Counted from the first letter of the stretch, positions 1 through 64,000 are shown. The stretch is 64,000 bases of DNA from Parcubacteria group bacterium (GCA_041659505.1 JBAZYF010000004.1:78922-142921); one strand, 5' to 3'. The notes: generated by a model from the sequence alone, not told the origin. Program-made: numbers and translations.

Positions 1-1125
1 CGTAACTTGCAGGGACAAAATGGCGTCCGACAAATCAACTTTGTTGTCGGCGTTGACGTCTCCAGCTATCGGGTCTATTAATTTTACCACTTTGACATGA
101 TAGCCATCGGCGACCAACAATTTATCCCCTACCACCTCCATCGCATTTGCGATGATGGCGATCGTTTCGACCAGTCGCGGAGCCGTGACAATCGAAACAT
201 CAACAACTAGAATCTTTGTTTTTGTCGCGATGTATATTCTGCTACCGCTTTTTTTCATAAATAGCAACCCGCATTCAAGATCCATCGCGCTCGCCTGTTT
301 GGCCAAGCTAAACCAGGTCTGCACATATGACGGATCTGTCAAGTTGATAATCGCTAGAACTCCCCGCCAACCAGTAGCATCTCCGGCCAGCGCATAAACA
401 TACTGGCCTTCCGCGACCATATCAATGGCCTTGGAAAAAGTAATATACCCATCAGCGGAATAAAACTCCTTCCGCGACTGGCCTAACTTGTAGGGTTCTC
501 CTGTATTTGTCGTATCCCAAATGCCAATTCCTGCGGTACTCATTGCCAGGAAAAGATACTTTTTATCCATTTGAGAAAAGGATCTCTCGGGAGTTGCATC
601 CAAACTTCGTGAGCCCATAAAGCTCAATTCTCCCGACGAGGGTAAGGGCAGATAGGTGCGAAGATACGGTGACACCGTTTCACTTCCACCACCGATGAAA
701 ATACCAATACCATCATTGGCAATGCTTTTAGCATTTTTTAATTGCCAATCAATACCGTTAAATAGCGCGGTCATCGAGCTTAAATTCACAACCGCTCCAG
801 GTGAACTATAATAGCTCGTAAGCACAAAGCCGTAGCCATTCAAGACTGTCATTTTGGAAAAAGCATCCCAGGCCTGATAACCATTCCCTCGCAATGAGGA
901 AACTTTTTGGAGCTGGTCTCCGATAAATTGGAGTTTAAAAAAATCTCCATTCCAAGCCGGATCTGCATTGGTAGTCGTGGCATAAATCATACCACTCCCA
1001 TCAACAGCAATGTCCTGGACTTTGTTACCGAAATAAAAACTACTAACAATTTCGCTCTTCGCAAAAACATCAGAAGAGCAAAACATAGCCATTGCCAAGG
1101 ATAATACGCAAATTAATTTTTTCAT
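1..1125 (-). CDS. Secreted repeat protein with a C-terminal dockerin-like module. Partial: the C-terminus lies beyond the window start.
   Basis: Reverse-strand ATG at 1123-1125 with AAGGAG 8 nt upstream. N-terminal signal peptide MKKLICVLSLAMAMF. LVIVD/beta-propeller-like repeats. Window edge encodes DVNADNKVDLSDAILSLQV, a dockerin Ca-binding repeat. Not in the ORF track because the stop is off-window. Confidence 0.6.
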   Translation of the reverse strand, partial: MKKLICVLSLAMAMFCSSDVFAKSEIVSSFYFGNKVQDIAVDGSGMIYATTTNADPAWNGDFFKLQFIGDQLQKVSSLRGNGYQAWDAFSKMTVLNGYGFVLTSYYSSPGAVVNLSSMTALFNGIDWQLKNAKSIANDGIGIFIGGGSETVSPYLRTYLPLPSSGELSFMGSRSLDATPERSFSQMDKKYLFLAMSTAGIGIWDTTNTGEPYKLGQSRKEFYSADGYITFSKAIDMVAEGQYVYALAGDATGWRGVLAIINLTDPSYVQTWFSLAKQASAMDLECGLLFMKKSGSRIYIATKTKILVVDVSIVTAPRLVETIAIIANAMEVVGDKLLVADGYHVKVVKLIDPIAGDVNADNKVDLSDAILSLQVT

Positions 1126-1241
1126 ACAACTTCTCCTTTTTGAGTGAATGAGTTGAAAAAAATATAGCCACAGACTGTGGCGGAAATAAGCATTTTTACC
1201 GGACAATTCAAATCAAAAAATTGTCAAAGTACGATTTATAA

Positions 1242-1270
1242 TCTTAGCACATTTTGACTTATTTGTCAAC
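1242..1270 (-). promoter_or_regulatory. Candidate sigma70-like promoter for the gene at 1125. -35 TTGACA at 1265-1270, 17-bp spacer, -10 TAAGAT at 1242-1247.
   Basis: Consensus hexamers read off the minus strand, about 110 nt upstream of the start codon. Confidence 0.3.
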
Positions 1271-1302
1271 AACAAAAAAGGCTAACTTTCGCCAGCCTTT
1301 TT
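1266..1302 (-). terminator. Rho-independent terminator downstream of the KH-domain gene
   Basis: Hairpin aaaggct/agccttt followed by a U-tract on the minus strand (rc ttttttgttgttg), 24 bp after the stop at 1326. Confidence 0.5.
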
Positions 1303-1325
1303 AATTTTGCTAAAGTTGAGCTAAA

Positions 1326-1667
1326 TTAGACAATATCACCAACAACGTCGTCGATGCTTTTTCTCACTTCTTCTCTCGGCTCGCGGTCTTCTCGTGGTTT
1401 TCGCTCTGAGCCTTCCGGTTCGTTAATCTTGAGATTAACTCGCGCGTTGTTTCTTGCTCCGATCACGCGAAGCAAAGTTCGAAGAGCTTTGGCTGTCGCA
1501 CCTTCACGTCCGATGATCATCCCCATATCTTCAGGATTGACATCTAGCGTAATTAGCACGCCCATTTCATCAATCTTCCTTTCGACTTTCACGTCGTCAG
1601 GCTTGTTCACAATCTGCTTCACAACATACTCAACAAACTCTTTGTCAGTCACTTGAATTGTAGTCAT
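1326..1667 (-). CDS. khpA: KH-domain RNA-binding protein (KhpA/YlqC-like) with an acidic/basic C-terminal tail
   Basis: GxxG KH core ...DMGMIIGREGATAKALRTLL... Size and architecture match KhpA. Confidence 0.7.
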   Translation of the reverse strand: MTTIQVTDKEFVEYVVKQIVNKPDDVKVERKIDEMGVLITLDVNPEDMGMIIGREGATAKALRTLLRVIGARNNARVNLKINEPEGSERKPREDREPREEVRKSIDDVVGDIV

Positions 1668-1858
1668 TTTCGTATTTCTAGATTAATGCTTATTAAATTG
1701 TTCGTAAGAGGGCTTCGGAAGATCGACCCCCACCATCGCTGTTGTCCGCTAGGCTAAAAATAGCACCGGCAGAACTCTCTTACTTTCGCCTATATTATAT
1801 TATTTATCCGTTATTCTGTCAAAAAAATATCCACCAATCCGCAAGAGTCAAAATAAGG

Positions 1859-2590
1859 TTAGATTTCTGGCTTATCAATGCCTATGCTTTTCAAAAGTTC
1901 TAGTTGCTCCGGTCCTTCAATTTCTCGATACTCACGCGTTTTTAGACTACCCAATTTAATGTTCATGATCCGCGTACGTTTGAGTTCGGTCACCTTGCGT
2001 TCCAATCTTTCACACATCCTGCGAATCTGTCTTTTCTTACCTTCAGTAAGTACGATAGAAAAAGCCAACTCATTCACTTTTTTTACTTCGCAACTTCTGG
2101 TTTTATATCCATCATCCAGCACCACGCCCTCTGACATATTTTTGATAAACCCAGGGCTGATGGTGCGATCTACTTTGACCAAATATTCTTTTTCATGATA
2201 GTGATCGGGATTAAGTAATCGGTCAGTCACACGTCCATCGTTCGTAAGCAAAATAAGACCGTGCGAATCTTTGTCGAGCCGACCCACGGGAAAAACTTTC
2301 TGTGAATAATTGAAAATATCTTCGATGCTCCGCTCCCCTTTTTGCGGACTGTGTGTCACAATACCTTGCGGTTTGTTGTACGCCAAATAGACCAGCTTTC
2401 TGTTCCGGCGGATGTCTTTGTCGATCGTCACCTCATCTGTCTCATTGACTTTCGCCCCAAGTGCAGCCACCAGGCCGTTGATTTTCACCCGGCCGGATTT
2501 TATAATTTCATCCGCCGCCCGACGGGTGCAAAAATTGTTATAGGCCAGGTATTTATTGATCCGGATCGGATAAGTGATTTCTTTTTTCAT
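1859..2590 (-). CDS. Pseudouridine synthase, RsuA/RluB family (S4 domain plus catalytic domain)
   Basis: N-terminal S4 motif (INKYLA...RRAADEIIKSGRVKING), catalytic FPVGRLDKDSHGLILLTNDG, KEYLVKV. Confidence 0.85.
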   Translation of the reverse strand: MKKEITYPIRINKYLAYNNFCTRRAADEIIKSGRVKINGLVAALGAKVNETDEVTIDKDIRRNRKLVYLAYNKPQGIVTHSPQKGERSIEDIFNYSQKVFPVGRLDKDSHGLILLTNDGRVTDRLLNPDHYHEKEYLVKVDRTISPGFIKNMSEGVVLDDGYKTRSCEVKKVNELAFSIVLTEGKKRQIRRMCERLERKVTELKRTRIMNIKLGSLKTREYREIEGPEQLELLKSIGIDKPEI

Positions 2591-2600
2591 TTAATTGATG

Positions 2601-2758
2601 TGTCATTCCCGCGAAGGCGGGAATCCAGGTTCCACTAGTTATAAATTACAACAATCGAACTATAAATCCATTAACTTCTTGTTACCAACCAGTAAATTCT
2701 GTTTTTCTTTTTCTTAAAACCTGAGGTGCCTGGATCCCCGCCTTCGCGGGGATGACAC
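2601..2758. mobile_element. MITE-like element, family A (about 160 bp; 30-bp TIR GTCATTCCCGCGAAGGCGGGAATCCAGGTTCC), copy 1
   Basis: Terminal inverted repeats at 2602-2635 and 2722-2758. Same termini at 15369, 20937 and 61899. AT-rich divergent interior. Confidence 0.8.
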
Positions 2759-2794
2759 GGGGTATGGAAATACGCCAAAAGATTAAACTTAAAT

Positions 2795-3631
2795 CTAGCA
2801 CAGATTATTAATTTTGTCCACCACCTCATCGATCAAAAATTGCGCGGTCGAAGCGCCAGCGGCGATGCCGACTATTTGTACATCTTTGAACCATTCTAAT
2901 TGTAACTCCAAAGCGGTTTCAATGTGATGCGTCGGAGTTTTTTGTGCTTCGCTTAACTGGACCAATTTTCCAGTATTACTCGAATTTTTTCCCCCAATCA
3001 CAATCATTAGATCCACAACCTTCGCCAATTCGGAAACTTCCGCTTGTTTAGTTGAGCTATCCAGACAAATGGTATTTTCCACAACCAGGTTCTTGACTTT
3101 TTCTGCCAATCCCTTGATAACATTATCTAACAACTCTTTTTTTTGCGTCGTCTGGCTGAGCACACCGACCTTGCCACCGAATTCCAGATTTTTCACGTCA
3201 TCAGCATCGTGAATTATTTTCGCTGAATCACTCGCCCACGCATTGATGCCAATCACTTCGGCATGCTGGGGATCGCCACAGATGACAACGTCGTAATTTT
3301 CCTCGTGAAATTTTTTCGCCACCAACTGTGCCCGCCTGACGAACGGACAAGTCGCGTCCAAAATCTCACCGCCTTGTGCCACAATTTTTTCCACAATTCT
3401 TGGATCAATTCCGTGACTGCGAATGAGAAACAGACTACCCGCCGGAATTTCCGCGAGCTCCCGCACAGTCACTAATCCTTTTTGCTCCAGCTTTTCAATC
3501 ACTTGTTGATTATGGATGAGCGACCCCATGCAATAGACTTTTCGTCCGCTCTCCAGCGCTTTTTCCGCCAGCTCCACCGCCCGGCGAACCCCAAAACAAA
3601 ACCCAGCATGCGTGGCAATTTTTATTTCCAT
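2795..3631 (-). CDS. ispH: 4-hydroxy-3-methylbut-2-enyl diphosphate reductase IspH/LytB
   Basis: MEIKIATHAGFCFGVRRAV... Conserved Cys ligands. Length 278 aa. Confidence 0.9.
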   Translation of the reverse strand: MEIKIATHAGFCFGVRRAVELAEKALESGRKVYCMGSLIHNQQVIEKLEQKGLVTVRELAEIPAGSLFLIRSHGIDPRIVEKIVAQGGEILDATCPFVRRAQLVAKKFHEENYDVVICGDPQHAEVIGINAWASDSAKIIHDADDVKNLEFGGKVGVLSQTTQKKELLDNVIKGLAEKVKNLVVENTICLDSSTKQAEVSELAKVVDLMIVIGGKNSSNTGKLVQLSEAQKTPTHHIETALELQLEWFKDVQIVGIAAGASTAQFLIDEVVDKINNLC

Positions 3632-3717
3632 AATTGTATCAATACGATTTACATTCTATTCCTTAAACGATTTTAGCTTATCATACGTCGGGATTTTGGA
3701 CAATTGGGTGATTACTG

Positions 3718-3756
3718 AAGGAAAATCAAAAACAGTCCCAGATAAAAAGGACTGTT
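3718..3756 (-). terminator. Rho-independent terminator after the DUF378 gene. Hairpin aacagtcc/ggactgtt with a U-tract. Also reads as a hairpin on the plus strand.
   Basis: 8-bp stem at 3731-3738 and 3749-3756. T-run rc of 3718-3730. Lies 17 bp past the stop codon at 3773. Confidence 0.5.
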
Positions 3757-3772
3757 TTCTTGATTTTTAGGC

Positions 3773-3979
3773 TTAGCTTTTTCCGAGTTTGGGGGAAATT
3801 GCCAAAACATAGATAGCGCAGATTCCAACAACAGCATAGACAATTCTGGAAAGGGCTGACATATCTCCAAAAATTGCGGCCACCAAATCAAAATTAAAAA
3901 TTCCTACCAATCCCCAGTTGAGTCCTCCGACAGCCAAAAGAATGACAGCGATCCAATCGATAGCGTTTAGTTTGTTCAT
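3773..3979 (-). CDS. DUF378-family small membrane protein
   Basis: Two TM helices. GGLNWGLVG motif typical of DUF378. Confidence 0.65.
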   Translation of the reverse strand: MNKLNAIDWIAVILLAVGGLNWGLVGIFNFDLVAAIFGDMSALSRIVYAVVGICAIYVLAISPKLGKS

Positions 3980-4064
3980 GTGAACACCCCCTTTCCGCGT
4001 AAATATTTCATTTATTTTTTTGTTTATCGACTGGCTATATTATACCACAAAAAATAAATTCGCG

Positions 4065-4604
4065 CTACATTTTTCTGGAATCATACGCCCAATGCAGAAC
4101 CGCTTGTCTTTGACGGGCTCGGCAATTCAAGTCTCCCTTCCGGCTTGTCCTGAGCCTCGTCGAAGGACAATTCTTTTTTATCTGCGCGATATGCCGAATG
4201 ATAGCTTTCCATCTTTTGATTTGCCTCGCATCGTCTTCGCACCGGCGACCCAGATAATATCGACAGTACCATTGAAACCAGCCCCGTGGATCATCTGCCC
4301 AGATCCAACCTTTCTTTTTCCAGACTGAAAGGGGTTGTGAAGCATTGATGCCAAAGAAATTAAGTTTTGGATCGTTAAATTCGGAATTGAGTTTGGCTTT
4401 TTCAAACCAATCAGCCGGAAATTCTTTTCGGCAATCAGTCATATATTTTCCACCAAAAACTCCCAGCGCCAGCATCTCTTTCGGAGTCAGTTCCGGTTTG
4501 AATGCTGGATCAAAATTCCTGCCTGTCGACTCACTCAACTCATATGCATAACCCCGCTGCATCTTATCATTGACAATAACTATTTTTCTTTTTTGTTTTG
4601 GCAT
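4065..4604 (-). CDS. Hypothetical Trp-rich protein (motif PRGWFQWYCRYYLGRR). The C-terminal roughly 40 aa is read through a GC-rich hairpin remnant.
   Basis: ORF with conserved-looking W/Y-rich core. The last 100 nt (4065-4175) are GC-rich and contain the hairpin ttgtcc...ggacaa plus GTCCTGAG resembling MITE-B termini, so the C-terminus is suspect. Confidence 0.45.
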   Translation of the reverse strand: MPKQKRKIVIVNDKMQRGYAYELSESTGRNFDPAFKPELTPKEMLALGVFGGKYMTDCRKEFPADWFEKAKLNSEFNDPKLNFFGINASQPLSVWKKKGWIWADDPRGWFQWYCRYYLGRRCEDDARQIKRWKAIIRHIAQIKKNCPSTRLRTSRKGDLNCRARQRQAVLHWAYDSRKM

Positions 4605-4605
4605 C

Positions 4606-5073
4606 TTAATTTAGAATCCAAATTGAATAATTTAAATAGCCGGCGAAACTCACCCAGAGAATATATGGCAGAAGAAGCCAGGCTGACAGGCGAGAAATTT
4701 TAGCAAAAGTAATGATAGTGACAAGAATGGCCAGCCAAAGGAAAATCATCTCGAAAAGCGCGCCGCCCGGACTGTGCAGGCCAAAAAAGATAATCGACCA
4801 AAGTGCATTCAAAACCATTTGAATCCCAAAAGCCCAGTAGGCCAAGCGTTTGCTTTTTTCACTCTCATCTGTCCAAATAATATAGAGTGCGTAGCCCATC
4901 AAGAGAAAAAGCGTCGTCCAGACCGGACCAAACACCCAATTCGGCGGATTGAGAGCGGGTTTCACCAGTACCGGATACCAACCTTTCACCGAACCGACAG
5001 TAAAAATGCTCCCAATTCCTCCCGCCAACTGTGGGACAAGAAGCGAGATAATGAGTTTGTATGTTTTTTTCAT
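4606..5073 (-). CDS. tspO: TspO/MBR tryptophan-rich sensory protein
   Basis: Five TM helices. W/P-rich motifs GPVWTTLFLLMGYALY, WAFGIQMVLNALW. Confidence 0.8.
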   Translation of the reverse strand: MKKTYKLIISLLVPQLAGGIGSIFTVGSVKGWYPVLVKPALNPPNWVFGPVWTTLFLLMGYALYIIWTDESEKSKRLAYWAFGIQMVLNALWSIIFFGLHSPGGALFEMIFLWLAILVTIITFAKISRLSAWLLLPYILWVSFAGYLNYSIWILN

Positions 5074-5336
5074 TTATTTATTTTAATTTTTTATTACTGA
5101 ATTAGTTCCTGAATTTTTAATCCACCTACGCTAAAGCTCCGACGGACGAGCTAATTTTGAGCAAATTCTCCGCAGTTTGCCACGAATAGGGTCCAGGAAA
5201 AACTCTGGGGTTTTATACCTTTAATTATTTTCATAATACCACCAAGCATGCAATTACTCAAGATTGCTAAATGGCAGAAGGAAAGGCTTCATTCAAAACT
5301 AAAACAGGCGCTTTCGCGCCGAAAAAAACTAAAGTG

Positions 5337-5407
5337 TTCGGAGATAGGGATTCGAACCCCAATTAACAGAGTCAGAGTCTGTTGTCCTACCGTTAGACGA
5401 TCTCCGA
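5337..5407 (-). tRNA. tRNA-Gln (anticodon CUG)
   Basis: Hand-folded cloverleaf. 7-bp acceptor stem UCGGAGA/UCUCCGA, D arm GUCU-AACGGUA-GGAC, anticodon stem ACAGA/UCUGU with loop CUCUGAC, T arm UGGGG-UUCGAAU-CCCUA, discriminator A. No encoded CCA. Confidence 0.8.
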
Positions 5408-5539
5408 ATATTATATTTTATAACTCAAACTAATCAATAAACCTAAGTCCCTATTGGCGTAACTCGCTCCGCGCTCCGTCGGCCATAGCCTTTGGCGGCG
5501 TGCCACCGTAGTTCCGAGTACTCTCGGAACGAAGGCGAG

Positions 5540-5559
5540 CCGTTAGACGATCTCCGAAT
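5540..5559. repeat. 20-bp direct repeat duplicating the 5' end of tRNA-Gln. Identical to 5390-5409, separated by a 130-bp partly GC-rich insert.
   Basis: ccgttagacgatctccgaat occurs at 5390-5409 and 5540-5559. Confidence 0.85.
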
Positions 5560-5646
5560 GACTTTTAAATCATATTACAATTTATCCGCTTTGGCAAAAA
5601 AATTCAGGCCGGAGAGGCCTGAATTATAAGTTTTATAAAAATCAGC

Positions 5647-6876
5647 CTATTTCCCCATCTTTCTGCGGATGAAAGCTGGAATTTCCAACTCATCATCGTC
5701 ATCCTCGTCAGTCAAAACTTTGTCTTTTTGCATAAAGGAATTAGTTGTTCTTTGGATCTTTGGTGGCACTTTTTCTTCGATGATCATTTTCGGTTCCTCT
5801 CTGACGGCAAAAGTACGGCTCAGATCTTCTTCTGGTTCGCCAACTTCAATCTCCGGTTCAATCACCGGTTTATTCCTTGTCAAACGTTCCATCGGAGACA
5901 TCCGCGATTCATTTATTCGATCCTCATCAAACCCTGTCGCTACAACTGTGATTTGCACCTCGCCCTTTTTGAGTGTCTCATCAACCACGGCGCCAAAAAT
6001 CACTTTCGCATTCGGGTCGATCGCTTCGGTGATGATATTCGCCGCTTCATTAATTTCAAGCATAGTAAGATCAGAAGAGCCAGAAACATTAAACAGCACG
6101 CCCTTTGCTCCATCGATTGAAAGTTCCAAAAGCGGACTATTGATGGCGGCTTTGGCAGCTTCCGCCGCGCGGTTCTCGCCTGTTCCGATTCCGATTCCCA
6201 TGAGAGCCGATCCGCTATTACTCATAATCGCTCGCACGTCGGCAAAGTCAACATTCACGATTCCTGGTTTAGTAATCAGATCGGAAATTCCCTGAACGCC
6301 TTGGCGCAGCACATCATCTACAATCTTGAAAGAATTGATCAGAGTCGTTTTTTTGTCGATGATTTGCAAGAGCTTATCATTAGGAATCGTAATCAATGTG
6401 TCCACGCGCTCGCGCAAATTGGCCAGACCTTCTTCGGCAATCGCCCGTCTTTGCGCGCCTTCAAAACTGAAAGGTTTCGTGACCACCGCCACAGTCAATG
6501 CGCCTAGCTCTTTGGCAGATTCGGCTACGATCGGTGCGGCGCCTGTTCCAGTTCCGCCACCCAGTCCGCACGTGACAAAAACCATATCTGTCCCCTTCAG
6601 GACTTCCTGGATTTCATCGCGATTTTCTTCCGCTGCTTGGCGTCCAATATCCGGATTCATTCCAGCACCCAAGCCCTTGGTCAAATTTTTTCCGATATGC
6701 ACTTTTTCGGCCGCTTTATTGTGATGCAAATCTTGCGCATCCGTATTGATCGCCACAAATTCCACACCTTTGATTTTCGTTTCAATCATGCGACTGATTC
6801 CATGTCCTCCTGATCCGCCGACACCAATCACCTTGATGCGCGCAAAAGTTTCTACCGGTGGTTTTATTTCTGCCAT
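5647..6876 (-). CDS. ftsZ: Cell division protein FtsZ
   Basis: Tubulin signature GGGTGTG. Conserved C-terminal peptide DDDDELEIPAFIRRK. Confidence 0.95.
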   Translation of the reverse strand: MAEIKPPVETFARIKVIGVGGSGGHGISRMIETKIKGVEFVAINTDAQDLHHNKAAEKVHIGKNLTKGLGAGMNPDIGRQAAEENRDEIQEVLKGTDMVFVTCGLGGGTGTGAAPIVAESAKELGALTVAVVTKPFSFEGAQRRAIAEEGLANLRERVDTLITIPNDKLLQIIDKKTTLINSFKIVDDVLRQGVQGISDLITKPGIVNVDFADVRAIMSNSGSALMGIGIGTGENRAAEAAKAAINSPLLELSIDGAKGVLFNVSGSSDLTMLEINEAANIITEAIDPNAKVIFGAVVDETLKKGEVQITVVATGFDEDRINESRMSPMERLTRNKPVIEPEIEVGEPEEDLSRTFAVREEPKMIIEEKVPPKIQRTTNSFMQKDKVLTDEDDDDELEIPAFIRRKMGK

Positions 6877-7086
6877 ATATTTTTATAGATGTATAGAAAA
6901 TTTAAATAAACAAAAACAGAGATTTTGGGAAAATCTATTCTGAAAATTTTATTTTTATTTTGGTTTTATCTACTGCCAATCGGCATCGGCATTTAGCCCT
7001 CTTTTCGTTAATTAAATCTAGCATAATAGCGCAATGAATGTCAAACCAAGAATTAAAAACACCTAAAACTCTTTTTAAGGCCTATT

Positions 7087-8352
7087 TTAAGGCAAAAATT
7101 TCCCAAACCACTTCTTCATTCCTTCCATTTTTCCGCCCATTTCCGAGATGACGCCACCGACCATCTTGTTTCCAAATCCATTCCCGCCTCTTTTCTGCCC
7201 TTGCTCCTCTTCTTGCCCCCACAAAAGCAATCCGACCGCTGTCGCGAAAGCCGGATCGTCAATCTTATCCACCAAACCGCCAAGTGGAACAGGAAAACCA
7301 GTCTGAGACGGAAGTGCCAAAATATTCTTTGCCAAATCCACACAACCCGGCAGCTTTGCTGTGCCGCCAGTGATGACCGCCCCGGCTGGAAGCAGCCGCT
7401 CCTTACCGATCAATTTCAATTCTTTATTCACCATCGTGAAAATCTCTTCTAGCCGCGCTTCGATTATCTCTGCCACGTGGTGGCGGGAAACAATTCCCTC
7501 TTCGCTAGAATCCATCTGCGACAAATCGATATTTTCTTTCTTACTGATTTCTCGCGGACTTGCATTGCCAAATTCCAATTTTATCTTCTCTGCCACATCG
7601 ATGGAAGTACGCAGGCCGATCGCGATGTCATTGGTGATGTGATTGCCTCCGATCGGAATAACGGAAACACGCAAGAGATCATTCTCTTCAAAAACGGCCA
7701 CTGAGGTTGATCCGCCACCGATATCGACCAACACCACGCCTAGCTCTTTTTGTCTTTTGGAAAGCACTGCCTTGGCCGCAGCCAAAGGGGAAAGCACAAA
7801 GCTTTCTGCCAGCACTCCAGCTTCTTCGATGCATTTATTCAAATTTTTGATATGCGGCGTCGAACCTTCAATAATCATCGCATCAACTTCCAGGCGCACC
7901 CCGCTCATCCCTAATGGATCGCGGATACTTTTTTGATCGTCCAAGGAATAGCTTCGCGGAATAATATGAATAATCTCTTTATTGGCGGGAATCGAAATCG
8001 CTTGCGCTGCATTGATCACGCGAGAAATATCATCTGACACAACCTCACCGTCTGCCCGACCGACGGCGATTACGCCTTTGGAATATTGGGAAGAAATATG
8101 GTTGCCACCGACACCGGAAATCACATATTTCACTTCCACCCCAGCTGTCCTTTCGGCTAGAGCGATGGACTCATTGATCGATTTGATAACCTCTTCTAAG
8201 TCGACAATAATTCCGCGTCTCACGCCAAAAGCCGGCGCGATTCCCACACCGATCACTCGCAAATTTTCTTCGGAAGGGATAATTTGGGCAATGACAGTTC
8301 GCACAAATGAAGACCCAATATCCAATCCGACAATAATCTCTTTTTTAGCCAT
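7087..8352 (-). CDS. ftsA: Cell division protein FtsA (actin-like ATPase) with a Gly-rich linker and a C-terminal amphipathic helix
   Basis: IVGLDIGSS... phosphate-1 motif. Upstream of ftsZ. C-terminal MKKWFGKFL membrane-targeting helix. Confidence 0.9.
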   Translation of the reverse strand: MAKKEIIVGLDIGSSFVRTVIAQIIPSEENLRVIGVGIAPAFGVRRGIIVDLEEVIKSINESIALAERTAGVEVKYVISGVGGNHISSQYSKGVIAVGRADGEVVSDDISRVINAAQAISIPANKEIIHIIPRSYSLDDQKSIRDPLGMSGVRLEVDAMIIEGSTPHIKNLNKCIEEAGVLAESFVLSPLAAAKAVLSKRQKELGVVLVDIGGGSTSVAVFEENDLLRVSVIPIGGNHITNDIAIGLRTSIDVAEKIKLEFGNASPREISKKENIDLSQMDSSEEGIVSRHHVAEIIEARLEEIFTMVNKELKLIGKERLLPAGAVITGGTAKLPGCVDLAKNILALPSQTGFPVPLGGLVDKIDDPAFATAVGLLLWGQEEEQGQKRGGNGFGNKMVGGVISEMGGKMEGMKKWFGKFLP

Positions 8353-8463
8353 GCTTTGCTTTTTATTTTTTAACTTGCATTTTTAAATTATATTACATCT
8401 GGCAACATTCGACAACCCGCCTTCGTCCCGCTACTGCGTGACTATGGCGTGGCGAAGCCTAAG

Positions 8464-8835
8464 TCAGAAACTCAGGCGAGCGGAAATATATGGCAGGAAA
8501 ATGATCAGACCGATAACTACCGCAAAAATGGCTGAAATAAGCACCACCGCCGCCATCATATCTTTGATGAGTCGCGCATAAGGATGGACCCGAGGTTTCA
8601 AAATATCCACTACTCGCTCCACGACCGTGTTCAAAAGTTCCATGATCAAAACACCCACAATCACCAAAACTAGGGCGACTGTTTCCATCCGGGTGACATG
8701 GAAATAGACCATGGCAATAATCACCATGATTGATATTACCAGCTCATTTTGAAAATTTTTTTCGTTGCGCAAAATATACCCCAGCCCTCGCATCGCACAA
8801 GACATGCTTTTCACAAATTGATTGATCCGGTTCAT
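8464..8835 (-). CDS. dgkA: Diacylglycerol/undecaprenol kinase DgkA family
   Basis: Three TM helices. Alignable to E. coli DgkA (…ELLNTVVERVVD…, …KDMMAAVVL…). Confidence 0.75.
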   Translation of the reverse strand: MNRINQFVKSMSCAMRGLGYILRNEKNFQNELVISIMVIIAMVYFHVTRMETVALVLVIVGVLIMELLNTVVERVVDILKPRVHPYARLIKDMMAAVVLISAIFAVVIGLIIFLPYISARLSF

Positions 8836-8859
8836 TTTTATTTTATAAGAGATTAGTGT

Positions 8860-9315
8860 TCAGTTTAAAGCTTCATCATAAATAGCATCCTGAATAGCAA
8901 ACATTGTTTTGCCATGCGAGAATCCGAGCAAATGCAAAACGCCATGCGCAATGATTCTTGCCAGTTCTTTTTGCAAATCATTTTCCGAGGTACATTCACT
9001 TGCGGATTGTTTGATATAATTATAACACAAAATCAATTCGCCGAGAAATAGCTCCTGCTCAGTCGCTTTTTTCAATTCAGATGCTTCTTCAAATTCACAA
9101 AAGGATAACACATCTGTCGTGCGATCTTTTTTGCGATAAAGCTTGTTGAGCCGCCGAATTTCCTTTTCCGATACCCAAGCGAGGCTCAAGCTTAGGCTTT
9201 TTTTAGCCAACTCAACATAACCGCTCTTCGCAAGCGTTTCCGTGATAACTTTTTTGACAAAAGTTTTTTTCACCGGACTCTTGTCGGTATTGTTGATTTC
9301 TAGGTTTAGTTTCAT
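8860..9315 (-). CDS. ybeY: rRNA maturation endoribonuclease YbeY
   Basis: HGVLHLLGFSHG zinc-binding motif (HxxxHxxxxxH). Confidence 0.85.
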   Translation of the reverse strand: MKLNLEINNTDKSPVKKTFVKKVITETLAKSGYVELAKKSLSLSLAWVSEKEIRRLNKLYRKKDRTTDVLSFCEFEEASELKKATEQELFLGELILCYNYIKQSASECTSENDLQKELARIIAHGVLHLLGFSHGKTMFAIQDAIYDEALN

Positions 9316-9328
9316 GATAATAGTTTAC

Positions 9329-10039
9329 TCATTTTTTTCTCGCAATCAAAACAATATTTTTACCGCTGGCCAAAAAACATTTTTCAATTTCAAATCCAGC
9401 AGATTGAAAAATCTCTACGAGGCTACTTTTAGTATACACCCGATGGTAGCGCTTGAAAACGCCACCCTCATTATCTTGAAACGGCACCAAGATATCGCCA
9501 AAACCAAACCCGCGATACGCTCCGATTTGAAAAATTTTTCCCAAGAGAGAGGAAAAATTAAAAATATTTTTCCGTCTTTTTTTCTGCCAAAGGTTCCAAG
9601 CTGTGATGACAATTGTTCCGCCCGGTTTTGTAATGCGGAACAGTTCCCTAGCCATCTCTCTGGCATATTTTTCGGGAAAATGATGAAAAACCGCCACGGA
9701 AATAATCCTATTGAAATAATTGTCGGGAAATGCTAGACTGGCAAGACTTGAAATCTTAGAAAAGGACGCCTTGTGCTCGGGATATTTTACCTTTGCTAGA
9801 TCAATCAGTTTTTGGGAAACATCCACGCCGACATACTCTATTTTTTTGTCTTTCAGAATTTCCAAAAGCCGGCCATTGCCACAGCCATAATCCAGAATTT
9901 TGTCCCCGTCCTCAACATAATCAGCGATAAAAGCCAGATCGCACCAGAAATTTTTCCGCGTATGGGAAAATTTCTCTGCCATTTGATCATAGCCAGATTC
10001 GGTTTCGTTCAGTATTTTATTTATTATTTCTTGCTGCAT
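9329..10039 (-). CDS. Class I SAM-dependent methyltransferase (type 11)
   Basis: Motif I ILDYGCGNGRL. Post-I acidic residue. Confidence 0.8.
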   Translation of the reverse strand: MQQEIINKILNETESGYDQMAEKFSHTRKNFWCDLAFIADYVEDGDKILDYGCGNGRLLEILKDKKIEYVGVDVSQKLIDLAKVKYPEHKASFSKISSLASLAFPDNYFNRIISVAVFHHFPEKYAREMARELFRITKPGGTIVITAWNLWQKKRRKNIFNFSSLLGKIFQIGAYRGFGFGDILVPFQDNEGGVFKRYHRVYTKSSLVEIFQSAGFEIEKCFLASGKNIVLIARKK

Positions 10040-10050
10040 AAAAAAATAAT

Positions 10051-10189
10051 GTCATCCTGAGCGAAACGAAGTGGAGTCGAAGGATCTTCTTAACACTATC
10101 CAAAGCTTAATTTATATTTGCAAAGCTTGGGGTATCGGTAGGCAGATCCTTCGACTTCGTCCTGAGTACAGGACTTCGCTCAGGATGAC
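10051..10189. mobile_element. MITE-like element, family B (TIR GTCATCCTGAGCGAAGTC...CGAAGGATC), copy 1
   Basis: Inverted termini at 10051-10085 and 10150-10189. Second copy at 54376-54502. Confidence 0.75.
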
Positions 10190-10213
10190 AACATTTTTAA
10201 ATTAAAAAGTCTC

Positions 10214-11821
10214 ATGATTAAAGCTTACGACAATTTTGTTAAACTGGCAATGCAAGAGTCCGTCACTACGCCGGGAGAATTTTTGCGTGTTAAAAAAAAT
10301 GTTTCCAAAATTTTACAAATCCCCGTGCCAACCAATGCCAATCTGCGCGAGGCTTATGAAAAATTAGTCGCCCAGAAAAAAATTAAGCGTGACTTGGGAT
10401 TTGAAAACATCCTGATCAGCAAAAAAATCCGCACCCGTTCTGGCGTGGCGGTCATCGCTGTGCTCACCAAGCCCTACCCTTGTCCGGGAAAGTGTCTTTA
10501 TTGTCCGAGCGAAAAAGCCATGCCCAAGAGTTACCTAAAAAACGAACCGGCGGTGATGCGCGCCATCTCGGTCAAATTTAATCCCTACGCGCAAGTGCAA
10601 AAACGCCTGCGCGCGCTAGAGCTGAACGGTCACAAGACGGACAAAATCGAACTGATCGTGATGGGCGGAACGTTTTCCTATTTTCCCAAAAAATATCAAA
10701 ATTGGTTTGTCACAGAATGTTTTCGCGCGGTGAATGATTATGGTCATGTAGCCCGTAGAGACGCATTGCGATGCGTCTCTACCACGTTAGGCCGCGAACA
10801 GAAAAAAAACGAAAAGGCCCAGCGACGGATCATTGGATTGACCCTCGAGACTCGCCCGGATTATATCGATGAAAAAGAAATTTTAAATTTTCGCACGCTG
10901 GGTTGCACCCGAGTGGAGCTCGGTGTGCAAAGCATTTTTGATGACGTGCTTACGAAAAATAATCGCGGACACGATGTGGCCGAAACAATCCGCGCCACCA
11001 AGCTTCTCAAAAACGCCGGCTTCAAAATCAACTATCACATTATGCCCGGACTCTATGGATCAGACGAGAAGAAAGATTATCAGATGTTCAAAACGCTTTT
11101 TTCTTCACCGGATTTTCAGCCGGATATGCTCAAAATTTATCCGACAGTCGTTCTGCGTGACAGCACGCTCTATGACATCTGGAATAGAGGCCTCTATAGA
11201 GGCCTCGATGATCAGCAGTTTGAAAAATTCATCTTGCGCGTCAAAAAAAATCTCATCCCGCCCTACGTCCGCATCGCGCGACTCGTGCGGGATGTGCCTG
11301 CCGAATCGATCATTGCAGGACCGATCATTTCCAATTTGCGCCAAATGATCGCCGAAAAATCTCAGTGCCAATGCATTCGCTGTCGAGAAGTCGGTGGAAA
11401 TTTCAATTTACAAGACGAACTGATATTAAACCGCATCGACTATGACGCCTCGGATGGAAAAGAAATATTTTTGGAATATACAACAAGTGATAGAAAAAAA
11501 ATATTCGCCCTTTTACGCCTGAGGATAAATGGAGATTCGACCTACATAACGGAGGTCGAACCTCCACAAGTTCTCAAAAATTCCGCCATCATCCGCGAAG
11601 TGCATACATACGGAACAATGACCGAGATCGATAAGAAAAATAGTAAATCCCCGCAACATATCGGCCTCGGGAAAAAACTGATCGCAGAAGCGGAAAAAAT
11701 TGCCCGGCAGGAATTCGGCCTCAAAAAAATCGCCATCATTTCCGGCATCGGCGCGAGGGAATATTATCGCAAACTTGGTTATCGCTTAAAAGATAGTTAT
11801 ATGGTAAAATACATACACTAA
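10214..11821 (+). CDS. elp3: Elp3-family radical SAM plus GNAT acetyltransferase (tRNA U34 carboxymethylation homolog)
   Basis: KPYPCPGKCLYCPSE and EPAVMRAI align to eukaryotic/archaeal Elp3 (KPHRCPH...CVYCPGG, EPTSMRAI). C-terminal GNAT region. Confidence 0.8.
   Translation: MIKAYDNFVKLAMQESVTTPGEFLRVKKNVSKILQIPVPTNANLREAYEKLVAQKKIKRDLGFENILISKKIRTRSGVAVIAVLTKPYPCPGKCLYCPSEKAMPKSYLKNEPAVMRAISVKFNPYAQVQKRLRALELNGHKTDKIELIVMGGTFSYFPKKYQNWFVTECFRAVNDYGHVARRDALRCVSTTLGREQKKNEKAQRRIIGLTLETRPDYIDEKEILNFRTLGCTRVELGVQSIFDDVLTKNNRGHDVAETIRATKLLKNAGFKINYHIMPGLYGSDEKKDYQMFKTLFSSPDFQPDMLKIYPTVVLRDSTLYDIWNRGLYRGLDDQQFEKFILRVKKNLIPPYVRIARLVRDVPAESIIAGPIISNLRQMIAEKSQCQCIRCREVGGNFNLQDELILNRIDYDASDGKEIFLEYTTSDRKKIFALLRLRINGDSTYITEVEPPQVLKNSAIIREVHTYGTMTEIDKKNSKSPQHIGLGKKLIAEAEKIARQEFGLKKIAIISGIGAREYYRKLGYRLKDSYMVKYIH
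10755..10782. repeat. 28-bp palindrome (11-bp perfect stem GTAGAGACGCA/TGCGTCTCTAC) inside the elp3 coding sequence. Member of the GTAGAGACG hairpin family.
   Basis: Same arms as the intergenic hairpins at 19191-19314 and 53010-53038. Encodes ...RRDALRCVST... in a variable Elp3 region. Confidence 0.7.
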
Positions 11822-11831
11822 GCAACATGAT

Positions 11832-13784
11832 TTGCAGAAAAAAATGAAAAAAAATATTAGCGCCATAGTAATTATCATCGCATTAAGTATCGGCAGTTAT
11901 CTATTTTTCACAAAACGCATTTCTGAAAAGCAACTGCCCCAAACTAAAGACGAGCTATCCGCGACAGGAGTGATTAACTTTCACAAACTTTCTGCAGGAA
12001 AAGAATTTGGAAATATCTTAAAGCTTTTTAACCCAGTAATCGATGAAAAAAATCGAAAACTCTATGTTGTTGGCTCAAAAACAACTTCCATAGGTGTCAT
12101 TGATCTGAATAAAGATGAATTGATTGACACATTTGACATCGGTGTTTTTGGAGGCTTCTTGATATTCAATGACCAAAAACTCTATTCCTTTGATTTTGGC
12201 CGGAGTAAATGTTATGCAATCGATACGATAAATAAAAAAGCGACGGAAATCTCCTTCGACACTTGCACTAGCCTTGCGCCACAAGACAAGGACAAACCGA
12301 AAAAAGCCGGTAGCTATTCCTTTTTGGAAACCGGCTATCGATCTTTTTCTGACGGAACAACCGGCTTCCCGACAGACTGGACGCAAAATCTGAACGGCGC
12401 CTATGGGGTCATTGAAATAAGTGATTCTGCTGGAAAAAAGGTTGGCGAGATTGTTCACGGTCCCGATGCCAATTTTTTCACCATCGATTCTAAAACGAAT
12501 AAACTCTACGCGACCAATACAGGAGATGGCTCTCTTTCGGTTTTTGATCTGAACAAGCTGGAGAGTACCAATTTTTGTGAAAAAAATAGTTGTCTAGTCA
12601 AGGAAATCAATGTCGGCGATTCTGCCGATCAAGTAATTGCTGATTCGAATGGTAATCTTTATGTCCGAAATCGCTTGGGCGGAAGCACAATTTTCAAATA
12701 TGACCAATCGACCAAAACTTTCACCATAATTGAAAATGAAAATCAGCTTTCGAAAAATGCCTCGATTTGGAATAATAATTGGCACGGCGAAATGGCACTG
12801 GGAATGTGGCCGACAGATATGGCACTAAGTGGAGATGAACAAAGACTCTATGTTTTGAGCCATTACGGTGCACTGATTGATATTGTTGATACAAATTCTA
12901 ACAAGGTGACCAGCAAAATTAACTTCAACCCAACACTCAAGCCCAGAACTGATTCCATTGCTAGTATGACCTTGGACAAGTCCAGGGATCGAATTTATGC
13001 GATCTGGCCCGAATTAGGATTAGTTGGAATTGCTGACGGAAAAAATAGCCAAACTCTAGGCACGATCAACCTTGAAAACTACGGCTTCAATAAATCCAAA
13101 GCGGCCAATAGAGGACCGGGCCAGATCAGTATCGCAGTCAGTGAAAAAGATGGCTCCCTTTTTGTCCACCTATTCAATGAAAAAAAACTACTCGCTTTTG
13201 ACGGAAACACTTTTCAGCTAAAAAAGGAAGTGATGGAAGTAGAGACTGAAAAAAGAGAGAAAACCTTGACGGTTAATCCGCAAAAGAACGAGCTATACCT
13301 CGGCAGGACCATTTTTAATCTGACTACTCTGGAAAAAAGCGGCAGTTTTTCTCGCGGACAAAAAGTTGAAGCCATTAATACTACCACCGGTTCAGTCTAT
13401 TTGAAAGACTTGCTTGCCGATAAAAATAGTAAAAACAAAATGAGTTTGAAAATCTTTGAATATTCTGATGGTACTGCGAAAAAAGAATGGACGATTGATG
13501 ACTTAGGAGAAATCGCCAACACGTTTTTCGATTTTAAAAACAATGTTTTCTACGTAGCTGACTTTCTTTCCAGTTCTGTCATAAAACAAGATCTAACAAA
13601 CGGCTCAACTCCAAGTACGCCCCCTGCCAACCCTGCACCCACCGACACCAAAAAACCAATGCCTCCAACAGCAACATCCCAAACGCCAATATCCCCGACT
13701 ACGCCGACACAAGGAAAATGCGGAGACGGAATTTGTCAACCGATCGAAAAAGAAAAAGGCGTTTGCCGGGAAGATTGTAAATGA
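11832..13784 (+). CDS. Membrane-anchored/secreted YVTN-type beta-propeller repeat protein with a Pro/Thr-rich linker and a C-terminal Cys motif
   Basis: N-terminal TM helix. Repeated (K/R)LYV..-..-G.I.V.D motifs. C-terminal TPSTPPANPAPTDT...GKCGDGICQP. Confidence 0.6.
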   Translation: MQKKMKKNISAIVIIIALSIGSYLFFTKRISEKQLPQTKDELSATGVINFHKLSAGKEFGNILKLFNPVIDEKNRKLYVVGSKTTSIGVIDLNKDELIDTFDIGVFGGFLIFNDQKLYSFDFGRSKCYAIDTINKKATEISFDTCTSLAPQDKDKPKKAGSYSFLETGYRSFSDGTTGFPTDWTQNLNGAYGVIEISDSAGKKVGEIVHGPDANFFTIDSKTNKLYATNTGDGSLSVFDLNKLESTNFCEKNSCLVKEINVGDSADQVIADSNGNLYVRNRLGGSTIFKYDQSTKTFTIIENENQLSKNASIWNNNWHGEMALGMWPTDMALSGDEQRLYVLSHYGALIDIVDTNSNKVTSKINFNPTLKPRTDSIASMTLDKSRDRIYAIWPELGLVGIADGKNSQTLGTINLENYGFNKSKAANRGPGQISIAVSEKDGSLFVHLFNEKKLLAFDGNTFQLKKEVMEVETEKREKTLTVNPQKNELYLGRTIFNLTTLEKSGSFSRGQKVEAINTTTGSVYLKDLLADKNSKNKMSLKIFEYSDGTAKKEWTIDDLGEIANTFFDFKNNVFYVADFLSSSVIKQDLTNGSTPSTPPANPAPTDTKKPMPPTATSQTPISPTTPTQGKCGDGICQPIEKEKGVCREDCK

Positions 13785-13827
13785 AAAAAATCACTGGAGT
13801 ATAAATTTCTATTTTTAACTTAATACT

Positions 13828-14229
13828 ATGGACTCAAAAATCATCATCGCGTCTGGTCCAGTTATTGTGGAAGATAATAAAGTTCTTCTTGATTTGCAAG
13901 GAGACGATAATTTTTGGAAGTTTTGTGGAGGAAAGACTAAAGAAGGAGAAGCTCTTAAGGAAACTGCGCAAAGGCGAGCCAAGGAAGAGCTAGGAATCAA
14001 AATCGAAATTCTGGATGAAAAACCTTTTCTTATTCACACGACAAAAGAAACAACGGATGGGCTTGTTGATGTTATTCTGGTTCACTATCTTGCCAAACGC
14101 CGCGGCGAGATCACACCAGGCGCTGACATCCGAGAGTGTAAATGGATTCCACTTTCCGATCTAGAAAAAGAAAATCTAGCGCCGAATATTCTTCCTACAC
14201 TAAAATATTTTGAGTTTATTGCCAGCTAA
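13828..14229 (+). CDS. NUDIX hydrolase
   Basis: Nudix box GGKTKEGEALKETAQRRAKEELGI (Gx5Ex7REUxEExGU). Confidence 0.85.
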   Translation: MDSKIIIASGPVIVEDNKVLLDLQGDDNFWKFCGGKTKEGEALKETAQRRAKEELGIKIEILDEKPFLIHTTKETTDGLVDVILVHYLAKRRGEITPGADIRECKWIPLSDLEKENLAPNILPTLKYFEFIAS

Positions 14230-15357
14230 TTGCCCACATGCCCCTGCCACTTCTTGCCCCAGACTTTTTCTGATTGTTACACTCATTCCACCTTTTTCTA
14301 AAAAGTCTTTGAAAAGGTGTGTTTTATTGCCAGATGATGCTTTAAATTCTTCTCCGGTTTCATTATAAGCGATTAGGTTTACATGCAAAAGTTGACGATG
14401 ACCGATTGATTTGAGATAGGTCGAAAGCGCGTAGGCATCTTCTTCACTGTCGTTGATGCCGGAAAGCAGTACATACTCAAAAAATATCTGCCGATTTGTT
14501 TTGGAAAAATAATCCTTGAGTGCTCCTTTCAACTCTTCTAAATTGTATTTTTTATTGATCGGCATAAACCGGTTTCTTTTTTCATCGGTCGCGAAATGCA
14601 GAGAAATTGCCAGATTGATTTGCGGAAATTCTTCGGCCAAGTTTTTTAACCCCTCAGGAATTCCAGCTGTTGAAACGGAAATGCTGCGCGAACCAAATGC
14701 AAATAAATTTTTATCCACGAGGTCACGCAAACTTTTTTTCACTTCCTCCCAATTCAAAAAAGGCTCCCCCATTCCCATATAAACAATATTACTAATCTGC
14801 CCCCTCTCCTTGATAAGGAGATTCTGATTCTGCCAGGTGACAGAATCAGAGGGGTGAGGTGCATTTTTTTCTTGTTCACTGTTCCCTGTTCCCTGTTTTC
14901 TGATGTACTGTCTCCAAAACAAAACCTGATCCGTGATTTCTTCCGCCGTCAGATTTCTTTGCAGTCCGCCTTTTCCTGTTGCACAAAAACTACAGTTCAA
15001 AGGACAGCCAACTTGCGAAGAAATGCAGACCGACCACTTTTTTTCCCCGCCTGCAACGCTATGCGTAGCATTGCGGGCAGGCATTGGAGATAACAAAACA
15101 GATTCGATTTTGTTTCCGTCAGCTAATTTCAAAAGAGCTTTCAAAGAACTCTTATCTTTTGATACTAAAACTTTTTCCACCTCGAAGGATAAAATTTTCA
15201 TTTCTTTCTCTAGTGTCTCGCGTAAATTTTTGGAAATCGTTGAGATTTCTGAAAAATCAGAAACGCCATCCTGATAGATGGCTTTTTGGATCTGGCTCAA
15301 GCGAAATTTCAGCTCGCCATTGTCAGTGAGGATTTTTTTTAGTTTTTCGAGTTGCAT
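14200..15357 (-). CDS. rlmN: 23S rRNA (adenine2503-C2) methyltransferase RlmN (radical SAM), carrying two in-frame palindromic insertions
   Basis: CISSQVGCPLNCSFCATG radical-SAM cluster. GMGEP motif. Start set at MQLEKLKK: the upstream 16 codons of the listed ORF are encoded by the MITE-A terminus (RLRGND = rc of GTCATTCCCGCGGAG). Confidence 0.85.
   Translation of the reverse strand: MQLEKLKKILTDNGELKFRLSQIQKAIYQDGVSDFSEISTISKNLRETLEKEMKILSFEVEKVLVSKDKSSLKALLKLADGNKIESVLLSPMPARNATHSVAGGEKKWSVCISSQVGCPLNCSFCATGKGGLQRNLTAEEITDQVLFWRQYIRKQGTGNSEQEKNAPHPSDSVTWQNQNLLIKERGQISNIVYMGMGEPFLNWEEVKKSLRDLVDKNLFAFGSRSISVSTAGIPEGLKNLAEEFPQINLAISLHFATDEKRNRFMPINKKYNLEELKGALKDYFSKTNRQIFFEYVLLSGINDSEEDAYALSTYLKSIGHRQLLHVNLIAYNETGEEFKASSGNKTHLFKDFLEKGGMSVTIRKSLGQEVAGACGQLAGNKLKIF
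14801..14854. repeat. Composite palindromic element in frame inside rlmN. Outer arms CCCCTCT/AGAGGGG. Inner palindromes CTCCTTGATAAGGAG and CTGATTCTG...CAGAATCAG.
   Basis: Nested inverted repeats. Falls within a 25-aa segment absent from E. coli RlmN, between QVW and NVV(M)MGMGEP. Confidence 0.6.
15046..15081. repeat. 36-bp near-perfect palindrome CCCGCCTGCAACGCTATGCGTAGCATTGCGGGCAGG in frame in rlmN, encoding PARNATHSVAGG. Identical copy in gpmI.
   Basis: Exact 36/36 identity with 49662-49697. 16 of 18 positions self-complementary. Confidence 0.85.
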
Positions 15358-15368
15358 AAATAATTTAG

Positions 15369-15539
15369 TGTCATTCCCGCGGAGGCGGGAATCCAGACAC
15401 CTCAAGTTTTAAAATAAAGAGAAAGCAAATTACTAAAATTCAAGGTTTACTGAAGTAGAAAACTAATCCGACTTGCAGCTCGATTTTTCAGAGATTATAG
15501 CTGGTGGAACCTGGATTACCGCCTTCGCGGGAATGACAC
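15369..15539. mobile_element. MITE-like element, family A, copy 2
   Basis: TIRs GTCATTCCCGCGGAGGCGGGAATCCAG / CCTGGATTACCGCCTTCGCGGGAATGACAC. Confidence 0.8.
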
Positions 15540-15551
15540 GAAAGAAAAAAT

Positions 15552-15884
15552 TCAACTTCTAAAATCAAACAATTTCTCCTTAAAATCAACCACTTCCCCG
15601 TCTCTTACTTTTACTCCTTCTTTGGCCAAAAGTCCAGCCTTGACCTTCGCCCCTTGCGCAAAACCGCCGATTCGGCCGTCAGAGCGCACCACACGATGGC
15701 ATGGAACGACCGGTGCGTAGGGATTGCAATTGAGTGCGTTGCCTACCGCCCGCGAGGCATTGGGCCTTCCGATTGCCTGAGCAATCTGACCATAAGTTGC
15801 CACTTTTCCGCGTGGAATTAATTTAGTTTTGGCGTAAACAAAATCAGAAAAAGATTTGGTAGATTTATTAGAAATGCGCTTCAT
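15552..15884 (-). CDS. MGMT-family methylated-DNA-protein-cysteine methyltransferase, standalone DNA-binding/active-site domain
   Basis: Active-site PCHRVV plus HTH (YGQIAQAIGRPNASRAVGNA). Confidence 0.8.
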   Translation of the reverse strand: MKRISNKSTKSFSDFVYAKTKLIPRGKVATYGQIAQAIGRPNASRAVGNALNCNPYAPVVPCHRVVRSDGRIGGFAQGAKVKAGLLAKEGVKVRDGEVVDFKEKLFDFRS

Positions 15885-15890
15885 ACTAAT

Positions 15891-16826
15891 TTAAAGTTCA
15901 CTGAGACTCGCAAGTCTTGCAAATTCTTCATTCACGATTTTTTGCATCCGCGCCAGAACCGGTTTATTTTTTTCCGAGAAAAGATGTTTGAATCGGCCTT
16001 GGGTTTTCAAAAATTCGCTCACTGGTTTTAGGGTTTTTGGTTCATAATTTAGCGTATACTTTCTGCTTTCTCCGCCCAAGGCGGATCCGCCTTGGGCGGA
16101 AATTTCATAGAGCGGCCAAAAATTTGTTTCTGTCGCCAATTTGGCAATCGCCACATATTGCGAGGTGGGAAATTTCCAATTATTCGTGCACGGTGAAAAG
16201 ACTGTGAGAAAGCTTGGCCCATCGACTGCTAAGGCTTTTTTGGCTTTCATTTTGAGGTCCGCAATGTTTGCAATATTGGCTTGTGCGGCATAGGAGATAT
16301 TATGCGCCGCCACAATGCCCATCAAATTTTTGCGCATCTCGACTTTGCCAAAAGATTCTTTTCCGACTGGTGTCGTTTCTGTTCCCGCGCCATAAGGCGT
16401 CGCGGACGATCTTTGATTGCCCGTGTTCATATACCCCCCATTATCATAGACAACGTAGAGAAAATTGTGCCCGCGCTCAAGTGCACCGGACAATGCTTGC
16501 AGTCCAATGTCGTAGGTTCCCCCGTCTCCGCCAAAGGCAACAAACTTAATTTTCTTTTTGATCCTGCTTTTTTTTCGCATAAACTGATAAGCTCTTTCCA
16601 CACCAGAAATCGTCGCCGCCGCGTTTTCAAATGCGCTGTGGATATATGGTACGTTCCAGGCGGTGTAGGGATAGATAGTCGAAGTCACCTCAAGACATCC
16701 TGTTGCATTGGAAATCACTACCGGCGTAGTCGCCTCGCCCAAAATCGTCCTGACAATTGAAGGAAACGCACACCCCGCGCAAGCGCTATGACCGGGGGCT
16801 AGGTTTTTTGCTAAATTTTTGTTCAT
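15891..16826 (-). CDS. porB: Pyruvate/2-oxoacid:ferredoxin oxidoreductase beta subunit (TPP-binding)
   Basis: GHSACAGCAFPS Cys motif. TPP motif GGDGGTYDIG...NGGYMNTGNQ. Confidence 0.9.
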   Translation of the reverse strand: MNKNLAKNLAPGHSACAGCAFPSIVRTILGEATTPVVISNATGCLEVTSTIYPYTAWNVPYIHSAFENAAATISGVERAYQFMRKKSRIKKKIKFVAFGGDGGTYDIGLQALSGALERGHNFLYVVYDNGGYMNTGNQRSSATPYGAGTETTPVGKESFGKVEMRKNLMGIVAAHNISYAAQANIANIADLKMKAKKALAVDGPSFLTVFSPCTNNWKFPTSQYVAIAKLATETNFWPLYEISAQGGSALGGESRKYTLNYEPKTLKPVSEFLKTQGRFKHLFSEKNKPVLARMQKIVNEEFARLASLSEL

Positions 16827-16877
16827 CTATTTTCTATTAGTTCTGCTAAATATATCGCGATTTTTTATTTAAATTCT

Positions 16878-17028
16878 CTTCTCCCTCCGGGAGAAGGTGG
16901 CCAAAGGCCGGATGAGGGTGCCCTCAGAAACACAAAAGCTTAATTTAATTGATTGTTTTTTCTGTATTGGCAAGAACCCTCACCTGTCACGAGTACGTGA
17001 CATCCTCTCCCGGAGAGAGAAGAGGCTA
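16878..17028. mobile_element. MITE-like element, family E (TIR TCTCCC(T)TCCGGGAGAAGGTGGCC...), inserted between porB and porA
   Basis: Inverted termini. Second copy at 26262-26412 with the same GGTGGCC(A/G)AAGGCCGGATGAGGG core. Confidence 0.7.
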
Positions 17029-17031
17029 TTA

Positions 17032-18210
17032 CTAGGTCAAATATTTCTCCTTAAATTTCCCCTCCAAAATTTTCTCAATCTGTTTTTTGAATACATCCCG
17101 TCCGCCTAAGCCATAAACTATACTGGAAATTTTTGCGTCGCTATTGTCTCGCAAACTGACTGAAATTTCTGAATAGAGCGGTGGATGCGAACCAATTGAT
17201 TGCGCGCGATCCATTACAATTATTTCTTTGGCGTTTTTTAACGCAATTGCAATTTCCGAAAACGGAAACGGACGAAACAATTCAACCTTCAAAAGTCCAA
17301 CTTCCTCCCCTTTCTTGCGCAATTCATCAATCGCATCTTTGGCTGTGCCGGCGACTGAACCGATCAATACTAAAACTTTTTTCGCATCTTCTGTTTGGTA
17401 TTCTTCAAACAAAGTATATTTTCTTCCGCTAATTTTTTCATACTCTTTGGTGATCTTTAGATATTCTTCCGCCACTTTCTCCATCGCCTCTTCTTGATCA
17501 ATTTTGAATTCAAAATAGGACTCTTGCAGTGCCACCGGTCCATAAGTTACTGGATTTTCAATGTCGAGCAGTGAATGTTCCGGCTGATATTCCCCAATAA
17601 ATTTTTTGACAATTTGGGCGTCCAATATTTCTAAATTTTCCACAGAGTGTGAAGTATTGAAGCCATCCATAATCACCATCACCGGCAGTCCACACGCTTC
17701 CGCCAATTTCATCCCAATAATTGTTTTATCATAGACTTCTTGCGGATTCTCGCAAAAAATCTGCACCCAACCCGAATCACGAGAACCCATCACGTCGCTG
17801 TGATCACCGTGGATGCTAAGCGGAGCTGAGAGCGCACGCGCCGCCACAACCATCAGAATCGGCAAACGCATCCCGGAAGCCACATAGAGCATTTCGTGCA
17901 TGTACGCCAAGCCCTGTGAGCTTGTAGCGGTCACGGTGCGTGCTCCGGCGGCTGATGCGCCGATGGCCGCGCTCATTGCGCTGTGCTCTGATTCCACCTC
18001 AATCATTTCCGTCTCCACCTCGCCGTCCGCCACAAATTTAGCATACGTTTCGATGATTGGCGTCTGTGGGGTGATTGGATAAACCGGCATCACATCCGGC
18101 TCAATTTGTCTGAGAGCATAAGCCGCGGCATATCCCCCGGTCAATGCTAATTTTTGCCCCAGGGCACCCTCTCTTCCTTCGGAATTCACCTTGTTGTTAT
18201 TATTTGTCAT
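17032..18210 (-). CDS. porA: Pyruvate:ferredoxin oxidoreductase alpha subunit
   Basis: LTGGYAAAYALRQIEPDVMPVYPITPQT N-terminal signature. 392 aa. Confidence 0.9.
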   Translation of the reverse strand: MTNNNNKVNSEGREGALGQKLALTGGYAAAYALRQIEPDVMPVYPITPQTPIIETYAKFVADGEVETEMIEVESEHSAMSAAIGASAAGARTVTATSSQGLAYMHEMLYVASGMRLPILMVVAARALSAPLSIHGDHSDVMGSRDSGWVQIFCENPQEVYDKTIIGMKLAEACGLPVMVIMDGFNTSHSVENLEILDAQIVKKFIGEYQPEHSLLDIENPVTYGPVALQESYFEFKIDQEEAMEKVAEEYLKITKEYEKISGRKYTLFEEYQTEDAKKVLVLIGSVAGTAKDAIDELRKKGEEVGLLKVELFRPFPFSEIAIALKNAKEIIVMDRAQSIGSHPPLYSEISVSLRDNSDAKISSIVYGLGGRDVFKKQIEKILEGKFKEKYLT

Positions 18211-18213
18211 AAA

Positions 18214-18477
18214 CTAGTTCTTTTTCATAGTTATCGCTTTCACTGGGCAAACTTGCGCGCAAACACCACAGCCTTTGCAAAATTCATAATCAATATCCGC
18301 TTTATCCTTCTTATCGTCTTTATGTTTTTTCATCTCAATGCAGGCATCGGGACAAAACGGCACACAAGTCGTACAACCGATACATTTGTCCTTGTCCACT
18401 TCCGGCTTCATATACCGCCAAGAACCAGTCCGGGGAGATTTTTTGATATTATGTTTGATGATTGCGCCTTTTTCCAT
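18214..18477 (-). CDS. porD: Pyruvate:ferredoxin oxidoreductase delta subunit (2x[4Fe-4S] ferredoxin)
   Basis: Two CxxCxxCxxxCP motifs. Start taken as ATG (MEKGA); the upstream GTG of the listed ORF lies in the MITE-C terminus. Confidence 0.85.
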   Translation of the reverse strand: MEKGAIIKHNIKKSPRTGSWRYMKPEVDKDKCIGCTTCVPFCPDACIEMKKHKDDKKDKADIDYEFCKGCGVCAQVCPVKAITMKKN

Positions 18478-18485
18478 AAAATTCG

Positions 18486-18577
18486 TCTGAACCACTGATT
18501 AGCACTGAGGGCACGTGATTTTACGTGAATAAAAATCAGTGAAATCAGGATAATCAGGTGCTAATCAGTGGTTCTGA
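18486..18577. mobile_element. MITE-like element, family C (20-bp TIR TCTGAACCACTGATTAGCAC, about 95 bp), between porD and porG
   Basis: Perfect inverted termini. Internal CACGTGATT/AATCAGTGAAATCAGG motifs shared with copies at 23697, 24850 and 50431. Confidence 0.8.
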
Positions 18578-18578
18578 T

Positions 18579-19148
18579 TTATATTGCGTCGTACGCCTTC
18601 TCAATCGCCAGGATATTTTTTTCACAATTCTCTTTGCCGATCTTATCTTCAAAAATTTTGCGGAATTCTTCCAAGATGCTTGCCAATTTCACGATTTCCG
18701 TCACTTTGATGATTTTCCCCAAGATTACTGTGTTCGGCCTGGGTTGCCCGACAATCGCCATAGAAATTCCATTAGCGTCGACGGCGTGAATTTTTCCTTC
18801 AAAACGGATAATATCTCTGATTTCGTGCGGATGTTTAGTAGAATTAATAATCAGTGCTTCATTCTTGTCCAAGCCTTCCGTCACCTTTTGACTCTCCAAA
18901 AGTGTATCATCCAAAACCACAACCACATCCGGATCAACTACCGGTTCTTTGGTGCGAATCGGTTTGTCAGAAATGCGCAAATAAGTCTTGGTCGGCGCAC
19001 CGCTCCGCTCAGGACCAAAATTGGGAAAAGTTTGCACGAAATTGCCTTCAGCAACCGCTGCCTGCGCAATAATTTCCGCGGCCGTCTTCGCCCCTTGCCC
19101 ACCCCGCGCAAAAAAGATAATCTCCATTGTGTCTTTATGATATTTCAT
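18579..19148 (-). CDS. porG: Pyruvate/ketoisovalerate ferredoxin oxidoreductase gamma subunit
   Basis: MEIIFFARGGQGAKTAAEI signature. Confidence 0.85.
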   Translation of the reverse strand: MKYHKDTMEIIFFARGGQGAKTAAEIIAQAAVAEGNFVQTFPNFGPERSGAPTKTYLRISDKPIRTKEPVVDPDVVVVLDDTLLESQKVTEGLDKNEALIINSTKHPHEIRDIIRFEGKIHAVDANGISMAIVGQPRPNTVILGKIIKVTEIVKLASILEEFRKIFEDKIGKENCEKNILAIEKAYDAI

Positions 19149-19185
19149 AGGATTAGTATAGCATAAAATTTAAATTGGTTGTAGA

Positions 19186-19315
19186 GACGAGGCATTGCCT
19201 CGTCTTGGCATTATTGGTTTATGCTCTAATATTGTTTGTTTTTTAGACGAGGTGGTGCCTCGTCTCTACAATTATTGCTAGGCACAAAAAAGACGCCCCA
19301 ACGGGGCGTCTCTAC
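19186..19315. repeat. Cluster of three GTAGAGACG-family hairpins. The last (AGACGCCCCAACGGGGCGTCT plus U-tract on the minus strand) is the probable terminator of the thioredoxin-fold gene.
   Basis: Hairpins at 19195-19216, 19244-19268 and 19291-19314. Outer arms GTAGAGACG (19191) / CGTCTCTAC (19261). Confidence 0.7.
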
Positions 19316-19335
19316 ATAAGCCTAATATTTATATT

Positions 19336-20391
19336 TTATTTTGCCAATTCCGCATCAATCGAAGTTTTTAGTTGATCATAGGAAACTGCGCCTTCTTGGA
19401 ACTGATCATTGACGAAAACGCCAGGTGTTCCGGAGATACCGAAACTTTCCGCTTCTTTTTTGTCAGCATCAATCATGTCTTGATGTTTTTTATTGTCCAA
19501 GCAATCATTGAATTTGCCACTATCTAGTTTCAAAACTCTGGCATATTCTTTGAATTTCGCCGTATCTTTTGTTGCTCCCCAGATAGTCTGATCAGCATAT
19601 AATTTGTCAGCATATTCCCAGAATTTTCCTTGATCCAAGGCGCAAGTTGCGGCCAATGCGGCGTTGTTGGCTTGCGGATGCGTGTCAGTCAGTGGATAGA
19701 ATTTATAATCAAAGGCAACGCGGTCGCCATAATTTTTGATCGCATCTTCCATTGCTTTGTGAAAAATCTTGCAATATGGACATTGGAAATCAGAATAAAC
19801 CACCACTTTCACCTTAGCATCTTTCGCTCCTGCTACCGCATCGCCATCATTTATTTTTGGAGTTGTGACATATTTACCGACTGGGATACCAATATCTCCG
19901 GTTCGCAAAGAATATTGATCACCTTTCTGATCAAAAAGCGTCTGCGCTTGAGCATAGAAATCAGTCTTCGCAACAGCACCATCAAAAACAAACGCGGGCA
20001 AAGTTTTAATGCCGAACTTATCAATCAGATCTTTTCCTTGATCGGATTTATAGTCCACTTTCTCGGTCGCGATGGTCGGTACGATCCGTCGCAGCCACAC
20101 CAAAACCTCAGAAACATTACATTTTTCACAAGAGTCATCATTGATCACGGACACTGTAACGGCCGGTTCGCTGTAAGCCACCCACGTTTTTCCGTTGGCT
20201 TCAAAAATATCTGATTTACTGAGATTTTTGGATGAAAAACCGCTCTTTTGCACAAGTTGGGCAGTGTCAATAAAAAGGCTGCCGAGGAACATTCCCAAAA
20301 GTAAAATGACGGCAGAAATTAAATTTTGCTGCTTTTTTTTCTGCTCCGCCTTTTCGTCAGCTTCTAGCTCTTTTTGCATATCATCTTCCAT
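19336..20391 (-). CDS. Membrane-anchored tandem thioredoxin-fold (DsbA-like) thiol-disulfide oxidoreductase
   Basis: N-terminal TM helix. Two CxxC motifs (CEKC, CPYC) in DsbA-like contexts. Confidence 0.65.
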   Translation of the reverse strand: MEDDMQKELEADEKAEQKKKQQNLISAVILLLGMFLGSLFIDTAQLVQKSGFSSKNLSKSDIFEANGKTWVAYSEPAVTVSVINDDSCEKCNVSEVLVWLRRIVPTIATEKVDYKSDQGKDLIDKFGIKTLPAFVFDGAVAKTDFYAQAQTLFDQKGDQYSLRTGDIGIPVGKYVTTPKINDGDAVAGAKDAKVKVVVYSDFQCPYCKIFHKAMEDAIKNYGDRVAFDYKFYPLTDTHPQANNAALAATCALDQGKFWEYADKLYADQTIWGATKDTAKFKEYARVLKLDSGKFNDCLDNKKHQDMIDADKKEAESFGISGTPGVFVNDQFQEGAVSYDQLKTSIDAELAK

Positions 20392-20427
20392 AAAGTTGAA
20401 TTAGGATTGATTATTATTTAAAAAAAA

Positions 20428-20922
20428 TTAAATTCCCGTTGAGTTACTTACTGCTCCGCCTTGATCAGATTGCCCATCAGTATCAACAGGTGCGCTTCCT
20501 GGGTCTGCCGTATTACCAGAATCATCCGTAGCGCCAGAGTCAGGCAGAGTTCCTTGCTGCTGAGTTTGCGCTTGCGTCGCGGCGTCTCTTTCTGCTTGCA
20601 ACTTCACCTGAACATCATTAATGTTATAACTCTGCGATTTAATCTTCATTAGATAATCATCATAGCCAATCGTGATTTTTTTAAGTGCCTCAGTTTTGAG
20701 TGCGATGCCGATGAGAAATCCTAAAACAAAAACCAACATCAGACGTGAACGAAATTCTGATTTAGTTTTTTTAGCAACGTCTTCTTCATCCAATTCGTCC
20801 AATCCAACAAAAGCATCTTCCGGTTTTTCTACATTCTCAGTTATATCCTTTTGCACACCATTATTTACAGTCCCAGAAACGATTTGCGCTTCCTGAATCT
20901 TACCCTCTTCGTTAGTTTCCAT
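20428..20922 (-). CDS. Hypothetical acidic membrane-anchored protein
   Basis: ORF with one TM helix and low-complexity acidic/Gln-rich tail. No recognisable family. Confidence 0.4.
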   Translation of the reverse strand: METNEEGKIQEAQIVSGTVNNGVQKDITENVEKPEDAFVGLDELDEEDVAKKTKSEFRSRLMLVFVLGFLIGIALKTEALKKITIGYDDYLMKIKSQSYNINDVQVKLQAERDAATQAQTQQQGTLPDSGATDDSGNTADPGSAPVDTDGQSDQGGAVSNSTGI

Positions 20923-20936
20923 AATTTTCAGTCCAT

Positions 20937-21103
20937 GTCATTCCCGCAAAGGCGGGAATCCAGGTTCCACTAGTTTTAAATTTTAGAAAACCGAATTATA
21001 AATCTTCTAGCTTTTTATTATATAAAGTTTATTTCAAAATAATTTGTTTTATCGATATTTTTAGCCTGAGGTGCCTGGATCCCCGCCTTCGCGGGGATGA
21101 CAC
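20937..21103. mobile_element. MITE-like element, family A, copy 3
   Basis: TIRs GTCATTCCCGCAAAGGCGGGAATCCAGGTTCC / GGTGCCTGGATCCCCGCCTTCGCGGGGATGACAC. Confidence 0.8.
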
Positions 21104-21188
21104 ATTAAGATTTCCTTTTTAGCAGTCTACCACAAACAAAAAAGCGCTACAACTTGCGCTTTTTGGGATTTATTGTGTAATTTTATTC

Positions 21189-22442
21189 CTAATCTTTCCT
21201 GAGCGCCTCCATCGGACTGAGCCGTGAAGCGGCGCGGGCGGGATAGTAGCCAAAAACTACACCAGTTGCCACGGAAAATCCAACAGCCAGGCTAATTGAG
21301 CTCACACTCAGGCCAAAGTTAATCGCAAAACCGAACGATGCGACGATGTAGGATAGCAATAGCAATAGTAGATAACCTAAAATTATTCCCACGAGGCCAC
21401 CGAAAAAGGTGATGAAAATCGCTTCCCAAAGAAACTGGCGCAAAATATTTTTCGCTTTGGCGCCAACCGCTTTTCGCAGACCGATCTCGAAGGTGCGCTC
21501 CGTTACTGCCACATACATCACATTCATAATTCCCACACCGCCCACCACCAGAGAAATCGAAGTCAGTGCCAAGAGTAAAATATTGATCGTGCTAAACACA
21601 CTGGCAATCGTCGCCTGCGCTTCTTTGATGGAAGTTACACCAAAATCATCCTTGTTCGGGTCAGTGATTTTATGCAGTCGTCGCATCTCATCCGTTAGAT
21701 CGGCCACAGTCACATCAATCATTTTTTCGTCCTTGACTTTGACCATGATAAAACGGACATAATCAATACCGAGCAGTTTTTTTTGCATCGTCTGCACCGG
21801 AACATAAATCAAATCGTCATAGTTGAAACCCGCCACCGCTCCCCGCTCAGAAGCCAAGCCCACCACCTTATAGTTTTGGTTACTAATGCGGATATTTTTC
21901 CCCAACGGATCATCCGAACCAAAAAAAGCATCGCGAATATTGCTACCAATTACGGCCACTTGCGCCAAACTCTCATCATCACTCTGCGAAAAAAATGCGC
22001 CTTCGGACAGTTTCGTACTTTGATCAATTTGATTATACTGCGCTCCGACACCAAACAGAAAAACGCGTTTATTGGTATTTTGATAGGTGGCTAATTCTTG
22101 CGTCATTGTGCCTGGGGCAGATGCAGCAATATTAGGCAATTTGGCAATATCTTTCGCATCATCAATTGTCATCGTCGTAATCTGAATTCCCGTTGCTTGA
22201 CCAACTGCATTTTGCGTCGACGCCTTTCCCGTCGCCGGCACTTTTACTTCGATCTGAATCAGATCCGTTCCGAAGGCACCAACTTGATCTAAAATAAAAT
22301 TTTTCACACCCTGCCCCAACGAGCTCACCAAAATCACAGCAATCACACCAATCACCACTCCAACCAAAGTCAAAATCGTCCGCCCTAGATTAGAGCGAAG
22401 ATTTTTGAAGGCTAGTTTGATTGAAATGATTAGTTCATGCAT
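21189..22442 (-). CDS. ABC transporter permease, MacB/FtsX family
   Basis: N-terminal TM, large periplasmic domain, C-terminal FtsX 3-TM bundle. Conserved end PMEALR. Confidence 0.85.
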   Translation of the reverse strand: MHELIISIKLAFKNLRSNLGRTILTLVGVVIGVIAVILVSSLGQGVKNFILDQVGAFGTDLIQIEVKVPATGKASTQNAVGQATGIQITTMTIDDAKDIAKLPNIAASAPGTMTQELATYQNTNKRVFLFGVGAQYNQIDQSTKLSEGAFFSQSDDESLAQVAVIGSNIRDAFFGSDDPLGKNIRISNQNYKVVGLASERGAVAGFNYDDLIYVPVQTMQKKLLGIDYVRFIMVKVKDEKMIDVTVADLTDEMRRLHKITDPNKDDFGVTSIKEAQATIASVFSTINILLLALTSISLVVGGVGIMNVMYVAVTERTFEIGLRKAVGAKAKNILRQFLWEAIFITFFGGLVGIILGYLLLLLLSYIVASFGFAINFGLSVSSISLAVGFSVATGVVFGYYPARAASRLSPMEALRKD

Positions 22443-22450
22443 AAAAAATA

Positions 22451-23692
22451 TTACTCATATCTAAGTGCTTCCATCGGACTTATTTTTGATGCTTTGCGGG
22501 CAGGGTAGATTCCAAAAATTAGTCCAATCGCAACTGAGACAGATGTGGCCAGGAGCATTGAACTGAGCGTGACGATAAATTCCCAGTCGTAGCCGAGACT
22601 TTTTATGATAACGGCTGCTAAAAATGAAACAAATATGCCAAAAATGATCCCCAGGATTCCGCCGATCAGTGTGATGAAAATCGCTTCGATCAAAAACTGA
22701 GAGATGATGTGCACATTTCTGGCACCGACTGCTTTTCGCAAACCTACTTCCCGCACCCGCTGATTGACCGAGATAAGCATAATATTCATAATTCCCACTC
22801 CGCCAACAACAAGTGAAATGGCCGCAACAGCGGTGAGAAAATATTTGAGCACATTAGTTACGGTCGTAAGCGTCTCAACTGCTTGAGCGCTGTTGCGCAC
22901 AGAAAAATCATCACTGGCATCGGCTTTAATCCGGTGTTGTTCACGCAAGGTCGTTTTAACATCCGCCACGGCGCGATCAAGATTGTCCTTGGAATCAACT
23001 TTGATGCGCATAAAGTTGAGATAATCGATTCCGAGCAATAACTTTTGCCCAGTAAAAAGCGGGACGTAAATCATATCATCCGTGTTAGAAAAACCGACCG
23101 ACCCTCGCTCTGCCAAAACTCCAACTACCGTCAGATTCACATCTTTCAAAGTGAACGTTTTCCCAATCGGATCGACATTCGGAAAAAGATCATGTACGCG
23201 ATTCGATCCCAGCACGGCAACATGTGCCAAATTCGTATCTTCATCTTTCATAAAAAATCGTCCAGCTTGCAATTTAATATCTTCAACATCCAAGAGACTG
23301 GATGAAACGCCTTGATAGCTGGTCTGATATGAGCCATTGGCATTTTTGACCGTGGCTGATCCACTGACATAAGCGACAGCATCGACCAAATTCGGTACAT
23401 TGCGTTTTTGTTCCAAGGCGACCAGATCAGCATATTTCAAAGTGGTCACTACAATTCCCATCGCCGACGCTGGTGGACCTTTTTCGTCTGAGGCACCAGG
23501 CAAAACTCCGATCAAATTCGATCCGACACCAGAAACTTGATTGAGAATCAATTTTTGCGCACTCCCACCAATTGCCATCACCACAATTACCGAGGCAATA
23601 CCGATAATGATTCCCAGAATCGTCAAAAAAGAGCGGAGCTTGGCCGCCAACAAATATTTCGCTGAAATTTTAATGGGAGAATATATATTCAT
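22451..23692 (-). CDS. ABC transporter permease, MacB/FtsX family (paralog)
   Basis: Same architecture. Ends PMEALRYE. Confidence 0.85.
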   Translation of the reverse strand: MNIYSPIKISAKYLLAAKLRSFLTILGIIIGIASVIVVMAIGGSAQKLILNQVSGVGSNLIGVLPGASDEKGPPASAMGIVVTTLKYADLVALEQKRNVPNLVDAVAYVSGSATVKNANGSYQTSYQGVSSSLLDVEDIKLQAGRFFMKDEDTNLAHVAVLGSNRVHDLFPNVDPIGKTFTLKDVNLTVVGVLAERGSVGFSNTDDMIYVPLFTGQKLLLGIDYLNFMRIKVDSKDNLDRAVADVKTTLREQHRIKADASDDFSVRNSAQAVETLTTVTNVLKYFLTAVAAISLVVGGVGIMNIMLISVNQRVREVGLRKAVGARNVHIISQFLIEAIFITLIGGILGIIFGIFVSFLAAVIIKSLGYDWEFIVTLSSMLLATSVSVAIGLIFGIYPARKASKISPMEALRYE

Positions 23693-23696
23693 AAAG

Positions 23697-23797
23697 TCTG
23701 AACCACAAGATTAGCACTGATTTTCCTGATTGCACGTGATTATGGTTTTTAAAATTCAGTGAAATCAAGTGTAATCAGTGATAATCAGTGGTTCTGA
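23697..23797. mobile_element. MITE-like element, family C, copy 2 (between the ABC ATPase and permease genes)
   Basis: TIR TCTGAACCAC...GTGATAATCAGTGGTTCTGA. Confidence 0.8.
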
Positions 23798-24526
23798 TTA
23801 TTTCAATAACTCATTCTCTCCATCCGCAATCCGCCGATGCTTCACCGGGTCATCAGCAATAATACTGCCGTCTTTGACGTAGATAATACGTTTGGCGTGT
23901 TCGGCAGTATATGTTTCATGCGTGACTAAAATTACGGTATGTCCTGTGTCATTCAGTTTTTGTAAAATCCGCATCACCTGGAGGCCGGATTTCGAGTCCA
24001 AGTTCCCTGTCGGTTCATCAGCAAAAATCACTTCCGGATCATTGACCAGCGCCCGCGCAATTGCCACGCGTTGCTTTTCGCCGCCCGAGAGTTGATTGGA
24101 AAAATATTTCGCGCGATGCTCCATCCCAACAGCCAACAGCGCATCCATCACTTTTTTTTCATTGCTTTTTCCCGGCTTTTCATCATAGAGCAAGGGCAAC
24201 TCCACATTTTCAAAAACCGAAGTGCGAGAAAGTAAATTAAAAGATTGAAAAACAAAACCAATCTTTTTGTTCCGGATTTTCGCCAACGTATCATCATCGA
24301 AAGAAAAAGTGTCACGTCCTTCAAAAAAATATTTCCCTTCCGTCGGCCGGTCAAGTAGTCCCAAAATTTGCATCAAAGTCGATTTACCGGAACCGGACGG
24401 ACCCATGATGGAAATAAATTCCCCTTTTTGAATTTCAAAGGTCGCGCCACAAAGCGCCCGCGTTTCCACGCCTTCACTGGAATAAGTTTTACAAAGATTT
24501 TGAACTTGAATTAGGGGGTTTGACAT
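23798..24526 (-). CDS. ABC transporter ATP-binding protein (MacB/LolD-type)
   Basis: Walker A GPSGSGKST. Signature LSGGEKQRVAIARAL. Walker B IFADEPTGNLD. Confidence 0.9.
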   Translation of the reverse strand: MSNPLIQVQNLCKTYSSEGVETRALCGATFEIQKGEFISIMGPSGSGKSTLMQILGLLDRPTEGKYFFEGRDTFSFDDDTLAKIRNKKIGFVFQSFNLLSRTSVFENVELPLLYDEKPGKSNEKKVMDALLAVGMEHRAKYFSNQLSGGEKQRVAIARALVNDPEVIFADEPTGNLDSKSGLQVMRILQKLNDTGHTVILVTHETYTAEHAKRIIYVKDGSIIADDPVKHRRIADGENELLK

Positions 24527-24605
24527 AAAAAATGATTAGACTATTATGAAGTCAAGGGGAAAGTTGTTTTAACACAAACACAAACTAAGGTGAAGGAGGT
24601 AATCT

Positions 24606-24767
24606 ATGCCTGGCGTAATCTTCTACATCAAAGACAGAGGGGGGAAAGATGGCATTCCAGAAACTCCGCAATGGCCACACGGTGCATATAATATTCCTAC
24701 CGTTGCGGAAAAATCAAACGACGACAGGTCAAATCAAAATGACCCGCAAAAATCAACGCACCAATAA
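24606..24767 (+). CDS. Candidate 53-aa small protein with a consensus Shine-Dalgarno (AAGGAGGT, 5-nt spacer), on the strand opposite to all neighbours
   Basis: ATG at 24606 preceded by AAGGAGGT. No homology recognisable. Not in the ORF track (under 60 aa). Confidence 0.25.
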   Translation: MPGVIFYIKDRGGKDGIPETPQWPHGAYNIPTVAEKSNDDRSNQNDPQKSTHQ

Positions 24768-24849
24768 CCGTCGCCCAATAGCGACAAGAGCATATCCATG
24801 CGTCAGCAAAAAATTGCTACGAACAACATGGATGTGCTTTTTCTTTTTG

Positions 24850-24947
24850 TCTGAACCACTGATTCTCACTGAGTGCACGTGATTTCACTGAATTTAGAAT
24901 TCAATCATGTGTAATCAGTAAAATCATGTGCTAATCAGTGGTTCTGA
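24850..24947. mobile_element. MITE-like element, family C, copy 3 (between the adaptor and ATPase genes)
   Basis: TIR TCTGAACCACTGATT...AATCAGTGGTTCTGA. Confidence 0.8.
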
Positions 24948-24950
24948 TAA

Positions 24951-26264
24951 TTAGACCGCTTTTGTAAAAGTAACCACTTTGTCCCCGGCGTTCAGGCCAG
25001 ATTTCACTTCCACCATTCCCCCATCACCCTCGAGACCGGTAGTAATTTTCACTTCTTGTGTCGTGTTGTCCGCTTTCAAAACATCTACGAATTTTTCCCC
25101 ATTCACAATTTTAATTGCGCGCAGAGGAATCATCAGTGCGTCCGCCTTGTCATTCGTCTTAACATCGATGTTCGCGCTCATGCCAACCTTCAACCGTTGA
25201 TCAAAATTTGCCAGTCTCAACTTAACTCCATAATAAACCACATCTTGAATGACGGTTTCGGCCGGATCGATCTGGATTAATTCCGCATCAAAATTTGTGT
25301 CCGCCGGAAGCGCATCGAAAGTGATATTTGCCTTTTGCCCCAACTTCAATTTTACGATGTCCGATTCGGGGATATTTGATTCAATGATAAAATCATCAGT
25401 GATGATGCGCGCGAAAGATTCCTTGATCACGCCAGTGCCCAAGATTTCTCCCACCTTATTGTTCACCTCAACAATCGTTCCAGAGACAGGCGCTTTGAGC
25501 ACGGCCTTGGACAGATCATTAAGTGCCACTTCATATCCGGCTTTCGCACTATTTACCTGAGCATTCTTCGAATCACGTGTAAAGTCCGACTGAGTCGTTT
25601 TGAGCCTGGCTTTCGCCGCATCGACAGAATTTTCCGCCTGCGTAACTGAAAGATCACGAGATTTTTTGGCCGTATCGAGAGCTTCCTGAGCTGATTCCTT
25701 AGCATTAAGCGCTTGAGTCAAGGTCAATTTATTGGCCTTACTCGGAGTATCGTCATAAAAAGCCTGCGCGTCGTCATAGTAATCCTTAGCATTGGAATAG
25801 GCGGAATCTGCCGCGTCGACTTGTTGCTTTTGCAGATCTTTTGTGTCATCCAAGCTGTTTTCCGCATTATCAACCGCCACCTGAGCTTCGCGAACTGCAT
25901 CATTATTTGAGCCTGCATCGGCAGTGGCTTTGTCCAGTGCCGCTTTCGCCTGAGCAACTTGCCCAGACAGATCTGTGCTGTCCAGCATCGCGATCGAATC
26001 ACCAATCGCTACCTTGTCGCCTTTTTTGACATATATCTTACTGATCCTACCGCCCAATTCAAAATTGAGCACAATCTCTGAATCATCTTTCAGATCCCCA
26101 GTCGCAGAAACTGTTTGCGCCAAATTACCCCTCTCCACTGTCGCGGTCGTATATTCAACTTTTGGCTTTTTAGACCGCGCGTAGAAAAAGTAGCCAACAG
26201 CAATAATCAGTATGAGTATAAATGCAATGGTTTTTTTGTATTTTAGCATCTTTTTTAGTCTCAC
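24951..26264 (-). CDS. Periplasmic adaptor subunit (HlyD/MacA family) with a long coiled coil
   Basis: N-terminal TM helix. Biotinyl-lipoyl-like and beta-barrel segments flanking an approximately 150-aa coiled coil. First gene of a macA-macB-like operon. Confidence 0.8.
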   Translation of the reverse strand: MRLKKMLKYKKTIAFILILIIAVGYFFYARSKKPKVEYTTATVERGNLAQTVSATGDLKDDSEIVLNFELGGRISKIYVKKGDKVAIGDSIAMLDSTDLSGQVAQAKAALDKATADAGSNNDAVREAQVAVDNAENSLDDTKDLQKQQVDAADSAYSNAKDYYDDAQAFYDDTPSKANKLTLTQALNAKESAQEALDTAKKSRDLSVTQAENSVDAAKARLKTTQSDFTRDSKNAQVNSAKAGYEVALNDLSKAVLKAPVSGTIVEVNNKVGEILGTGVIKESFARIITDDFIIESNIPESDIVKLKLGQKANITFDALPADTNFDAELIQIDPAETVIQDVVYYGVKLRLANFDQRLKVGMSANIDVKTNDKADALMIPLRAIKIVNGEKFVDVLKADNTTQEVKITTGLEGDGGMVEVKSGLNAGDKVVTFTKAV

Positions 26265-26412
26265 TTCTCCCTTAGGGAGAAGGTGGCCGAAGGCCGGATG
26301 AGGGAGAAGCCTTTCTGTGTAGGAAAAACTTATTTTATAGATAGGTTACTGTTTATTTTTAGCCCTTTCCCTCACCTGTCCTCCGGACATCCTCTCCCTA
26401 AGGGAGAGGAGG
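26262..26412. mobile_element. MITE-like element, family E, copy 2
   Basis: TIRs CTTCTCCCTTAGGGAGAAGGTGGCC / CCTCTCCCTAAGGGAGAGGAGG. Confidence 0.7.
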
Positions 26413-26421
26413 AATTAAATT

Positions 26422-26859
26422 TTAGTTTTCATAATAACTTTTTTGAGTTTTTTCACAGTCTAGCGCCTGATTTACCAACGCATCGGCAACAGTATTTTTC
26501 TCCCTAGGTATATGATAGAACTTTACCGATTTAAAATCAAGCGTGAGATTCCATATTTCGATGAAATTTTTCTGAATATATTCCTCTTTCAACTTATATT
26601 CATGATTGAGTTGCTTGACGACCAATTCTGAGTCCAAATAACATTCAATGGTATATTGTCTAGCCTTGTCTTTGCCTAAAAGCTGTTTCAATTTTTTGAG
26701 ACCAAAAATTAGCGCGGCATATTCCGCCACATTGTTCGTAGCGACACCGATACACTCGCCGTATTTTTTATTTAGCGTTTCTATCCAGACGCCAATTCCA
26801 GCCTGACCAGGATTACCTCGCGATCCGCCATCGGTAAACATTACGATTTTTTCTGACAT
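26422..26859 (-). CDS. rnhA: Ribonuclease HI
   Basis: FTDGGSRGNPG...EYAAL... catalytic DEDD residues in RNase H order. Confidence 0.85.
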   Translation of the reverse strand: MSEKIVMFTDGGSRGNPGQAGIGVWIETLNKKYGECIGVATNNVAEYAALIFGLKKLKQLLGKDKARQYTIECYLDSELVVKQLNHEYKLKEEYIQKNFIEIWNLTLDFKSVKFYHIPREKNTVADALVNQALDCEKTQKSYYEN

Positions 26860-26863
26860 ATTT

Positions 26864-27493
26864 TTAGAAGTTTATGGTTAATAAGTCTTCCGGCCGATCA
26901 ATCAAAAAATCTGGCTGGAATTTTTGCAAAATTTGTTTCGCATTGAATCCATAGCTAACTGCCACGGAAGGAATCTGGCATTTTTTCGCTGCTTCAATAT
27001 CCCGCGTTTCATCCCCAACATTCAATGCTTCACTCGCTTCACAATTGAATTTTTGCAAAATTTTTCGCATCACTTTACTTTTTTCGAAAAGTCCGCATCC
27101 GCCATATACCCAATCAAACATATTTAAATTATGTTTTTGCAAAAAATAATCAACATTGACCTGAGAGTTAGCCGTCAAAAGACAAAGCGCGTAGCCCCTC
27201 TTTTTTAGTTCTAGAAGGGTTGTTTCCATTTTGGGAAAAAGTTCCACCTTGTCTATCTGCGTACCAAATTCTTTTCTTGCAGCGCGAATCACAAAAGGCA
27301 TTTTCCAAAAGGGCACATTCCATTTAGCTATAAGCTCCCGAGAAGAGAGATTGCGCAGACGATCCAGTTCATCCAGGGGCACTTTTTTGAGACCATACCT
27401 TTTGGAAATACTATTAAAGGCCGCGATAGCTAATTGAAAAGAGTCCACCAATGTGCCATCAAAATCAAAAATGATCAACTTTTTTTTAGCCAT
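26864..27493 (-). CDS. HAD-family hydrolase (phosphoglycolate-phosphatase-like)
   Basis: Motif I FDFDGTLVDS. Motif IV GDETRD. Confidence 0.8.
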   Translation of the reverse strand: MAKKKLIIFDFDGTLVDSFQLAIAAFNSISKRYGLKKVPLDELDRLRNLSSRELIAKWNVPFWKMPFVIRAARKEFGTQIDKVELFPKMETTLLELKKRGYALCLLTANSQVNVDYFLQKHNLNMFDWVYGGCGLFEKSKVMRKILQKFNCEASEALNVGDETRDIEAAKKCQIPSVAVSYGFNAKQILQKFQPDFLIDRPEDLLTINF

Positions 27494-27498
27494 AAAAT

Positions 27499-29226
27499 TT
27501 AACTTACCAATCTAAGGTCGACTAGCTTCATTTGAATTTTTTTACTCCCATTCCATTCATCTTCGTTAAGATTAAAAACAATGTCAATTAAATCATCTTT
27601 TTTTAAATTAATAAATTCATCACCCAATTTAAATCCGATCGCATCAAATATTTTCGGACTTCCGTCATTTGCTCTTAGCGCCAGTTTCAAATGTTTCGTC
27701 CCATTGCCCACGATCCGCACATCGCTCACTCGCATCTGCCTAAGCAGAAAAATCGGTTCTTTATTACCCATTCCAAACGGCTCCATCTTTTTTAGATCTG
27801 TCATAAACTCCCAATCGATATCTTGAGCCTTAAGTTCCAGATCGATGGATAAGGTGGAAATAATTTCTTTTTCCTCAAGTTGTGCCTCGATCAGTTCTGT
27901 CATTTTCTCGCAGAAGCGGTCGACGTTTTCCGGCGAGATCCGCACGCCGGCTGCCTGAGAATGGCCGCCAAATTTGGAAAGTAATTCGGAACATTTTTCC
28001 AAACATTCCACGATATTGATCTCCGGAATGCTCCGGAGCGATCCGACATATTCTTTTTCCTGGATCTGGAAAACAACGGCCGGTTTTTGGAATTTATCCA
28101 CCACCTTGCCAGCCACCAATCCCAAAATTCCCACCGGCCAATGTTCGCTTTTAGCAAACACAAATTTTTTATCGGAAAAATCACGCAAAGCCAGCCCTTC
28201 AATCTCTTTCACTATCTCCCCTGTCATTTTTTGGCGCTCTTGATTTTTACCCTCCACTTCAAGCGCCAACACTCGCGCATGCACTGGATCTTTTTCTATG
28301 ATTAATTTATAGGCTACACTGGCATGATCCATCCGGCCAGCGGCATTAATTCTTGGCGCAATCTGAAAAGCAACTTTTTGCGTATCGGGGATATGGTCTT
28401 CAGAAATTTCAATCCGACCGACTTTAAACATCTCAAGTAGCCCAGAACGACGCGTCTTAGACAACACCACGAGACCATATTTGACTAACATACGATTTTC
28501 TCCGAGTAATGTAACACAATCGGCAATTGTTCCGATGGCCACCAAGTCCAGCATCCATTTGAGTTGATCGATTTTTTCCGGAGCAAATTTTTGGCAGAGT
28601 GCTTGGGCCAGCGTAAATGCCACGCCGACGCCAGCCAAATCAGTAAATTTAAAACCCGAATTTTTCAAGTGCGGATTAATGATTGCCGTGGCTTTAGGCA
28701 AAATTTCTGGAGCATGATGATGGTCGGTAATAATCACATCCATCCCTAAATTTCCTGCCTTTTCTACCTCAGCTACACCGGTAATTCCTGAGTCGACCGT
28801 AATGATCAGGCTTACGCCCTCGTGCGCTAAAAATTCAATTGCTGCATCATTCATTCCATAACCCTCCAATTGACGGTCAGGGATATAATAAGTCAGATCG
28901 GTAAAACCCAAGCTTTCCAAAGTTTCAAAAAGGAGGGCTGTCGCAGTCACTCCATCTGCATCATAGTCACCAAAAATAGCGATTTTTTCTTTTTTCTCTA
29001 GCGCTCTTTTGATCCGCTCCACCGCTTCTGCCATTCCAGAAATTTTCTCCAGATTTTCGCAAACCGCATAATTAAAACTGAAAAAATCCTCAAGAGATTC
29101 TTGAGACACAATGCCACGACCGGCCAATAATTCTAAAACAAGCGGACTGTACTTTTCAGACTCACCAAACTTAGAAAAATCAATTTCGGTGGTTATTTTT
29201 TCTTTCAGCTCCCATTTCTTTTGCAT
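27499..29226 (-). CDS. recJ: Single-stranded-DNA-specific exonuclease RecJ
   Basis: DHH motifs (IFGDYDADGVTA, ITDHHH) plus a DHHA1 region. Confidence 0.85.
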   Translation of the reverse strand: MQKKWELKEKITTEIDFSKFGESEKYSPLVLELLAGRGIVSQESLEDFFSFNYAVCENLEKISGMAEAVERIKRALEKKEKIAIFGDYDADGVTATALLFETLESLGFTDLTYYIPDRQLEGYGMNDAAIEFLAHEGVSLIITVDSGITGVAEVEKAGNLGMDVIITDHHHAPEILPKATAIINPHLKNSGFKFTDLAGVGVAFTLAQALCQKFAPEKIDQLKWMLDLVAIGTIADCVTLLGENRMLVKYGLVVLSKTRRSGLLEMFKVGRIEISEDHIPDTQKVAFQIAPRINAAGRMDHASVAYKLIIEKDPVHARVLALEVEGKNQERQKMTGEIVKEIEGLALRDFSDKKFVFAKSEHWPVGILGLVAGKVVDKFQKPAVVFQIQEKEYVGSLRSIPEINIVECLEKCSELLSKFGGHSQAAGVRISPENVDRFCEKMTELIEAQLEEKEIISTLSIDLELKAQDIDWEFMTDLKKMEPFGMGNKEPIFLLRQMRVSDVRIVGNGTKHLKLALRANDGSPKIFDAIGFKLGDEFINLKKDDLIDIVFNLNEDEWNGSKKIQMKLVDLRLVS

Positions 29227-29234
29227 CGTTTATT

Positions 29235-29807
29235 TTATTCAGATTTCCCATAGTCGCATCTCAGGCAAACTATTCTACCCGTGAATTCCCTTCTTTCCGC
29301 ATTGGTTATTTCTATGTTTATTACCAAATCTTCTCCACAATTAGCACAAGAAAAATCTTCTTTTAATTTCAAATCCCGTGTCAATCTGAAAATATCTCCG
29401 CCATTGACGTTCAGCTTCAAATTATATTTTTCCAAACTGAACAAGCTTAGCACTCGCGACACCACTTCTTTTGGCGTAACCATGCCAGACACAAAAAAAT
29501 CCCTCACGCCAGCCAGTTCCGCTTTTTTGCGATCCTCTTCGCGTCCCATATGCGATGACATCACAACCGGGATATTATTCGTCGTAACATTTTTAGAAAG
29601 CGCATCTTTCATGCCAAATCCATCCATTTTCGGCATAATAATCCCAGTGAGAATTACATCGGGCACATTTGCCATTGCTTTATTCACGCCATCAAGGCCA
29701 TCTACCGCTTCAATCACTTTAAAGCCTTCCGTCTTGAAAACCTCGGCAAATATTCCGCGCGAATCCGCATCATCATCCACAATTAAAATTTTATATTTTT
29801 TTTCCAT
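29235..29807 (-). CDS. Response-regulator receiver domain fused to a C-terminal 4-Cys zinc ribbon. Orphan: no histidine kinase nearby.
   Basis: KILIVDDDADSRGIF...D...K receiver motifs. C-terminal CANCGEDL...CLRCDYGKSE. Confidence 0.7.
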   Translation of the reverse strand: MEKKYKILIVDDDADSRGIFAEVFKTEGFKVIEAVDGLDGVNKAMANVPDVILTGIIMPKMDGFGMKDALSKNVTTNNIPVVMSSHMGREEDRKKAELAGVRDFFVSGMVTPKEVVSRVLSLFSLEKYNLKLNVNGGDIFRLTRDLKLKEDFSCANCGEDLVINIEITNAERREFTGRIVCLRCDYGKSE

Positions 29808-29818
29808 AAAATTAAAAT

Positions 29819-31882
29819 TTAAATAATTACCTTAATATCCACCGCCACCGCCGCACTGCCATTATTATAGACTAAAAGCGGGTTGATATCAAACTCCGAG
29901 ATACTGCCCAGTTCCTGCGAAAATTCTCCCAAAGCAGTAATTATCCCCGCCAATTCTGAAAGATTGTAGACTTTTTGCCCGCGAGTCTCCCGGAAAAGAA
30001 AGCCTAATTTTCCCTCAATAAGTGATTTTTCTACCGCTTCTCTTGAATATGGCGGAATAAGCATCTCGGCCAGTTTGAAAACTTCGGTGTAGATTCCGCC
30101 CAGGCCATAAACGACAACCGGACCAAAATTAACGTCATATTTTACACCCAAAATTATTTCCATATCCCGCACCAGCATCGGCTGGATGATCAATTTCGCT
30201 TCAGGAAAATTAATCCGCATCTTCCGGAAGGCCATCTCTAATTCAAGCTGGTTTCTTAGATTCAACATTAATCCTTGCTTGTCTGTCTTATGCAAAACCG
30301 CATCGCTATCAACTTTAAGTACCACGGGAAAATCTTTTTGCATAGACAACGCTGCACCTCTATTTATTTCTACAGCTGAAATTGTCTTTATATCATAGAG
30401 CCCCATCAACTTTTGGCTTTCGGAAAAATAAAGCGCGCGCCGATTTTCTTTTTTTGCCAAATCTATAATTGCCGTGGCCTTGGCTTTTCGCTCTTGATTA
30501 ATTCCGCCAGCTAGATTTTCAACCTGTACTTTTTCTTTACACTTCCAGAGAAAAAAGGCATCCAACACGGAAACGGCACTTTCCGGAAAAGCGAAGTTGA
30601 AAATATTTTCTGCGCGCAGTTTTTTCACGCCCTTTTCCACTTTCTTTCCACCGACGAATGATGCCACGATCGCTTTTGTACTTTTAGCGTTGAACTTTGC
30701 AATCACTCGGGCAATTTTTTCCACCGGCGTCTGATCCTGCGGTGTCAAAAGAAAGATGATTGCGCCAATTTCCGGATCCTTGTCAATAATTTGCAAGACT
30801 TTTTTGTAGCGATCTTCCTTCGCATCCCCCAAAAGATCAATCGGATTTTCTATTGAAGCCTCTTCAGGCAAAATTTTTCGCAGAGCCAATTTTGTCTTAT
30901 CACTCAGTTCAGCAAGGATAATTTCTTTTTGCGAAAAAGCATCGGTCGTAAGTACACCTAAACCTCCGGCATTGGTGATAACAGCAATCCGATTACAAAC
31001 CATCGCTTTGTTGTGCGAAATAAATCCGATCAGATTGAAAAATTCCTCCAAGTCCCGCGCACGCATAATCCCCGCTTTGCGAAAAGCTGCTTCCATAATC
31101 ACATCACTACCGGCAAGAGCGCCTGTGTGGGAAGAAATGGCTTTTTGCGAACGCTCCGTCTTTCCCGCTTTCAAAACTACAATCGGTTTTTTCTTTGAAA
31201 CTCTACTCGCCACTTCGATAAATTTCGTGCCATTCTTGATCCCTTCCAGATACATCCCGATTACCGCCGTATCAGGATCATTTTCCAAGTATGTCAGCAT
31301 CTCGGTTTCAGAAATATTAAGTTTGTTGCCAATAGAAACCAGTTTGGAAAAATAGATCTTCTCCGATTGAGCCAGATCTGTAAGCGCTACGGCGAGCGCT
31401 CCGGATTGGGTCACGAACGCCACATTGCCTGCGCCCGGAAGACCGCTGGCAAAAGACGCATTCAGTTTCAATTTGGGAATAATAAAGCCCAAACAGTTCG
31501 GACCTAAAATATTTATTCCATTCTCTTGGGCCAGTTGCAAAAGCTCGGCTTCGCGCGCCTTGCCTTCTTCACCCATCTCAGAAAAACCAGCCGAGACGAT
31601 CACAAAGTTTTTTGCTTTCGCCACATTTTCTCGAATCTCAGCCACCACGAACTTGGCCGGAATTGCTATAATCACCAAATCAATCTCGCCCTCCACTTCA
31701 GAAAGTTTTTTATAGCACTTGGCCTCAAAAATCTGGTCATATTTTGGATTAACCAAATAAATCTTGCCGACATATCCCAGCTCCAAAATATTTTTGGCAA
31801 TCACATTGCCTACCTTCCCAACTTCCGGCGAAGCGCCCACAATGGCAATCGACTGCGGATTGAACATTTTTTCCAAATTCAT
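29819..31882 (-). CDS. Acetate-CoA ligase (ADP-forming), fused alpha/beta subunits (ACD family)
   Basis: N-terminal CoA-binding Rossmann (IAIVGASPEVGKVG). Succinyl-CoA-synthetase-like ligase domain. C-terminal ATP-grasp. 687 aa. Confidence 0.85.
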   Translation of the reverse strand: MNLEKMFNPQSIAIVGASPEVGKVGNVIAKNILELGYVGKIYLVNPKYDQIFEAKCYKKLSEVEGEIDLVIIAIPAKFVVAEIRENVAKAKNFVIVSAGFSEMGEEGKAREAELLQLAQENGINILGPNCLGFIIPKLKLNASFASGLPGAGNVAFVTQSGALAVALTDLAQSEKIYFSKLVSIGNKLNISETEMLTYLENDPDTAVIGMYLEGIKNGTKFIEVASRVSKKKPIVVLKAGKTERSQKAISSHTGALAGSDVIMEAAFRKAGIMRARDLEEFFNLIGFISHNKAMVCNRIAVITNAGGLGVLTTDAFSQKEIILAELSDKTKLALRKILPEEASIENPIDLLGDAKEDRYKKVLQIIDKDPEIGAIIFLLTPQDQTPVEKIARVIAKFNAKSTKAIVASFVGGKKVEKGVKKLRAENIFNFAFPESAVSVLDAFFLWKCKEKVQVENLAGGINQERKAKATAIIDLAKKENRRALYFSESQKLMGLYDIKTISAVEINRGAALSMQKDFPVVLKVDSDAVLHKTDKQGLMLNLRNQLELEMAFRKMRINFPEAKLIIQPMLVRDMEIILGVKYDVNFGPVVVYGLGGIYTEVFKLAEMLIPPYSREAVEKSLIEGKLGFLFRETRGQKVYNLSELAGIITALGEFSQELGSISEFDINPLLVYNNGSAAVAVDIKVII

Positions 31883-31950
31883 AAATATTGTATTTTCTAG
31901 TTATACAACCATTATAGCACTATATTGAAAATTTGTAGATGCGAGAAAAG

Positions 31951-32358
31951 CTACTTGCCCTGCACTTTTTGCCACAGCGCTTGCAGATAAAGAACCGGCG
32001 CAGAAGAGATTTTTTTATGCATTTCCTCGGAAAAACAACTTTCTTTTCCGGAAGAATTTCGCGCGCTGACAGAGAAATAGTAAGTCTTTCCGGGCTCAAG
32101 ATTACTCAATTTGAATTGACCAACCTTTCCGACTGTTTGATTTTTAGCATATCCTCCCGACGGACAATCGCCGTTTCTTGGGTTGGTACCATAATAGATT
32201 TTGTAGCCGGTCGTATTTCCATCACTGCTCAAATTCCAGGAAAGATTAGCTGTTCCTTTTGGCGGATCAACCTTCAACCAGCTAGATCCAGCCAGAAGCC
32301 AGATGACCACGCTCAAAATCAGCAACGAGAGAAAAGTTATTTTTGTTTTTTGTTGCAT
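31951..32358 (-). CDS. Small secreted fibronectin-type-III domain protein
   Basis: Signal peptide. GYKIYYGTNP...GKTYYFSVSARNSSGKES FN3 pattern. Paralogous to the FN3 part of 35769-36302. Confidence 0.6.
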   Translation of the reverse strand: MQQKTKITFLSLLILSVVIWLLAGSSWLKVDPPKGTANLSWNLSSDGNTTGYKIYYGTNPRNGDCPSGGYAKNQTVGKVGQFKLSNLEPGKTYYFSVSARNSSGKESCFSEEMHKKISSAPVLYLQALWQKVQGK

Positions 32359-32444
32359 ATGCGTTAGTTGGAATTATAGTTACAGCTGGCTCGATTTGAC
32401 ACAAAAACAGGGTCTTTTTGAACCCTGTATTCAAACAAAAAAGA

Positions 32445-33668
32445 TCACTGGGACTTTAGACTCAAACCATAATCCCCCAAAATCTCCGTTACCTCATTAT
32501 TATTTTCAAGATCAATTTTTTTCAAAACATTATAAGCCTCATCCTCAATTTCATTTGTCGTATCGACAGAATCAATAAAAGCAACGTATTTTCCATCAGA
32601 AGATATAAACAGGGCGCTACTGTCCAAGCTCGGATCATCTTCTCCGGTTGCTGGATCAGTATAAATAGGAGCTAATACTCCCGTTTCGAAATTAAATATA
32701 AAAATTCGATTATTCGTAGCCAATGCCAGCCGTTTTTCGTCTTTGCTCCAAGCCACTGAACGCACGCTATCATACCCCGAATCTTCATCCTGATTGATTG
32801 CTGCGGATATATCATAGGTCTTTTCAGGTTTCAAAAGATCATCACTAGCATACAGCAAAAGCTCCCATTGTTTTCCTATCTCAACATTGGGCTTGGCATG
32901 CTGGTTGATCATAATAAAACTTTTTAACGATGGACTGAATGCGCCCGCCGGAACCACTGCCGACACATCGCCAACTTTCAAAGAATCGAAACCTTCCGTC
33001 TTGTTGCAAATTTTAATTTGCGTATCGCAAGCATAAACAGGAGAAACATCACCCAAATCACCAAAGGTCAAATGTCCAAATAATAAATTGCGCTGTGAAT
33101 TCCATCTGAACCAAGACAAAGAAGTCCCTCTTTTTTGTAGCTCAGGGTCTATTCCTTGATATATTTCAGAAAGAAGCGTAGACGGAGAACAGCTTTTATT
33201 TTCAATTTCACAGAGATAATCACTCACAGAAAGTACGGGCTGGTCTGCATCTTTAGGCAATAGCGCGACTGACTTATAAGTTGTAACGGTAACAAGTGCT
33301 TGGCGTTCATCTGGAGAAAGTAAGGTTACGCCCTGCTCAACATCCTCATTTTTATTGTCCCCCAGAACCGGGAAACCTTCAAAACTGTCAAAATTAGATT
33401 GTTCCAAAAGACTTGTCGCCTCAACTTTCCCAGAAAGAAGATCGACTTTTTCCACAGCATCGTTTGCCACCACTAGCAATTTTTTATCAGGAATAACAAC
33501 TTCATCTTGAATAGAAACAGAACCAGCTTCAGAATTAACTGAAGCTGGTTTTAATGATGAATGTTTTCGGCTAATCTGAACAGCTAGTGTGGTCAAGCCA
33601 GCGATTAAAATTATGCCCGCCCCAATGACTGTGAAAAATTTAATTTTATTCTCAATCTTTAACTTCAT
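32445..33668 (-). CDS. Hypothetical membrane-anchored periplasmic protein (TolB-like beta-propeller features)
   Basis: N-terminal TM helix. WSKDEKRLA...SSDGKYVAF propeller-blade-like motifs. Confidence 0.45.
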   Translation of the reverse strand: MKLKIENKIKFFTVIGAGIILIAGLTTLAVQISRKHSSLKPASVNSEAGSVSIQDEVVIPDKKLLVVANDAVEKVDLLSGKVEATSLLEQSNFDSFEGFPVLGDNKNEDVEQGVTLLSPDERQALVTVTTYKSVALLPKDADQPVLSVSDYLCEIENKSCSPSTLLSEIYQGIDPELQKRGTSLSWFRWNSQRNLLFGHLTFGDLGDVSPVYACDTQIKICNKTEGFDSLKVGDVSAVVPAGAFSPSLKSFIMINQHAKPNVEIGKQWELLLYASDDLLKPEKTYDISAAINQDEDSGYDSVRSVAWSKDEKRLALATNNRIFIFNFETGVLAPIYTDPATGEDDPSLDSSALFISSDGKYVAFIDSVDTTNEIEDEAYNVLKKIDLENNNEVTEILGDYGLSLKSQ

Positions 33669-33704
33669 ATTTTTCCTTTCTGAATCGCTTTTCTCCCCTT
33701 ATCT

Positions 33705-35744
33705 TTAATTTTTTATCCGGTAATAGATTTTTTTACTTTTCCACCCGGTCTTTAGATTAACCGCGTACCAATTATAGGTTCCTTTCGGCTTGGCCGCATA
33801 ATAATCCACTCGAAAATAGCCAGTCTTGGAAGTCTTAACCAACATCGGTTTATAATACCCTCCGCCATATTTGGAGAAGTACAGTGCTACCATTGAATTT
33901 TTGGTAAATTTATTTCCCCGCTCAATTAGCAATCCTCCTCGAGGTACGTTTTTTCGCGAATTGGTAATTTTTCTTGTTTGCTCTTTCTTTTTTGAACTTG
34001 AAGATTTTGATTTGTGATTATCTGAAATTGCTGTTGCATTTGAAATAGAGAAAGAAATTGCATAGTCACTGACAGTCGGATTCAACGCTTCATCCGCACA
34101 ACGCACATAGTAGGTATAACTACCACCGTCAATCAATCCGGTAGCGGAAAAAGAATGCGTGGTTGTTCCGGTAGTGGTAGTAAATTCATCAGTCATAGAA
34201 GCATAAGCCGTCTCGGCGGTAGTAGAGTACTTGCAAGTAGCATTTTCATTTGTTGTCACCCCGACAGTCGCCGAAGTCGTTCCCTTAGTCAACGTTCCGC
34301 TTGGTGTTCCATTGGAAAGCACTGGCGGGGTTGTGTCAGGTATATTTAAAGTGATTGTATCTGTAGTATCGCTTGTCACAGTTAGCCCGCCATCTCGAAA
34401 GCGCATATAGACAGTTTTTGATCCATTTCCACTGGTCAGTGTATGCGACGCGGTTGTGGCACAAGTAGCCCAATTAGTCGGACTAGCGGTGTTCCCAAAA
34501 GCCATCTGCACCGTTGCCCAATCATCAGTTGGACAAGTAATATTTAGCGTAACGGCAGTCGTAACTGCTTCCGTAGCACCATTATCAATTGTGAAAGATC
34601 CCCCCGTCGGTGCCGTTGTGTCGAGTTCAATCGTGTCGGTCACATCACTCGCTGTCACAGTCTGTCCACCATCTCGAAAACTCATATAAACTGTCTTTGT
34701 GCCATCTCCAGCAGACAGCGTATGCGCTGTCGTCGCTGCACAAGTCGTCCAGTTGGTCGGATTAGCTGAATTACCGAAAGCCATCTCAACCGGAGTCCAA
34801 CTGTCCGTCGGACAAGTCACATTCAAAGTCACCGCAGTTGAAGCCGTACGTGCCGCATCGCTATTGATCGTAAAGGATCCACCGGTCGGTGCCGCCATAT
34901 CAATTGTGACTGAATCATTCCGGCTTGTGGAAACATTATCCGCCGCATCTTTCGCCCAAGCATACAGCGTTTTGGTGCCTGTTGTTCCGAAAACAAATTC
35001 TGTCGGAACAGCACCCCAATCAGCGTCATCAGACGCAGGAGCGGAAGATGATTCAGTAAGCAGATACGCGGTCACGCCAATCGCATCAGTCGCTGTGAAT
35101 GTGGTAATCGGAACAGTGAGAGAGGCTGAATTGGCTGGAATTACAAAGGCTGTCACCGTCGGTGCTACACCATCCGTTCCAGTAATCGTAACAGCGGCAG
35201 GAGTCCGTGTTGACACAACTTGCGTTCCATTTCCGTCATTAACCGCTGCATTTGACGCAGTCGTAAAAACAACAGGAGAACTAGTTGCCGCGGAAACAGC
35301 ATGAAAAGAAATTGTCGCCACGTCCGTCGGAATAATCTCAGGGGTCGACGTATAAACAACTACTGTAGCTGTTCCAGCGACATTGTCAAAGGTCGGATAG
35401 CCTTCGAGGGAAGAGAAAGCAGTCGTATTGACAGTTATTCCATTAGTATTAATCTGCAACACTGTTTCATCAAACGTAATGTGCAGCTCGACTGCATTTA
35501 TCCCGGGGTTTCCCTCACTTCCATCATTTGAATTAGGATCAACACTCGCAACAAGATTGAAATCAGCGCCCGCCGCAACTGTCGTTGTTGCCGGAGTAAA
35601 AAGTAGTTCCGCATCATCATCTGTCGCGCGAGCAGTTTTAATTTGGGAAAATTGCCAACAGGTTGTGAGAGTAAAAATAACAGCGATAGTAAGCGTTTTG
35701 AACGTTTTCATGGAAAGTACTTTTTTATTTTTCATATTTTTCAT
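33705..35744 (-). CDS. Large secreted surface protein: N-terminal cohesin-like domain, two approximately 95-aa tandem Ig-like repeats, basic C-terminal domain
   Basis: Signal peptide. ELLFTPATTTVAAGADFNLVASV...INAVELHITFDETVLQIN resembles cohesin strands. Tandem repeat APTGGSFTI(N/D)...RFRDGG..VT x2 at nt 34380-34950. Confidence 0.6.
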   Translation of the reverse strand: MKNMKNKKVLSMKTFKTLTIAVIFTLTTCWQFSQIKTARATDDDAELLFTPATTTVAAGADFNLVASVDPNSNDGSEGNPGINAVELHITFDETVLQINTNGITVNTTAFSSLEGYPTFDNVAGTATVVVYTSTPEIIPTDVATISFHAVSAATSSPVVFTTASNAAVNDGNGTQVVSTRTPAAVTITGTDGVAPTVTAFVIPANSASLTVPITTFTATDAIGVTAYLLTESSSAPASDDADWGAVPTEFVFGTTGTKTLYAWAKDAADNVSTSRNDSVTIDMAAPTGGSFTINSDAARTASTAVTLNVTCPTDSWTPVEMAFGNSANPTNWTTCAATTAHTLSAGDGTKTVYMSFRDGGQTVTASDVTDTIELDTTAPTGGSFTIDNGATEAVTTAVTLNITCPTDDWATVQMAFGNTASPTNWATCATTASHTLTSGNGSKTVYMRFRDGGLTVTSDTTDTITLNIPDTTPPVLSNGTPSGTLTKGTTSATVGVTTNENATCKYSTTAETAYASMTDEFTTTTGTTTHSFSATGLIDGGSYTYYVRCADEALNPTVSDYAISFSISNATAISDNHKSKSSSSKKKEQTRKITNSRKNVPRGGLLIERGNKFTKNSMVALYFSKYGGGYYKPMLVKTSKTGYFRVDYYAAKPKGTYNWYAVNLKTGWKSKKIYYRIKN

Positions 35745-35768
35745 ATTTTTTACAGATATTGTTTAGGA

Positions 35769-36302
35769 TTATTCGAAAGAACTTCCAAATTCCCCCGCCA
35801 GAATACTCAAATCACTCACATCAACCGTTCCACTTCGATTAATATCCGCCGCGTGTTCAATAGTTTGGCCGAATAAACCGGCTATAATACCCAAATCAGA
35901 AACATCCACCGCACGATCGATATTTATATCTCCTCGATAAGTAATCAATTTCGAAACCTCAGTCGCGTTATAATTGCTCTCATTAGCCGAAGTGTCATAG
36001 GCCGTCAGACGGAAATAATAGGTCTGTCCGGGAGTGAGTGCATCAAACCAATGCGAAACTCCATTGTCCGTTACATCATAGGAGTTAGCATAATCATCAT
36101 CGGCCGGATCAGTCGCCGACGAGTGGGAAGCAGTGTCGTAATAAATTTTGTAGCCATCCAAATCACCCTCGGAGTTGGCGTTCCAAGTTACGTGCGCCGA
36201 TCCAGCCAAGGCCTGCCCGGCTCCGAAAGCGAATAGAGCAAGAAGCATGCACAAAAAAACCAACTGTTTTTTTGCGGTTTTCATTTCTATTTTACTTTTC
36301 AT
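35769..36302 (-). CDS. Secreted FN3-domain protein with a C-terminal type-I dockerin
   Basis: Signal peptide. FN3 (GYKIYYDT...GQTYYFRLTAYDTSANES). Duplicated Ca-binding segments GDINIDRAVDVSDLGIIAGLFG / ADINRSGTVDVSDLSILAGEFG. Confidence 0.7.
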   Translation of the reverse strand: MKSKIEMKTAKKQLVFLCMLLALFAFGAGQALAGSAHVTWNANSEGDLDGYKIYYDTASHSSATDPADDDYANSYDVTDNGVSHWFDALTPGQTYYFRLTAYDTSANESNYNATEVSKLITYRGDINIDRAVDVSDLGIIAGLFGQTIEHAADINRSGTVDVSDLSILAGEFGSSFE

Positions 36303-36433
36303 ATTTTTTTATCCTCCAATTTATTTTTTTAACTAATTAAAGAATTGATTTAATTACAATAAATAATCTTACTTAAACTATACTATATTTTCAAAAAAGC
36401 TGCAAGAAAGTTATCCACAGGTGAAATAATCCT

Positions 36434-37414
36434 CTACCCTCCATTTTCCAACATTTCTTTCTCATCTAGAAGTCCCTTGATCGAACCATAAAAACGCACC
36501 TCGTGTGAGCTATTGACGATTCCCCAGTCCAGGCAAACTTTCAATATTTTTCCTTTGATGTGAGCTCCTAAAAAACCGCTTGCAAAAGAATCACCTGCCC
36601 CTGTCGAATCCAACGCCTTTACCATCCTGCCGGGAGCATACAGCACGTCAGTACCATTAGTCGCCCAAGCACCGCGCACGCCATCTGTAATAACCACTAT
36701 GTTTGCACCCATTTCTTTCAATTCCTGCAAAAGAAAAAATTCATTGTCCAAGTCGGATGTGGAAAAATTTTTAATTTGTGAAATAACTTCTAGGGCCTCA
36801 TCCTTGTTGAGAAAAAGCACCTCCGTTTCGGTAATTATCTCGATTATTTTTTTGACATCATCGTGAATATGGATCTGCTTCGGATTATACGCCAACTTAA
36901 GTTTGTGTTCTTTGGCAATTCTAGAAATTAGATCTAACTGACTTCTCCAATCGCCGTGAAGATCTCCAATGAAAATCCACTCGGCTGAACTGATTTTTTC
37001 TGGCACCAGTTCTAATTTTCCGCTTACTTTTTGATTAGAAAAAATTACATGTTCAGCTGAATTGCGATCTACCACAATTGCTGACATATCACTGAAAAGT
37101 TCTTTATCTTTAGTGATCAGATCGACACTGACTTTATTTTTTTTCAACTGATCCAAAATCCAATCCGCCACATGATCATTACCGATGTGTGAGTAGCAAG
37201 CAGCGTCGATGCCCAGACGTGAGAGTCCCACCGCCACATTAGCCGCGCAACCACCCAGCGCCTCAAAGCGCTCTTCGATGCGATATTTCGCTCCCAATTC
37301 AAACTCAATCTTTTGTTGACTCAAAAGATCCTCCGGCGTTTCTATGATTTTTCCTTCAGTCGTCGGAAAAAAAACATCCTTACAAGCCGAGCCGATACAA
37401 ATTACTCTTGACAT
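36434..37414 (-). CDS. PfkB-family carbohydrate kinase (ribokinase-like)
   Basis: GGCAANVAVGLSRLG and GAGDSFASGFL signatures. Confidence 0.85.
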   Translation of the reverse strand: MSRVICIGSACKDVFFPTTEGKIIETPEDLLSQQKIEFELGAKYRIEERFEALGGCAANVAVGLSRLGIDAACYSHIGNDHVADWILDQLKKNKVSVDLITKDKELFSDMSAIVVDRNSAEHVIFSNQKVSGKLELVPEKISSAEWIFIGDLHGDWRSQLDLISRIAKEHKLKLAYNPKQIHIHDDVKKIIEIITETEVLFLNKDEALEVISQIKNFSTSDLDNEFFLLQELKEMGANIVVITDGVRGAWATNGTDVLYAPGRMVKALDSTGAGDSFASGFLGAHIKGKILKVCLDWGIVNSSHEVRFYGSIKGLLDEKEMLENGG

Positions 37415-37519
37415 AGATTATAAATTCTTATCAAAAAATTATTTATTTATTTCATCATATTGATTATAGCACAAACAGTAAATAGTGAAAATATATTATT
37501 ATCTATACACAATTATTTA

Positions 37520-39637
37520 TCAACTCACACTAAATCCGCTCGGCGAAGTTGGCGCAGTCACATCTTCTATGCCGGAAATATATTCATAGGCACCGATCGA
37601 TGGTGGATCTGGACGAGAAAATCCAACCTTATCCGTCGGCACGCCAGCCAAAGGAATTCCAGCTCCGATGAGCGGGCTGTCCGACTGAAGCCGAAAATCA
37701 CAGGTATTATTAACGCAGTCCGTATAGGCAGCGATAAATTTAGGGTTTCCGCCGTTAATATAATCATGATCACCGGTTTCATCGATCAGCTCTGCTGTTC
37801 TCGCGCCATAGGTCGGCGGATTCCACATACCATAATAGTTGTTGGACGCGGGGTTGTTTGAACTATCTTTAATGAGACAGCTTTTTATTCCTTCAGCGTC
37901 ATAGATCCGTGGATCGCCATCGGGAACAGCCGAAGGATTGCAGGTGAAAGAACTGGTTACACCGGTTTTTTTATTCCAGCCCCACTGGTCACCAAACATT
38001 ACATCGACCGTTCCACTGACTACACAAGTCGTGTTCCAAGCGGTGTTGGTCCAAGTGATTCCACTGTCCGTGCAAGTGTTGCCAACGTTGGGGCAATTCG
38101 CACTCCAGTTTGGCGGCGTTGCACCGGTGTTGCCACTACCGGCTCCAACATAAACCGAACCGTTGGCGGTGAGCATCGCTTGCTCTCCACCCTGCCCGAT
38201 CCAATGTGAAATATCCGTATTGACCGACCAAGTTTGCGTGATAACATTTTTGGCGCACTCCACCCAATCTCCCATCGGCCCGCCACCAATGATGCCGAAA
38301 TTCGGATTAGTTGTTCCGCCAATAATAATATTATTGCGATATTCACCGCCGGTCGCCCAACCTTCCAAAGGATAGACTTGATCAGACTGAGCAATATTGA
38401 AAAAAGTATTGTTGTAAATTTTATCATTAGGAGCAGCAAAGCAAGTATTTCTGTGCGTAATATTAGCAAAAATATTATTATGCACCAGCCAATCATGATT
38501 ATTGTCTCCCTCCATCATGCAGGTCTGAGCTTCCAAATCATGGAAATAATTATTCTGAATTGTCACGTCGAAGGAATCACCCCCGACTATTTGGAAAAGA
38601 TCAGTGTGCGCACCACAATTGTCCGCCAAATCCGGTCGGTTCTCATTGGAATCCAAAAGATTTGAGACTTCATTATCTTCGATAATCGTTCCCTCAAGCA
38701 ATCCATCAAACACTCTTTCCGTGTTAATCAAGTTACGCACGATATTTCGACGAAAAATATTATCCACTCCGCCAGAAACAATCGGAATCCAATAAGATGA
38801 TCCAATCGCATAGCAATCGCCAGTTTCCCAAGTGATGCCAAGAGATGTGGTCAAAGAATGAGCGTCATTAGCAATGACTGTCCCCGCATCAGTTCCGGCC
38901 CAACTGTCTCCCGGATCCGTAAAATCCCAAATTCGCCGACCCTGCCACTGATTGGACGTCCAAGCAGAACTATAACTATCCGACAGTGTCGTACCGTTCG
39001 CACCCGTGTGATGTCCACCAACCAGAACCGGATTCGTGTCTCCTTCAATCAGATTATTTTCAGCAATATTGTCATGCCCGTCAAAAGTTATGGCTGCGCT
39101 GCCTACAGATTGGCTAGGGTTATAGAAATGACAACTGGTTACTTTGGAGTGACTCGGTGAGCTATCCCAACCGAAAGTTACGCCCGCGTACCCGGAAGAA
39201 TAACCATAAGAACCGGTGATACCCAGACCATTGACGATATTGTAGCTATGATTTATCTGGATGCCTGGACGGATAATCGCCGAATATTGCTGGGCGCCGG
39301 GAGTGATTTGAATAGTGATGTAAGTCGGACTGGTCGCGCAACTTGCGCCCGAGCATCCATCTGCTTTTGTCGTCAGCAATCCCTCGTCCGTGTGGTCGCC
39401 TCGAATATTAACTACATCCCCAGGAGAAACGGCCACATCAATCCCTTTCTGCACCGTACGAAAAGCACAGTTTCCAGATGATCCGGAAGCATCAACAGAA
39501 CCATTACAATTATCATTTCCATCCGTGCGGACATAGTAGTTCGTGGCACTAGCTCTAGCACCAAAACTAAAAATTCCACCAAAGATAATTAGACCGAGAA
39601 AAATTAATTTAGCGTTTAGCCTTTTAGCCTTCATCAT
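37520..39637 (-). CDS. Secreted right-handed parallel beta-helix repeat protein (pectate-lyase-fold), paralog 1 of 6
   Basis: Signal peptide. Many xNNxIxxN beta-helix rungs. Ends ...IGAYEY...PSGFSVS. Confidence 0.7.
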   Translation of the reverse strand: MMKAKRLNAKLIFLGLIIFGGIFSFGARASATNYYVRTDGNDNCNGSVDASGSSGNCAFRTVQKGIDVAVSPGDVVNIRGDHTDEGLLTTKADGCSGASCATSPTYITIQITPGAQQYSAIIRPGIQINHSYNIVNGLGITGSYGYSSGYAGVTFGWDSSPSHSKVTSCHFYNPSQSVGSAAITFDGHDNIAENNLIEGDTNPVLVGGHHTGANGTTLSDSYSSAWTSNQWQGRRIWDFTDPGDSWAGTDAGTVIANDAHSLTTSLGITWETGDCYAIGSSYWIPIVSGGVDNIFRRNIVRNLINTERVFDGLLEGTIIEDNEVSNLLDSNENRPDLADNCGAHTDLFQIVGGDSFDVTIQNNYFHDLEAQTCMMEGDNNHDWLVHNNIFANITHRNTCFAAPNDKIYNNTFFNIAQSDQVYPLEGWATGGEYRNNIIIGGTTNPNFGIIGGGPMGDWVECAKNVITQTWSVNTDISHWIGQGGEQAMLTANGSVYVGAGSGNTGATPPNWSANCPNVGNTCTDSGITWTNTAWNTTCVVSGTVDVMFGDQWGWNKKTGVTSSFTCNPSAVPDGDPRIYDAEGIKSCLIKDSSNNPASNNYYGMWNPPTYGARTAELIDETGDHDYINGGNPKFIAAYTDCVNNTCDFRLQSDSPLIGAGIPLAGVPTDKVGFSRPDPPSIGAYEYISGIEDVTAPTSPSGFSVS

Positions 39638-39650
39638 AAAATTAAATTTA

Positions 39651-39677
39651 TTCTGTTACTTGCCTTGTTACGTAACA
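39651..39677. promoter_or_regulatory. Operator-like motif TGTTACTTGCCTTGTTACGTAACA, 14 bp upstream of the paralog-1 start codon. Near-identical to the motif at the AbrB-like gene (48801-48827).
   Basis: 24/25 nt identical to 48801-48825. Contains the palindrome TTGTTACGTAACA. Confidence 0.5.
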
Positions 39678-39694
39678 TATTATTTACATCACTT

Positions 39695-41392
39695 TTATTC
39701 AACACTTAATCCTTGAGGTGTTATTGGGGACGTCGTGTCTGTTCCAAAATATTCATACGCTCCAATATCATAGGCGCCGGCAATTCTGGCAATCGGATTG
39801 GCTGTGCCGGCGGTGTTAATATTGCCATAATAGGGACTGCCGATTGTAGCGCCGTTATTGATTGCGTCGCCGGAGGTGATTTTGAAATAGTCGGCGTTGG
39901 GGAGCAAATTAGTTCCATAGGTGCCGGAAAATCCGGTGGGCAAAGTGCCACCTGCAAACGTTGGAACTGTGATCTTGGCCGTCGGTTCCCATGCTGCAGT
40001 TATTATATTATCACCCTCTCCGTCATAAACGATATGCTCTCCCCAGTTGCCGGTTGAGACATAGACGTGATCTGTCCCGCTTGAACGATAATATAGATTA
40101 TTATTGTGGATGAGCGTTCCACTGCCAATGTCAGCGTACATAGGGATATAATCATAGGCAGATATCGAAGTTGTTACTACGCTTAATATATTATTTTTCA
40201 AATTAAATGTAGGCGTTCCACTTATAGTGCTACTATCCCTTGAAAAACCAATGCACCCAACAAAAGTATCTATTCCGTTCGCCTCTGCATATAGCGTGTT
40301 GTTGTAAATTCCAAATTCGGAGTTTCCATAGTCTGAACTGCTAAAATTGATTCCATAACCCACATTATTATAAATCAGATTATTATAAAAATAACTTGTC
40401 TGATCTTGAGCATAAAAGTTTTGAAAGATAATGCCATCTTTTGTGTTATTGCGAATTAAGTTATATCGCACCACTAAATCAGTAGGTATCCCATTAATCG
40501 GCCCATCTAGTGAGTCCCTAACGCTTATTCCGTAAATCTGCCCCGGAGCCACCGCGCCGGTGTCATAAAGATCACACCACTCTATCGTCACGTTTTTTGA
40601 ATTGTTATTTACCGCTATCGCGATACCATTTCCGGATTTATTGCTGTCGTTATTATCCGTGCCGTTATCATACACCTTGCAATGGCTTATTATTACCCCG
40701 TCAACACCGTTTCCGCAGTTTGCAGTATTGCCCCAGCTCGGGTATACGGCGATTCCCTCATGGTAGGTATTATATATTTCGCAATTGGTTATGTTGATGT
40801 TAGTATTAACAATGCTGGAATTCGCTTTTGCGCCGACCAATATGCCATACATCCAATATTTCTGGGTGTTTCCTGTCGGCTGCCCTTGATCGTGGACAAC
40901 GCAGTTATCCACCGTAATATTTGATATTGGTGAAGAATTTGAGTATCCAATATAGATTCCACCAGAATTTATTTGACTACCGTCAACTTCAAAACCTGCA
41001 AAGATTACGTCACTCTCTATTATTCTGACCGTAGAAGTGTTTGATATGGCAGTAGCTTTCAATTTAGCTCTTGTACCTGTCCCGTAAGCTGACCCGTCAT
41101 AGGCAACACCGGACGTCGCGATCAACAAAGGATTATCGCCCGTCCAGGTATCCTGCGACCGGAAATAAACCGTATCCCCGCTAGCAACTATATTTGAATA
41201 TCCGGCAGTAGCCATAACGCGATCAGGCGTCGCCCAAGCATTGGCATCATCCAATCCAGACAAACTGTCATTGCCTCCGTTTTTGACATAATATGTGGCG
41301 GCACTGGCTTTGGCGCTCGCGCCGAAAATTGCAAAAAATAGGATTGCGAGGAAAAATATTTTTAGTTTTAATTTTACTTTTACTTTTAGCAT
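39695..41392 (-). CDS. Secreted parallel beta-helix repeat protein, paralog 2
   Basis: Conserved leader MLKVKVKLKLKIFFLAILFFAIFGASAKASAATYYVKNGGNDSLSGLDDANAWAT. Beta-helix rungs. C-terminal module ...DIGAYEYFGTDTTSPITPQGLSVE. Confidence 0.75.
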   Translation of the reverse strand: MLKVKVKLKLKIFFLAILFFAIFGASAKASAATYYVKNGGNDSLSGLDDANAWATPDRVMATAGYSNIVASGDTVYFRSQDTWTGDNPLLIATSGVAYDGSAYGTGTRAKLKATAISNTSTVRIIESDVIFAGFEVDGSQINSGGIYIGYSNSSPISNITVDNCVVHDQGQPTGNTQKYWMYGILVGAKANSSIVNTNINITNCEIYNTYHEGIAVYPSWGNTANCGNGVDGVIISHCKVYDNGTDNNDSNKSGNGIAIAVNNNSKNVTIEWCDLYDTGAVAPGQIYGISVRDSLDGPINGIPTDLVVRYNLIRNNTKDGIIFQNFYAQDQTSYFYNNLIYNNVGYGINFSSSDYGNSEFGIYNNTLYAEANGIDTFVGCIGFSRDSSTISGTPTFNLKNNILSVVTTSISAYDYIPMYADIGSGTLIHNNNLYYRSSGTDHVYVSTGNWGEHIVYDGEGDNIITAAWEPTAKITVPTFAGGTLPTGFSGTYGTNLLPNADYFKITSGDAINNGATIGSPYYGNINTAGTANPIARIAGAYDIGAYEYFGTDTTSPITPQGLSVE

Positions 41393-41406
41393 TTTTATTC
41401 TTTCTC

Positions 41407-43050
41407 TTAGTTTACACTAAGTCCGCTGGGTGCGGAAGGAGAAATTATGTCTGTGCCTTGATATTCATACGCTCCAATATCATAGGCGCCGGCAATTCTG
41501 GCAATCGGATTGGCTGTGCCGGCGGTGTTGATGTTGCCGTCATAGGGACTGCCGAGTGTGGCACCGTTGTTCAAAGCGTCGCCAGAGGTGATTTTGAAAT
41601 AGTCGGCGTTGGGCGCCATGTCAGTTCCATATGTTCCAGAGAAGCCAGTAGGTAGCTCCCCTCCTGTGAAAAGTGGGTTTGTTACTTGTACTCCGGATGT
41701 TTCCCATGAGGCTAAATCAGAGGCATCGTAAGCAGACGCGTCAACCTGAACCCACTTAATTTCTGGATGAGACAAGGCATTGTCTTGATAATACAAATTG
41801 TTAGAATGATTAAGAACATCCGACTGTATTAAGGCCGTGTTTTTATTATTCTGATGCTGCCAAAAAATATTATTCCTCACATTTGCTGTCAGTCCAGTAA
41901 CGACGCCTCCAGTTGTTATACACTGGCCTTGAGTATAATCTGTGTTAGTTGTGCTGATTTGAGCTACAGTATTATTGTAGAAATTGATTATGCTATTTTT
42001 GCTATCCCTCACCAATCCATAATCAGCCGTAGTAAAGTGAACACCAGTTGAAACGGGGGAGCCAGATGATCCGCTATTGTAAATAATATTGCCATAAATA
42101 TCCATTTCTATAGCAAAACCTCTCGGAGTAAATGATATTCCTGAGTACCGGCTTGAGTATATGAGATTATGCCGTAAAGTGACACCAGTCATGCATTTAG
42201 TACTCTCATATTCAGAACATTCAACAGTAACCCCGTAATAATTATCATGAATATTATTATATTCTGCTACTAAATTAGTGATGTCATCTTTAAGTCGTAA
42301 GCCACCTGAACTTTTATCAGCCGACATGCTTGAGTTGTACACTTCATTATTTCTAATAATTACGTCCCTGACATAAGCAGTTCTTGCCCAAGTAGGATAA
42401 ACTGATATTCCGCCCCATCCAGAATTATATACGACATTATTGGTCATGGTTATATCGCTTACGGTTAAACCGTCTGGCTGTACCGTCCCAATATATATTC
42501 CATTAGACCCTTGCGCGGCTGAACCGCAATCATGGACTACATTATCATCGATGGCAATGTGACCAAAATCAGCAGTAGCGAACGTATGACATGCATCTAT
42601 CCCAAAAACGTTTGTTGAACCTCCATCTATCTCAAACCCACCAAAGAGAACATTACTAACTCCAATTTGAACTACCCCATATGATTTTGTGGGATCTGTA
42701 CCATTATTAATAGCTTTTAAAAATGCACGCTGTTGTGTTCCTGTTCCGTACCCCTTGCCGCGATATGTAACACCAGTTTTTGTTATCAGCGTAGGTGCCA
42801 ACTCTGATATCCACGACCCCTGCGTGTTGAAATAAACAACATCTCCGCTGGTAAGTACAGTCGAGCCTGTCCACTCCACCATACCTGGACAGTGCGCCCA
42901 AGCATTAGCATCATCAATACCAGACAAGGAATCATTTCCACCGTTTTTGACATAATAGGTCGCGGCGCTGGCTTTTGAACTCATGCCAAAAATTGCAAAA
43001 AATAGAATTGCCAGGAAAAATATTTTTAGTTTTATTATTTTAAAATTCAT
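41407..43050 (-). CDS. Secreted parallel beta-helix repeat protein, paralog 3
   Basis: Same leader and C-terminal module (…YDIGAYEYQGTDIISPSAPSGLSVN). Divergent core. Confidence 0.75.
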   Translation of the reverse strand: MNFKIIKLKIFFLAILFFAIFGMSSKASAATYYVKNGGNDSLSGIDDANAWAHCPGMVEWTGSTVLTSGDVVYFNTQGSWISELAPTLITKTGVTYRGKGYGTGTQQRAFLKAINNGTDPTKSYGVVQIGVSNVLFGGFEIDGGSTNVFGIDACHTFATADFGHIAIDDNVVHDCGSAAQGSNGIYIGTVQPDGLTVSDITMTNNVVYNSGWGGISVYPTWARTAYVRDVIIRNNEVYNSSMSADKSSGGLRLKDDITNLVAEYNNIHDNYYGVTVECSEYESTKCMTGVTLRHNLIYSSRYSGISFTPRGFAIEMDIYGNIIYNSGSSGSPVSTGVHFTTADYGLVRDSKNSIINFYNNTVAQISTTNTDYTQGQCITTGGVVTGLTANVRNNIFWQHQNNKNTALIQSDVLNHSNNLYYQDNALSHPEIKWVQVDASAYDASDLASWETSGVQVTNPLFTGGELPTGFSGTYGTDMAPNADYFKITSGDALNNGATLGSPYDGNINTAGTANPIARIAGAYDIGAYEYQGTDIISPSAPSGLSVN

Positions 43051-43070
43051 TTCAAATTTACAATTTTAAA

Positions 43071-45068
43071 TTATTCCACTGCTAATCCGCTCGGCATATT
43101 CGGTGGAGTCGCGTCAGATCCTTGGTATTCATAGGCGCCGATATCATAAGCCGATCCTTGTGGTCTTGCAACTCCAAGATAATCCACATTATAGGGACTC
43201 CCAAGTGTTGCTCCATTGTCATAAGCAGTTGAAGAAGTGCTTATGCTTAAATCGCCCTCGGAAGGATCGGCATAATTTGGATCCGCGCTTTCAAATCCAT
43301 TGACATCAAATCCATTTCCTTGCCATGTTGCCCATGATACAGGATTCATTCCCCCACCAAAAACAGTTTGAATGGAATTTCCGGAATGATTATAATTAAT
43401 ATTATTATCTATTTCTACTGAACCAGCATTATAGGCGCCATAATAAATTGCTATTCCTAATTTTGAATAGAAAATATTATTTTTTATTGTAAAATTTCCT
43501 GGAGTATAAGCACATCCAGAATTGAGAGCAACGCCACCTCCGGCATTAGGAGCATAAATCGAATTATTTATAAAATAATTTTCTCCAGTAAGAGGATTAG
43601 CTTGTGTTGCACTTTGACCCGTATAAGCGAAAGCTGAATCGGCATGAGTTGACGTCTGTATGACTAAATTATTTGACCATACATTATTTTGGAATCCCCA
43701 ATCTAACCTTCCCGACGAATACATAGCAGTCATTGGTCCAATGATTTTATTTTTTGTAAACGTATTTCCTTGGATAGGCGCAGAATCAGCATATTGAAAA
43801 TAATAATAAGCTCTTAATGCATTAAGCGAAGATGACGCAATAAGGGCAGTCGCCTGATCACCCGTTAAACTGCAACTAATAAGATTATCACTAATCGTAC
43901 TATCCTGTACTGCTTGCCATGATATACCTTCACAGTCAGCGGTATCAAAATAATGGGTGAATTCAGGCACTGTATTTATTGATTGACCACTTGGAATTAT
44001 AATTTCCCCATGATGGGTTATCTCATTTTCTGTTACTAAATAATTTGAATGTTTTCCAACGCCTTCAGTGCCATTACTTGCCCAAAATGATATTCCAGAA
44101 TTACAATAACTTATATGATTTCCTTGTATTGTCATATCTGACAAAACAGCATTCGTGGAAGCATCAACAACCCCCCAAATCGCCCAATAGGTATTAGATA
44201 TTGTATTATTAGAAACGACATTGCCCTGTAAATTTGACGACCCAGATGCTCCATGCCCCATATGTATCGCAGTAGGACATCGAGTAAATGTTAAGCCATC
44301 AACTGTAATATAACTTCTATCACGAATATCAAATCCGGCAGGGGCATAATTAGAAGTTGCACCCTCACCGCCCATGGTCCATCCAAGAGATTCTAATATG
44401 CGGTCAGAAGGTGCTCCGCTTGATGGACTATAATACAATACAGACCCAGAATAATAAAACCATCCATTAGTCAATGATGCACTACTGCCAGGCAACAATG
44501 GCACTCCGTCTTCCCATAAAACTCTCGGTCTTATATAGGTTTGATTATATGTATAGATATAATTTCCAGTATAAATGCTGACATTTGTTGTATTTGTCCA
44601 TGTCCCTGTCAATAAAAACGTTCGATCAATCACAGGAGAATCACCTGGTGCCGCGGTATATGTGATAGGACTTCCTTCTGCTCCATCAGAAGGAGGAATA
44701 AATAAAGGTGATTCATTCCCAGTAGGCCTATAAGCATACACTGTTCCACCATGCGTCGTTGTTCTTTCTTCCATACCATCATCGCAAATATAAATAGTAT
44801 CGCCTGGAGCAAATGTCTGAGCATTGTGCGTAGCAACGGACATAGCTGTTGAAGCGGAAGAGCAGGAGGTGGCAGCGGACTTATCAGAAGCCGTTCCATC
44901 AAATCGCATATAATATTCTGCCGCGCTGGCATCTAGCGCTTTCATGCAAAAAACTGTCGGAAATAAAACCGCTAGAAAAAAGATTTTTAGTTTTAAATTG
45001 TCATTTTGCCTGCCCGAAATGCCGCCCATATTAAAAGTTTTTGACTGGTTATTTGTTAATATTTTCAT
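43071..45068 (-). CDS. Secreted parallel beta-helix repeat protein, paralog 4. The start may be Met at 45029.
   Basis: Leader NLKLKIFFLAVLF. Beta-helix rungs. C-terminus ...YDIGAYEYQGSDATPPNMPSGLAVE. Confidence 0.7.
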   Translation of the reverse strand: MKILTNNQSKTFNMGGISGRQNDNLKLKIFFLAVLFPTVFCMKALDASAAEYYMRFDGTASDKSAATSCSSASTAMSVATHNAQTFAPGDTIYICDDGMEERTTTHGGTVYAYRPTGNESPLFIPPSDGAEGSPITYTAAPGDSPVIDRTFLLTGTWTNTTNVSIYTGNYIYTYNQTYIRPRVLWEDGVPLLPGSSASLTNGWFYYSGSVLYYSPSSGAPSDRILESLGWTMGGEGATSNYAPAGFDIRDRSYITVDGLTFTRCPTAIHMGHGASGSSNLQGNVVSNNTISNTYWAIWGVVDASTNAVLSDMTIQGNHISYCNSGISFWASNGTEGVGKHSNYLVTENEITHHGEIIIPSGQSINTVPEFTHYFDTADCEGISWQAVQDSTISDNLISCSLTGDQATALIASSSLNALRAYYYFQYADSAPIQGNTFTKNKIIGPMTAMYSSGRLDWGFQNNVWSNNLVIQTSTHADSAFAYTGQSATQANPLTGENYFINNSIYAPNAGGGVALNSGCAYTPGNFTIKNNIFYSKLGIAIYYGAYNAGSVEIDNNINYNHSGNSIQTVFGGGMNPVSWATWQGNGFDVNGFESADPNYADPSEGDLSISTSSTAYDNGATLGSPYNVDYLGVARPQGSAYDIGAYEYQGSDATPPNMPSGLAVE

Positions 45069-45125
45069 AAGCTCGAATTAATTTTATGGAATTTCGCGGC
45101 AGGCGGGCATTTTGATATTTGCATT

Positions 45126-47045
45126 TTAATTTACCATAAGTCCTCCCGGAGCTATTGGCGACGTTGTATCAGTTCCAAAATATTCATACGCACCAATATC
45201 ATACGCTCCGGCAATTCTAGCAATCGGATTGGCTGTTCCGGCGGTATTGATGTTGCCGTCATAGGGACTGCCAAGCGTGGCGCCGGCGTTGAGAGAACTG
45301 CCAGAAGTGATTCTGAAATAGTCAGTATTAGGAAGCAGATTAGTGCCATAAGTTCCGCTGAAACTAACCGGAAGAGTGCCCCCGGTGAATGTTGGCGGAT
45401 CAATTAGTGCAGAGGCGTCCCAATCTCTTACTTGCGCTAAATTATAATTTCTAGCATTAGTGCCATATGTTCCATAGCGGATGACAGTTGCCGTTGGCCC
45501 TCCAATCGACCGGTAATAAATATTATTAGCTCTTGTTAGATGGCCTTGGGTGCAGGTATCATGGTCGTTATTATAACATTCTGTTATAGCGGGATAATCT
45601 CCGCTGTAGACAATATTATTTTTGAAATTGAATGTAGGGTTGCCCTTGATGTCATTATTTTGGATCCCAATCGCCCCGCCATCTCCGATGTAGATACTAC
45701 CTTTAATCGCAGCCGTACTGTTTACGTTGTAAAAGGTATTGTTATAGATATCCACGACCGTGTCTCCATAGTGGCAACTAGGAATCTTAAGATCATTTTT
45801 ATTATCAATAAACAAATTGCCATACAGCCTTGCATCAAAAGTTCTGCTTCCGAGGGCATTGGCGAATACAAAACCCTGATTATTATTCCGCACAATATTA
45901 TATCTAAACACAATATCATTGGGAACACCCGGGTCTGCGGGGATAAATTCTCCGTCGGTCACAACAGTTGCTCCGCTCGTATTTCCCTTAAGCACATCGC
46001 CATCGGAAGGGGCAACGATATAATCATTCGGCATAGAAATGAAGAGCGGACTTGCTTGCATGTGAGTTTGGGCTGAAAAAACTACTTGTCCGGTATCTGC
46101 TCCGCCTGACCAAGCACCTTGGCCATGATCCCATGATACAATTTCACCGTCCTGCAAAGTTCCAACCGGGTTGTTGTATGGCACATTAGCCGCTCTCGCA
46201 TAAGTCTCAATCTGTGCTCCATTGCCGGCATTATTATAGAGCGTACAATATTCAACAGTGACGTTATCTGCATCATCTTTGATATCCACTCCATTGCCAT
46301 AACCAGCAAGACTATTCCCATCCGAATCAATCCCTATGCCTGTGTCATGGACGGTGCAATTTCGAACTAAAACATTTTCGATACTATGCCCGCTTCGCGT
46401 CCAAGTCGGATAGATAACAATTCCCGCCCGCATAGTGTTATATACTTCCGTATTTGTTATGGAAACATTTTCAACAGAATAATTATATCCCCCAACAGTG
46501 CCAATGTAGATTCCCCTGATCCACCAATCTTGATAGGTCGTTCCCACATCATGCACGACACAATCATCGATCGCGAGATCGGTGAAACTTTCATTGCAAT
46601 AACCGCAGGCATCGATACCGCTAGTGTCATGCGAAGCCACATCGATTTCGAAGCCTTTGATATTGACGTGGCTCTTGGAAACAATAATTACTCCGTCACC
46701 ATCATACCCAGCATCATCCTTATCTCCTGTTGCCCGTAAAATCGCCCTCGCGCCAGAGCCGTACGTCGAACCATCATAAGTCGCACCCTCCTTTGCTGTT
46801 ATGGCAGGCGGATTGACTGCCCAAGTGCCTTGATTGTTGAAATAGACCGTGTCGCCACTCGTCACTGTCGCCTCAACTTTGGCAGTGGTCGCCCAAGCAT
46901 TTGCGTCGTTGAGTCCTGAGAGACTATCGTTGCCACCATTTTTGACGTAATAGGTGGCGGCGCTGGCTTTGGCACTCACGCCAAAAATTGCAAAAAATAG
47001 GATTGCAAGAAAAAATATTTTTAATTTTAGTCTTTGCTTTAGCAT
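45126..47045 (-). CDS. Secreted parallel beta-helix repeat protein, paralog 5
   Basis: Leader MLKQRLKLKIFFLAILFFAIFGVSAKASAATYYVKNGGNDSLSGLNDANAWAT. C-terminus ...YDIGAYEYFGTDTTSPIAPGGLMVN. Confidence 0.75.
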   Translation of the reverse strand: MLKQRLKLKIFFLAILFFAIFGVSAKASAATYYVKNGGNDSLSGLNDANAWATTAKVEATVTSGDTVYFNNQGTWAVNPPAITAKEGATYDGSTYGSGARAILRATGDKDDAGYDGDGVIIVSKSHVNIKGFEIDVASHDTSGIDACGYCNESFTDLAIDDCVVHDVGTTYQDWWIRGIYIGTVGGYNYSVENVSITNTEVYNTMRAGIVIYPTWTRSGHSIENVLVRNCTVHDTGIGIDSDGNSLAGYGNGVDIKDDADNVTVEYCTLYNNAGNGAQIETYARAANVPYNNPVGTLQDGEIVSWDHGQGAWSGGADTGQVVFSAQTHMQASPLFISMPNDYIVAPSDGDVLKGNTSGATVVTDGEFIPADPGVPNDIVFRYNIVRNNNQGFVFANALGSRTFDARLYGNLFIDNKNDLKIPSCHYGDTVVDIYNNTFYNVNSTAAIKGSIYIGDGGAIGIQNNDIKGNPTFNFKNNIVYSGDYPAITECYNNDHDTCTQGHLTRANNIYYRSIGGPTATVIRYGTYGTNARNYNLAQVRDWDASALIDPPTFTGGTLPVSFSGTYGTNLLPNTDYFRITSGSSLNAGATLGSPYDGNINTAGTANPIARIAGAYDIGAYEYFGTDTTSPIAPGGLMVN

Positions 47046-47061
47046 TTTGCTTTTTCCAATT

Positions 47062-48600
47062 TTAATTTACTGCGAGACCAGTTGGGACTTCAGGATGAGA
47101 AACATCAATCAAGTCTTGGAGTGGATGCGGATAAATTAACGGGGTATAAGTCAAAGTATGATTTCCTGCGCCTGATGGCTGACTCGCCGTAATGGAATAG
47201 TCAACGTCCCCATTACCAAATCCCGCTGTAACATGTGGCGTGCTTTTGAAATAATTGACTCCACTATAAATGACAACACCGAAGCTATTGTCACATGCTA
47301 GCCCCAAGGCTGAAGAATCATAGCACTTGTCCTGAAGGCCATTATTCCAGACATAGAGGGGGAAAGTTGTTTGTTTATCGCCAGAAAGTATCTGCGCCAT
47401 AGTTTTTCCCGCCGCCCTTCCGGTTTGCGCAAGGCAGGGCCAGCCAGGAGCAGAAGCATCGCCCGCATTTCCGTCCCAAGCATGTGTGCCATCGCAGTAA
47501 AGTAGTGGCGCTCCGGTCTGATCCTGCTCAGGAAGCCTCCCCTCTCCTATCCTAATTGCATTTTCCGGCCAACCGACAAAAGTATTGTCATAAATTAGAC
47601 CCGTGCCACCGCCATGGATGCGCATCGGAGTCAACCAATCACCGCCATAATCCCAACTAAATTTATTATTATAAACCTCCCACCATTGTGTGTTGACGCT
47701 TCCTCCTGTCGTCCAGTGAGAATATAATCCCACATCTGTGAGCGTATTATGGCGAAAAACTATCCTTCCTCCCCGATAACCGCTGTCGATAGCCGCATAG
47801 CCGGAAGCACCGTAGGGTCCGGTTGAACTAGCCACGAAAGTGTTGTCTTCAATGTAAATTGCATTTAAACTTCCCGGCTGAAAAGGCTGTGCTAGGTTAT
47901 ATGCTCCGAAAATATTATTTATCGAACCGTCTTCCGAAGAAAATTCTCCGTCATATATAATAGTTGACTCGCAATTCATGACAAAATAGTTATGATCAAT
48001 GAGGCCAAAGGCGAGTCCGCGAATCGTAATTGCGTGCGGACCGCAGGTATTAGGGTAATAGAAAGTCATATGATCAATCCTCCAGCCATAACTAGTGCCT
48101 GACGGTTGAACTGGATAATTATAGCCGTCATTAGAAAGAGAAAACCCGCCACCATTATTTAAGCTAGTTAAAAAAATATTTGTCACCCTCCAGGCCATTT
48201 TTGTACTATTTGTTTCACTGGAATAAATTCCGCTTGTGTTCATCAATCCGTCGTCAGTCGTTAAACAAGTATCAACGGATGGATTACAAGAACATGTGCT
48301 ACCTGCGCAAGAACCATGTCCCTGCCCTTGAAGTGTTATATTTTTATCCACCCAACCTACACCGTTATCCCAAGCAGGATTGACGTTGCAAGATCCGACA
48401 CTAATATTGACCACGTCTCCGTCGATTGCCAAGCTTGTCGCACTGGTAAGTGCAGTTGTAATATCACCGGAACAAGTAACATTCCTAGTTGCCCCAAAAG
48501 TTTTCCCCGCCACTCCAAACACTCCACAAAAAAGAATTATGAGAAAAAAGATTTTTAGTTTCAAGTTTTGGCGCATTTTTTTCTGCCCAAGACAAATCAT
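47062..48600 (-). CDS. Secreted parallel beta-helix repeat protein, paralog 6. Most divergent. The start may be Met at 48576.
   Basis: Leader MRQNLKLKIFFLIILF. Beta-helix rungs. Ends ...HPEVPTGLAVN. Confidence 0.65.
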   Translation of the reverse strand: MICLGQKKMRQNLKLKIFFLIILFCGVFGVAGKTFGATRNVTCSGDITTALTSATSLAIDGDVVNISVGSCNVNPAWDNGVGWVDKNITLQGQGHGSCAGSTCSCNPSVDTCLTTDDGLMNTSGIYSSETNSTKMAWRVTNIFLTSLNNGGGFSLSNDGYNYPVQPSGTSYGWRIDHMTFYYPNTCGPHAITIRGLAFGLIDHNYFVMNCESTIIYDGEFSSEDGSINNIFGAYNLAQPFQPGSLNAIYIEDNTFVASSTGPYGASGYAAIDSGYRGGRIVFRHNTLTDVGLYSHWTTGGSVNTQWWEVYNNKFSWDYGGDWLTPMRIHGGGTGLIYDNTFVGWPENAIRIGEGRLPEQDQTGAPLLYCDGTHAWDGNAGDASAPGWPCLAQTGRAAGKTMAQILSGDKQTTFPLYVWNNGLQDKCYDSSALGLACDNSFGVVIYSGVNYFKSTPHVTAGFGNGDVDYSITASQPSGAGNHTLTYTPLIYPHPLQDLIDVSHPEVPTGLAVN

Positions 48601-48636
48601 CCTCGGGCTGACATTTTTATTTTTACCTAGCGACTC

Positions 48637-48798
48637 CTATTTTTTCCAATCTTTCACCAAAAAGCCGCCTCGCACTTTTTTCACCACCACTTTCTGTTTT
48701 TCTTTCCAGCCTAATTCACGCACGATTTCGATCGGCAAAGTCAGCCCGATGCTTCTTTTGCCAAGCCGGGTCAATTTTCTGATTTCATTATTTTTCAT
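48637..48798 (-). CDS. AbrB/MazE/SpoVT-type swapped-hairpin DNA-binding protein, 53 aa
   Basis: SIGLTLPIEIVRELGWKEKQKVVV matches the looped-hinge-helix/AbrB N-domain. Start set at the second Met: the first Met (48831) would translate the operator palindrome. Confidence 0.55.
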   Translation of the reverse strand: MKNNEIRKLTRLGKRSIGLTLPIEIVRELGWKEKQKVVVKKVRGGFLVKDWKK

Positions 48799-48800
48799 AT

Positions 48801-48827
48801 TGTTACTTACCTTGTTACGTAACAAGG
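48801..48827. promoter_or_regulatory. Operator-like motif TGTTACTTACCTTGTTACGTAACAAGG, including the perfect 18-bp palindrome CCTTGTTACGTAACAAGG, at the 5' end of the AbrB-like gene
   Basis: Perfect palindrome at 48810-48827. Same 24-nt motif at 39651-39677. Confidence 0.55.
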
Positions 48828-48842
48828 TCATTACCTGAAAAA

Positions 48843-50426
48843 CTAGCTTAGCAAAGAATTTTTGGCCATTAATTTTGGCTTTTCTATTTCCAAAATATCC
48901 AAAATAGTCGGCGCAATGTTGCCCAGCACTCCCCCGTCTCTCAGTTTTTTATCTTTAAGTTTTTCGCTAATGATCAAAAAGGGCACAGGATTTTTTGTGT
49001 GATAGGTATTGGGCTGGTCACTGCTAAAGTCGATCATGTCATCCGCGTTGCCATGATCTGCGGTAATAATCAAGTTTCCCTGAAGCTCTAAAACTTTTTT
49101 CGCCAATCGTTCGATTTGCTTATCCAAAAATTCTACCGCTTTAATTGTTGCGCCAAGATCTCCGGTATGTCCGACCATATCCGCGTTAGCATAATTGACT
49201 GCAATGAAATCGTATTCATTTTTTTCCAGCACTTCCAAAATTTTGTCCGTTATTTTTTCCGCCGACATCTCCGGAACTTCGGCGTAGGAATCAACAATGG
49301 GAGATTTGATCATAATCCGCATTTCCCCTCCGACCGGATCAGCGTAGCCACCGTTAAGAAAATAGGTCACGTGGGCGAATTTTTCTGACTCAGCGATATA
49401 TAGTTGGCGAATATCCCCCAGCACCATAGGCAAAGTGGCCGAGATTGTATATTCCGGAAAAGCCGTATGCTCATCCAAGCCAGGACCAAAATCAGTCAGT
49501 GCGACGAAATATAAATTTCCAATCTTGTCGATAACTGGCATATCATCACGCAGGATGCTTTTTTCATCATTGGCGATAAATAATTTACTGAATTGCCTGG
49601 CGCGGTCAGAACGGAAATTATAGAAAACTAAGGCGTCGTCTTTTTTGATCTGCGCTACAGGCCCGCCTGCAACGCTATGCGTAGCATTGCGGGCAGGTGC
49701 ACTATTCTCCAGAATGACTGTCGGCAAGAGATACTCGTCTGTTAGTCCAGCAGTGTAGGCTCTTTCAATCGCCTCCTCAGCGCTGTTAGCTTTTTCACCG
49801 CGCGCAAAAACGGCCGCGTCATAGGCCAAGGTCAACCGTTTCCAATTTTTGGCCCGATCCATCGCATAGAACCGGCCAGAAAGAGTTGCAATCTTTCCAA
49901 TTCCCTCTTCTTTTATTATCCGTCGGAAATATTTCAGATGTTCTAGTGCACTCCTAGGATAAGAATCCCGTCCATCTGTAAACAAATGGCAATAAACTTC
50001 CTTGACGCCATTTTTTTTGGCTAATTTGAGAATCGCGCGAAAATGCTCCGGATCACTGTGCGGACTGTCGCCATTACCCATCAGCCCCATCAGATGAAAG
50101 TTGCCACCGGTTTTTTTCACATGCTTCACCGCGCCGATCATCGCAGGATTCATAAAAAAACTGCCATCTTTGATGCTATCAGTGATATATTTCGAGTCCT
50201 GTGGCACGATCCGACCGGCACCGATATTCATATGCCCCGCTTCCGAACCACTCATCTTGTGATCAGGTAGTCCCACGCAAGTTCCCGTCGCGCAAAGTGT
50301 CGTGGAAGGATAAAGATCGAATAACCGATCAATTGTCGGTTTTTTTGCGAGAGTAATCGCGTTGCCTTTGCCCGGCGGAGCGATACCGTAGCCGTCGAGG
50401 ATTACTAGGAGAGTTGGTGTTTTCAT
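48843..50426 (-). CDS. gpmI: 2,3-bisphosphoglycerate-independent phosphoglycerate mutase, carrying the in-frame PARNATHSVAGG palindromic insertion
   Basis: MKTPTLLVILDGYGI... iPGM N-terminus. Metal ligands. 36-bp element at 49662-49697. Confidence 0.9.
   Translation of the reverse strand: MKTPTLLVILDGYGIAPPGKGNAITLAKKPTIDRLFDLYPSTTLCATGTCVGLPDHKMSGSEAGHMNIGAGRIVPQDSKYITDSIKDGSFFMNPAMIGAVKHVKKTGGNFHLMGLMGNGDSPHSDPEHFRAILKLAKKNGVKEVYCHLFTDGRDSYPRSALEHLKYFRRIIKEEGIGKIATLSGRFYAMDRAKNWKRLTLAYDAAVFARGEKANSAEEAIERAYTAGLTDEYLLPTVILENSAPARNATHSVAGGPVAQIKKDDALVFYNFRSDRARQFSKLFIANDEKSILRDDMPVIDKIGNLYFVALTDFGPGLDEHTAFPEYTISATLPMVLGDIRQLYIAESEKFAHVTYFLNGGYADPVGGEMRIMIKSPIVDSYAEVPEMSAEKITDKILEVLEKNEYDFIAVNYANADMVGHTGDLGATIKAVEFLDKQIERLAKKVLELQGNLIITADHGNADDMIDFSSDQPNTYHTKNPVPFLIISEKLKDKKLRDGGVLGNIAPTILDILEIEKPKLMAKNSLLS
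49662..49697. repeat. Second copy of the 36-bp in-frame palindrome (identical to 15046-15081), inside gpmI
   Basis: Exact identity. Encodes PARNATHSVAGG in the same reading orientation. Confidence 0.85.
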
Positions 50427-50430
50427 AATA

Positions 50431-50537
50431 ACTGAACCACATGATTAGCACGTGATTTTCCTGATTACACATGATTTTGAATTTTGATTATTCCCTTCAG
50501 TGAAATCAGTGTTTTCAGTGATAATCAGTGGTTCTGA
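50431..50537. mobile_element. MITE-like element, family C, copy 4. Fills the whole gpmI-eno spacer.
   Basis: TIR CTGAACCACATGATTAGCAC...GTGATAATCAGTGGTTCTGA. Confidence 0.8.
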
Positions 50538-50541
50538 TTTT

Positions 50542-51795
50542 TTAGATTTCTTCCTCAATCCTAAGCAGTCGATTATACTTACAAATCCGCTCTCCCCGCG
50601 AAAGCGATCCGGATTTCATATAATCTGCTCCAGCGCCAACGGCAAGATCCGAGATAAAATCATCGGTTGTTTCTCCACTGCGATGCGAGACGACGATTTT
50701 CATCTTATTTTTCTTGGCTAATTTGATACAATCAATAGTTTCGAAAAGCGTGCCGATTTGGTTGACTTTGATGAGCACAGCATTGCAAGCCTTTTTGGCA
50801 ATCGCCAGTTTGACCCTTTTGACGTTTGTCACTAAAAGATCATCACCGATATTCATCACGTCTTGGCCGAATTTTTCATTCATCTTGGCCCAGCCATCAA
50901 AATCATCTTCAGAAAGCCCATCTTCAACAGAAATCACGTTATATTTTTTCACCCATTCGACATAAATATTAACCAACGCTTCTCGGCTCAAAACAGCATT
51001 TTCCGGTTTAAACAGATACTGCTTTTCTGTCGCGTCAAAAAACGAACTGGCTGCCGCATCAATACCAATATTCAACTCTGCGCCCTTTTTGTAGCCGGCT
51101 TTTTCAATCGCTAAATTAATCAGTTCCAGCGCCTTAGCATTGCTTTCTAATCTTGGGGCAAACCCACCCTCGTCTCCCACACCGATACTGAAGCCTTCGG
51201 CGGAAAGCAACTTTTGGAGCGCATGAAAAACTTCACTGCCAGCGCGCAGTTGCTCCTTGAAAGTTTTCACACCGTTCGGCACTAATTTATATTCTTGGAT
51301 GGAAAGTCCCGAATCACTATGTTGACCACCGTTAATGATGTTAAACATCGGAATTGGCAATTTGAACTTTTTTGGCAACTTGAAGGTCTCGGCGATATAT
51401 TTATACAACGGCACATCCAACTCGTTAGCCGCCGCGCGACAAACTGCGATGGAAACTCCCAAAATTGCATTGGCTCCCAGATCCGTCTTATTTTCCGTTC
51501 CGTCCAAAATAAGCATCGCTTTGTCAATGCCCTTTTGATCACTGGCTTCCATTCCCAAGAGCGCTTTTTGAATTTTTTCATTCACATTCGCCACGGCTTT
51601 TTCTACTCCCAGTCCGCCATAACGACTCTTGTCCCCGTCACGCAGTTCCAATGCCTCATGCACCCCAGTCGAAGCCCCGGACGGCACCATAAAACTTCCT
51701 TTCGCTCCGGATTCTAAACTCACTTCCACTTCCACTGTCGGATTACCCCGCGAGTCCAAAATCTCTCGCGCGTAGATTTTTTTGATCTTACTCAT
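50542..51795 (-). CDS. eno: Enolase
   Basis: MSKIKKIYAREILDSRGNPTVEVEV. Catalytic motifs. Confidence 0.95.
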   Translation of the reverse strand: MSKIKKIYAREILDSRGNPTVEVEVSLESGAKGSFMVPSGASTGVHEALELRDGDKSRYGGLGVEKAVANVNEKIQKALLGMEASDQKGIDKAMLILDGTENKTDLGANAILGVSIAVCRAAANELDVPLYKYIAETFKLPKKFKLPIPMFNIINGGQHSDSGLSIQEYKLVPNGVKTFKEQLRAGSEVFHALQKLLSAEGFSIGVGDEGGFAPRLESNAKALELINLAIEKAGYKKGAELNIGIDAAASSFFDATEKQYLFKPENAVLSREALVNIYVEWVKKYNVISVEDGLSEDDFDGWAKMNEKFGQDVMNIGDDLLVTNVKRVKLAIAKKACNAVLIKVNQIGTLFETIDCIKLAKKNKMKIVVSHRSGETTDDFISDLAVGAGADYMKSGSLSRGERICKYNRLLRIEEEI

Positions 51796-51844
51796 AAATT
51801 TAATATTTTTTTATTCTAATTTCATAACTCTATTAATTATTCTC

Positions 51845-51955
51845 TGCAGTGCCACATTTCCATTCAGTGAAATCAGATTAATCGGTGCTTACCCGCCTTC
51901 GTTAAAACTATGGCGAGGCAAGGTCAGTGGTTCAGACATTCTATTCCCGGCATCG
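51845..51955. repeat. Degenerate MITE family-C copy with an inserted CCGCCTTCG-type hairpin. Its right terminus supplies the last 5 codons and the stop of pgk.
   Basis: TTCAGTGAAATCAGATTAATC...GGTCAGTGGTTCAGAC similar to family-C interior and TIR. Overlaps pgk codons ...ECLNH*. Confidence 0.5.
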
Positions 51956-52961
51956 CGCTCCCGCCCAGATAATCTAGCATCGCTCCGCCACCGGTGGAAA
52001 CAAAATCGACTTTTTCCATCGCGTCATTTTTTTCGAGGATTTCTAATGTTTCACCTCCGCCAATCAGCACAAACGCACCACTAGCTAGTACTGCCTCAAG
52101 AATTTCGTTAGAACTAACCGCATATTTCTCCTCTTCAAATTTTCCCGTCGGCCCATTCCAGACGATCGTCTTCGCCCCGGAAATTATTTCCTTAAACTTA
52201 GCTAAAGTTTCTGGTCCGATGTCCAACCGATCATCAATAAAATCAATCGGCAAAATCACCTTTTCGCTGAATTGAATTTTTTGATCCAGCGCTTCATTGG
52301 CAATTTTCCCGCCGACCAAAATGTGATCATATTTCTCTTCAAAAAATTTGATCACTGGCAACTTGGTTTCGATTTTTGCGCCACCGATAATTGCGACAGC
52401 GGGACTCACTGGATGCTCTTTGACAATTGTCATCTCGGCGATTTCTTCCTGCAAACGACAGCCGGCCGCACCTGGTAAAACTTTCGCCACACCAGACACG
52501 GAGGCATGGTCGCGATGGGAGGCGCTAAAAGCATCATTGACAAAATAATCAAAATTTTCCGCCAGTTGCTCGGAGAAATCTTGATCATTTTTTTCGTCTC
52601 CGGCATAAAATCGCACATTCTCCAGAAGCAATACCCCATCCTTTAGTTCCGCAAGGGCCACTTTTACTTTCTCACCGACACAATCAGGCACAAAAGCAAT
52701 TTTTTCTGCCAGAATCAGCTCAGCATCTCCAACGACCTGCTCAAGAGAAAATTTCGGATCAACTTTTCCGTCGGGTCGTCCCAAGTGTGAAATTAGGGCC
52801 ACTTTACATTTTTTGCCCATGAGATAATCGATTGTTTCTTTGGCCGCTAGAATCTTAAAACTTTCTTTGACATGGCCATCTTCGATTGCCACATTAAAAT
52901 CCACCCGCACTAAAACCTTCTTCCCCGCCACATCGGCGTCTTGAATTCTTCGTAATTGCAT
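51924..52961 (-). CDS. pgk: Phosphoglycerate kinase
   Basis: RVDFNV, LENVRF, FVNDAFSASHRDHAS, WNGPTGKFE, GGG(E/A) motifs. Confidence 0.9.
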   Translation of the reverse strand: MQLRRIQDADVAGKKVLVRVDFNVAIEDGHVKESFKILAAKETIDYLMGKKCKVALISHLGRPDGKVDPKFSLEQVVGDAELILAEKIAFVPDCVGEKVKVALAELKDGVLLLENVRFYAGDEKNDQDFSEQLAENFDYFVNDAFSASHRDHASVSGVAKVLPGAAGCRLQEEIAEMTIVKEHPVSPAVAIIGGAKIETKLPVIKFFEEKYDHILVGGKIANEALDQKIQFSEKVILPIDFIDDRLDIGPETLAKFKEIISGAKTIVWNGPTGKFEEEKYAVSSNEILEAVLASGAFVLIGGGETLEILEKNDAMEKVDFVSTGGGAMLDYLGGSAMPGIECLNH

Positions 52962-53009
52962 ACGATTTTACTTGGTTAATTTTTTATGCTTTCATTATAG
53001 CACATTATT

Positions 53010-53038
53010 AAATAACGCTGTAGAGACGCCCCAGCGGG
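53010..53038. repeat. GTAGAGACGCCCCAGCGGGGCGTCTCTAC hairpin (GTAGAGACG family) between glyA and pgk
   Basis: Perfect 12-bp stem. Same family as 19291-19314. Confidence 0.7.
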
Positions 53039-53085
53039 GCGTCTCTACAAAAATACATCCTTGTTTTAATAGATTTATAGTTACC

Positions 53086-54330
53086 CTATTTCGTCGGAAT
53101 CGGAAACGCCAGGCACATTTTTTTGACGTCTTTTTTGATCCGCGCCAAGACTTTTTTATCTTTGCCATTTTGCAAAGCCTCATCAATCCAATGGACAATT
53201 TTTTTCATTTCTCGTTCTTTCATTTTGCGCGTCGTGGCGGCAGGCGAACCGATGCGGATGCCCGATGGATTCATTGGCGGATTCGGATCATTAGGAATCG
53301 TCGAGCGACTGACTGAGATCCCAATTTGCTCCAGAATTGTTTCCGCTTCTCGTCCCCCAATCCCTTTGGCACCGAGGTTTAGGATAAACAGATGATTATC
53401 CGTTCCACCGGAGATTACCTCGTAGCCTAATTTAATAAATTCTTCCGCCATCGTCTGGGCATTTTTAATCACTTGCGCGGCATATTTTCTAAAGTTCGGC
53501 TTTAGAATTTCACCGAATGCGACTGCTTTCGCCGCTGTAGTGTGATTATGCGGACCACCCTGCATCCCGGGAAAAACCGCCCGATCGATCAATTTCGCAA
53601 ACTTTTCCTGGCACATAATCACCGCACCACGCGGACCACGCAAGGTCTTGTGGGTCGTCGTCGAAACGACATCAAAATATGGCACGGGATTTGCTAAGAG
53701 TCCCGCCGCAATCAGTCCGGCCGTGTGCGCGATATCCGCAAAAGTAAATGCACCCACTTCATCAGCAATTTTTTTGAACGCTTTCCAGTCGATTTCGCGT
53801 GAATAAGCGCTATAGCCCGCTACGATCATTTTTGGTTTTTCCCGCTTGGCAATCCGGCGCACTTCGGCCATATCAATCCGTCCAGTTTTTGGGTCAACGC
53901 CATATTGGACGAAATTATAAAGCATCCCGGAAAAATTGACCGGGTGGCCGTGCGAGAGATGTCCGCCGTGATCCAGTTTTAGTCCCAGCACCTTGTCGCC
54001 CGGTTTCAAAAATGCCATATACACCGCGGCATTCGCCGGTGAACCAGACAACGGTTGCACATTGGCATGCGCCGCGCCAAAGATTTTTTTGAGACGATTT
54101 ATAGCCAAAATCTCCATCTCATCAATAATCTGATTACCACCATAATAGCGATGTCCCGGCGTGCCCTCGCTATATTTATTCGTCAACACTGATCCCTGAG
54201 CTTCCAATACGGCTGGAGAAACATAATTTTCCGAAGCAATTAATTCCAACTCTTCGGTCTGACGTTTTTCTTCACGAGCAATAATTTCCGCCACTCTTGC
54301 ATCTTCCTTGGAGAGAAATTTATAGTTCAT
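53086..54330 (-). CDS. glyA: Serine hydroxymethyltransferase
   Basis: LIASENYVSPAVLEAQGSVLTNKYSEG. PLP-Lys region TTTHKTLRGPRG. Confidence 0.95.
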   Translation of the reverse strand: MNYKFLSKEDARVAEIIAREEKRQTEELELIASENYVSPAVLEAQGSVLTNKYSEGTPGHRYYGGNQIIDEMEILAINRLKKIFGAAHANVQPLSGSPANAAVYMAFLKPGDKVLGLKLDHGGHLSHGHPVNFSGMLYNFVQYGVDPKTGRIDMAEVRRIAKREKPKMIVAGYSAYSREIDWKAFKKIADEVGAFTFADIAHTAGLIAAGLLANPVPYFDVVSTTTHKTLRGPRGAVIMCQEKFAKLIDRAVFPGMQGGPHNHTTAAKAVAFGEILKPNFRKYAAQVIKNAQTMAEEFIKLGYEVISGGTDNHLFILNLGAKGIGGREAETILEQIGISVSRSTIPNDPNPPMNPSGIRIGSPAATTRKMKEREMKKIVHWIDEALQNGKDKKVLARIKKDVKKMCLAFPIPTK

Positions 54331-54375
54331 ACATTTGTAATTTGTTTTCAGAACCTACGCTTTTTAATTAAGTAT

Positions 54376-54502
54376 GTCATCCTGAGTGAAGTCGAAGGAT
54401 CTACTTTCCATTATCGTAAGCCTTATTGTTAAGCAGACAACTCTGGGTTACGGTTAGCAGATCCTTCGACTACGTCCAAGTACGGACTTCGCTCAGGATG
54501 AC
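54376..54502. mobile_element. MITE-like element, family B, copy 2
   Basis: TIRs GTCATCCTGAGTGAAGTCGAAGGATC / GATCCTTCGACTACG...CGCTCAGGATGAC. Confidence 0.75.
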
Positions 54503-54547
54503 ACAATTTAGTTATTTTTTTTGGTGAATGCGTGAGTTCAAATATTA

Positions 54548-56014
54548 TTAATTAAAATACAAAACAATCGAAGCCAGAATTAAGCCGGCCATAAAAACGA
54601 CTGAGAGCCAGCCGAAAAATTTCACCCAGAGCGGATGAGTTTCACGACCCATAATTTTTTTATCATCACCTACTACCATAATAACAATAAGCAAGGGAAA
54701 GGCAATCAGGCCATTGAGAAAAGCGGAATAGTAGAGTGCCATAATTGGATTGATGTGGAAAAAATTCAAAAGCAAACCCACCATAATTGAAATGGTGATC
54801 ACCGCATAAAAACCTTTGGCGCGAGAAAATTTCAACTCCAAGCCCTCATGCCATTTCATTAATTCGCAGAGTGCATAAGCGCCTGATCCGGCCAGGATCG
54901 GTACTGCCAAAAGTCCCGTTCCAATGATGCCAATAGCAAAAAGCAAATAAGCATAATTTCCCGCAAGCGGTCGCAAAGCTTGCGCCGCCTGTTCGGCTGA
55001 CGCAATATCAGTAACGCCATTGGCAAAAAATATTTGCGCCGCGGTAAGCACGATGAAAAAGAAAACAACATTGGCCAAGATCATTCCCGTCGCTACATCC
55101 GTCCGCATCCTCCCAATCCTCGTGTGCATATTTTCCTTCTTCTCACCTAAAAACTTGTGCAGTTTTTTGTGTAATTTGTTTTCCTCTACCTCTTCTGACG
55201 CTTGCCAGAAAAAAAGATAGGGCGTGATTGTTGTACCAAAAACCGCCACCATCGCAAAGACATATTCTTCACTGAATTTGATACTAGGGAGAAAGGTCCA
55301 ATGTAAGACTTTGAGCCAATCCGGATGAATGATAATTCCAGTGACGATATAGGCCAAAACAGAAATCGCCAGCCATTTCAAAAATTTCACATAATAATGG
55401 TAGCCAATAAAAATTTCCAGCCCGATAGAAAGCAGGGCAAAAAAAATCGCTCCAAGATAGAAATTGAAATGCGTGAGCATGGTGAGTGACGCCGCCATCG
55501 CTCCCAAATCCGCTCCGATATTGACCACGTTGGCAATGATGAGCAAAATTACCACTACAAAAACAACTTTTTTTCGGTAGTGCTCCTGAAGCACTCCGGC
55601 CAGCCCCCGATTAGTCACAATACCGATCCGCGCACAAACTTCTTGCACGGCGAGCATCACGGGCAAAAGCCAAGCGGCCATCCAAAGAATGGAAAAACCA
55701 AATTTCGCCCCGACGGAAGAGTAGGTCCCGATACCGCTAGGGTCATCGTCCGATGCGCCCGTGATTATTCCGGGACCAAGTGCGCGAAAAAAATACCGCG
55801 CTTTTTTCCAGGGAGTAGCCATCAATTCTTTGGCCACTGACACTTCGGAATGGGCGATTCGGAGTGTTCCATCGATTGTTTTCGATGCTTCAATCTCGCC
55901 CCACAAAATCAACTTGCGCGCCAAAACCAAAGGAATGCCCAATTCATGGCGAAACTCCGAAAGAGTGAAAAATTTTTTAGGCACTGTATTTTGATCTTTT
56001 TTTTCTTGTTTCAT
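54548..56014 (-). CDS. mntH: Nramp-family divalent metal transporter with an approximately 75-aa N-terminal cytoplasmic extension resembling an excisionase/MerR-type HTH
   Basis: Nramp signature GPGIITGASDDDPSGIGTYS. 11-12 TM helices. N-terminal FFTLSEFRHELGIPLVLARKLILWGEIEASKTIDGTLRIAHSEV has an HTH_17-like pattern. Confidence 0.8.
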   Translation of the reverse strand: MKQEKKDQNTVPKKFFTLSEFRHELGIPLVLARKLILWGEIEASKTIDGTLRIAHSEVSVAKELMATPWKKARYFFRALGPGIITGASDDDPSGIGTYSSVGAKFGFSILWMAAWLLPVMLAVQEVCARIGIVTNRGLAGVLQEHYRKKVVFVVVILLIIANVVNIGADLGAMAASLTMLTHFNFYLGAIFFALLSIGLEIFIGYHYYVKFLKWLAISVLAYIVTGIIIHPDWLKVLHWTFLPSIKFSEEYVFAMVAVFGTTITPYLFFWQASEEVEENKLHKKLHKFLGEKKENMHTRIGRMRTDVATGMILANVVFFFIVLTAAQIFFANGVTDIASAEQAAQALRPLAGNYAYLLFAIGIIGTGLLAVPILAGSGAYALCELMKWHEGLELKFSRAKGFYAVITISIMVGLLLNFFHINPIMALYYSAFLNGLIAFPLLIVIMVVGDDKKIMGRETHPLWVKFFGWLSVVFMAGLILASIVLYFN

Positions 56015-56022
56015 AGGACTTC

Positions 56023-56676
56023 CTACTGCATTTTTTCTTTTTTAATTATCCGCACCACTGCTCCTAAATTTTTTACTGCATAATCACGCTCCTCGCAGGG
56101 CAAGTCGTGGTAACGCCCTTCTTTGCGAGAGAGGTGGAAGGTTGTTATCCGCTCCCTGGCTTTTCCTTTGATCTCAAATTGATCAGGATGATCGTCAATT
56201 AGGATTATGGCTTCTTTTTTTGAATATGCATATTTGCGATTTAATTCTAAAATCACATCAACTTTTTTTCTTTTGGTAATGAAAACCCGATTCACTAATC
56301 GGTCAATCCCCGCTCCTCTGATTTTAGCTTTTTGAAATTTTGGCTCGCCATAGCTAAGAATGAATAAATCTTTTTTGGGGAATTCTTGCAAGAAAGTTTT
56401 CACATCGGGAAGAAGATATGCGTTGAGCTTCTGCATGAATTTTTCCACATCTGCCTTCAATTTTTTGCCATCAATGCCTTTGCTTTTTTGCAAAGTCTTA
56501 ACTTGCATCTTGAAATCATAATGCCGGCCTTGTATTTGAGATTTATTGGAATATGTGTAATAGGAATCCTGAAACTCATCCTGATTTATCCCATAACGAC
56601 CGAAAATCGCAATAAAATCATGCTTGAATTTTTTGGTATTGAAAATCGCATCATCAAAATCAATAAATATTTTCAT
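56023..56676 (-). CDS. Hypothetical HAD-like hydrolase
   Basis: N-terminal IDFDDAIFNT (DxD). Later SYGEP and ILIDDHPD motifs in HAD order. Weak call. Confidence 0.45.
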   Translation of the reverse strand: MKIFIDFDDAIFNTKKFKHDFIAIFGRYGINQDEFQDSYYTYSNKSQIQGRHYDFKMQVKTLQKSKGIDGKKLKADVEKFMQKLNAYLLPDVKTFLQEFPKKDLFILSYGEPKFQKAKIRGAGIDRLVNRVFITKRKKVDVILELNRKYAYSKKEAIILIDDHPDQFEIKGKARERITTFHLSRKEGRYHDLPCEERDYAVKNLGAVVRIIKKEKMQ

Positions 56677-56687
56677 CTGGGCTAGCT

Positions 56688-57719
56688 TTAAACTATCTCA
56701 TTAATAATCCCCTCATATTTACCCAGCTCCAAAATCACCATGAGAACGCGTGCCAGTTTTTCGCTATCATGGCGGATAAATGCTCGCGTGGCGGCAATTG
56801 AATCTGCCTTGCTATAGATAGATCTCTTGTCGCTCAGTAAATCAGTTTTGATTATGCGGTAAGTTCTTTTTTGATCTTTATTTTCTCCAAGTTCAACCAG
56901 CATGCTTTCCTCTTCATATTTCTTAATTAAGTTTCTGCCCGGATTTTTTGTATTAAATGTTGCGAAATCAATCCGCTCTTTTCCGATCTGCTTATTGATC
57001 AGCTCAACATAATCGTCCAAAGTAAAATTATCCGTTTGACCCTTCCGATTTACTAAATTGCAATTAAACACAACGGTGGCTTTGGTTTTTCTGAGCGCGT
57101 CAGAAATTCCCTGCACCAAAAAATTTGGCATGATACTCCCATAATAATCTCCCGGACCGATTATCACCAAATCCGCTTCCAAAATTTTTTGGATGGCTTT
57201 TTTGTTTGCTCGCACCCTCGGACTAAGATAGCTTTTCTCAACCCCCGTTTTTTTAATTTCAAAATTATGCCTCACTTCATCCTCGCCCTTGATCAGTTTT
57301 CCATTCTTAAGCTCCATGAAAAGATTCACTTCCGTGTCAGCCACCGGGATAACTTCACCCTTAATGTTAAGTATTTTAGCCGCTTCTTCTACCCCGACCG
57401 AAAAATTACCTGTAATTTTTTCCAAAGCGCTGAGAAGCAAATTGCCAAAATTATGCCCCTTGAGTCCGCCTTCTTCAAAACGATAAGTCATCAGATCTCG
57501 CATGATATCCGATGAATTGCTAAGCGCAACGAGACATTGACGCACATCTCCCGGTGGAAGAACGCCCAATTCATCTCGCAGAATTCCAGTTGATCCACCA
57601 TCATCCGCCATTGACACAATTGCCGAAAGGCTGACTGGATAGTCCTTGAGTCCAGAGAGAAGCATAAAACTGCCAGTGCCACCGCCAATCGTCACTACTT
57701 TTTTAATTCTATCAATCAT
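56688..57719 (-). CDS. YvcK/CofD-family protein (gluconeogenesis factor / UPF0052)
   Basis: VTIGGGTGSFMLLSGL...SMADDGGSTGILRDELGVLPPGDVRQCLVALS signature. Confidence 0.85.
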   Translation of the reverse strand: MIDRIKKVVTIGGGTGSFMLLSGLKDYPVSLSAIVSMADDGGSTGILRDELGVLPPGDVRQCLVALSNSSDIMRDLMTYRFEEGGLKGHNFGNLLLSALEKITGNFSVGVEEAAKILNIKGEVIPVADTEVNLFMELKNGKLIKGEDEVRHNFEIKKTGVEKSYLSPRVRANKKAIQKILEADLVIIGPGDYYGSIMPNFLVQGISDALRKTKATVVFNCNLVNRKGQTDNFTLDDYVELINKQIGKERIDFATFNTKNPGRNLIKKYEEESMLVELGENKDQKRTYRIIKTDLLSDKRSIYSKADSIAATRAFIRHDSEKLARVLMVILELGKYEGIINEIV

Positions 57720-57741
57720 ATCTTTGAATTAATCTAATCAT

Positions 57742-58452
57742 CTATCCCCCCAATGCCCATCCGAAAACCTTGCGTACGGCGTTGCTCAGGACATCAATAA
57801 GTGAAACATTCGGCGCGCCGGTATAAAAAACAAATTGTTCCGAGCTAATTTTGCTTCCAGAAACATCCGTCGACCGCAGAGAATATTTATAGACCGAGTC
57901 GGCGTCCAGTCCGGCAATTACCCAGGAATGCTGTGTGCCATATGACTGCTCCTTGATTGTTTTCGCATCTGTGGTTCCGCTTTTGAAATACTCCAATTCC
58001 GCTTTTGCCCGCTTCGTCGTGGAGCAATTGATCAAGCCCTTAATTTCAGTCTTATCGCCCTCCTTTATGGAATATAGCTCACTTTTAATGTCTCCAATTT
58101 TGAGCAAAGTATTTTCATCAAAATCCACCAGACCAAAACCGGCGCCATCATCCAAAGCCAGTTGTGTCGCTTTGAAATTTTCACTAGAAAAAACCGCCCC
58201 GCTTCCAACTATTGCCTGATTGTTATTTTCATCTGTTATACCAAGAACGGTGGCTTGCTCCTGTGAAATACTCCGCACGTTAGAATTTTTCGCTTCTGCC
58301 TGGGTATCATAATAGTTTTTTCCCAAAAAAACCACGCCTAAAATTACCAGCGCTAAAAATATTTTAGACTTTTTGAATTTGGCCTTTTGAGGAGTCTTTG
58401 GTTTTTCAGGAAAATCCCCCTTCGGTCGGATTTTCCTTTGCAATGATTGCAT
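57742..58452 (-). CDS. Hypothetical membrane-anchored extracytoplasmic protein, downstream of the FtsX permease
   Basis: Basic N-terminus plus one TM helix. No recognisable family. Confidence 0.4.
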   Translation of the reverse strand: MQSLQRKIRPKGDFPEKPKTPQKAKFKKSKIFLALVILGVVFLGKNYYDTQAEAKNSNVRSISQEQATVLGITDENNNQAIVGSGAVFSSENFKATQLALDDGAGFGLVDFDENTLLKIGDIKSELYSIKEGDKTEIKGLINCSTTKRAKAELEYFKSGTTDAKTIKEQSYGTQHSWVIAGLDADSVYKYSLRSTDVSGSKISSEQFVFYTGAPNVSLIDVLSNAVRKVFGWALGG

Positions 58453-58471
58453 ACATTAAACTGACTACAAA

Positions 58472-59647
58472 TTATTTATACCGCAAGGCTTCCAATGGAT
58501 CAGTCGCGCTGGCGCGTCGCGCTGGGATCACTCCAGTTGTGAAACCCACCAGCGTTGCCACTGCTAGGATGAAGAGCAGAAACCAACCGGGAAAATACAG
58601 AAGCGATGTCGCATATCCGCCAAACCGTTGCGCCAAAAAATTAACTAAAAAATTGAAAAGTTGCCCGCCAATAAAACCGATGATAAGCCCCGAAAGACCG
58701 CCCAAAAAACCCATGATGGTCGATTCAAAAACGAACATCCATAAAATATCATAATTGGAAGCGCCGATTGATTTCATGATGCCAATTTCCTCTGTCCGCT
58801 CCAAGAGCGAAACAGTCATCGTATTGAACATTCCGATGGCGCTGACCATCAGCGCAATCGCACCAAAGAATCCCAAAATCACGCGAATTACTCCAAAAGC
58901 TTTATCCACTTGATTAATCAGATCAGTCAGCGCGGAAACAATAAAGCCATTATTGGTCAATTTTTCCCGGATGCCGGGCAAGATTGAACTGGAATTACAC
59001 TTAACTTTGAGCCGGCTAAATTGCAAATTGGAGACAACTCTATCTACCGCTTTGTTATTCATATAAACCAAAATGTCTTTTTTGTCCGTAAAACCGACAA
59101 TCTTCGTTTTCAGTTCAAATTTTTGTCCCTTTTTTTCCCCAATTTCCGGCAAATAGAGTGTTAACTCTCCGCCCAACATCTCTTGCGGTTCTTTTTCGAA
59201 AATCTTTGCCAGCGAACTGGAAATAACCGTACCATTCACTTCATCATCATTGATATCATCCCCCTCGGCAATCTTAACACCGTCCAGCCGGTTAAAGTCT
59301 GGATCGACTGCTAGAATTTTCGAATCAGAAACCAGATTATCAAATTTCATCTGTCCCATTGTTTCGTAAACCGGACTAACCCTTTCGACCCCCTCTTGGT
59401 TGGCAATTGTCTCAACATCCGCCGGACTGATCGACTTATTCTCCCCGCCCGGATAAACATCCAGCGTTAAAAGAGAATCGGCCGTGGTGATTGTTTCCAG
59501 GAGAGTTTTCTGGATTCCATAGCCCAACCCGACCAGAAAAAGAATCGCCCCGATTCCGACGCCCATGCCCAAAACAGTGAGAAGTGTCCGTGACGTTCTC
59601 GCCTTAAACATCCGAGTAGAAAGTTTTAACAGATCAAATATGTTCAT
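58472..59647 (-). CDS. ABC transporter permease, FtsX/MacB family
   Basis: N-terminal TM, extracytoplasmic domain, C-terminal 3-TM FtsX bundle. Ends DPLEALRYK. Confidence 0.85.
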   Translation of the reverse strand: MNIFDLLKLSTRMFKARTSRTLLTVLGMGVGIGAILFLVGLGYGIQKTLLETITTADSLLTLDVYPGGENKSISPADVETIANQEGVERVSPVYETMGQMKFDNLVSDSKILAVDPDFNRLDGVKIAEGDDINDDEVNGTVISSSLAKIFEKEPQEMLGGELTLYLPEIGEKKGQKFELKTKIVGFTDKKDILVYMNNKAVDRVVSNLQFSRLKVKCNSSSILPGIREKLTNNGFIVSALTDLINQVDKAFGVIRVILGFFGAIALMVSAIGMFNTMTVSLLERTEEIGIMKSIGASNYDILWMFVFESTIMGFLGGLSGLIIGFIGGQLFNFLVNFLAQRFGGYATSLLYFPGWFLLFILAVATLVGFTTGVIPARRASATDPLEALRYK

Positions 59648-59661
59648 AAATTTATCTCACG

Positions 59662-61005
59662 TTAACCAGAGTAACGTAAAAGCAAAAGTAACTCCACTTC
59701 TTTGGCGATTTTTGTCGCTGTCCTTTTATCAAAATCAAGCCCCTCATGCTTTGCGGAGATATCCATTATTTTTTCAAACTCTTCTTTGCCGATTCGATTT
59801 TCCAGTCGATCTATGAGCGCCCCGACTAGTAGGCTATTTCTAGCCTCGTCTAAATTTAACTTTAATTTAAAATTGAGATACTCCGCCAACTCCTGCGCCG
59901 TCTTATTTTTTTCTGTGAAACTGATTTTTGACGCCTGCATGACCATTTGCTGAATTTCGGCGGAAAATCGTTCTGCGATACGCTTATCCCAGCCCGCGCC
60001 GCCCTGTTCAACTGGCATATCCAAATCTTTCAGGAAACTTTCAAAATTTATTTTGGAATAAAGAAAATCTTCCAATTTTTTGATGGCTTTTTCGATCTGA
60101 TCATTAGTCATGGAAAAAAACAGATGGGAGAAAATCTGTTGCGCCTTGAATGGCACTAAGAGATTTCCTACCTGGCTGCCCGTAAGACCGCGAAATGACC
60201 GCATCAGATGGCGCAGATCAAGTGGAATATATTCCTCCTTGAAGAAATCGTCCCGCACTTTTCCATCCTTGAAAACAAAACTTTCCGCCGGTGCAATTTT
60301 TTGCTTTTTGACCAGCTCGATTTTGATTATCTTGCCATCGCGCATATGCACGATTTTGTCACCAAAGACCAAGTGAGCTGGATCATGCGTCACTAAAATG
60401 ACGGTCTTTTTGTCAATCTCATTTAAGTCTTTAAGGATCGACATCACAATGTGGGAAGATTTGGAATCAAGATTTCCTACCGGCTCATCCGCCAGGATTA
60501 TTTCCGGATCATTGACCAGTGCGCGCGCGATAGAAACACGTTGCTTTTGACCACCGGAAAGTTCCGAAGGGAATTTATCCGCCTGATTAGAAATATTAAA
60601 CCGCTCCAGAAGTTCCAACGCTTTGATTTTTCGTTCGGACATCTTTACGCCATCGAAGGTTTTGGGCAGACAAACATTGTCCAGGATAGTCAACGATCCA
60701 ATCAGATAGAAAGCTTGAAAAACCATCCCCATTTTCCGGCGATGAAACCAAGCCATCTGTTTTTTGGAATAAGCGCTGATGTCTTCTCCATCAATCATCA
60801 CCGCGCCACTGGTCGGTTTTTGTAAGCCGGAAATCGTGTAGAGCAGGGTTGATTTTCCACAACCAGAAGGGCCGAAAATGATTACAAACTCCTCGGGAAA
60901 AATTTCCAAGCTGACTTCTTCCAATGAACGCATCTCATTGAGCTTGCCCTGATTGTAGATCACATTGACTTCCTTGACTGTAATATTGGGTACTTCGTTT
61001 GGCAT
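59662..61005 (-). CDS. ABC transporter ATP-binding protein with an approximately 200-aa alpha-helical C-terminal domain of unknown function
   Basis: Walker A GPSGCGKST. LSGGQKQRVSIARAL. Walker B ILADEPVGNLD. Residues about 245-447 have no recognisable family. Confidence 0.85.
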   Translation of the reverse strand: MPNEVPNITVKEVNVIYNQGKLNEMRSLEEVSLEIFPEEFVIIFGPSGCGKSTLLYTISGLQKPTSGAVMIDGEDISAYSKKQMAWFHRRKMGMVFQAFYLIGSLTILDNVCLPKTFDGVKMSERKIKALELLERFNISNQADKFPSELSGGQKQRVSIARALVNDPEIILADEPVGNLDSKSSHIVMSILKDLNEIDKKTVILVTHDPAHLVFGDKIVHMRDGKIIKIELVKKQKIAPAESFVFKDGKVRDDFFKEEYIPLDLRHLMRSFRGLTGSQVGNLLVPFKAQQIFSHLFFSMTNDQIEKAIKKLEDFLYSKINFESFLKDLDMPVEQGGAGWDKRIAERFSAEIQQMVMQASKISFTEKNKTAQELAEYLNFKLKLNLDEARNSLLVGALIDRLENRIGKEEFEKIMDISAKHEGLDFDKRTATKIAKEVELLLLLRYSG

Positions 61006-61137
61006 TCTAGTTTATCTTTAACTAATTGCATATCCAATATTATACCACGCAACGGAAGCAAAACAAAATTATTTCTTTACGACTTACGCGTTTACCAAAA
61101 AATAAGCTTGCTGTTAGCAAACACATAAGTCTTCTTA

Positions 61138-61824
61138 CTAGATAAACTTATGCAAAACTTTTTCCGCCGCTTTAAGATCATCCGGACTGCCGATAGCATG
61201 CCAGGCCGTCGCTTTTTCCACTTTAACATCGTAATCGCGAGCCATCACGGCCAGCGTTTGGGGCAAACCAAATTCGATATCTCCGGCCTTTTTAGGAATC
61301 AAATCATAATCAAAAAATTTTTTATTCAAAACATACGCACCGGCATTTGCAAGCTTGTCCTTTGATCGCAACGGGTTTTCAATCACATCAATCATACGCC
61401 CATTTTTATTGGTTTTAATAATCCCGCACTTGCTCACATCCTCAACCTCATAACCCAGAATCGCTAGGTCATGCCTCAGCATCCGCTTCAAATCTTTTTT
61501 ATGATAGAGATCATCGCCCATAATAACCAAAAATTTGTCTTTAAGAACGCTCCGCGCCAAATGCAACGCTCCACCCGTGCCATTCATTTTGTCTTGATAG
61601 ACATAGATAATTCGCCGTCCGGCAAAATACCTTTTAAAATGCCGAATGATATAGTCACCGGCATAGCCGATAATAAAAACAATCTCCTTAATTTCTTTTG
61701 GGAGCATATTAATCTTGTGCTCCAAGATCGGCTTGCCTTTCAATTTGAGCATCGGCTTGGGAATTTCATCGGTCAGCTTTTTCATCCGTTTTCCCCGTCC
61801 GGCCGCTAGGATTACTGCTTGCAT
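61138..61824 (-). CDS. Sugar-phosphate nucleotidyltransferase (NTP_transferase family)
   Basis: MQAVILAAGRGKRM...PKPML G-rich loop typical of RmlA/GlmU-like enzymes. Confidence 0.8.
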   Translation of the reverse strand: MQAVILAAGRGKRMKKLTDEIPKPMLKLKGKPILEHKINMLPKEIKEIVFIIGYAGDYIIRHFKRYFAGRRIIYVYQDKMNGTGGALHLARSVLKDKFLVIMGDDLYHKKDLKRMLRHDLAILGYEVEDVSKCGIIKTNKNGRMIDVIENPLRSKDKLANAGAYVLNKKFFDYDLIPKKAGDIEFGLPQTLAVMARDYDVKVEKATAWHAIGSPDDLKAAEKVLHKFI

Positions 61825-61898
61825 AGATAAATTGTTTAACCAATTAAATCCTGTAATAAATCCACTGTCCTTCTGATAAGATACAACCTGAAAAAATT

Positions 61899-62065
61899 GT
61901 CATTCCCGCGAAGGCGGGAATCCAGGTTCCTCTGGCTATGAACTCTAGAAAATCGAGCCACAAGTCTGGCAAGTTCTATATTTCAGTTAGTCTTGAATTT
62001 TAATAATTCGTTTTTCTTTATTTTTCACCTGGGGTGCCTGGATCCCCGCCTTCGCGGGGATGACA
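61899..62065. mobile_element. MITE-like element, family A, copy 4
   Basis: TIRs GTCATTCCCGCGAAGGCGGGAATCCAGGTTCC / GGTGCCTGGATCCCCGCCTTCGCGGGGATGACA. Confidence 0.8.
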
Positions 62066-62072
62066 AGGAAAA

Positions 62073-64000
62073 CTAAATTACAACATTAATCAGTCTCCCT
62101 TTCACAAAAATAATCTTTTTAATTTCTTTGCCTGCTGTATGATTCTTGGTTTTTTCACTTCCCAGCGCCAACTTGGTCGCTTCTTCTTCGGAAATGTCCG
62201 CACTAACTTTCACCGTGTCACGCACTTTTCCATTGACTTGGATCACTAGTTCAATTTCTTCATCCTGGATCAAGTTCAAATCATACTCCGGCCAACTCTC
62301 TTGGAAAATTGATTCGTCATGACCGAGCTTTGACCAAAGTTCTTCAGTTAAGTGTGGAGCAAATGGACTCAGAATCAATAAAAATAATTCAAAATTTTGC
62401 ACGGACAATTCCGTTTCTTTTTCCAAGGCATTAGCTAAAATCATCAACTGGCTAATCGCCGTATTAAACTTCATACTTTCAATATCTTCCGAAACTTTTT
62501 TAATCGTCTTGCTCAATAAAATAGTCGTTTTAGTAGTTTGGCTTTTGAAATTTGGATTTGATTTGACATTGGAAATTAGGATTTTGGAATTTAACTTATA
62601 AGTTTTCTCTAGAAACCGATACACTCCCACAATTCCTTTTGTCTGCCACGGCTTCATATCCTCGAGCGGTCCCATGAACATCTCAAACATCCGCAAAGCG
62701 TCTGCGCCAAATTGCGCGGTAACGTCATCCGGATTGACCACATTACCTTTTGATTTGGACATCTTCGTTCCATCTTCCGCCAAAATCGTGCCTTGGTGCC
62801 GGAGCTTCAAAAACGGCTCATCAAATTCGAGATAACCCAAATTATGCAAAACTTTCGTGAAAAATCTCGCATAAAGCAGATGCAACACAGAATGCTCCGC
62901 TCCACCGACATAAAGATCGACCGGCAACCATTTTTTGAGCAGTTCTTTTGAAGCAAACTCCTTTTCATTTTTCGGATCAGCATAGCGCAAGTAGTACCAA
63001 GACGAACAAACAAAAGTGTCCATCGTGTCGGATTCCCTTCGCGCAACGCTACCGCATTTCGGACAAACGACATCCTGAAATGTTTTGGAATATTTGAGTG
63101 GCGATTCGCCAGTCGGCTTAAAATCAACATCAGTTGGAAGCTCTACAGGCAGATCCGCCTCTGAGACTGGAACTTCACCACATTTTTCACAATAAATAAT
63201 TGGGATCGGCGCGCCCCAATAGCGCTGCCGCGAAACTAACCAATCGCGTAACTTGTAATTTACTTTAAATCTTGCATCTCCTTTTTTCGCCAACCATTCA
63301 GTAATTTTTATTCTTGCTTCCTTGGAAGACAATCCTTCAAATTGAGCAGAATTTACTAACTCCCCTTCACCTTCAAAGCAAATTTCCAGATTTTGCACTT
63401 TTTCCCAAAGCTCATTATTTTTTGGCCTGATAGAAACGCGTAGCGGAATATTGTATTTTTTTGCCAACTCAAAATCTCGCGAGTCATGCGCGTCAGCAAA
63501 AACCGCTCCGGTTCCATAATTCACCAAAACAAAATCAGAAATCCAAACCGGTATTTGATTTCCGGTCGCTGGATTGATCACATACGCTCCCGTAAAAGCA
63601 CCGGTTTTTTCTTTTCGCAATTCCAAACGTTCTATATCAGTTTTTTTTGCCGTTTCAAGCAAATAATCTTCTATTTCTTTTTTGTGATCTTCGGTTGTTA
63701 TCACAGAAACCAAAGGATGTTCCGGAGCTAAAAGAAGATAGGTTCCGGAAAAAAGCGTATCGATGCGGGTTGTGTAGACAGTTATTTTCTCCGAACTATT
63801 TTCAATCGCAAAATCAACTTCGGAACCAAAGGACTTCCCGATCCAATTCTTTTGCAGAAGCTTGGTTGATTCTGGCCAATCCACTTTTTCTAATCCTGAA
63901 AGAAGCCCGATAGTATCGCTCTTGTCCTCGATAAAGTCAGTAATTTTGAAAAACCATTGTTCCAGATCTTTTTGCACAACCGCACTTCCACAGCGCTCGC
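62073..64000 (-). CDS. leuS: Leucyl-tRNA synthetase, C-terminal part. The N-terminus lies beyond the window end.
   Basis: KMSKSKGNVV class-I motif. LeuS-specific editing/anticodon-binding regions. The ORF is open to the window edge. Confidence 0.9.
   Translation of the reverse strand, partial: ERCGSAVVQKDLEQWFFKITDFIEDKSDTIGLLSGLEKVDWPESTKLLQKNWIGKSFGSEVDFAIENSSEKITVYTTRIDTLFSGTYLLLAPEHPLVSVITTEDHKKEIEDYLLETAKKTDIERLELRKEKTGAFTGAYVINPATGNQIPVWISDFVLVNYGTGAVFADAHDSRDFELAKKYNIPLRVSIRPKNNELWEKVQNLEICFEGEGELVNSAQFEGLSSKEARIKITEWLAKKGDARFKVNYKLRDWLVSRQRYWGAPIPIIYCEKCGEVPVSEADLPVELPTDVDFKPTGESPLKYSKTFQDVVCPKCGSVARRESDTMDTFVCSSWYYLRYADPKNEKEFASKELLKKWLPVDLYVGGAEHSVLHLLYARFFTKVLHNLGYLEFDEPFLKLRHQGTILAEDGTKMSKSKGNVVNPDDVTAQFGADALRMFEMFMGPLEDMKPWQTKGIVGVYRFLEKTYKLNSKILISNVKSNPNFKSQTTKTTILLSKTIKKVSEDIESMKFNTAISQLMILANALEKETELSVQNFELFLLILSPFAPHLTEELWSKLGHDESIFQESWPEYDLNLIQDEEIELVIQVNGKVRDTVKVSADISEEEATKLALGSEKTKNHTAGKEIKKIIFVKGRLINVVI

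What the first reader, a model, noticed from the sequence alone, without database searches (positions are those of the whole stretch)
37520..48600. Conserved extreme C-terminal tag P-x-G-(L/F)-x-V-(E/N/S)-stop on all six beta-helix paralogs
All six proteins terminate with PSGFSVS, PQGLSVE, PSGLSVN, PSGLAVE, PGGLMVN or PTGLAVN immediately before the stop codon. This includes paralog 6, whose preceding 80 aa are unrelated to the others. A short conserved motif pinned to the C-terminus, combined with N-terminal signal peptides, suggests a sorting, processing or anchoring signal. No sortase, PEP-CTERM/exosortase or T9SS C-terminal-domain component is visible here.
Basis: seen in the sequence. Interest (0 to 1): 0.6.

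Follow-up and report, generated by a model that had tools for sequence, protein, structure and literature searches.

The report
Detached FN3 strand as anchoring tag
Six secreted enzymes of an uncultured tiny bacterium each end in a 14-residue tail that is the missing first strand of an incomplete fibronectin-type domain encoded just downstream, which suggests an undescribed way of clipping enzymes onto the cell surface by completing a split protein domain.

Summary
Six adjacent minus-strand genes of a Parcubacteria (CPR) MAG end in D-x-x-x-P-x-x-P-x-G-(L/F)-x-V-x-stop. Only three are true paralogs. All six share only the signal peptide and this tail.

The tail is the linker plus strand A of a fibronectin type III (FN3) domain. 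A gene 1.2 kb downstream (35769-36302) encodes signal peptide, then an FN3 that starts exactly at strand B, then a dockerin. A cohesin scaffold gene follows it. Tail plus acceptor rebuild one FN3, minus a 4-residue hairpin tip.

In 17 CPR loci, 13 of them with tagged genes, 36 tagged genes of varied folds lie directly upstream of such strand-A-less FN3 genes, 2 lie between them and none lies downstream. These FN3 proteins carry dockerin, membrane-helix or peptidoglycan-binding anchors.

Best explanation (about 0.6): the tail is a donor strand that completes the anchor's incomplete FN3 in trans and displays the enzymes on the surface. No sortase, exosortase or protease lies within about 18 kb. 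I found no prior description in the literature searched.

The parts
37523..37564 (-). Tag of p1 (DVTAPTSPSGFSVS), last 14 codons before the TGA stop of gene 37520-39637 (705 aa, signal peptide, choice-of-anchor Q domain at residues 644-686)
   Evidence: aligns to strand-A positions of the FN3 subfamily HMM
39698..39739 (-). Tag of p2 (DTTSPITPQGLSVE), end of gene 39695-41392 (565 aa, right-handed beta-helix PF13229)
41410..41451 (-). Tag of p3 (DIISPSAPSGLSVN), end of gene 41407-43050 (547 aa, paralog of p2 and p5)
   Evidence: (alignment shown)
43074..43115 (-). Tag of p4 (DATPPNMPSGLAVE), end of gene 43071-45068 (665 aa, choice-of-anchor Q at residues 609-649)
45129..45170 (-). Tag of p5 (DTTSPIAPGGLMVN), end of gene 45126-47045 (639 aa, beta-helix PF13229)
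47065..47106 (-). Tag of p6 (DVSHPEVPTGLAVN), end of gene 47062-48600 (512 aa, no family hit; shares only signal peptide and tag with the others)
36204..36302 (-). Signal peptide of the acceptor protein (residues 1-33, ends ALA|GSA)
   Evidence: A-x-A|GSA conserved in 87 homologs; helix 10-27
35943..36203 (-). Strand-A-less FN3 domain (proposed acceptor). The mature N-terminus GSAHVTW is strand B.
   Evidence: Pfam fn3 matches profile positions 14-72 only. AF2 pLDDT 89; the first strand (34-39) directly follows the signal helix. Foldseek top hits are all FN3. The subfamily HMM match starts at position 36.
35772..35942 (-). Dockerin-like module of the acceptor protein (two D-x-N-x-D-x-x-V-D-x-S-D loop-helix repeats)
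   Evidence: PF00404 at 19.8-20 bits, below the 22.9 cut-off. Many homologs carry precomputed PF00404 hits. AF2 helices 134-143 and 162-171 have pLDDT above 95.
33705..35744 (-). 679-aa scaffold: cohesin-like N-terminal domain, Ig-like repeats and a conserved basic C-terminal domain. It immediately follows the acceptor gene.
   Evidence: No Pfam hit of its own. Full-length homolog of L001 655 aa. Residues 22-289 are 38.5% identical to L001 484 aa, whose N-terminus hits PF00963 Cohesin at 38.2 bits. Same gene order in L001 (twice) and L004.
32445..33668 (-). 407-aa membrane-anchored protein with weak beta-propeller hits; a conserved third gene of the acceptor/scaffold module
   Evidence: homologous to L001 364 aa and L004 392 aa in the same position

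Best explanation
The 14-residue tail (D-T-T-P-P-x-A-P-x-G-L-x-V-x-COOH) is a detached linker plus strand A of a fibronectin type III domain.

After Sec export, the tail of each of the six secreted enzymes inserts as the missing edge strand, antiparallel to strand B, into the incomplete FN3 at the mature N-terminus of the protein encoded at 35769-36302. That protein's dockerin then binds the cohesin of the scaffold encoded at 33705-35744. In this way one shared adaptor displays several polysaccharide-active enzymes on the cell surface. In other CPR genomes the same incomplete FN3 is attached directly to a membrane helix or to a peptidoglycan-binding domain.

Shown here:
- the homology of the tag to strand A;
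- the absence of strand A in the acceptor;
- the exact complementarity of the two break points;
- the portability of the tag;
- the operon-level linkage of tags and acceptors;
- the anchor modules on the acceptors.

Inferred: physical binding in trans, its stability, and surface display.
For: 1. When the motif is internal (6 cases), it is always followed by the rest of an intact FN3.

2. The consensus of 318 intact copies of the acceptor's own FN3 subfamily reads VDTTPPAAPTGLTATAEGDGSVTLSWNANTEPDLAGYKVY. This contains the tag consensus, then 4 residues, then the acceptor's mature N-terminus.

3. With that HMM, the acceptor alone aligns from position 36 (73.6 bits). Each of the six tags joined to the acceptor aligns from position 16-17 with a single 4-residue deletion (82.2-85.9 bits). 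Shuffled tags give 77-79 bits (z = 4.1-7.2).

4. The acceptor lacks strand A: Pfam fn3 covers positions 14-72 only, and AF2 (pLDDT 89) places the first strand directly after the signal helix. Nearly all of the 87 homologs begin A-x-A|GSA-x-L-x-W, so they also start at strand B.

5. Across 17 CPR loci, 13 of them with tagged genes, 36 tagged genes lie upstream of acceptor genes in 125 kb, 2 lie between two acceptors, and none lies in 140 kb downstream. All are on the same strand, and the median gap to the acceptor is about 150 bp. With a looser motif, 36 of 273 ORFs are tagged, against 0.32 expected.

6. The tag is pinned: exactly one residue follows V/I in 41 of 44 tags.

7. Tagged proteins are unrelated in fold (beta-helix, polysaccharide lyase, unknown). 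Some homologs end right after GAYEY with no tag, and others carry the tag after a long (VVTPP)n linker. So the tag is not part of its own protein's fold.

8. Acceptors carry anchors: dockerin (window), a membrane helix (120-128-aa forms), PG_binding_1 (L021, L017, L040), and C-terminal membrane anchors (L008, L061).

9. A donor-first case outside CPR: in L008 the tagged beta-helix (APKNLRVVE-stop) sits next to a signal-peptide|GSATLAW strand-A-less FN3 protein.

10. An unsplit ancestor-like form exists: L113 has beta-helix, then GAYE, then an intact FN3.

11. Donor-strand exchange is already documented in CPR pili (bioRxiv 10.64898/2026.03.03.709456).
Against: - No direct test of binding was possible. 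The structure tool refuses chimeras and complexes.
- In the one natural protein family that has both an N-terminal strand-A-less FN3 and a C-terminal tag (P0209), the AF2 monomer leaves the tag as low-confidence coil (pLDDT 60-71) and does not dock it.
- Strand-A-less N-terminal FN3 domains are common in Deltaproteobacteria, KSB1, Acidobacteria and others without tagged genes within 10 kb (5 tags against 2 expected). They also occur as the first domain of giant tandem-FN3 proteins. The incomplete domain may therefore be stable alone.
- Tagged beta-helix homologs in non-CPR exopolysaccharide loci mostly have no acceptor nearby.
- Most linked loci were found by searching with the acceptor, which is an ascertainment bias.
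- Adding the tag to the generic Pfam fn3 model raises the score by only about 2 bits.
Confidence: 0.6

Rival explanations
1. The tail is a sorting or processing signal. An as yet unknown protease or transpeptidase encoded elsewhere recognises it, cleaves it, or uses it to attach the protein covalently.
For: - It is pinned at the extreme C-terminus of signal-peptide proteins, with an invariant register.
- It sits right after a 'choice-of-anchor Q' domain in p1 and p4. From my knowledge of NCBIfam naming, that is a position where other lineages place PEP-CTERM, LPXTG or T9SS signals.
Against: - There is no hydrophobic helix or basic tail after the motif.
- No sortase, exosortase, rhombosortase or protease was found among 20 neighbouring genes in the window.
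- None was found among the acceptor and tagged proteins scanned in other loci.
- The tail's sequence is fully explained as FN3 strand A.
- The conserved neighbour is a binding domain that lacks exactly this strand.
Confidence: 0.12
2. The tail does bind in trans, but to a partner other than the strand-A-less FN3. Candidates are an Ig-like repeat of the scaffold, an S-layer or pilus component, or host surface molecules. On this view the co-localisation with the incomplete FN3 reflects only a shared surface operon.
For: - Incomplete N-terminal FN3 domains exist widely without nearby tags.
- Tagged homologs exist without nearby acceptors.
- L131 and L120 place tagged genes next to type IV pilin-like genes.
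Against: - Tag and acceptor belong to the same FN3 subfamily and break at complementary points, 4 residues apart.
- The linkage is tight and directional.
Confidence: 0.12
3. The tail is a relic with no binding function. It is the stump left when C-terminal FN3-anchor modules were lost or split off. It persists because the conserved gene ends (signal peptide and tail) are homogenised by recombination among tandem cassettes.
For: - Unsplit beta-helix-FN3 fusions exist.
- Signal peptides are near-identical within each genome's array, which suggests concerted evolution.
Against: - The same 14 residues with the same one-residue overhang are kept across at least five CPR lineages, and in Nitrospirota and Elusimicrobia, on unrelated folds.
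- Signal peptides differ between genomes.
- Tag codons differ synonymously within the window.
- Untagged homologs show that the stump can be lost freely.
Confidence: 0.1
4. The tail is the last strand or cap of each protein's own fold (a cis element).
For: It follows the conserved GAYEY end of the beta-helix by only a few residues in p1-p5.
Against: - p6 and many tagged proteins in other loci have unrelated folds.
- Homologs end at GAYEY without the tail, or carry it after 20-30 residues of Pro/Thr/Val linker.
- AF2 of P0209 leaves the tail unstructured.
Confidence: 0.03

Closest known systems
Donor-strand complementation/exchange in pili (chaperone-usher Pap/Fim, Bacteroidia type V pili, archaeal threads, CPR Pam pili)
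   Same: An Ig-like or FN3-like domain lacks one strand, and a short strand from another polypeptide completes it. In type V pili the donor is C-terminal and the groove is freed at the N-terminus. The principle has been demonstrated in CPR (bioRxiv 10.64898/2026.03.03.709456).
   Different: Here the donors are diverse enzymes, not pilins. The acceptor is an anchor or adaptor, so the product would be a 1:1 display complex and not a polymer. The missing strand is A of a canonical FN3. No chaperone or usher is seen. There is no homology to Pam, Pap or Fim proteins. The Nitrospirota family with both ends (P0209) could polymerise, but it lies outside this window.
Cohesin-dockerin display (cellulosome-like systems)
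   Same: Secreted polysaccharide-active enzymes are gathered on a cohesin-bearing scaffold. A dockerin and a cohesin gene are adjacent here.
   Different: The enzymes carry no dockerin. A separate FN3-dockerin adaptor would have to be joined to them first through the tag. Such an extra, split-domain tier is not known from cellulosomes.
Engineered split-domain tags (SpyTag/SpyCatcher from CnaB2; FN3 fragment complementation, from my own knowledge of Koide-lab work)
   Same: A short peptide strand restores an incomplete beta-sandwich. This shows that such complementation is physically feasible.
   Different: Those are laboratory constructs, and SpyTag forms an isopeptide bond. Here the split would be natural, and there is no evidence of covalent chemistry.
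C-terminal sorting signals (LPXTG/sortase, PEP-CTERM/exosortase, T9SS CTD)
   Same: A position-specific C-terminal element on secreted proteins, following a 'choice-of-anchor' domain.
   Different: There is no transmembrane helix, no basic tail, no 80-100-aa CTD and no cognate enzyme. The tag ends one residue after the motif.

Membership tests
Fibronectin type III domain, strand A (tag) | Sequence homologous to the N-terminal linker plus strand A of intact FN3 domains | tested here: met
   Internal occurrences are always followed by an intact FN3. All six tags align to positions 16/17-30 of an HMM of 318 intact domains, z 4.1-7.2 against shuffles.
Fibronectin type III domain (acceptor, 35943-36203) | FN3 fold with seven strands A-G | tested here: not met
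   The fold is FN3 (PF00041 at 29.7 bits; Foldseek top hits are all FN3). Strand A is absent: the profile match starts at position 14 (Pfam) or 36 (subfamily HMM), and the first AF2 strand follows the signal peptide directly.
Donor-strand complementation systems | Acceptor domain lacking one strand, plus a matching strand on a separate polypeptide | tested here: met
   The break points are complementary; only a 4-residue hairpin tip is missing. The two parts are encoded in separate genes of one cluster.
Donor-strand complementation systems | Physical insertion of the donor strand into the acceptor | not testable with these tools
The AF2 monomer of a natural two-ended protein did not dock the tag.
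Donor-strand complementation systems | Dedicated periplasmic chaperone and usher or assembly factor | tested here: not met
   No such families were found among the window neighbours. Short membrane-anchored incomplete FN3 proteins in other loci could play a holding role, but this is speculation.
Cohesin-dockerin system | Dockerin module (PF00404) with duplicated Ca-binding loop-helix | tested here: inconclusive
   19.8-20 bits, below the 22.9 cut-off. Homologs pass. AF2 shows two confident helices.
Cohesin-dockerin system | Cohesin module (PF00963) on a partner scaffold | tested here: inconclusive
   The window scaffold has no direct Pfam or PDB hit. It is homologous over residues 22-289 to L001 484 aa, which hits PF00963 at 38.2 bits.
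Cohesin-dockerin system | Enzymes themselves carry the dockerin | tested here: not met
   None of the six enzymes has a dockerin.
Sortase/LPXTG | LPXTG-like motif followed by a hydrophobic helix and basic tail; sortase gene | tested here: not met
   The protein ends one residue after the motif. No sortase was found in about 18 kb on either side.
PEP-CTERM/exosortase | PEP motif, TM helix and Arg-rich tail; exosortase EpsH | tested here: not met
   Absent from the tails and from the window neighbours. EpsH is seen only near a non-CPR homolog, L009.
T9SS C-terminal domain | 80-100-aa beta-sandwich CTD (for example PF18962) | tested here: not met
   The tag is 14 aa, and there is no CTD hit in the six proteins.

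The most novel reading that the evidence does not exclude
A natural 'tag/catcher' system. A 14-residue C-terminal peptide (FN3 strand A) is grafted onto many unrelated secreted proteins. It locks into an anchor-borne FN3 that is made without strand A. This would be a general, enzyme-free surface-display mechanism in CPR bacteria, with relatives in Nitrospirota and others. In proteins that carry both ends it could build head-to-tail fibres.

An acceptor-specific lysine at the end of strand G may clamp the tag's free carboxylate. That would explain the invariant one-residue overhang.
Probability: 0.5. Interest if true: 0.88.

Novelty: new variant of a known kind. Interest (0 to 1): 0.78.

Why it matters
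CPR/Patescibacteria are ultrasmall, mostly uncultured episymbionts. How they organise their cell surface is largely unknown.

If the tag completes the incomplete FN3, this would be a sorting principle that needs no sortase or secretion-coupled enzyme. It would let one anchor gene serve whole arrays of surface enzymes.

It would also extend donor-strand complementation from pilus assembly to cargo display. And it would provide a ready-made, very small natural peptide/domain pair for protein engineering.

For annotation, it allows dozens of 'hypothetical' CPR proteins to be called surface-displayed from 14 C-terminal residues. It also flags N-terminal strand-A-less FN3 proteins as candidate anchors.

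Tried and rejected
- **Generic Pfam fn3 on tag+acceptor chimeras.** The match extended to profile positions 1-3 for two of three tags, but the gain was only about 2 bits and a scrambled control gained 1.3 bits. This was too weak. I replaced it with a subfamily HMM.
- **AF2 of P0209, a natural protein with both ends.** The tag came out as coil at pLDDT 60-71 and did not dock in cis. This is uninformative for trans binding.
- **Profile search of the scaffold N-terminus against PDB sequences.** No cohesin hit. The cohesin assignment rests on homology to L001.
- **Donor-first neighbourhood look-ups.** Four proteins were not on record. L090 ended at the contig edge. The metagenome loci were mostly too short or non-CPR, and only L146 showed an adjacent acceptor.
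- **Literature searches** for split or incomplete FN3, dockerin/cohesin in Parcubacteria, and donor strand plus dockerin. Nothing relevant turned up except the Pam pilus preprint.
- **Recoding or read-through of the stop codons.** Rejected: each stop is followed within 14-60 nt by the next gene's own start and signal peptide.
Full report
**Observation.** The six minus-strand genes between 37520 and 48600 end in PSGFSVS, PQGLSVE, PSGLSVN, PSGLAVE, PGGLMVN and PTGLAVN, each directly before a stop codon. In the six-frame translation of the whole window the strict motif occurs seven times, and six of these are those C-termini. The conserved unit is really 14 residues, D-x-x-x-P-x-x-P-x-G-(L/F)-x-V-x. 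Its conserved residues are encoded by different synonymous codons in the six genes, so the constraint acts on the peptide. The genes are not six paralogs. Only p2, p3 and p5 align over their full length (41-46% identity). p4 and p1 share the signal peptide and a C-terminal 'choice-of-anchor Q' region. p6 shares nothing but the signal peptide and the tag. The source is a Parcubacteria-group (CPR) MAG.

**What the tail is.** In all sequences gathered, the pattern D..[PAS]P..P.[GN]L.[VIA] occurs internally only six times. Each time it is followed by the rest of an intact FN3 domain (..[34 protein letters not shown]). I built an HMM from 318 intact internal copies of one FN3 subfamily (W-N-A-N-x-E-x-D-L-x-G-Y). 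Its consensus reads VDTTPPAAPTGLTATAEGDGSVTLSWNANTEPDLAGYKVY. The first 14 residues of that unit are the tag consensus obtained from 41 tags: D, T/I/V, T/I, P/A, P, x, x, P, S/T, G, L, x, V/I, x, stop. Exactly one residue follows V/I in 41 of 44 cases.

**The complementary half is in the window.** Gene 35769-36302 (177 aa) lies 1.2 kb downstream of p1 on the same strand. It encodes a signal peptide ending ALA|GSA, an FN3 domain, and a dockerin-like module. Pfam fn3 matches only profile positions 14-72. AF2 (pLDDT 89.4) puts the first strand (residues 34-39, GSAHVT) directly after the signal helix, followed by strands C, C', E, F and G. Foldseek returns only FN3 domains. Nearly all of the 87 homologs begin A-x-A|GSA-x-L-x-W-N-A-N; that is, they start at strand B.

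Against the subfamily HMM, the acceptor alone aligns from position 36 ('gsvtLsW', 73.6 bits). Each of the six window tags joined to it aligns from position 16-17 with one 4-residue deletion ('aegd', the tip of the A-B hairpin), scoring 82.2-85.9 bits. Shuffled tags score 77-79 bits (z = 4.1-7.2). Tag plus acceptor therefore equals one FN3 domain of a single subfamily, cut at the A-B turn.

**Linkage elsewhere.** I searched species-representative genomes with the acceptor family. This returned loci from Moranbacteria, Wolfebacteria, Brennerbacteria, Parcubacteria and others. In them, arrays of one to eight same-strand genes, each with a signal peptide and each ending in the tag, sit immediately upstream of one or two strand-A-less FN3 genes. 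With a strict 14-residue pattern, 36 tagged genes lie upstream of acceptors (125 kb surveyed). Two lie between two acceptors. None lies downstream (140 kb). The median distance from the last tagged gene to the acceptor is about 150 bp. With the looser motif, 36 of 273 ORFs in CPR loci are tagged, against 0.32 expected from the internal motif rate.

Tagged proteins range from 126 to 745 aa and include beta-helix, polysaccharide-lyase and unassigned folds. Beta-helix homologs elsewhere end right after GAYEY without a tail, or carry the tail after a long (VVTPP)n linker. The tag is therefore a portable module and not part of its carrier's fold.

**The acceptors look like anchors.** In the window the incomplete FN3 is fused to a dockerin. 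The next gene (33705-35744) is a scaffold. Its N-terminal domain is homologous to a PF00963 cohesin protein that holds the same position in L001. A third conserved gene (32445-33668) follows it. In other CPR loci the acceptor takes one of two forms. One is a 120-128-aa protein in which a membrane helix leads straight into strand B. The other is a 370-570-aa protein ending in PG_binding_1 (L021, L017, L040). Outside CPR, a tagged beta-helix (…APKNLRVVE-stop) in L008 sits next to a signal-peptide|GSATLAW protein with a C-terminal membrane anchor. In the Nitrospirota locus L061, two tagged proteins follow an anchored acceptor. An unsplit form also exists: L113 has beta-helix, GAYE and an intact FN3. 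This is consistent with gene fission at the A-B turn.

**Mechanism proposed.** After export, the tag adds as the missing edge strand to the incomplete FN3. This is donor-strand complementation. It ties the enzyme to a dockerin adaptor and so to the cohesin scaffold, or directly to membrane or wall anchors in other genomes. FN3 topology places the end of strand A beside the end of strand G (established knowledge). Acceptors carry a lysine right after 'EVS' at the end of strand G in about 82% of aligned cases, where intact domains have A, V or G. This lysine could pair with the tag's free carboxylate and explain the fixed one-residue overhang. That step is inference only.

The enzymes' role is also inferred. 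Their homologs lie in exopolysaccharide loci next to Wzy-type and glycosyltransferase genes, so they probably act on polysaccharides.

**Weaknesses.**
- Binding was not tested.
- Strand-A-less N-terminal FN3 domains are widespread in other phyla without nearby tags. They also head giant tandem-FN3 proteins, so the domain may not need completion.
- Donor-first sampling outside CPR rarely found an adjacent acceptor.
- The dockerin and cohesin assignments in the window rest partly on homologs.

**Rivals.** A sorting or processing signal is disfavoured. There is no helix or basic tail after the motif. No sortase, exosortase or protease appears among 20 neighbouring genes. A functionless relic is disfavoured by conservation of sequence and register across lineages on unrelated folds, with synonymous codon variation. 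A cis role is contradicted. Binding to a different partner cannot be excluded.

**Comparison and novelty.** The principle matches donor-strand complementation in chaperone-usher and type V pili and in the recently described CPR Pam pili. It differs in that the donors are enzymes, the acceptor is an anchor, the domain is a canonical FN3 lacking strand A, and no chaperone or usher is seen. It resembles cellulosomal display, but the enzymes lack dockerins. Five literature searches found no description of such a split FN3 tag. I rate it a new variant of a known kind. Confidence in the mechanism is about 0.6 and interest is 0.78.

Noticed in passing
window 37520-48600 (N-termini of the six genes): All six proteins, including the unrelated p6, share a near-identical signal peptide (LKLKIFFLAILFFAIFG.SAKASA). 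The same within-genome uniformity is seen in other arrays (L021, L022), but the peptide differs between genomes. This suggests concerted evolution or cassette-like exchange of the gene ends.
   Followed up: partly
L080 7067-7915 (P0209) and homologs P0208-P0244: A Nitrospirota family carries both a strand-A-less FN3 at the mature N-terminus and a C-terminal tag (…DKDPPAPPTGMRVQ-stop), separated by InlB B-repeat-like domains. The architecture is pilin-like and could polymerise head to tail. The AF2 monomer left the tag disordered.
   Followed up: partly
P0328, P0329, P0342, P0348: In giant proteins with up to 20 tandem FN3 copies (period 96 aa), every internal copy has the D-x-T-P-P-x-x-P-x-I linker and strand A. 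The first copy, right after the signal peptide, lacks it.
   Followed up: no
homologs of p2, e.g. P0002, P0016, P0036, P0057: Other beta-helix homologs end in different short strand-like tails after flexible linkers: …GSGFKLQGVTIR (about 25 proteins), …VPRIKISKLK and …RVVKVKKRIFTR. These may be other classes of C-terminal strand tags with unknown partners.
   Followed up: no
window 32445-36302; L001 10001-19231; L004 1427-6201: There is a conserved CPR module: strand-A-less FN3-dockerin, then a cohesin scaffold ending in a basic 'KPxGxYxWYAxDxKTGxKSK' domain, then a membrane-anchored protein with weak beta-propeller hits. It is duplicated in the Moranbacteria locus L001.
   Followed up: partly
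window 36434-37414: A cytoplasmic pfkB-family sugar kinase gene sits between the tagged-enzyme array and the acceptor gene, on the same strand.
   Followed up: no
L007, L009, L092 (non-CPR homologs of p2): Tagged beta-helix homologs lie inside exopolysaccharide clusters directly after a Wzy_C-type gene, among glycosyltransferases. In L009 an exosortase EpsH/EpsI gene lies 6 kb away.
   Followed up: no
L131 2028-5040; L120 3961-5493: Type IV pilin-like genes (N-terminal GFSLIELLV-type prepilin motifs) lie immediately upstream of tagged-gene arrays in two CPR-like metagenome contigs. One of them is a 510-aa pilin-like protein ending in a GAYE-like beta-helix motif.
   Followed up: no
window 19336-26264 and 58472-61005: There are two sets of MacB-type ABC transporter genes (MacB_PCD/FtsX permeases, an ABC ATPase and a HlyD-like adaptor) plus a DsbA-like thioredoxin protein. 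They flank the region at a distance, and no link to the tag system was examined.
   Followed up: no
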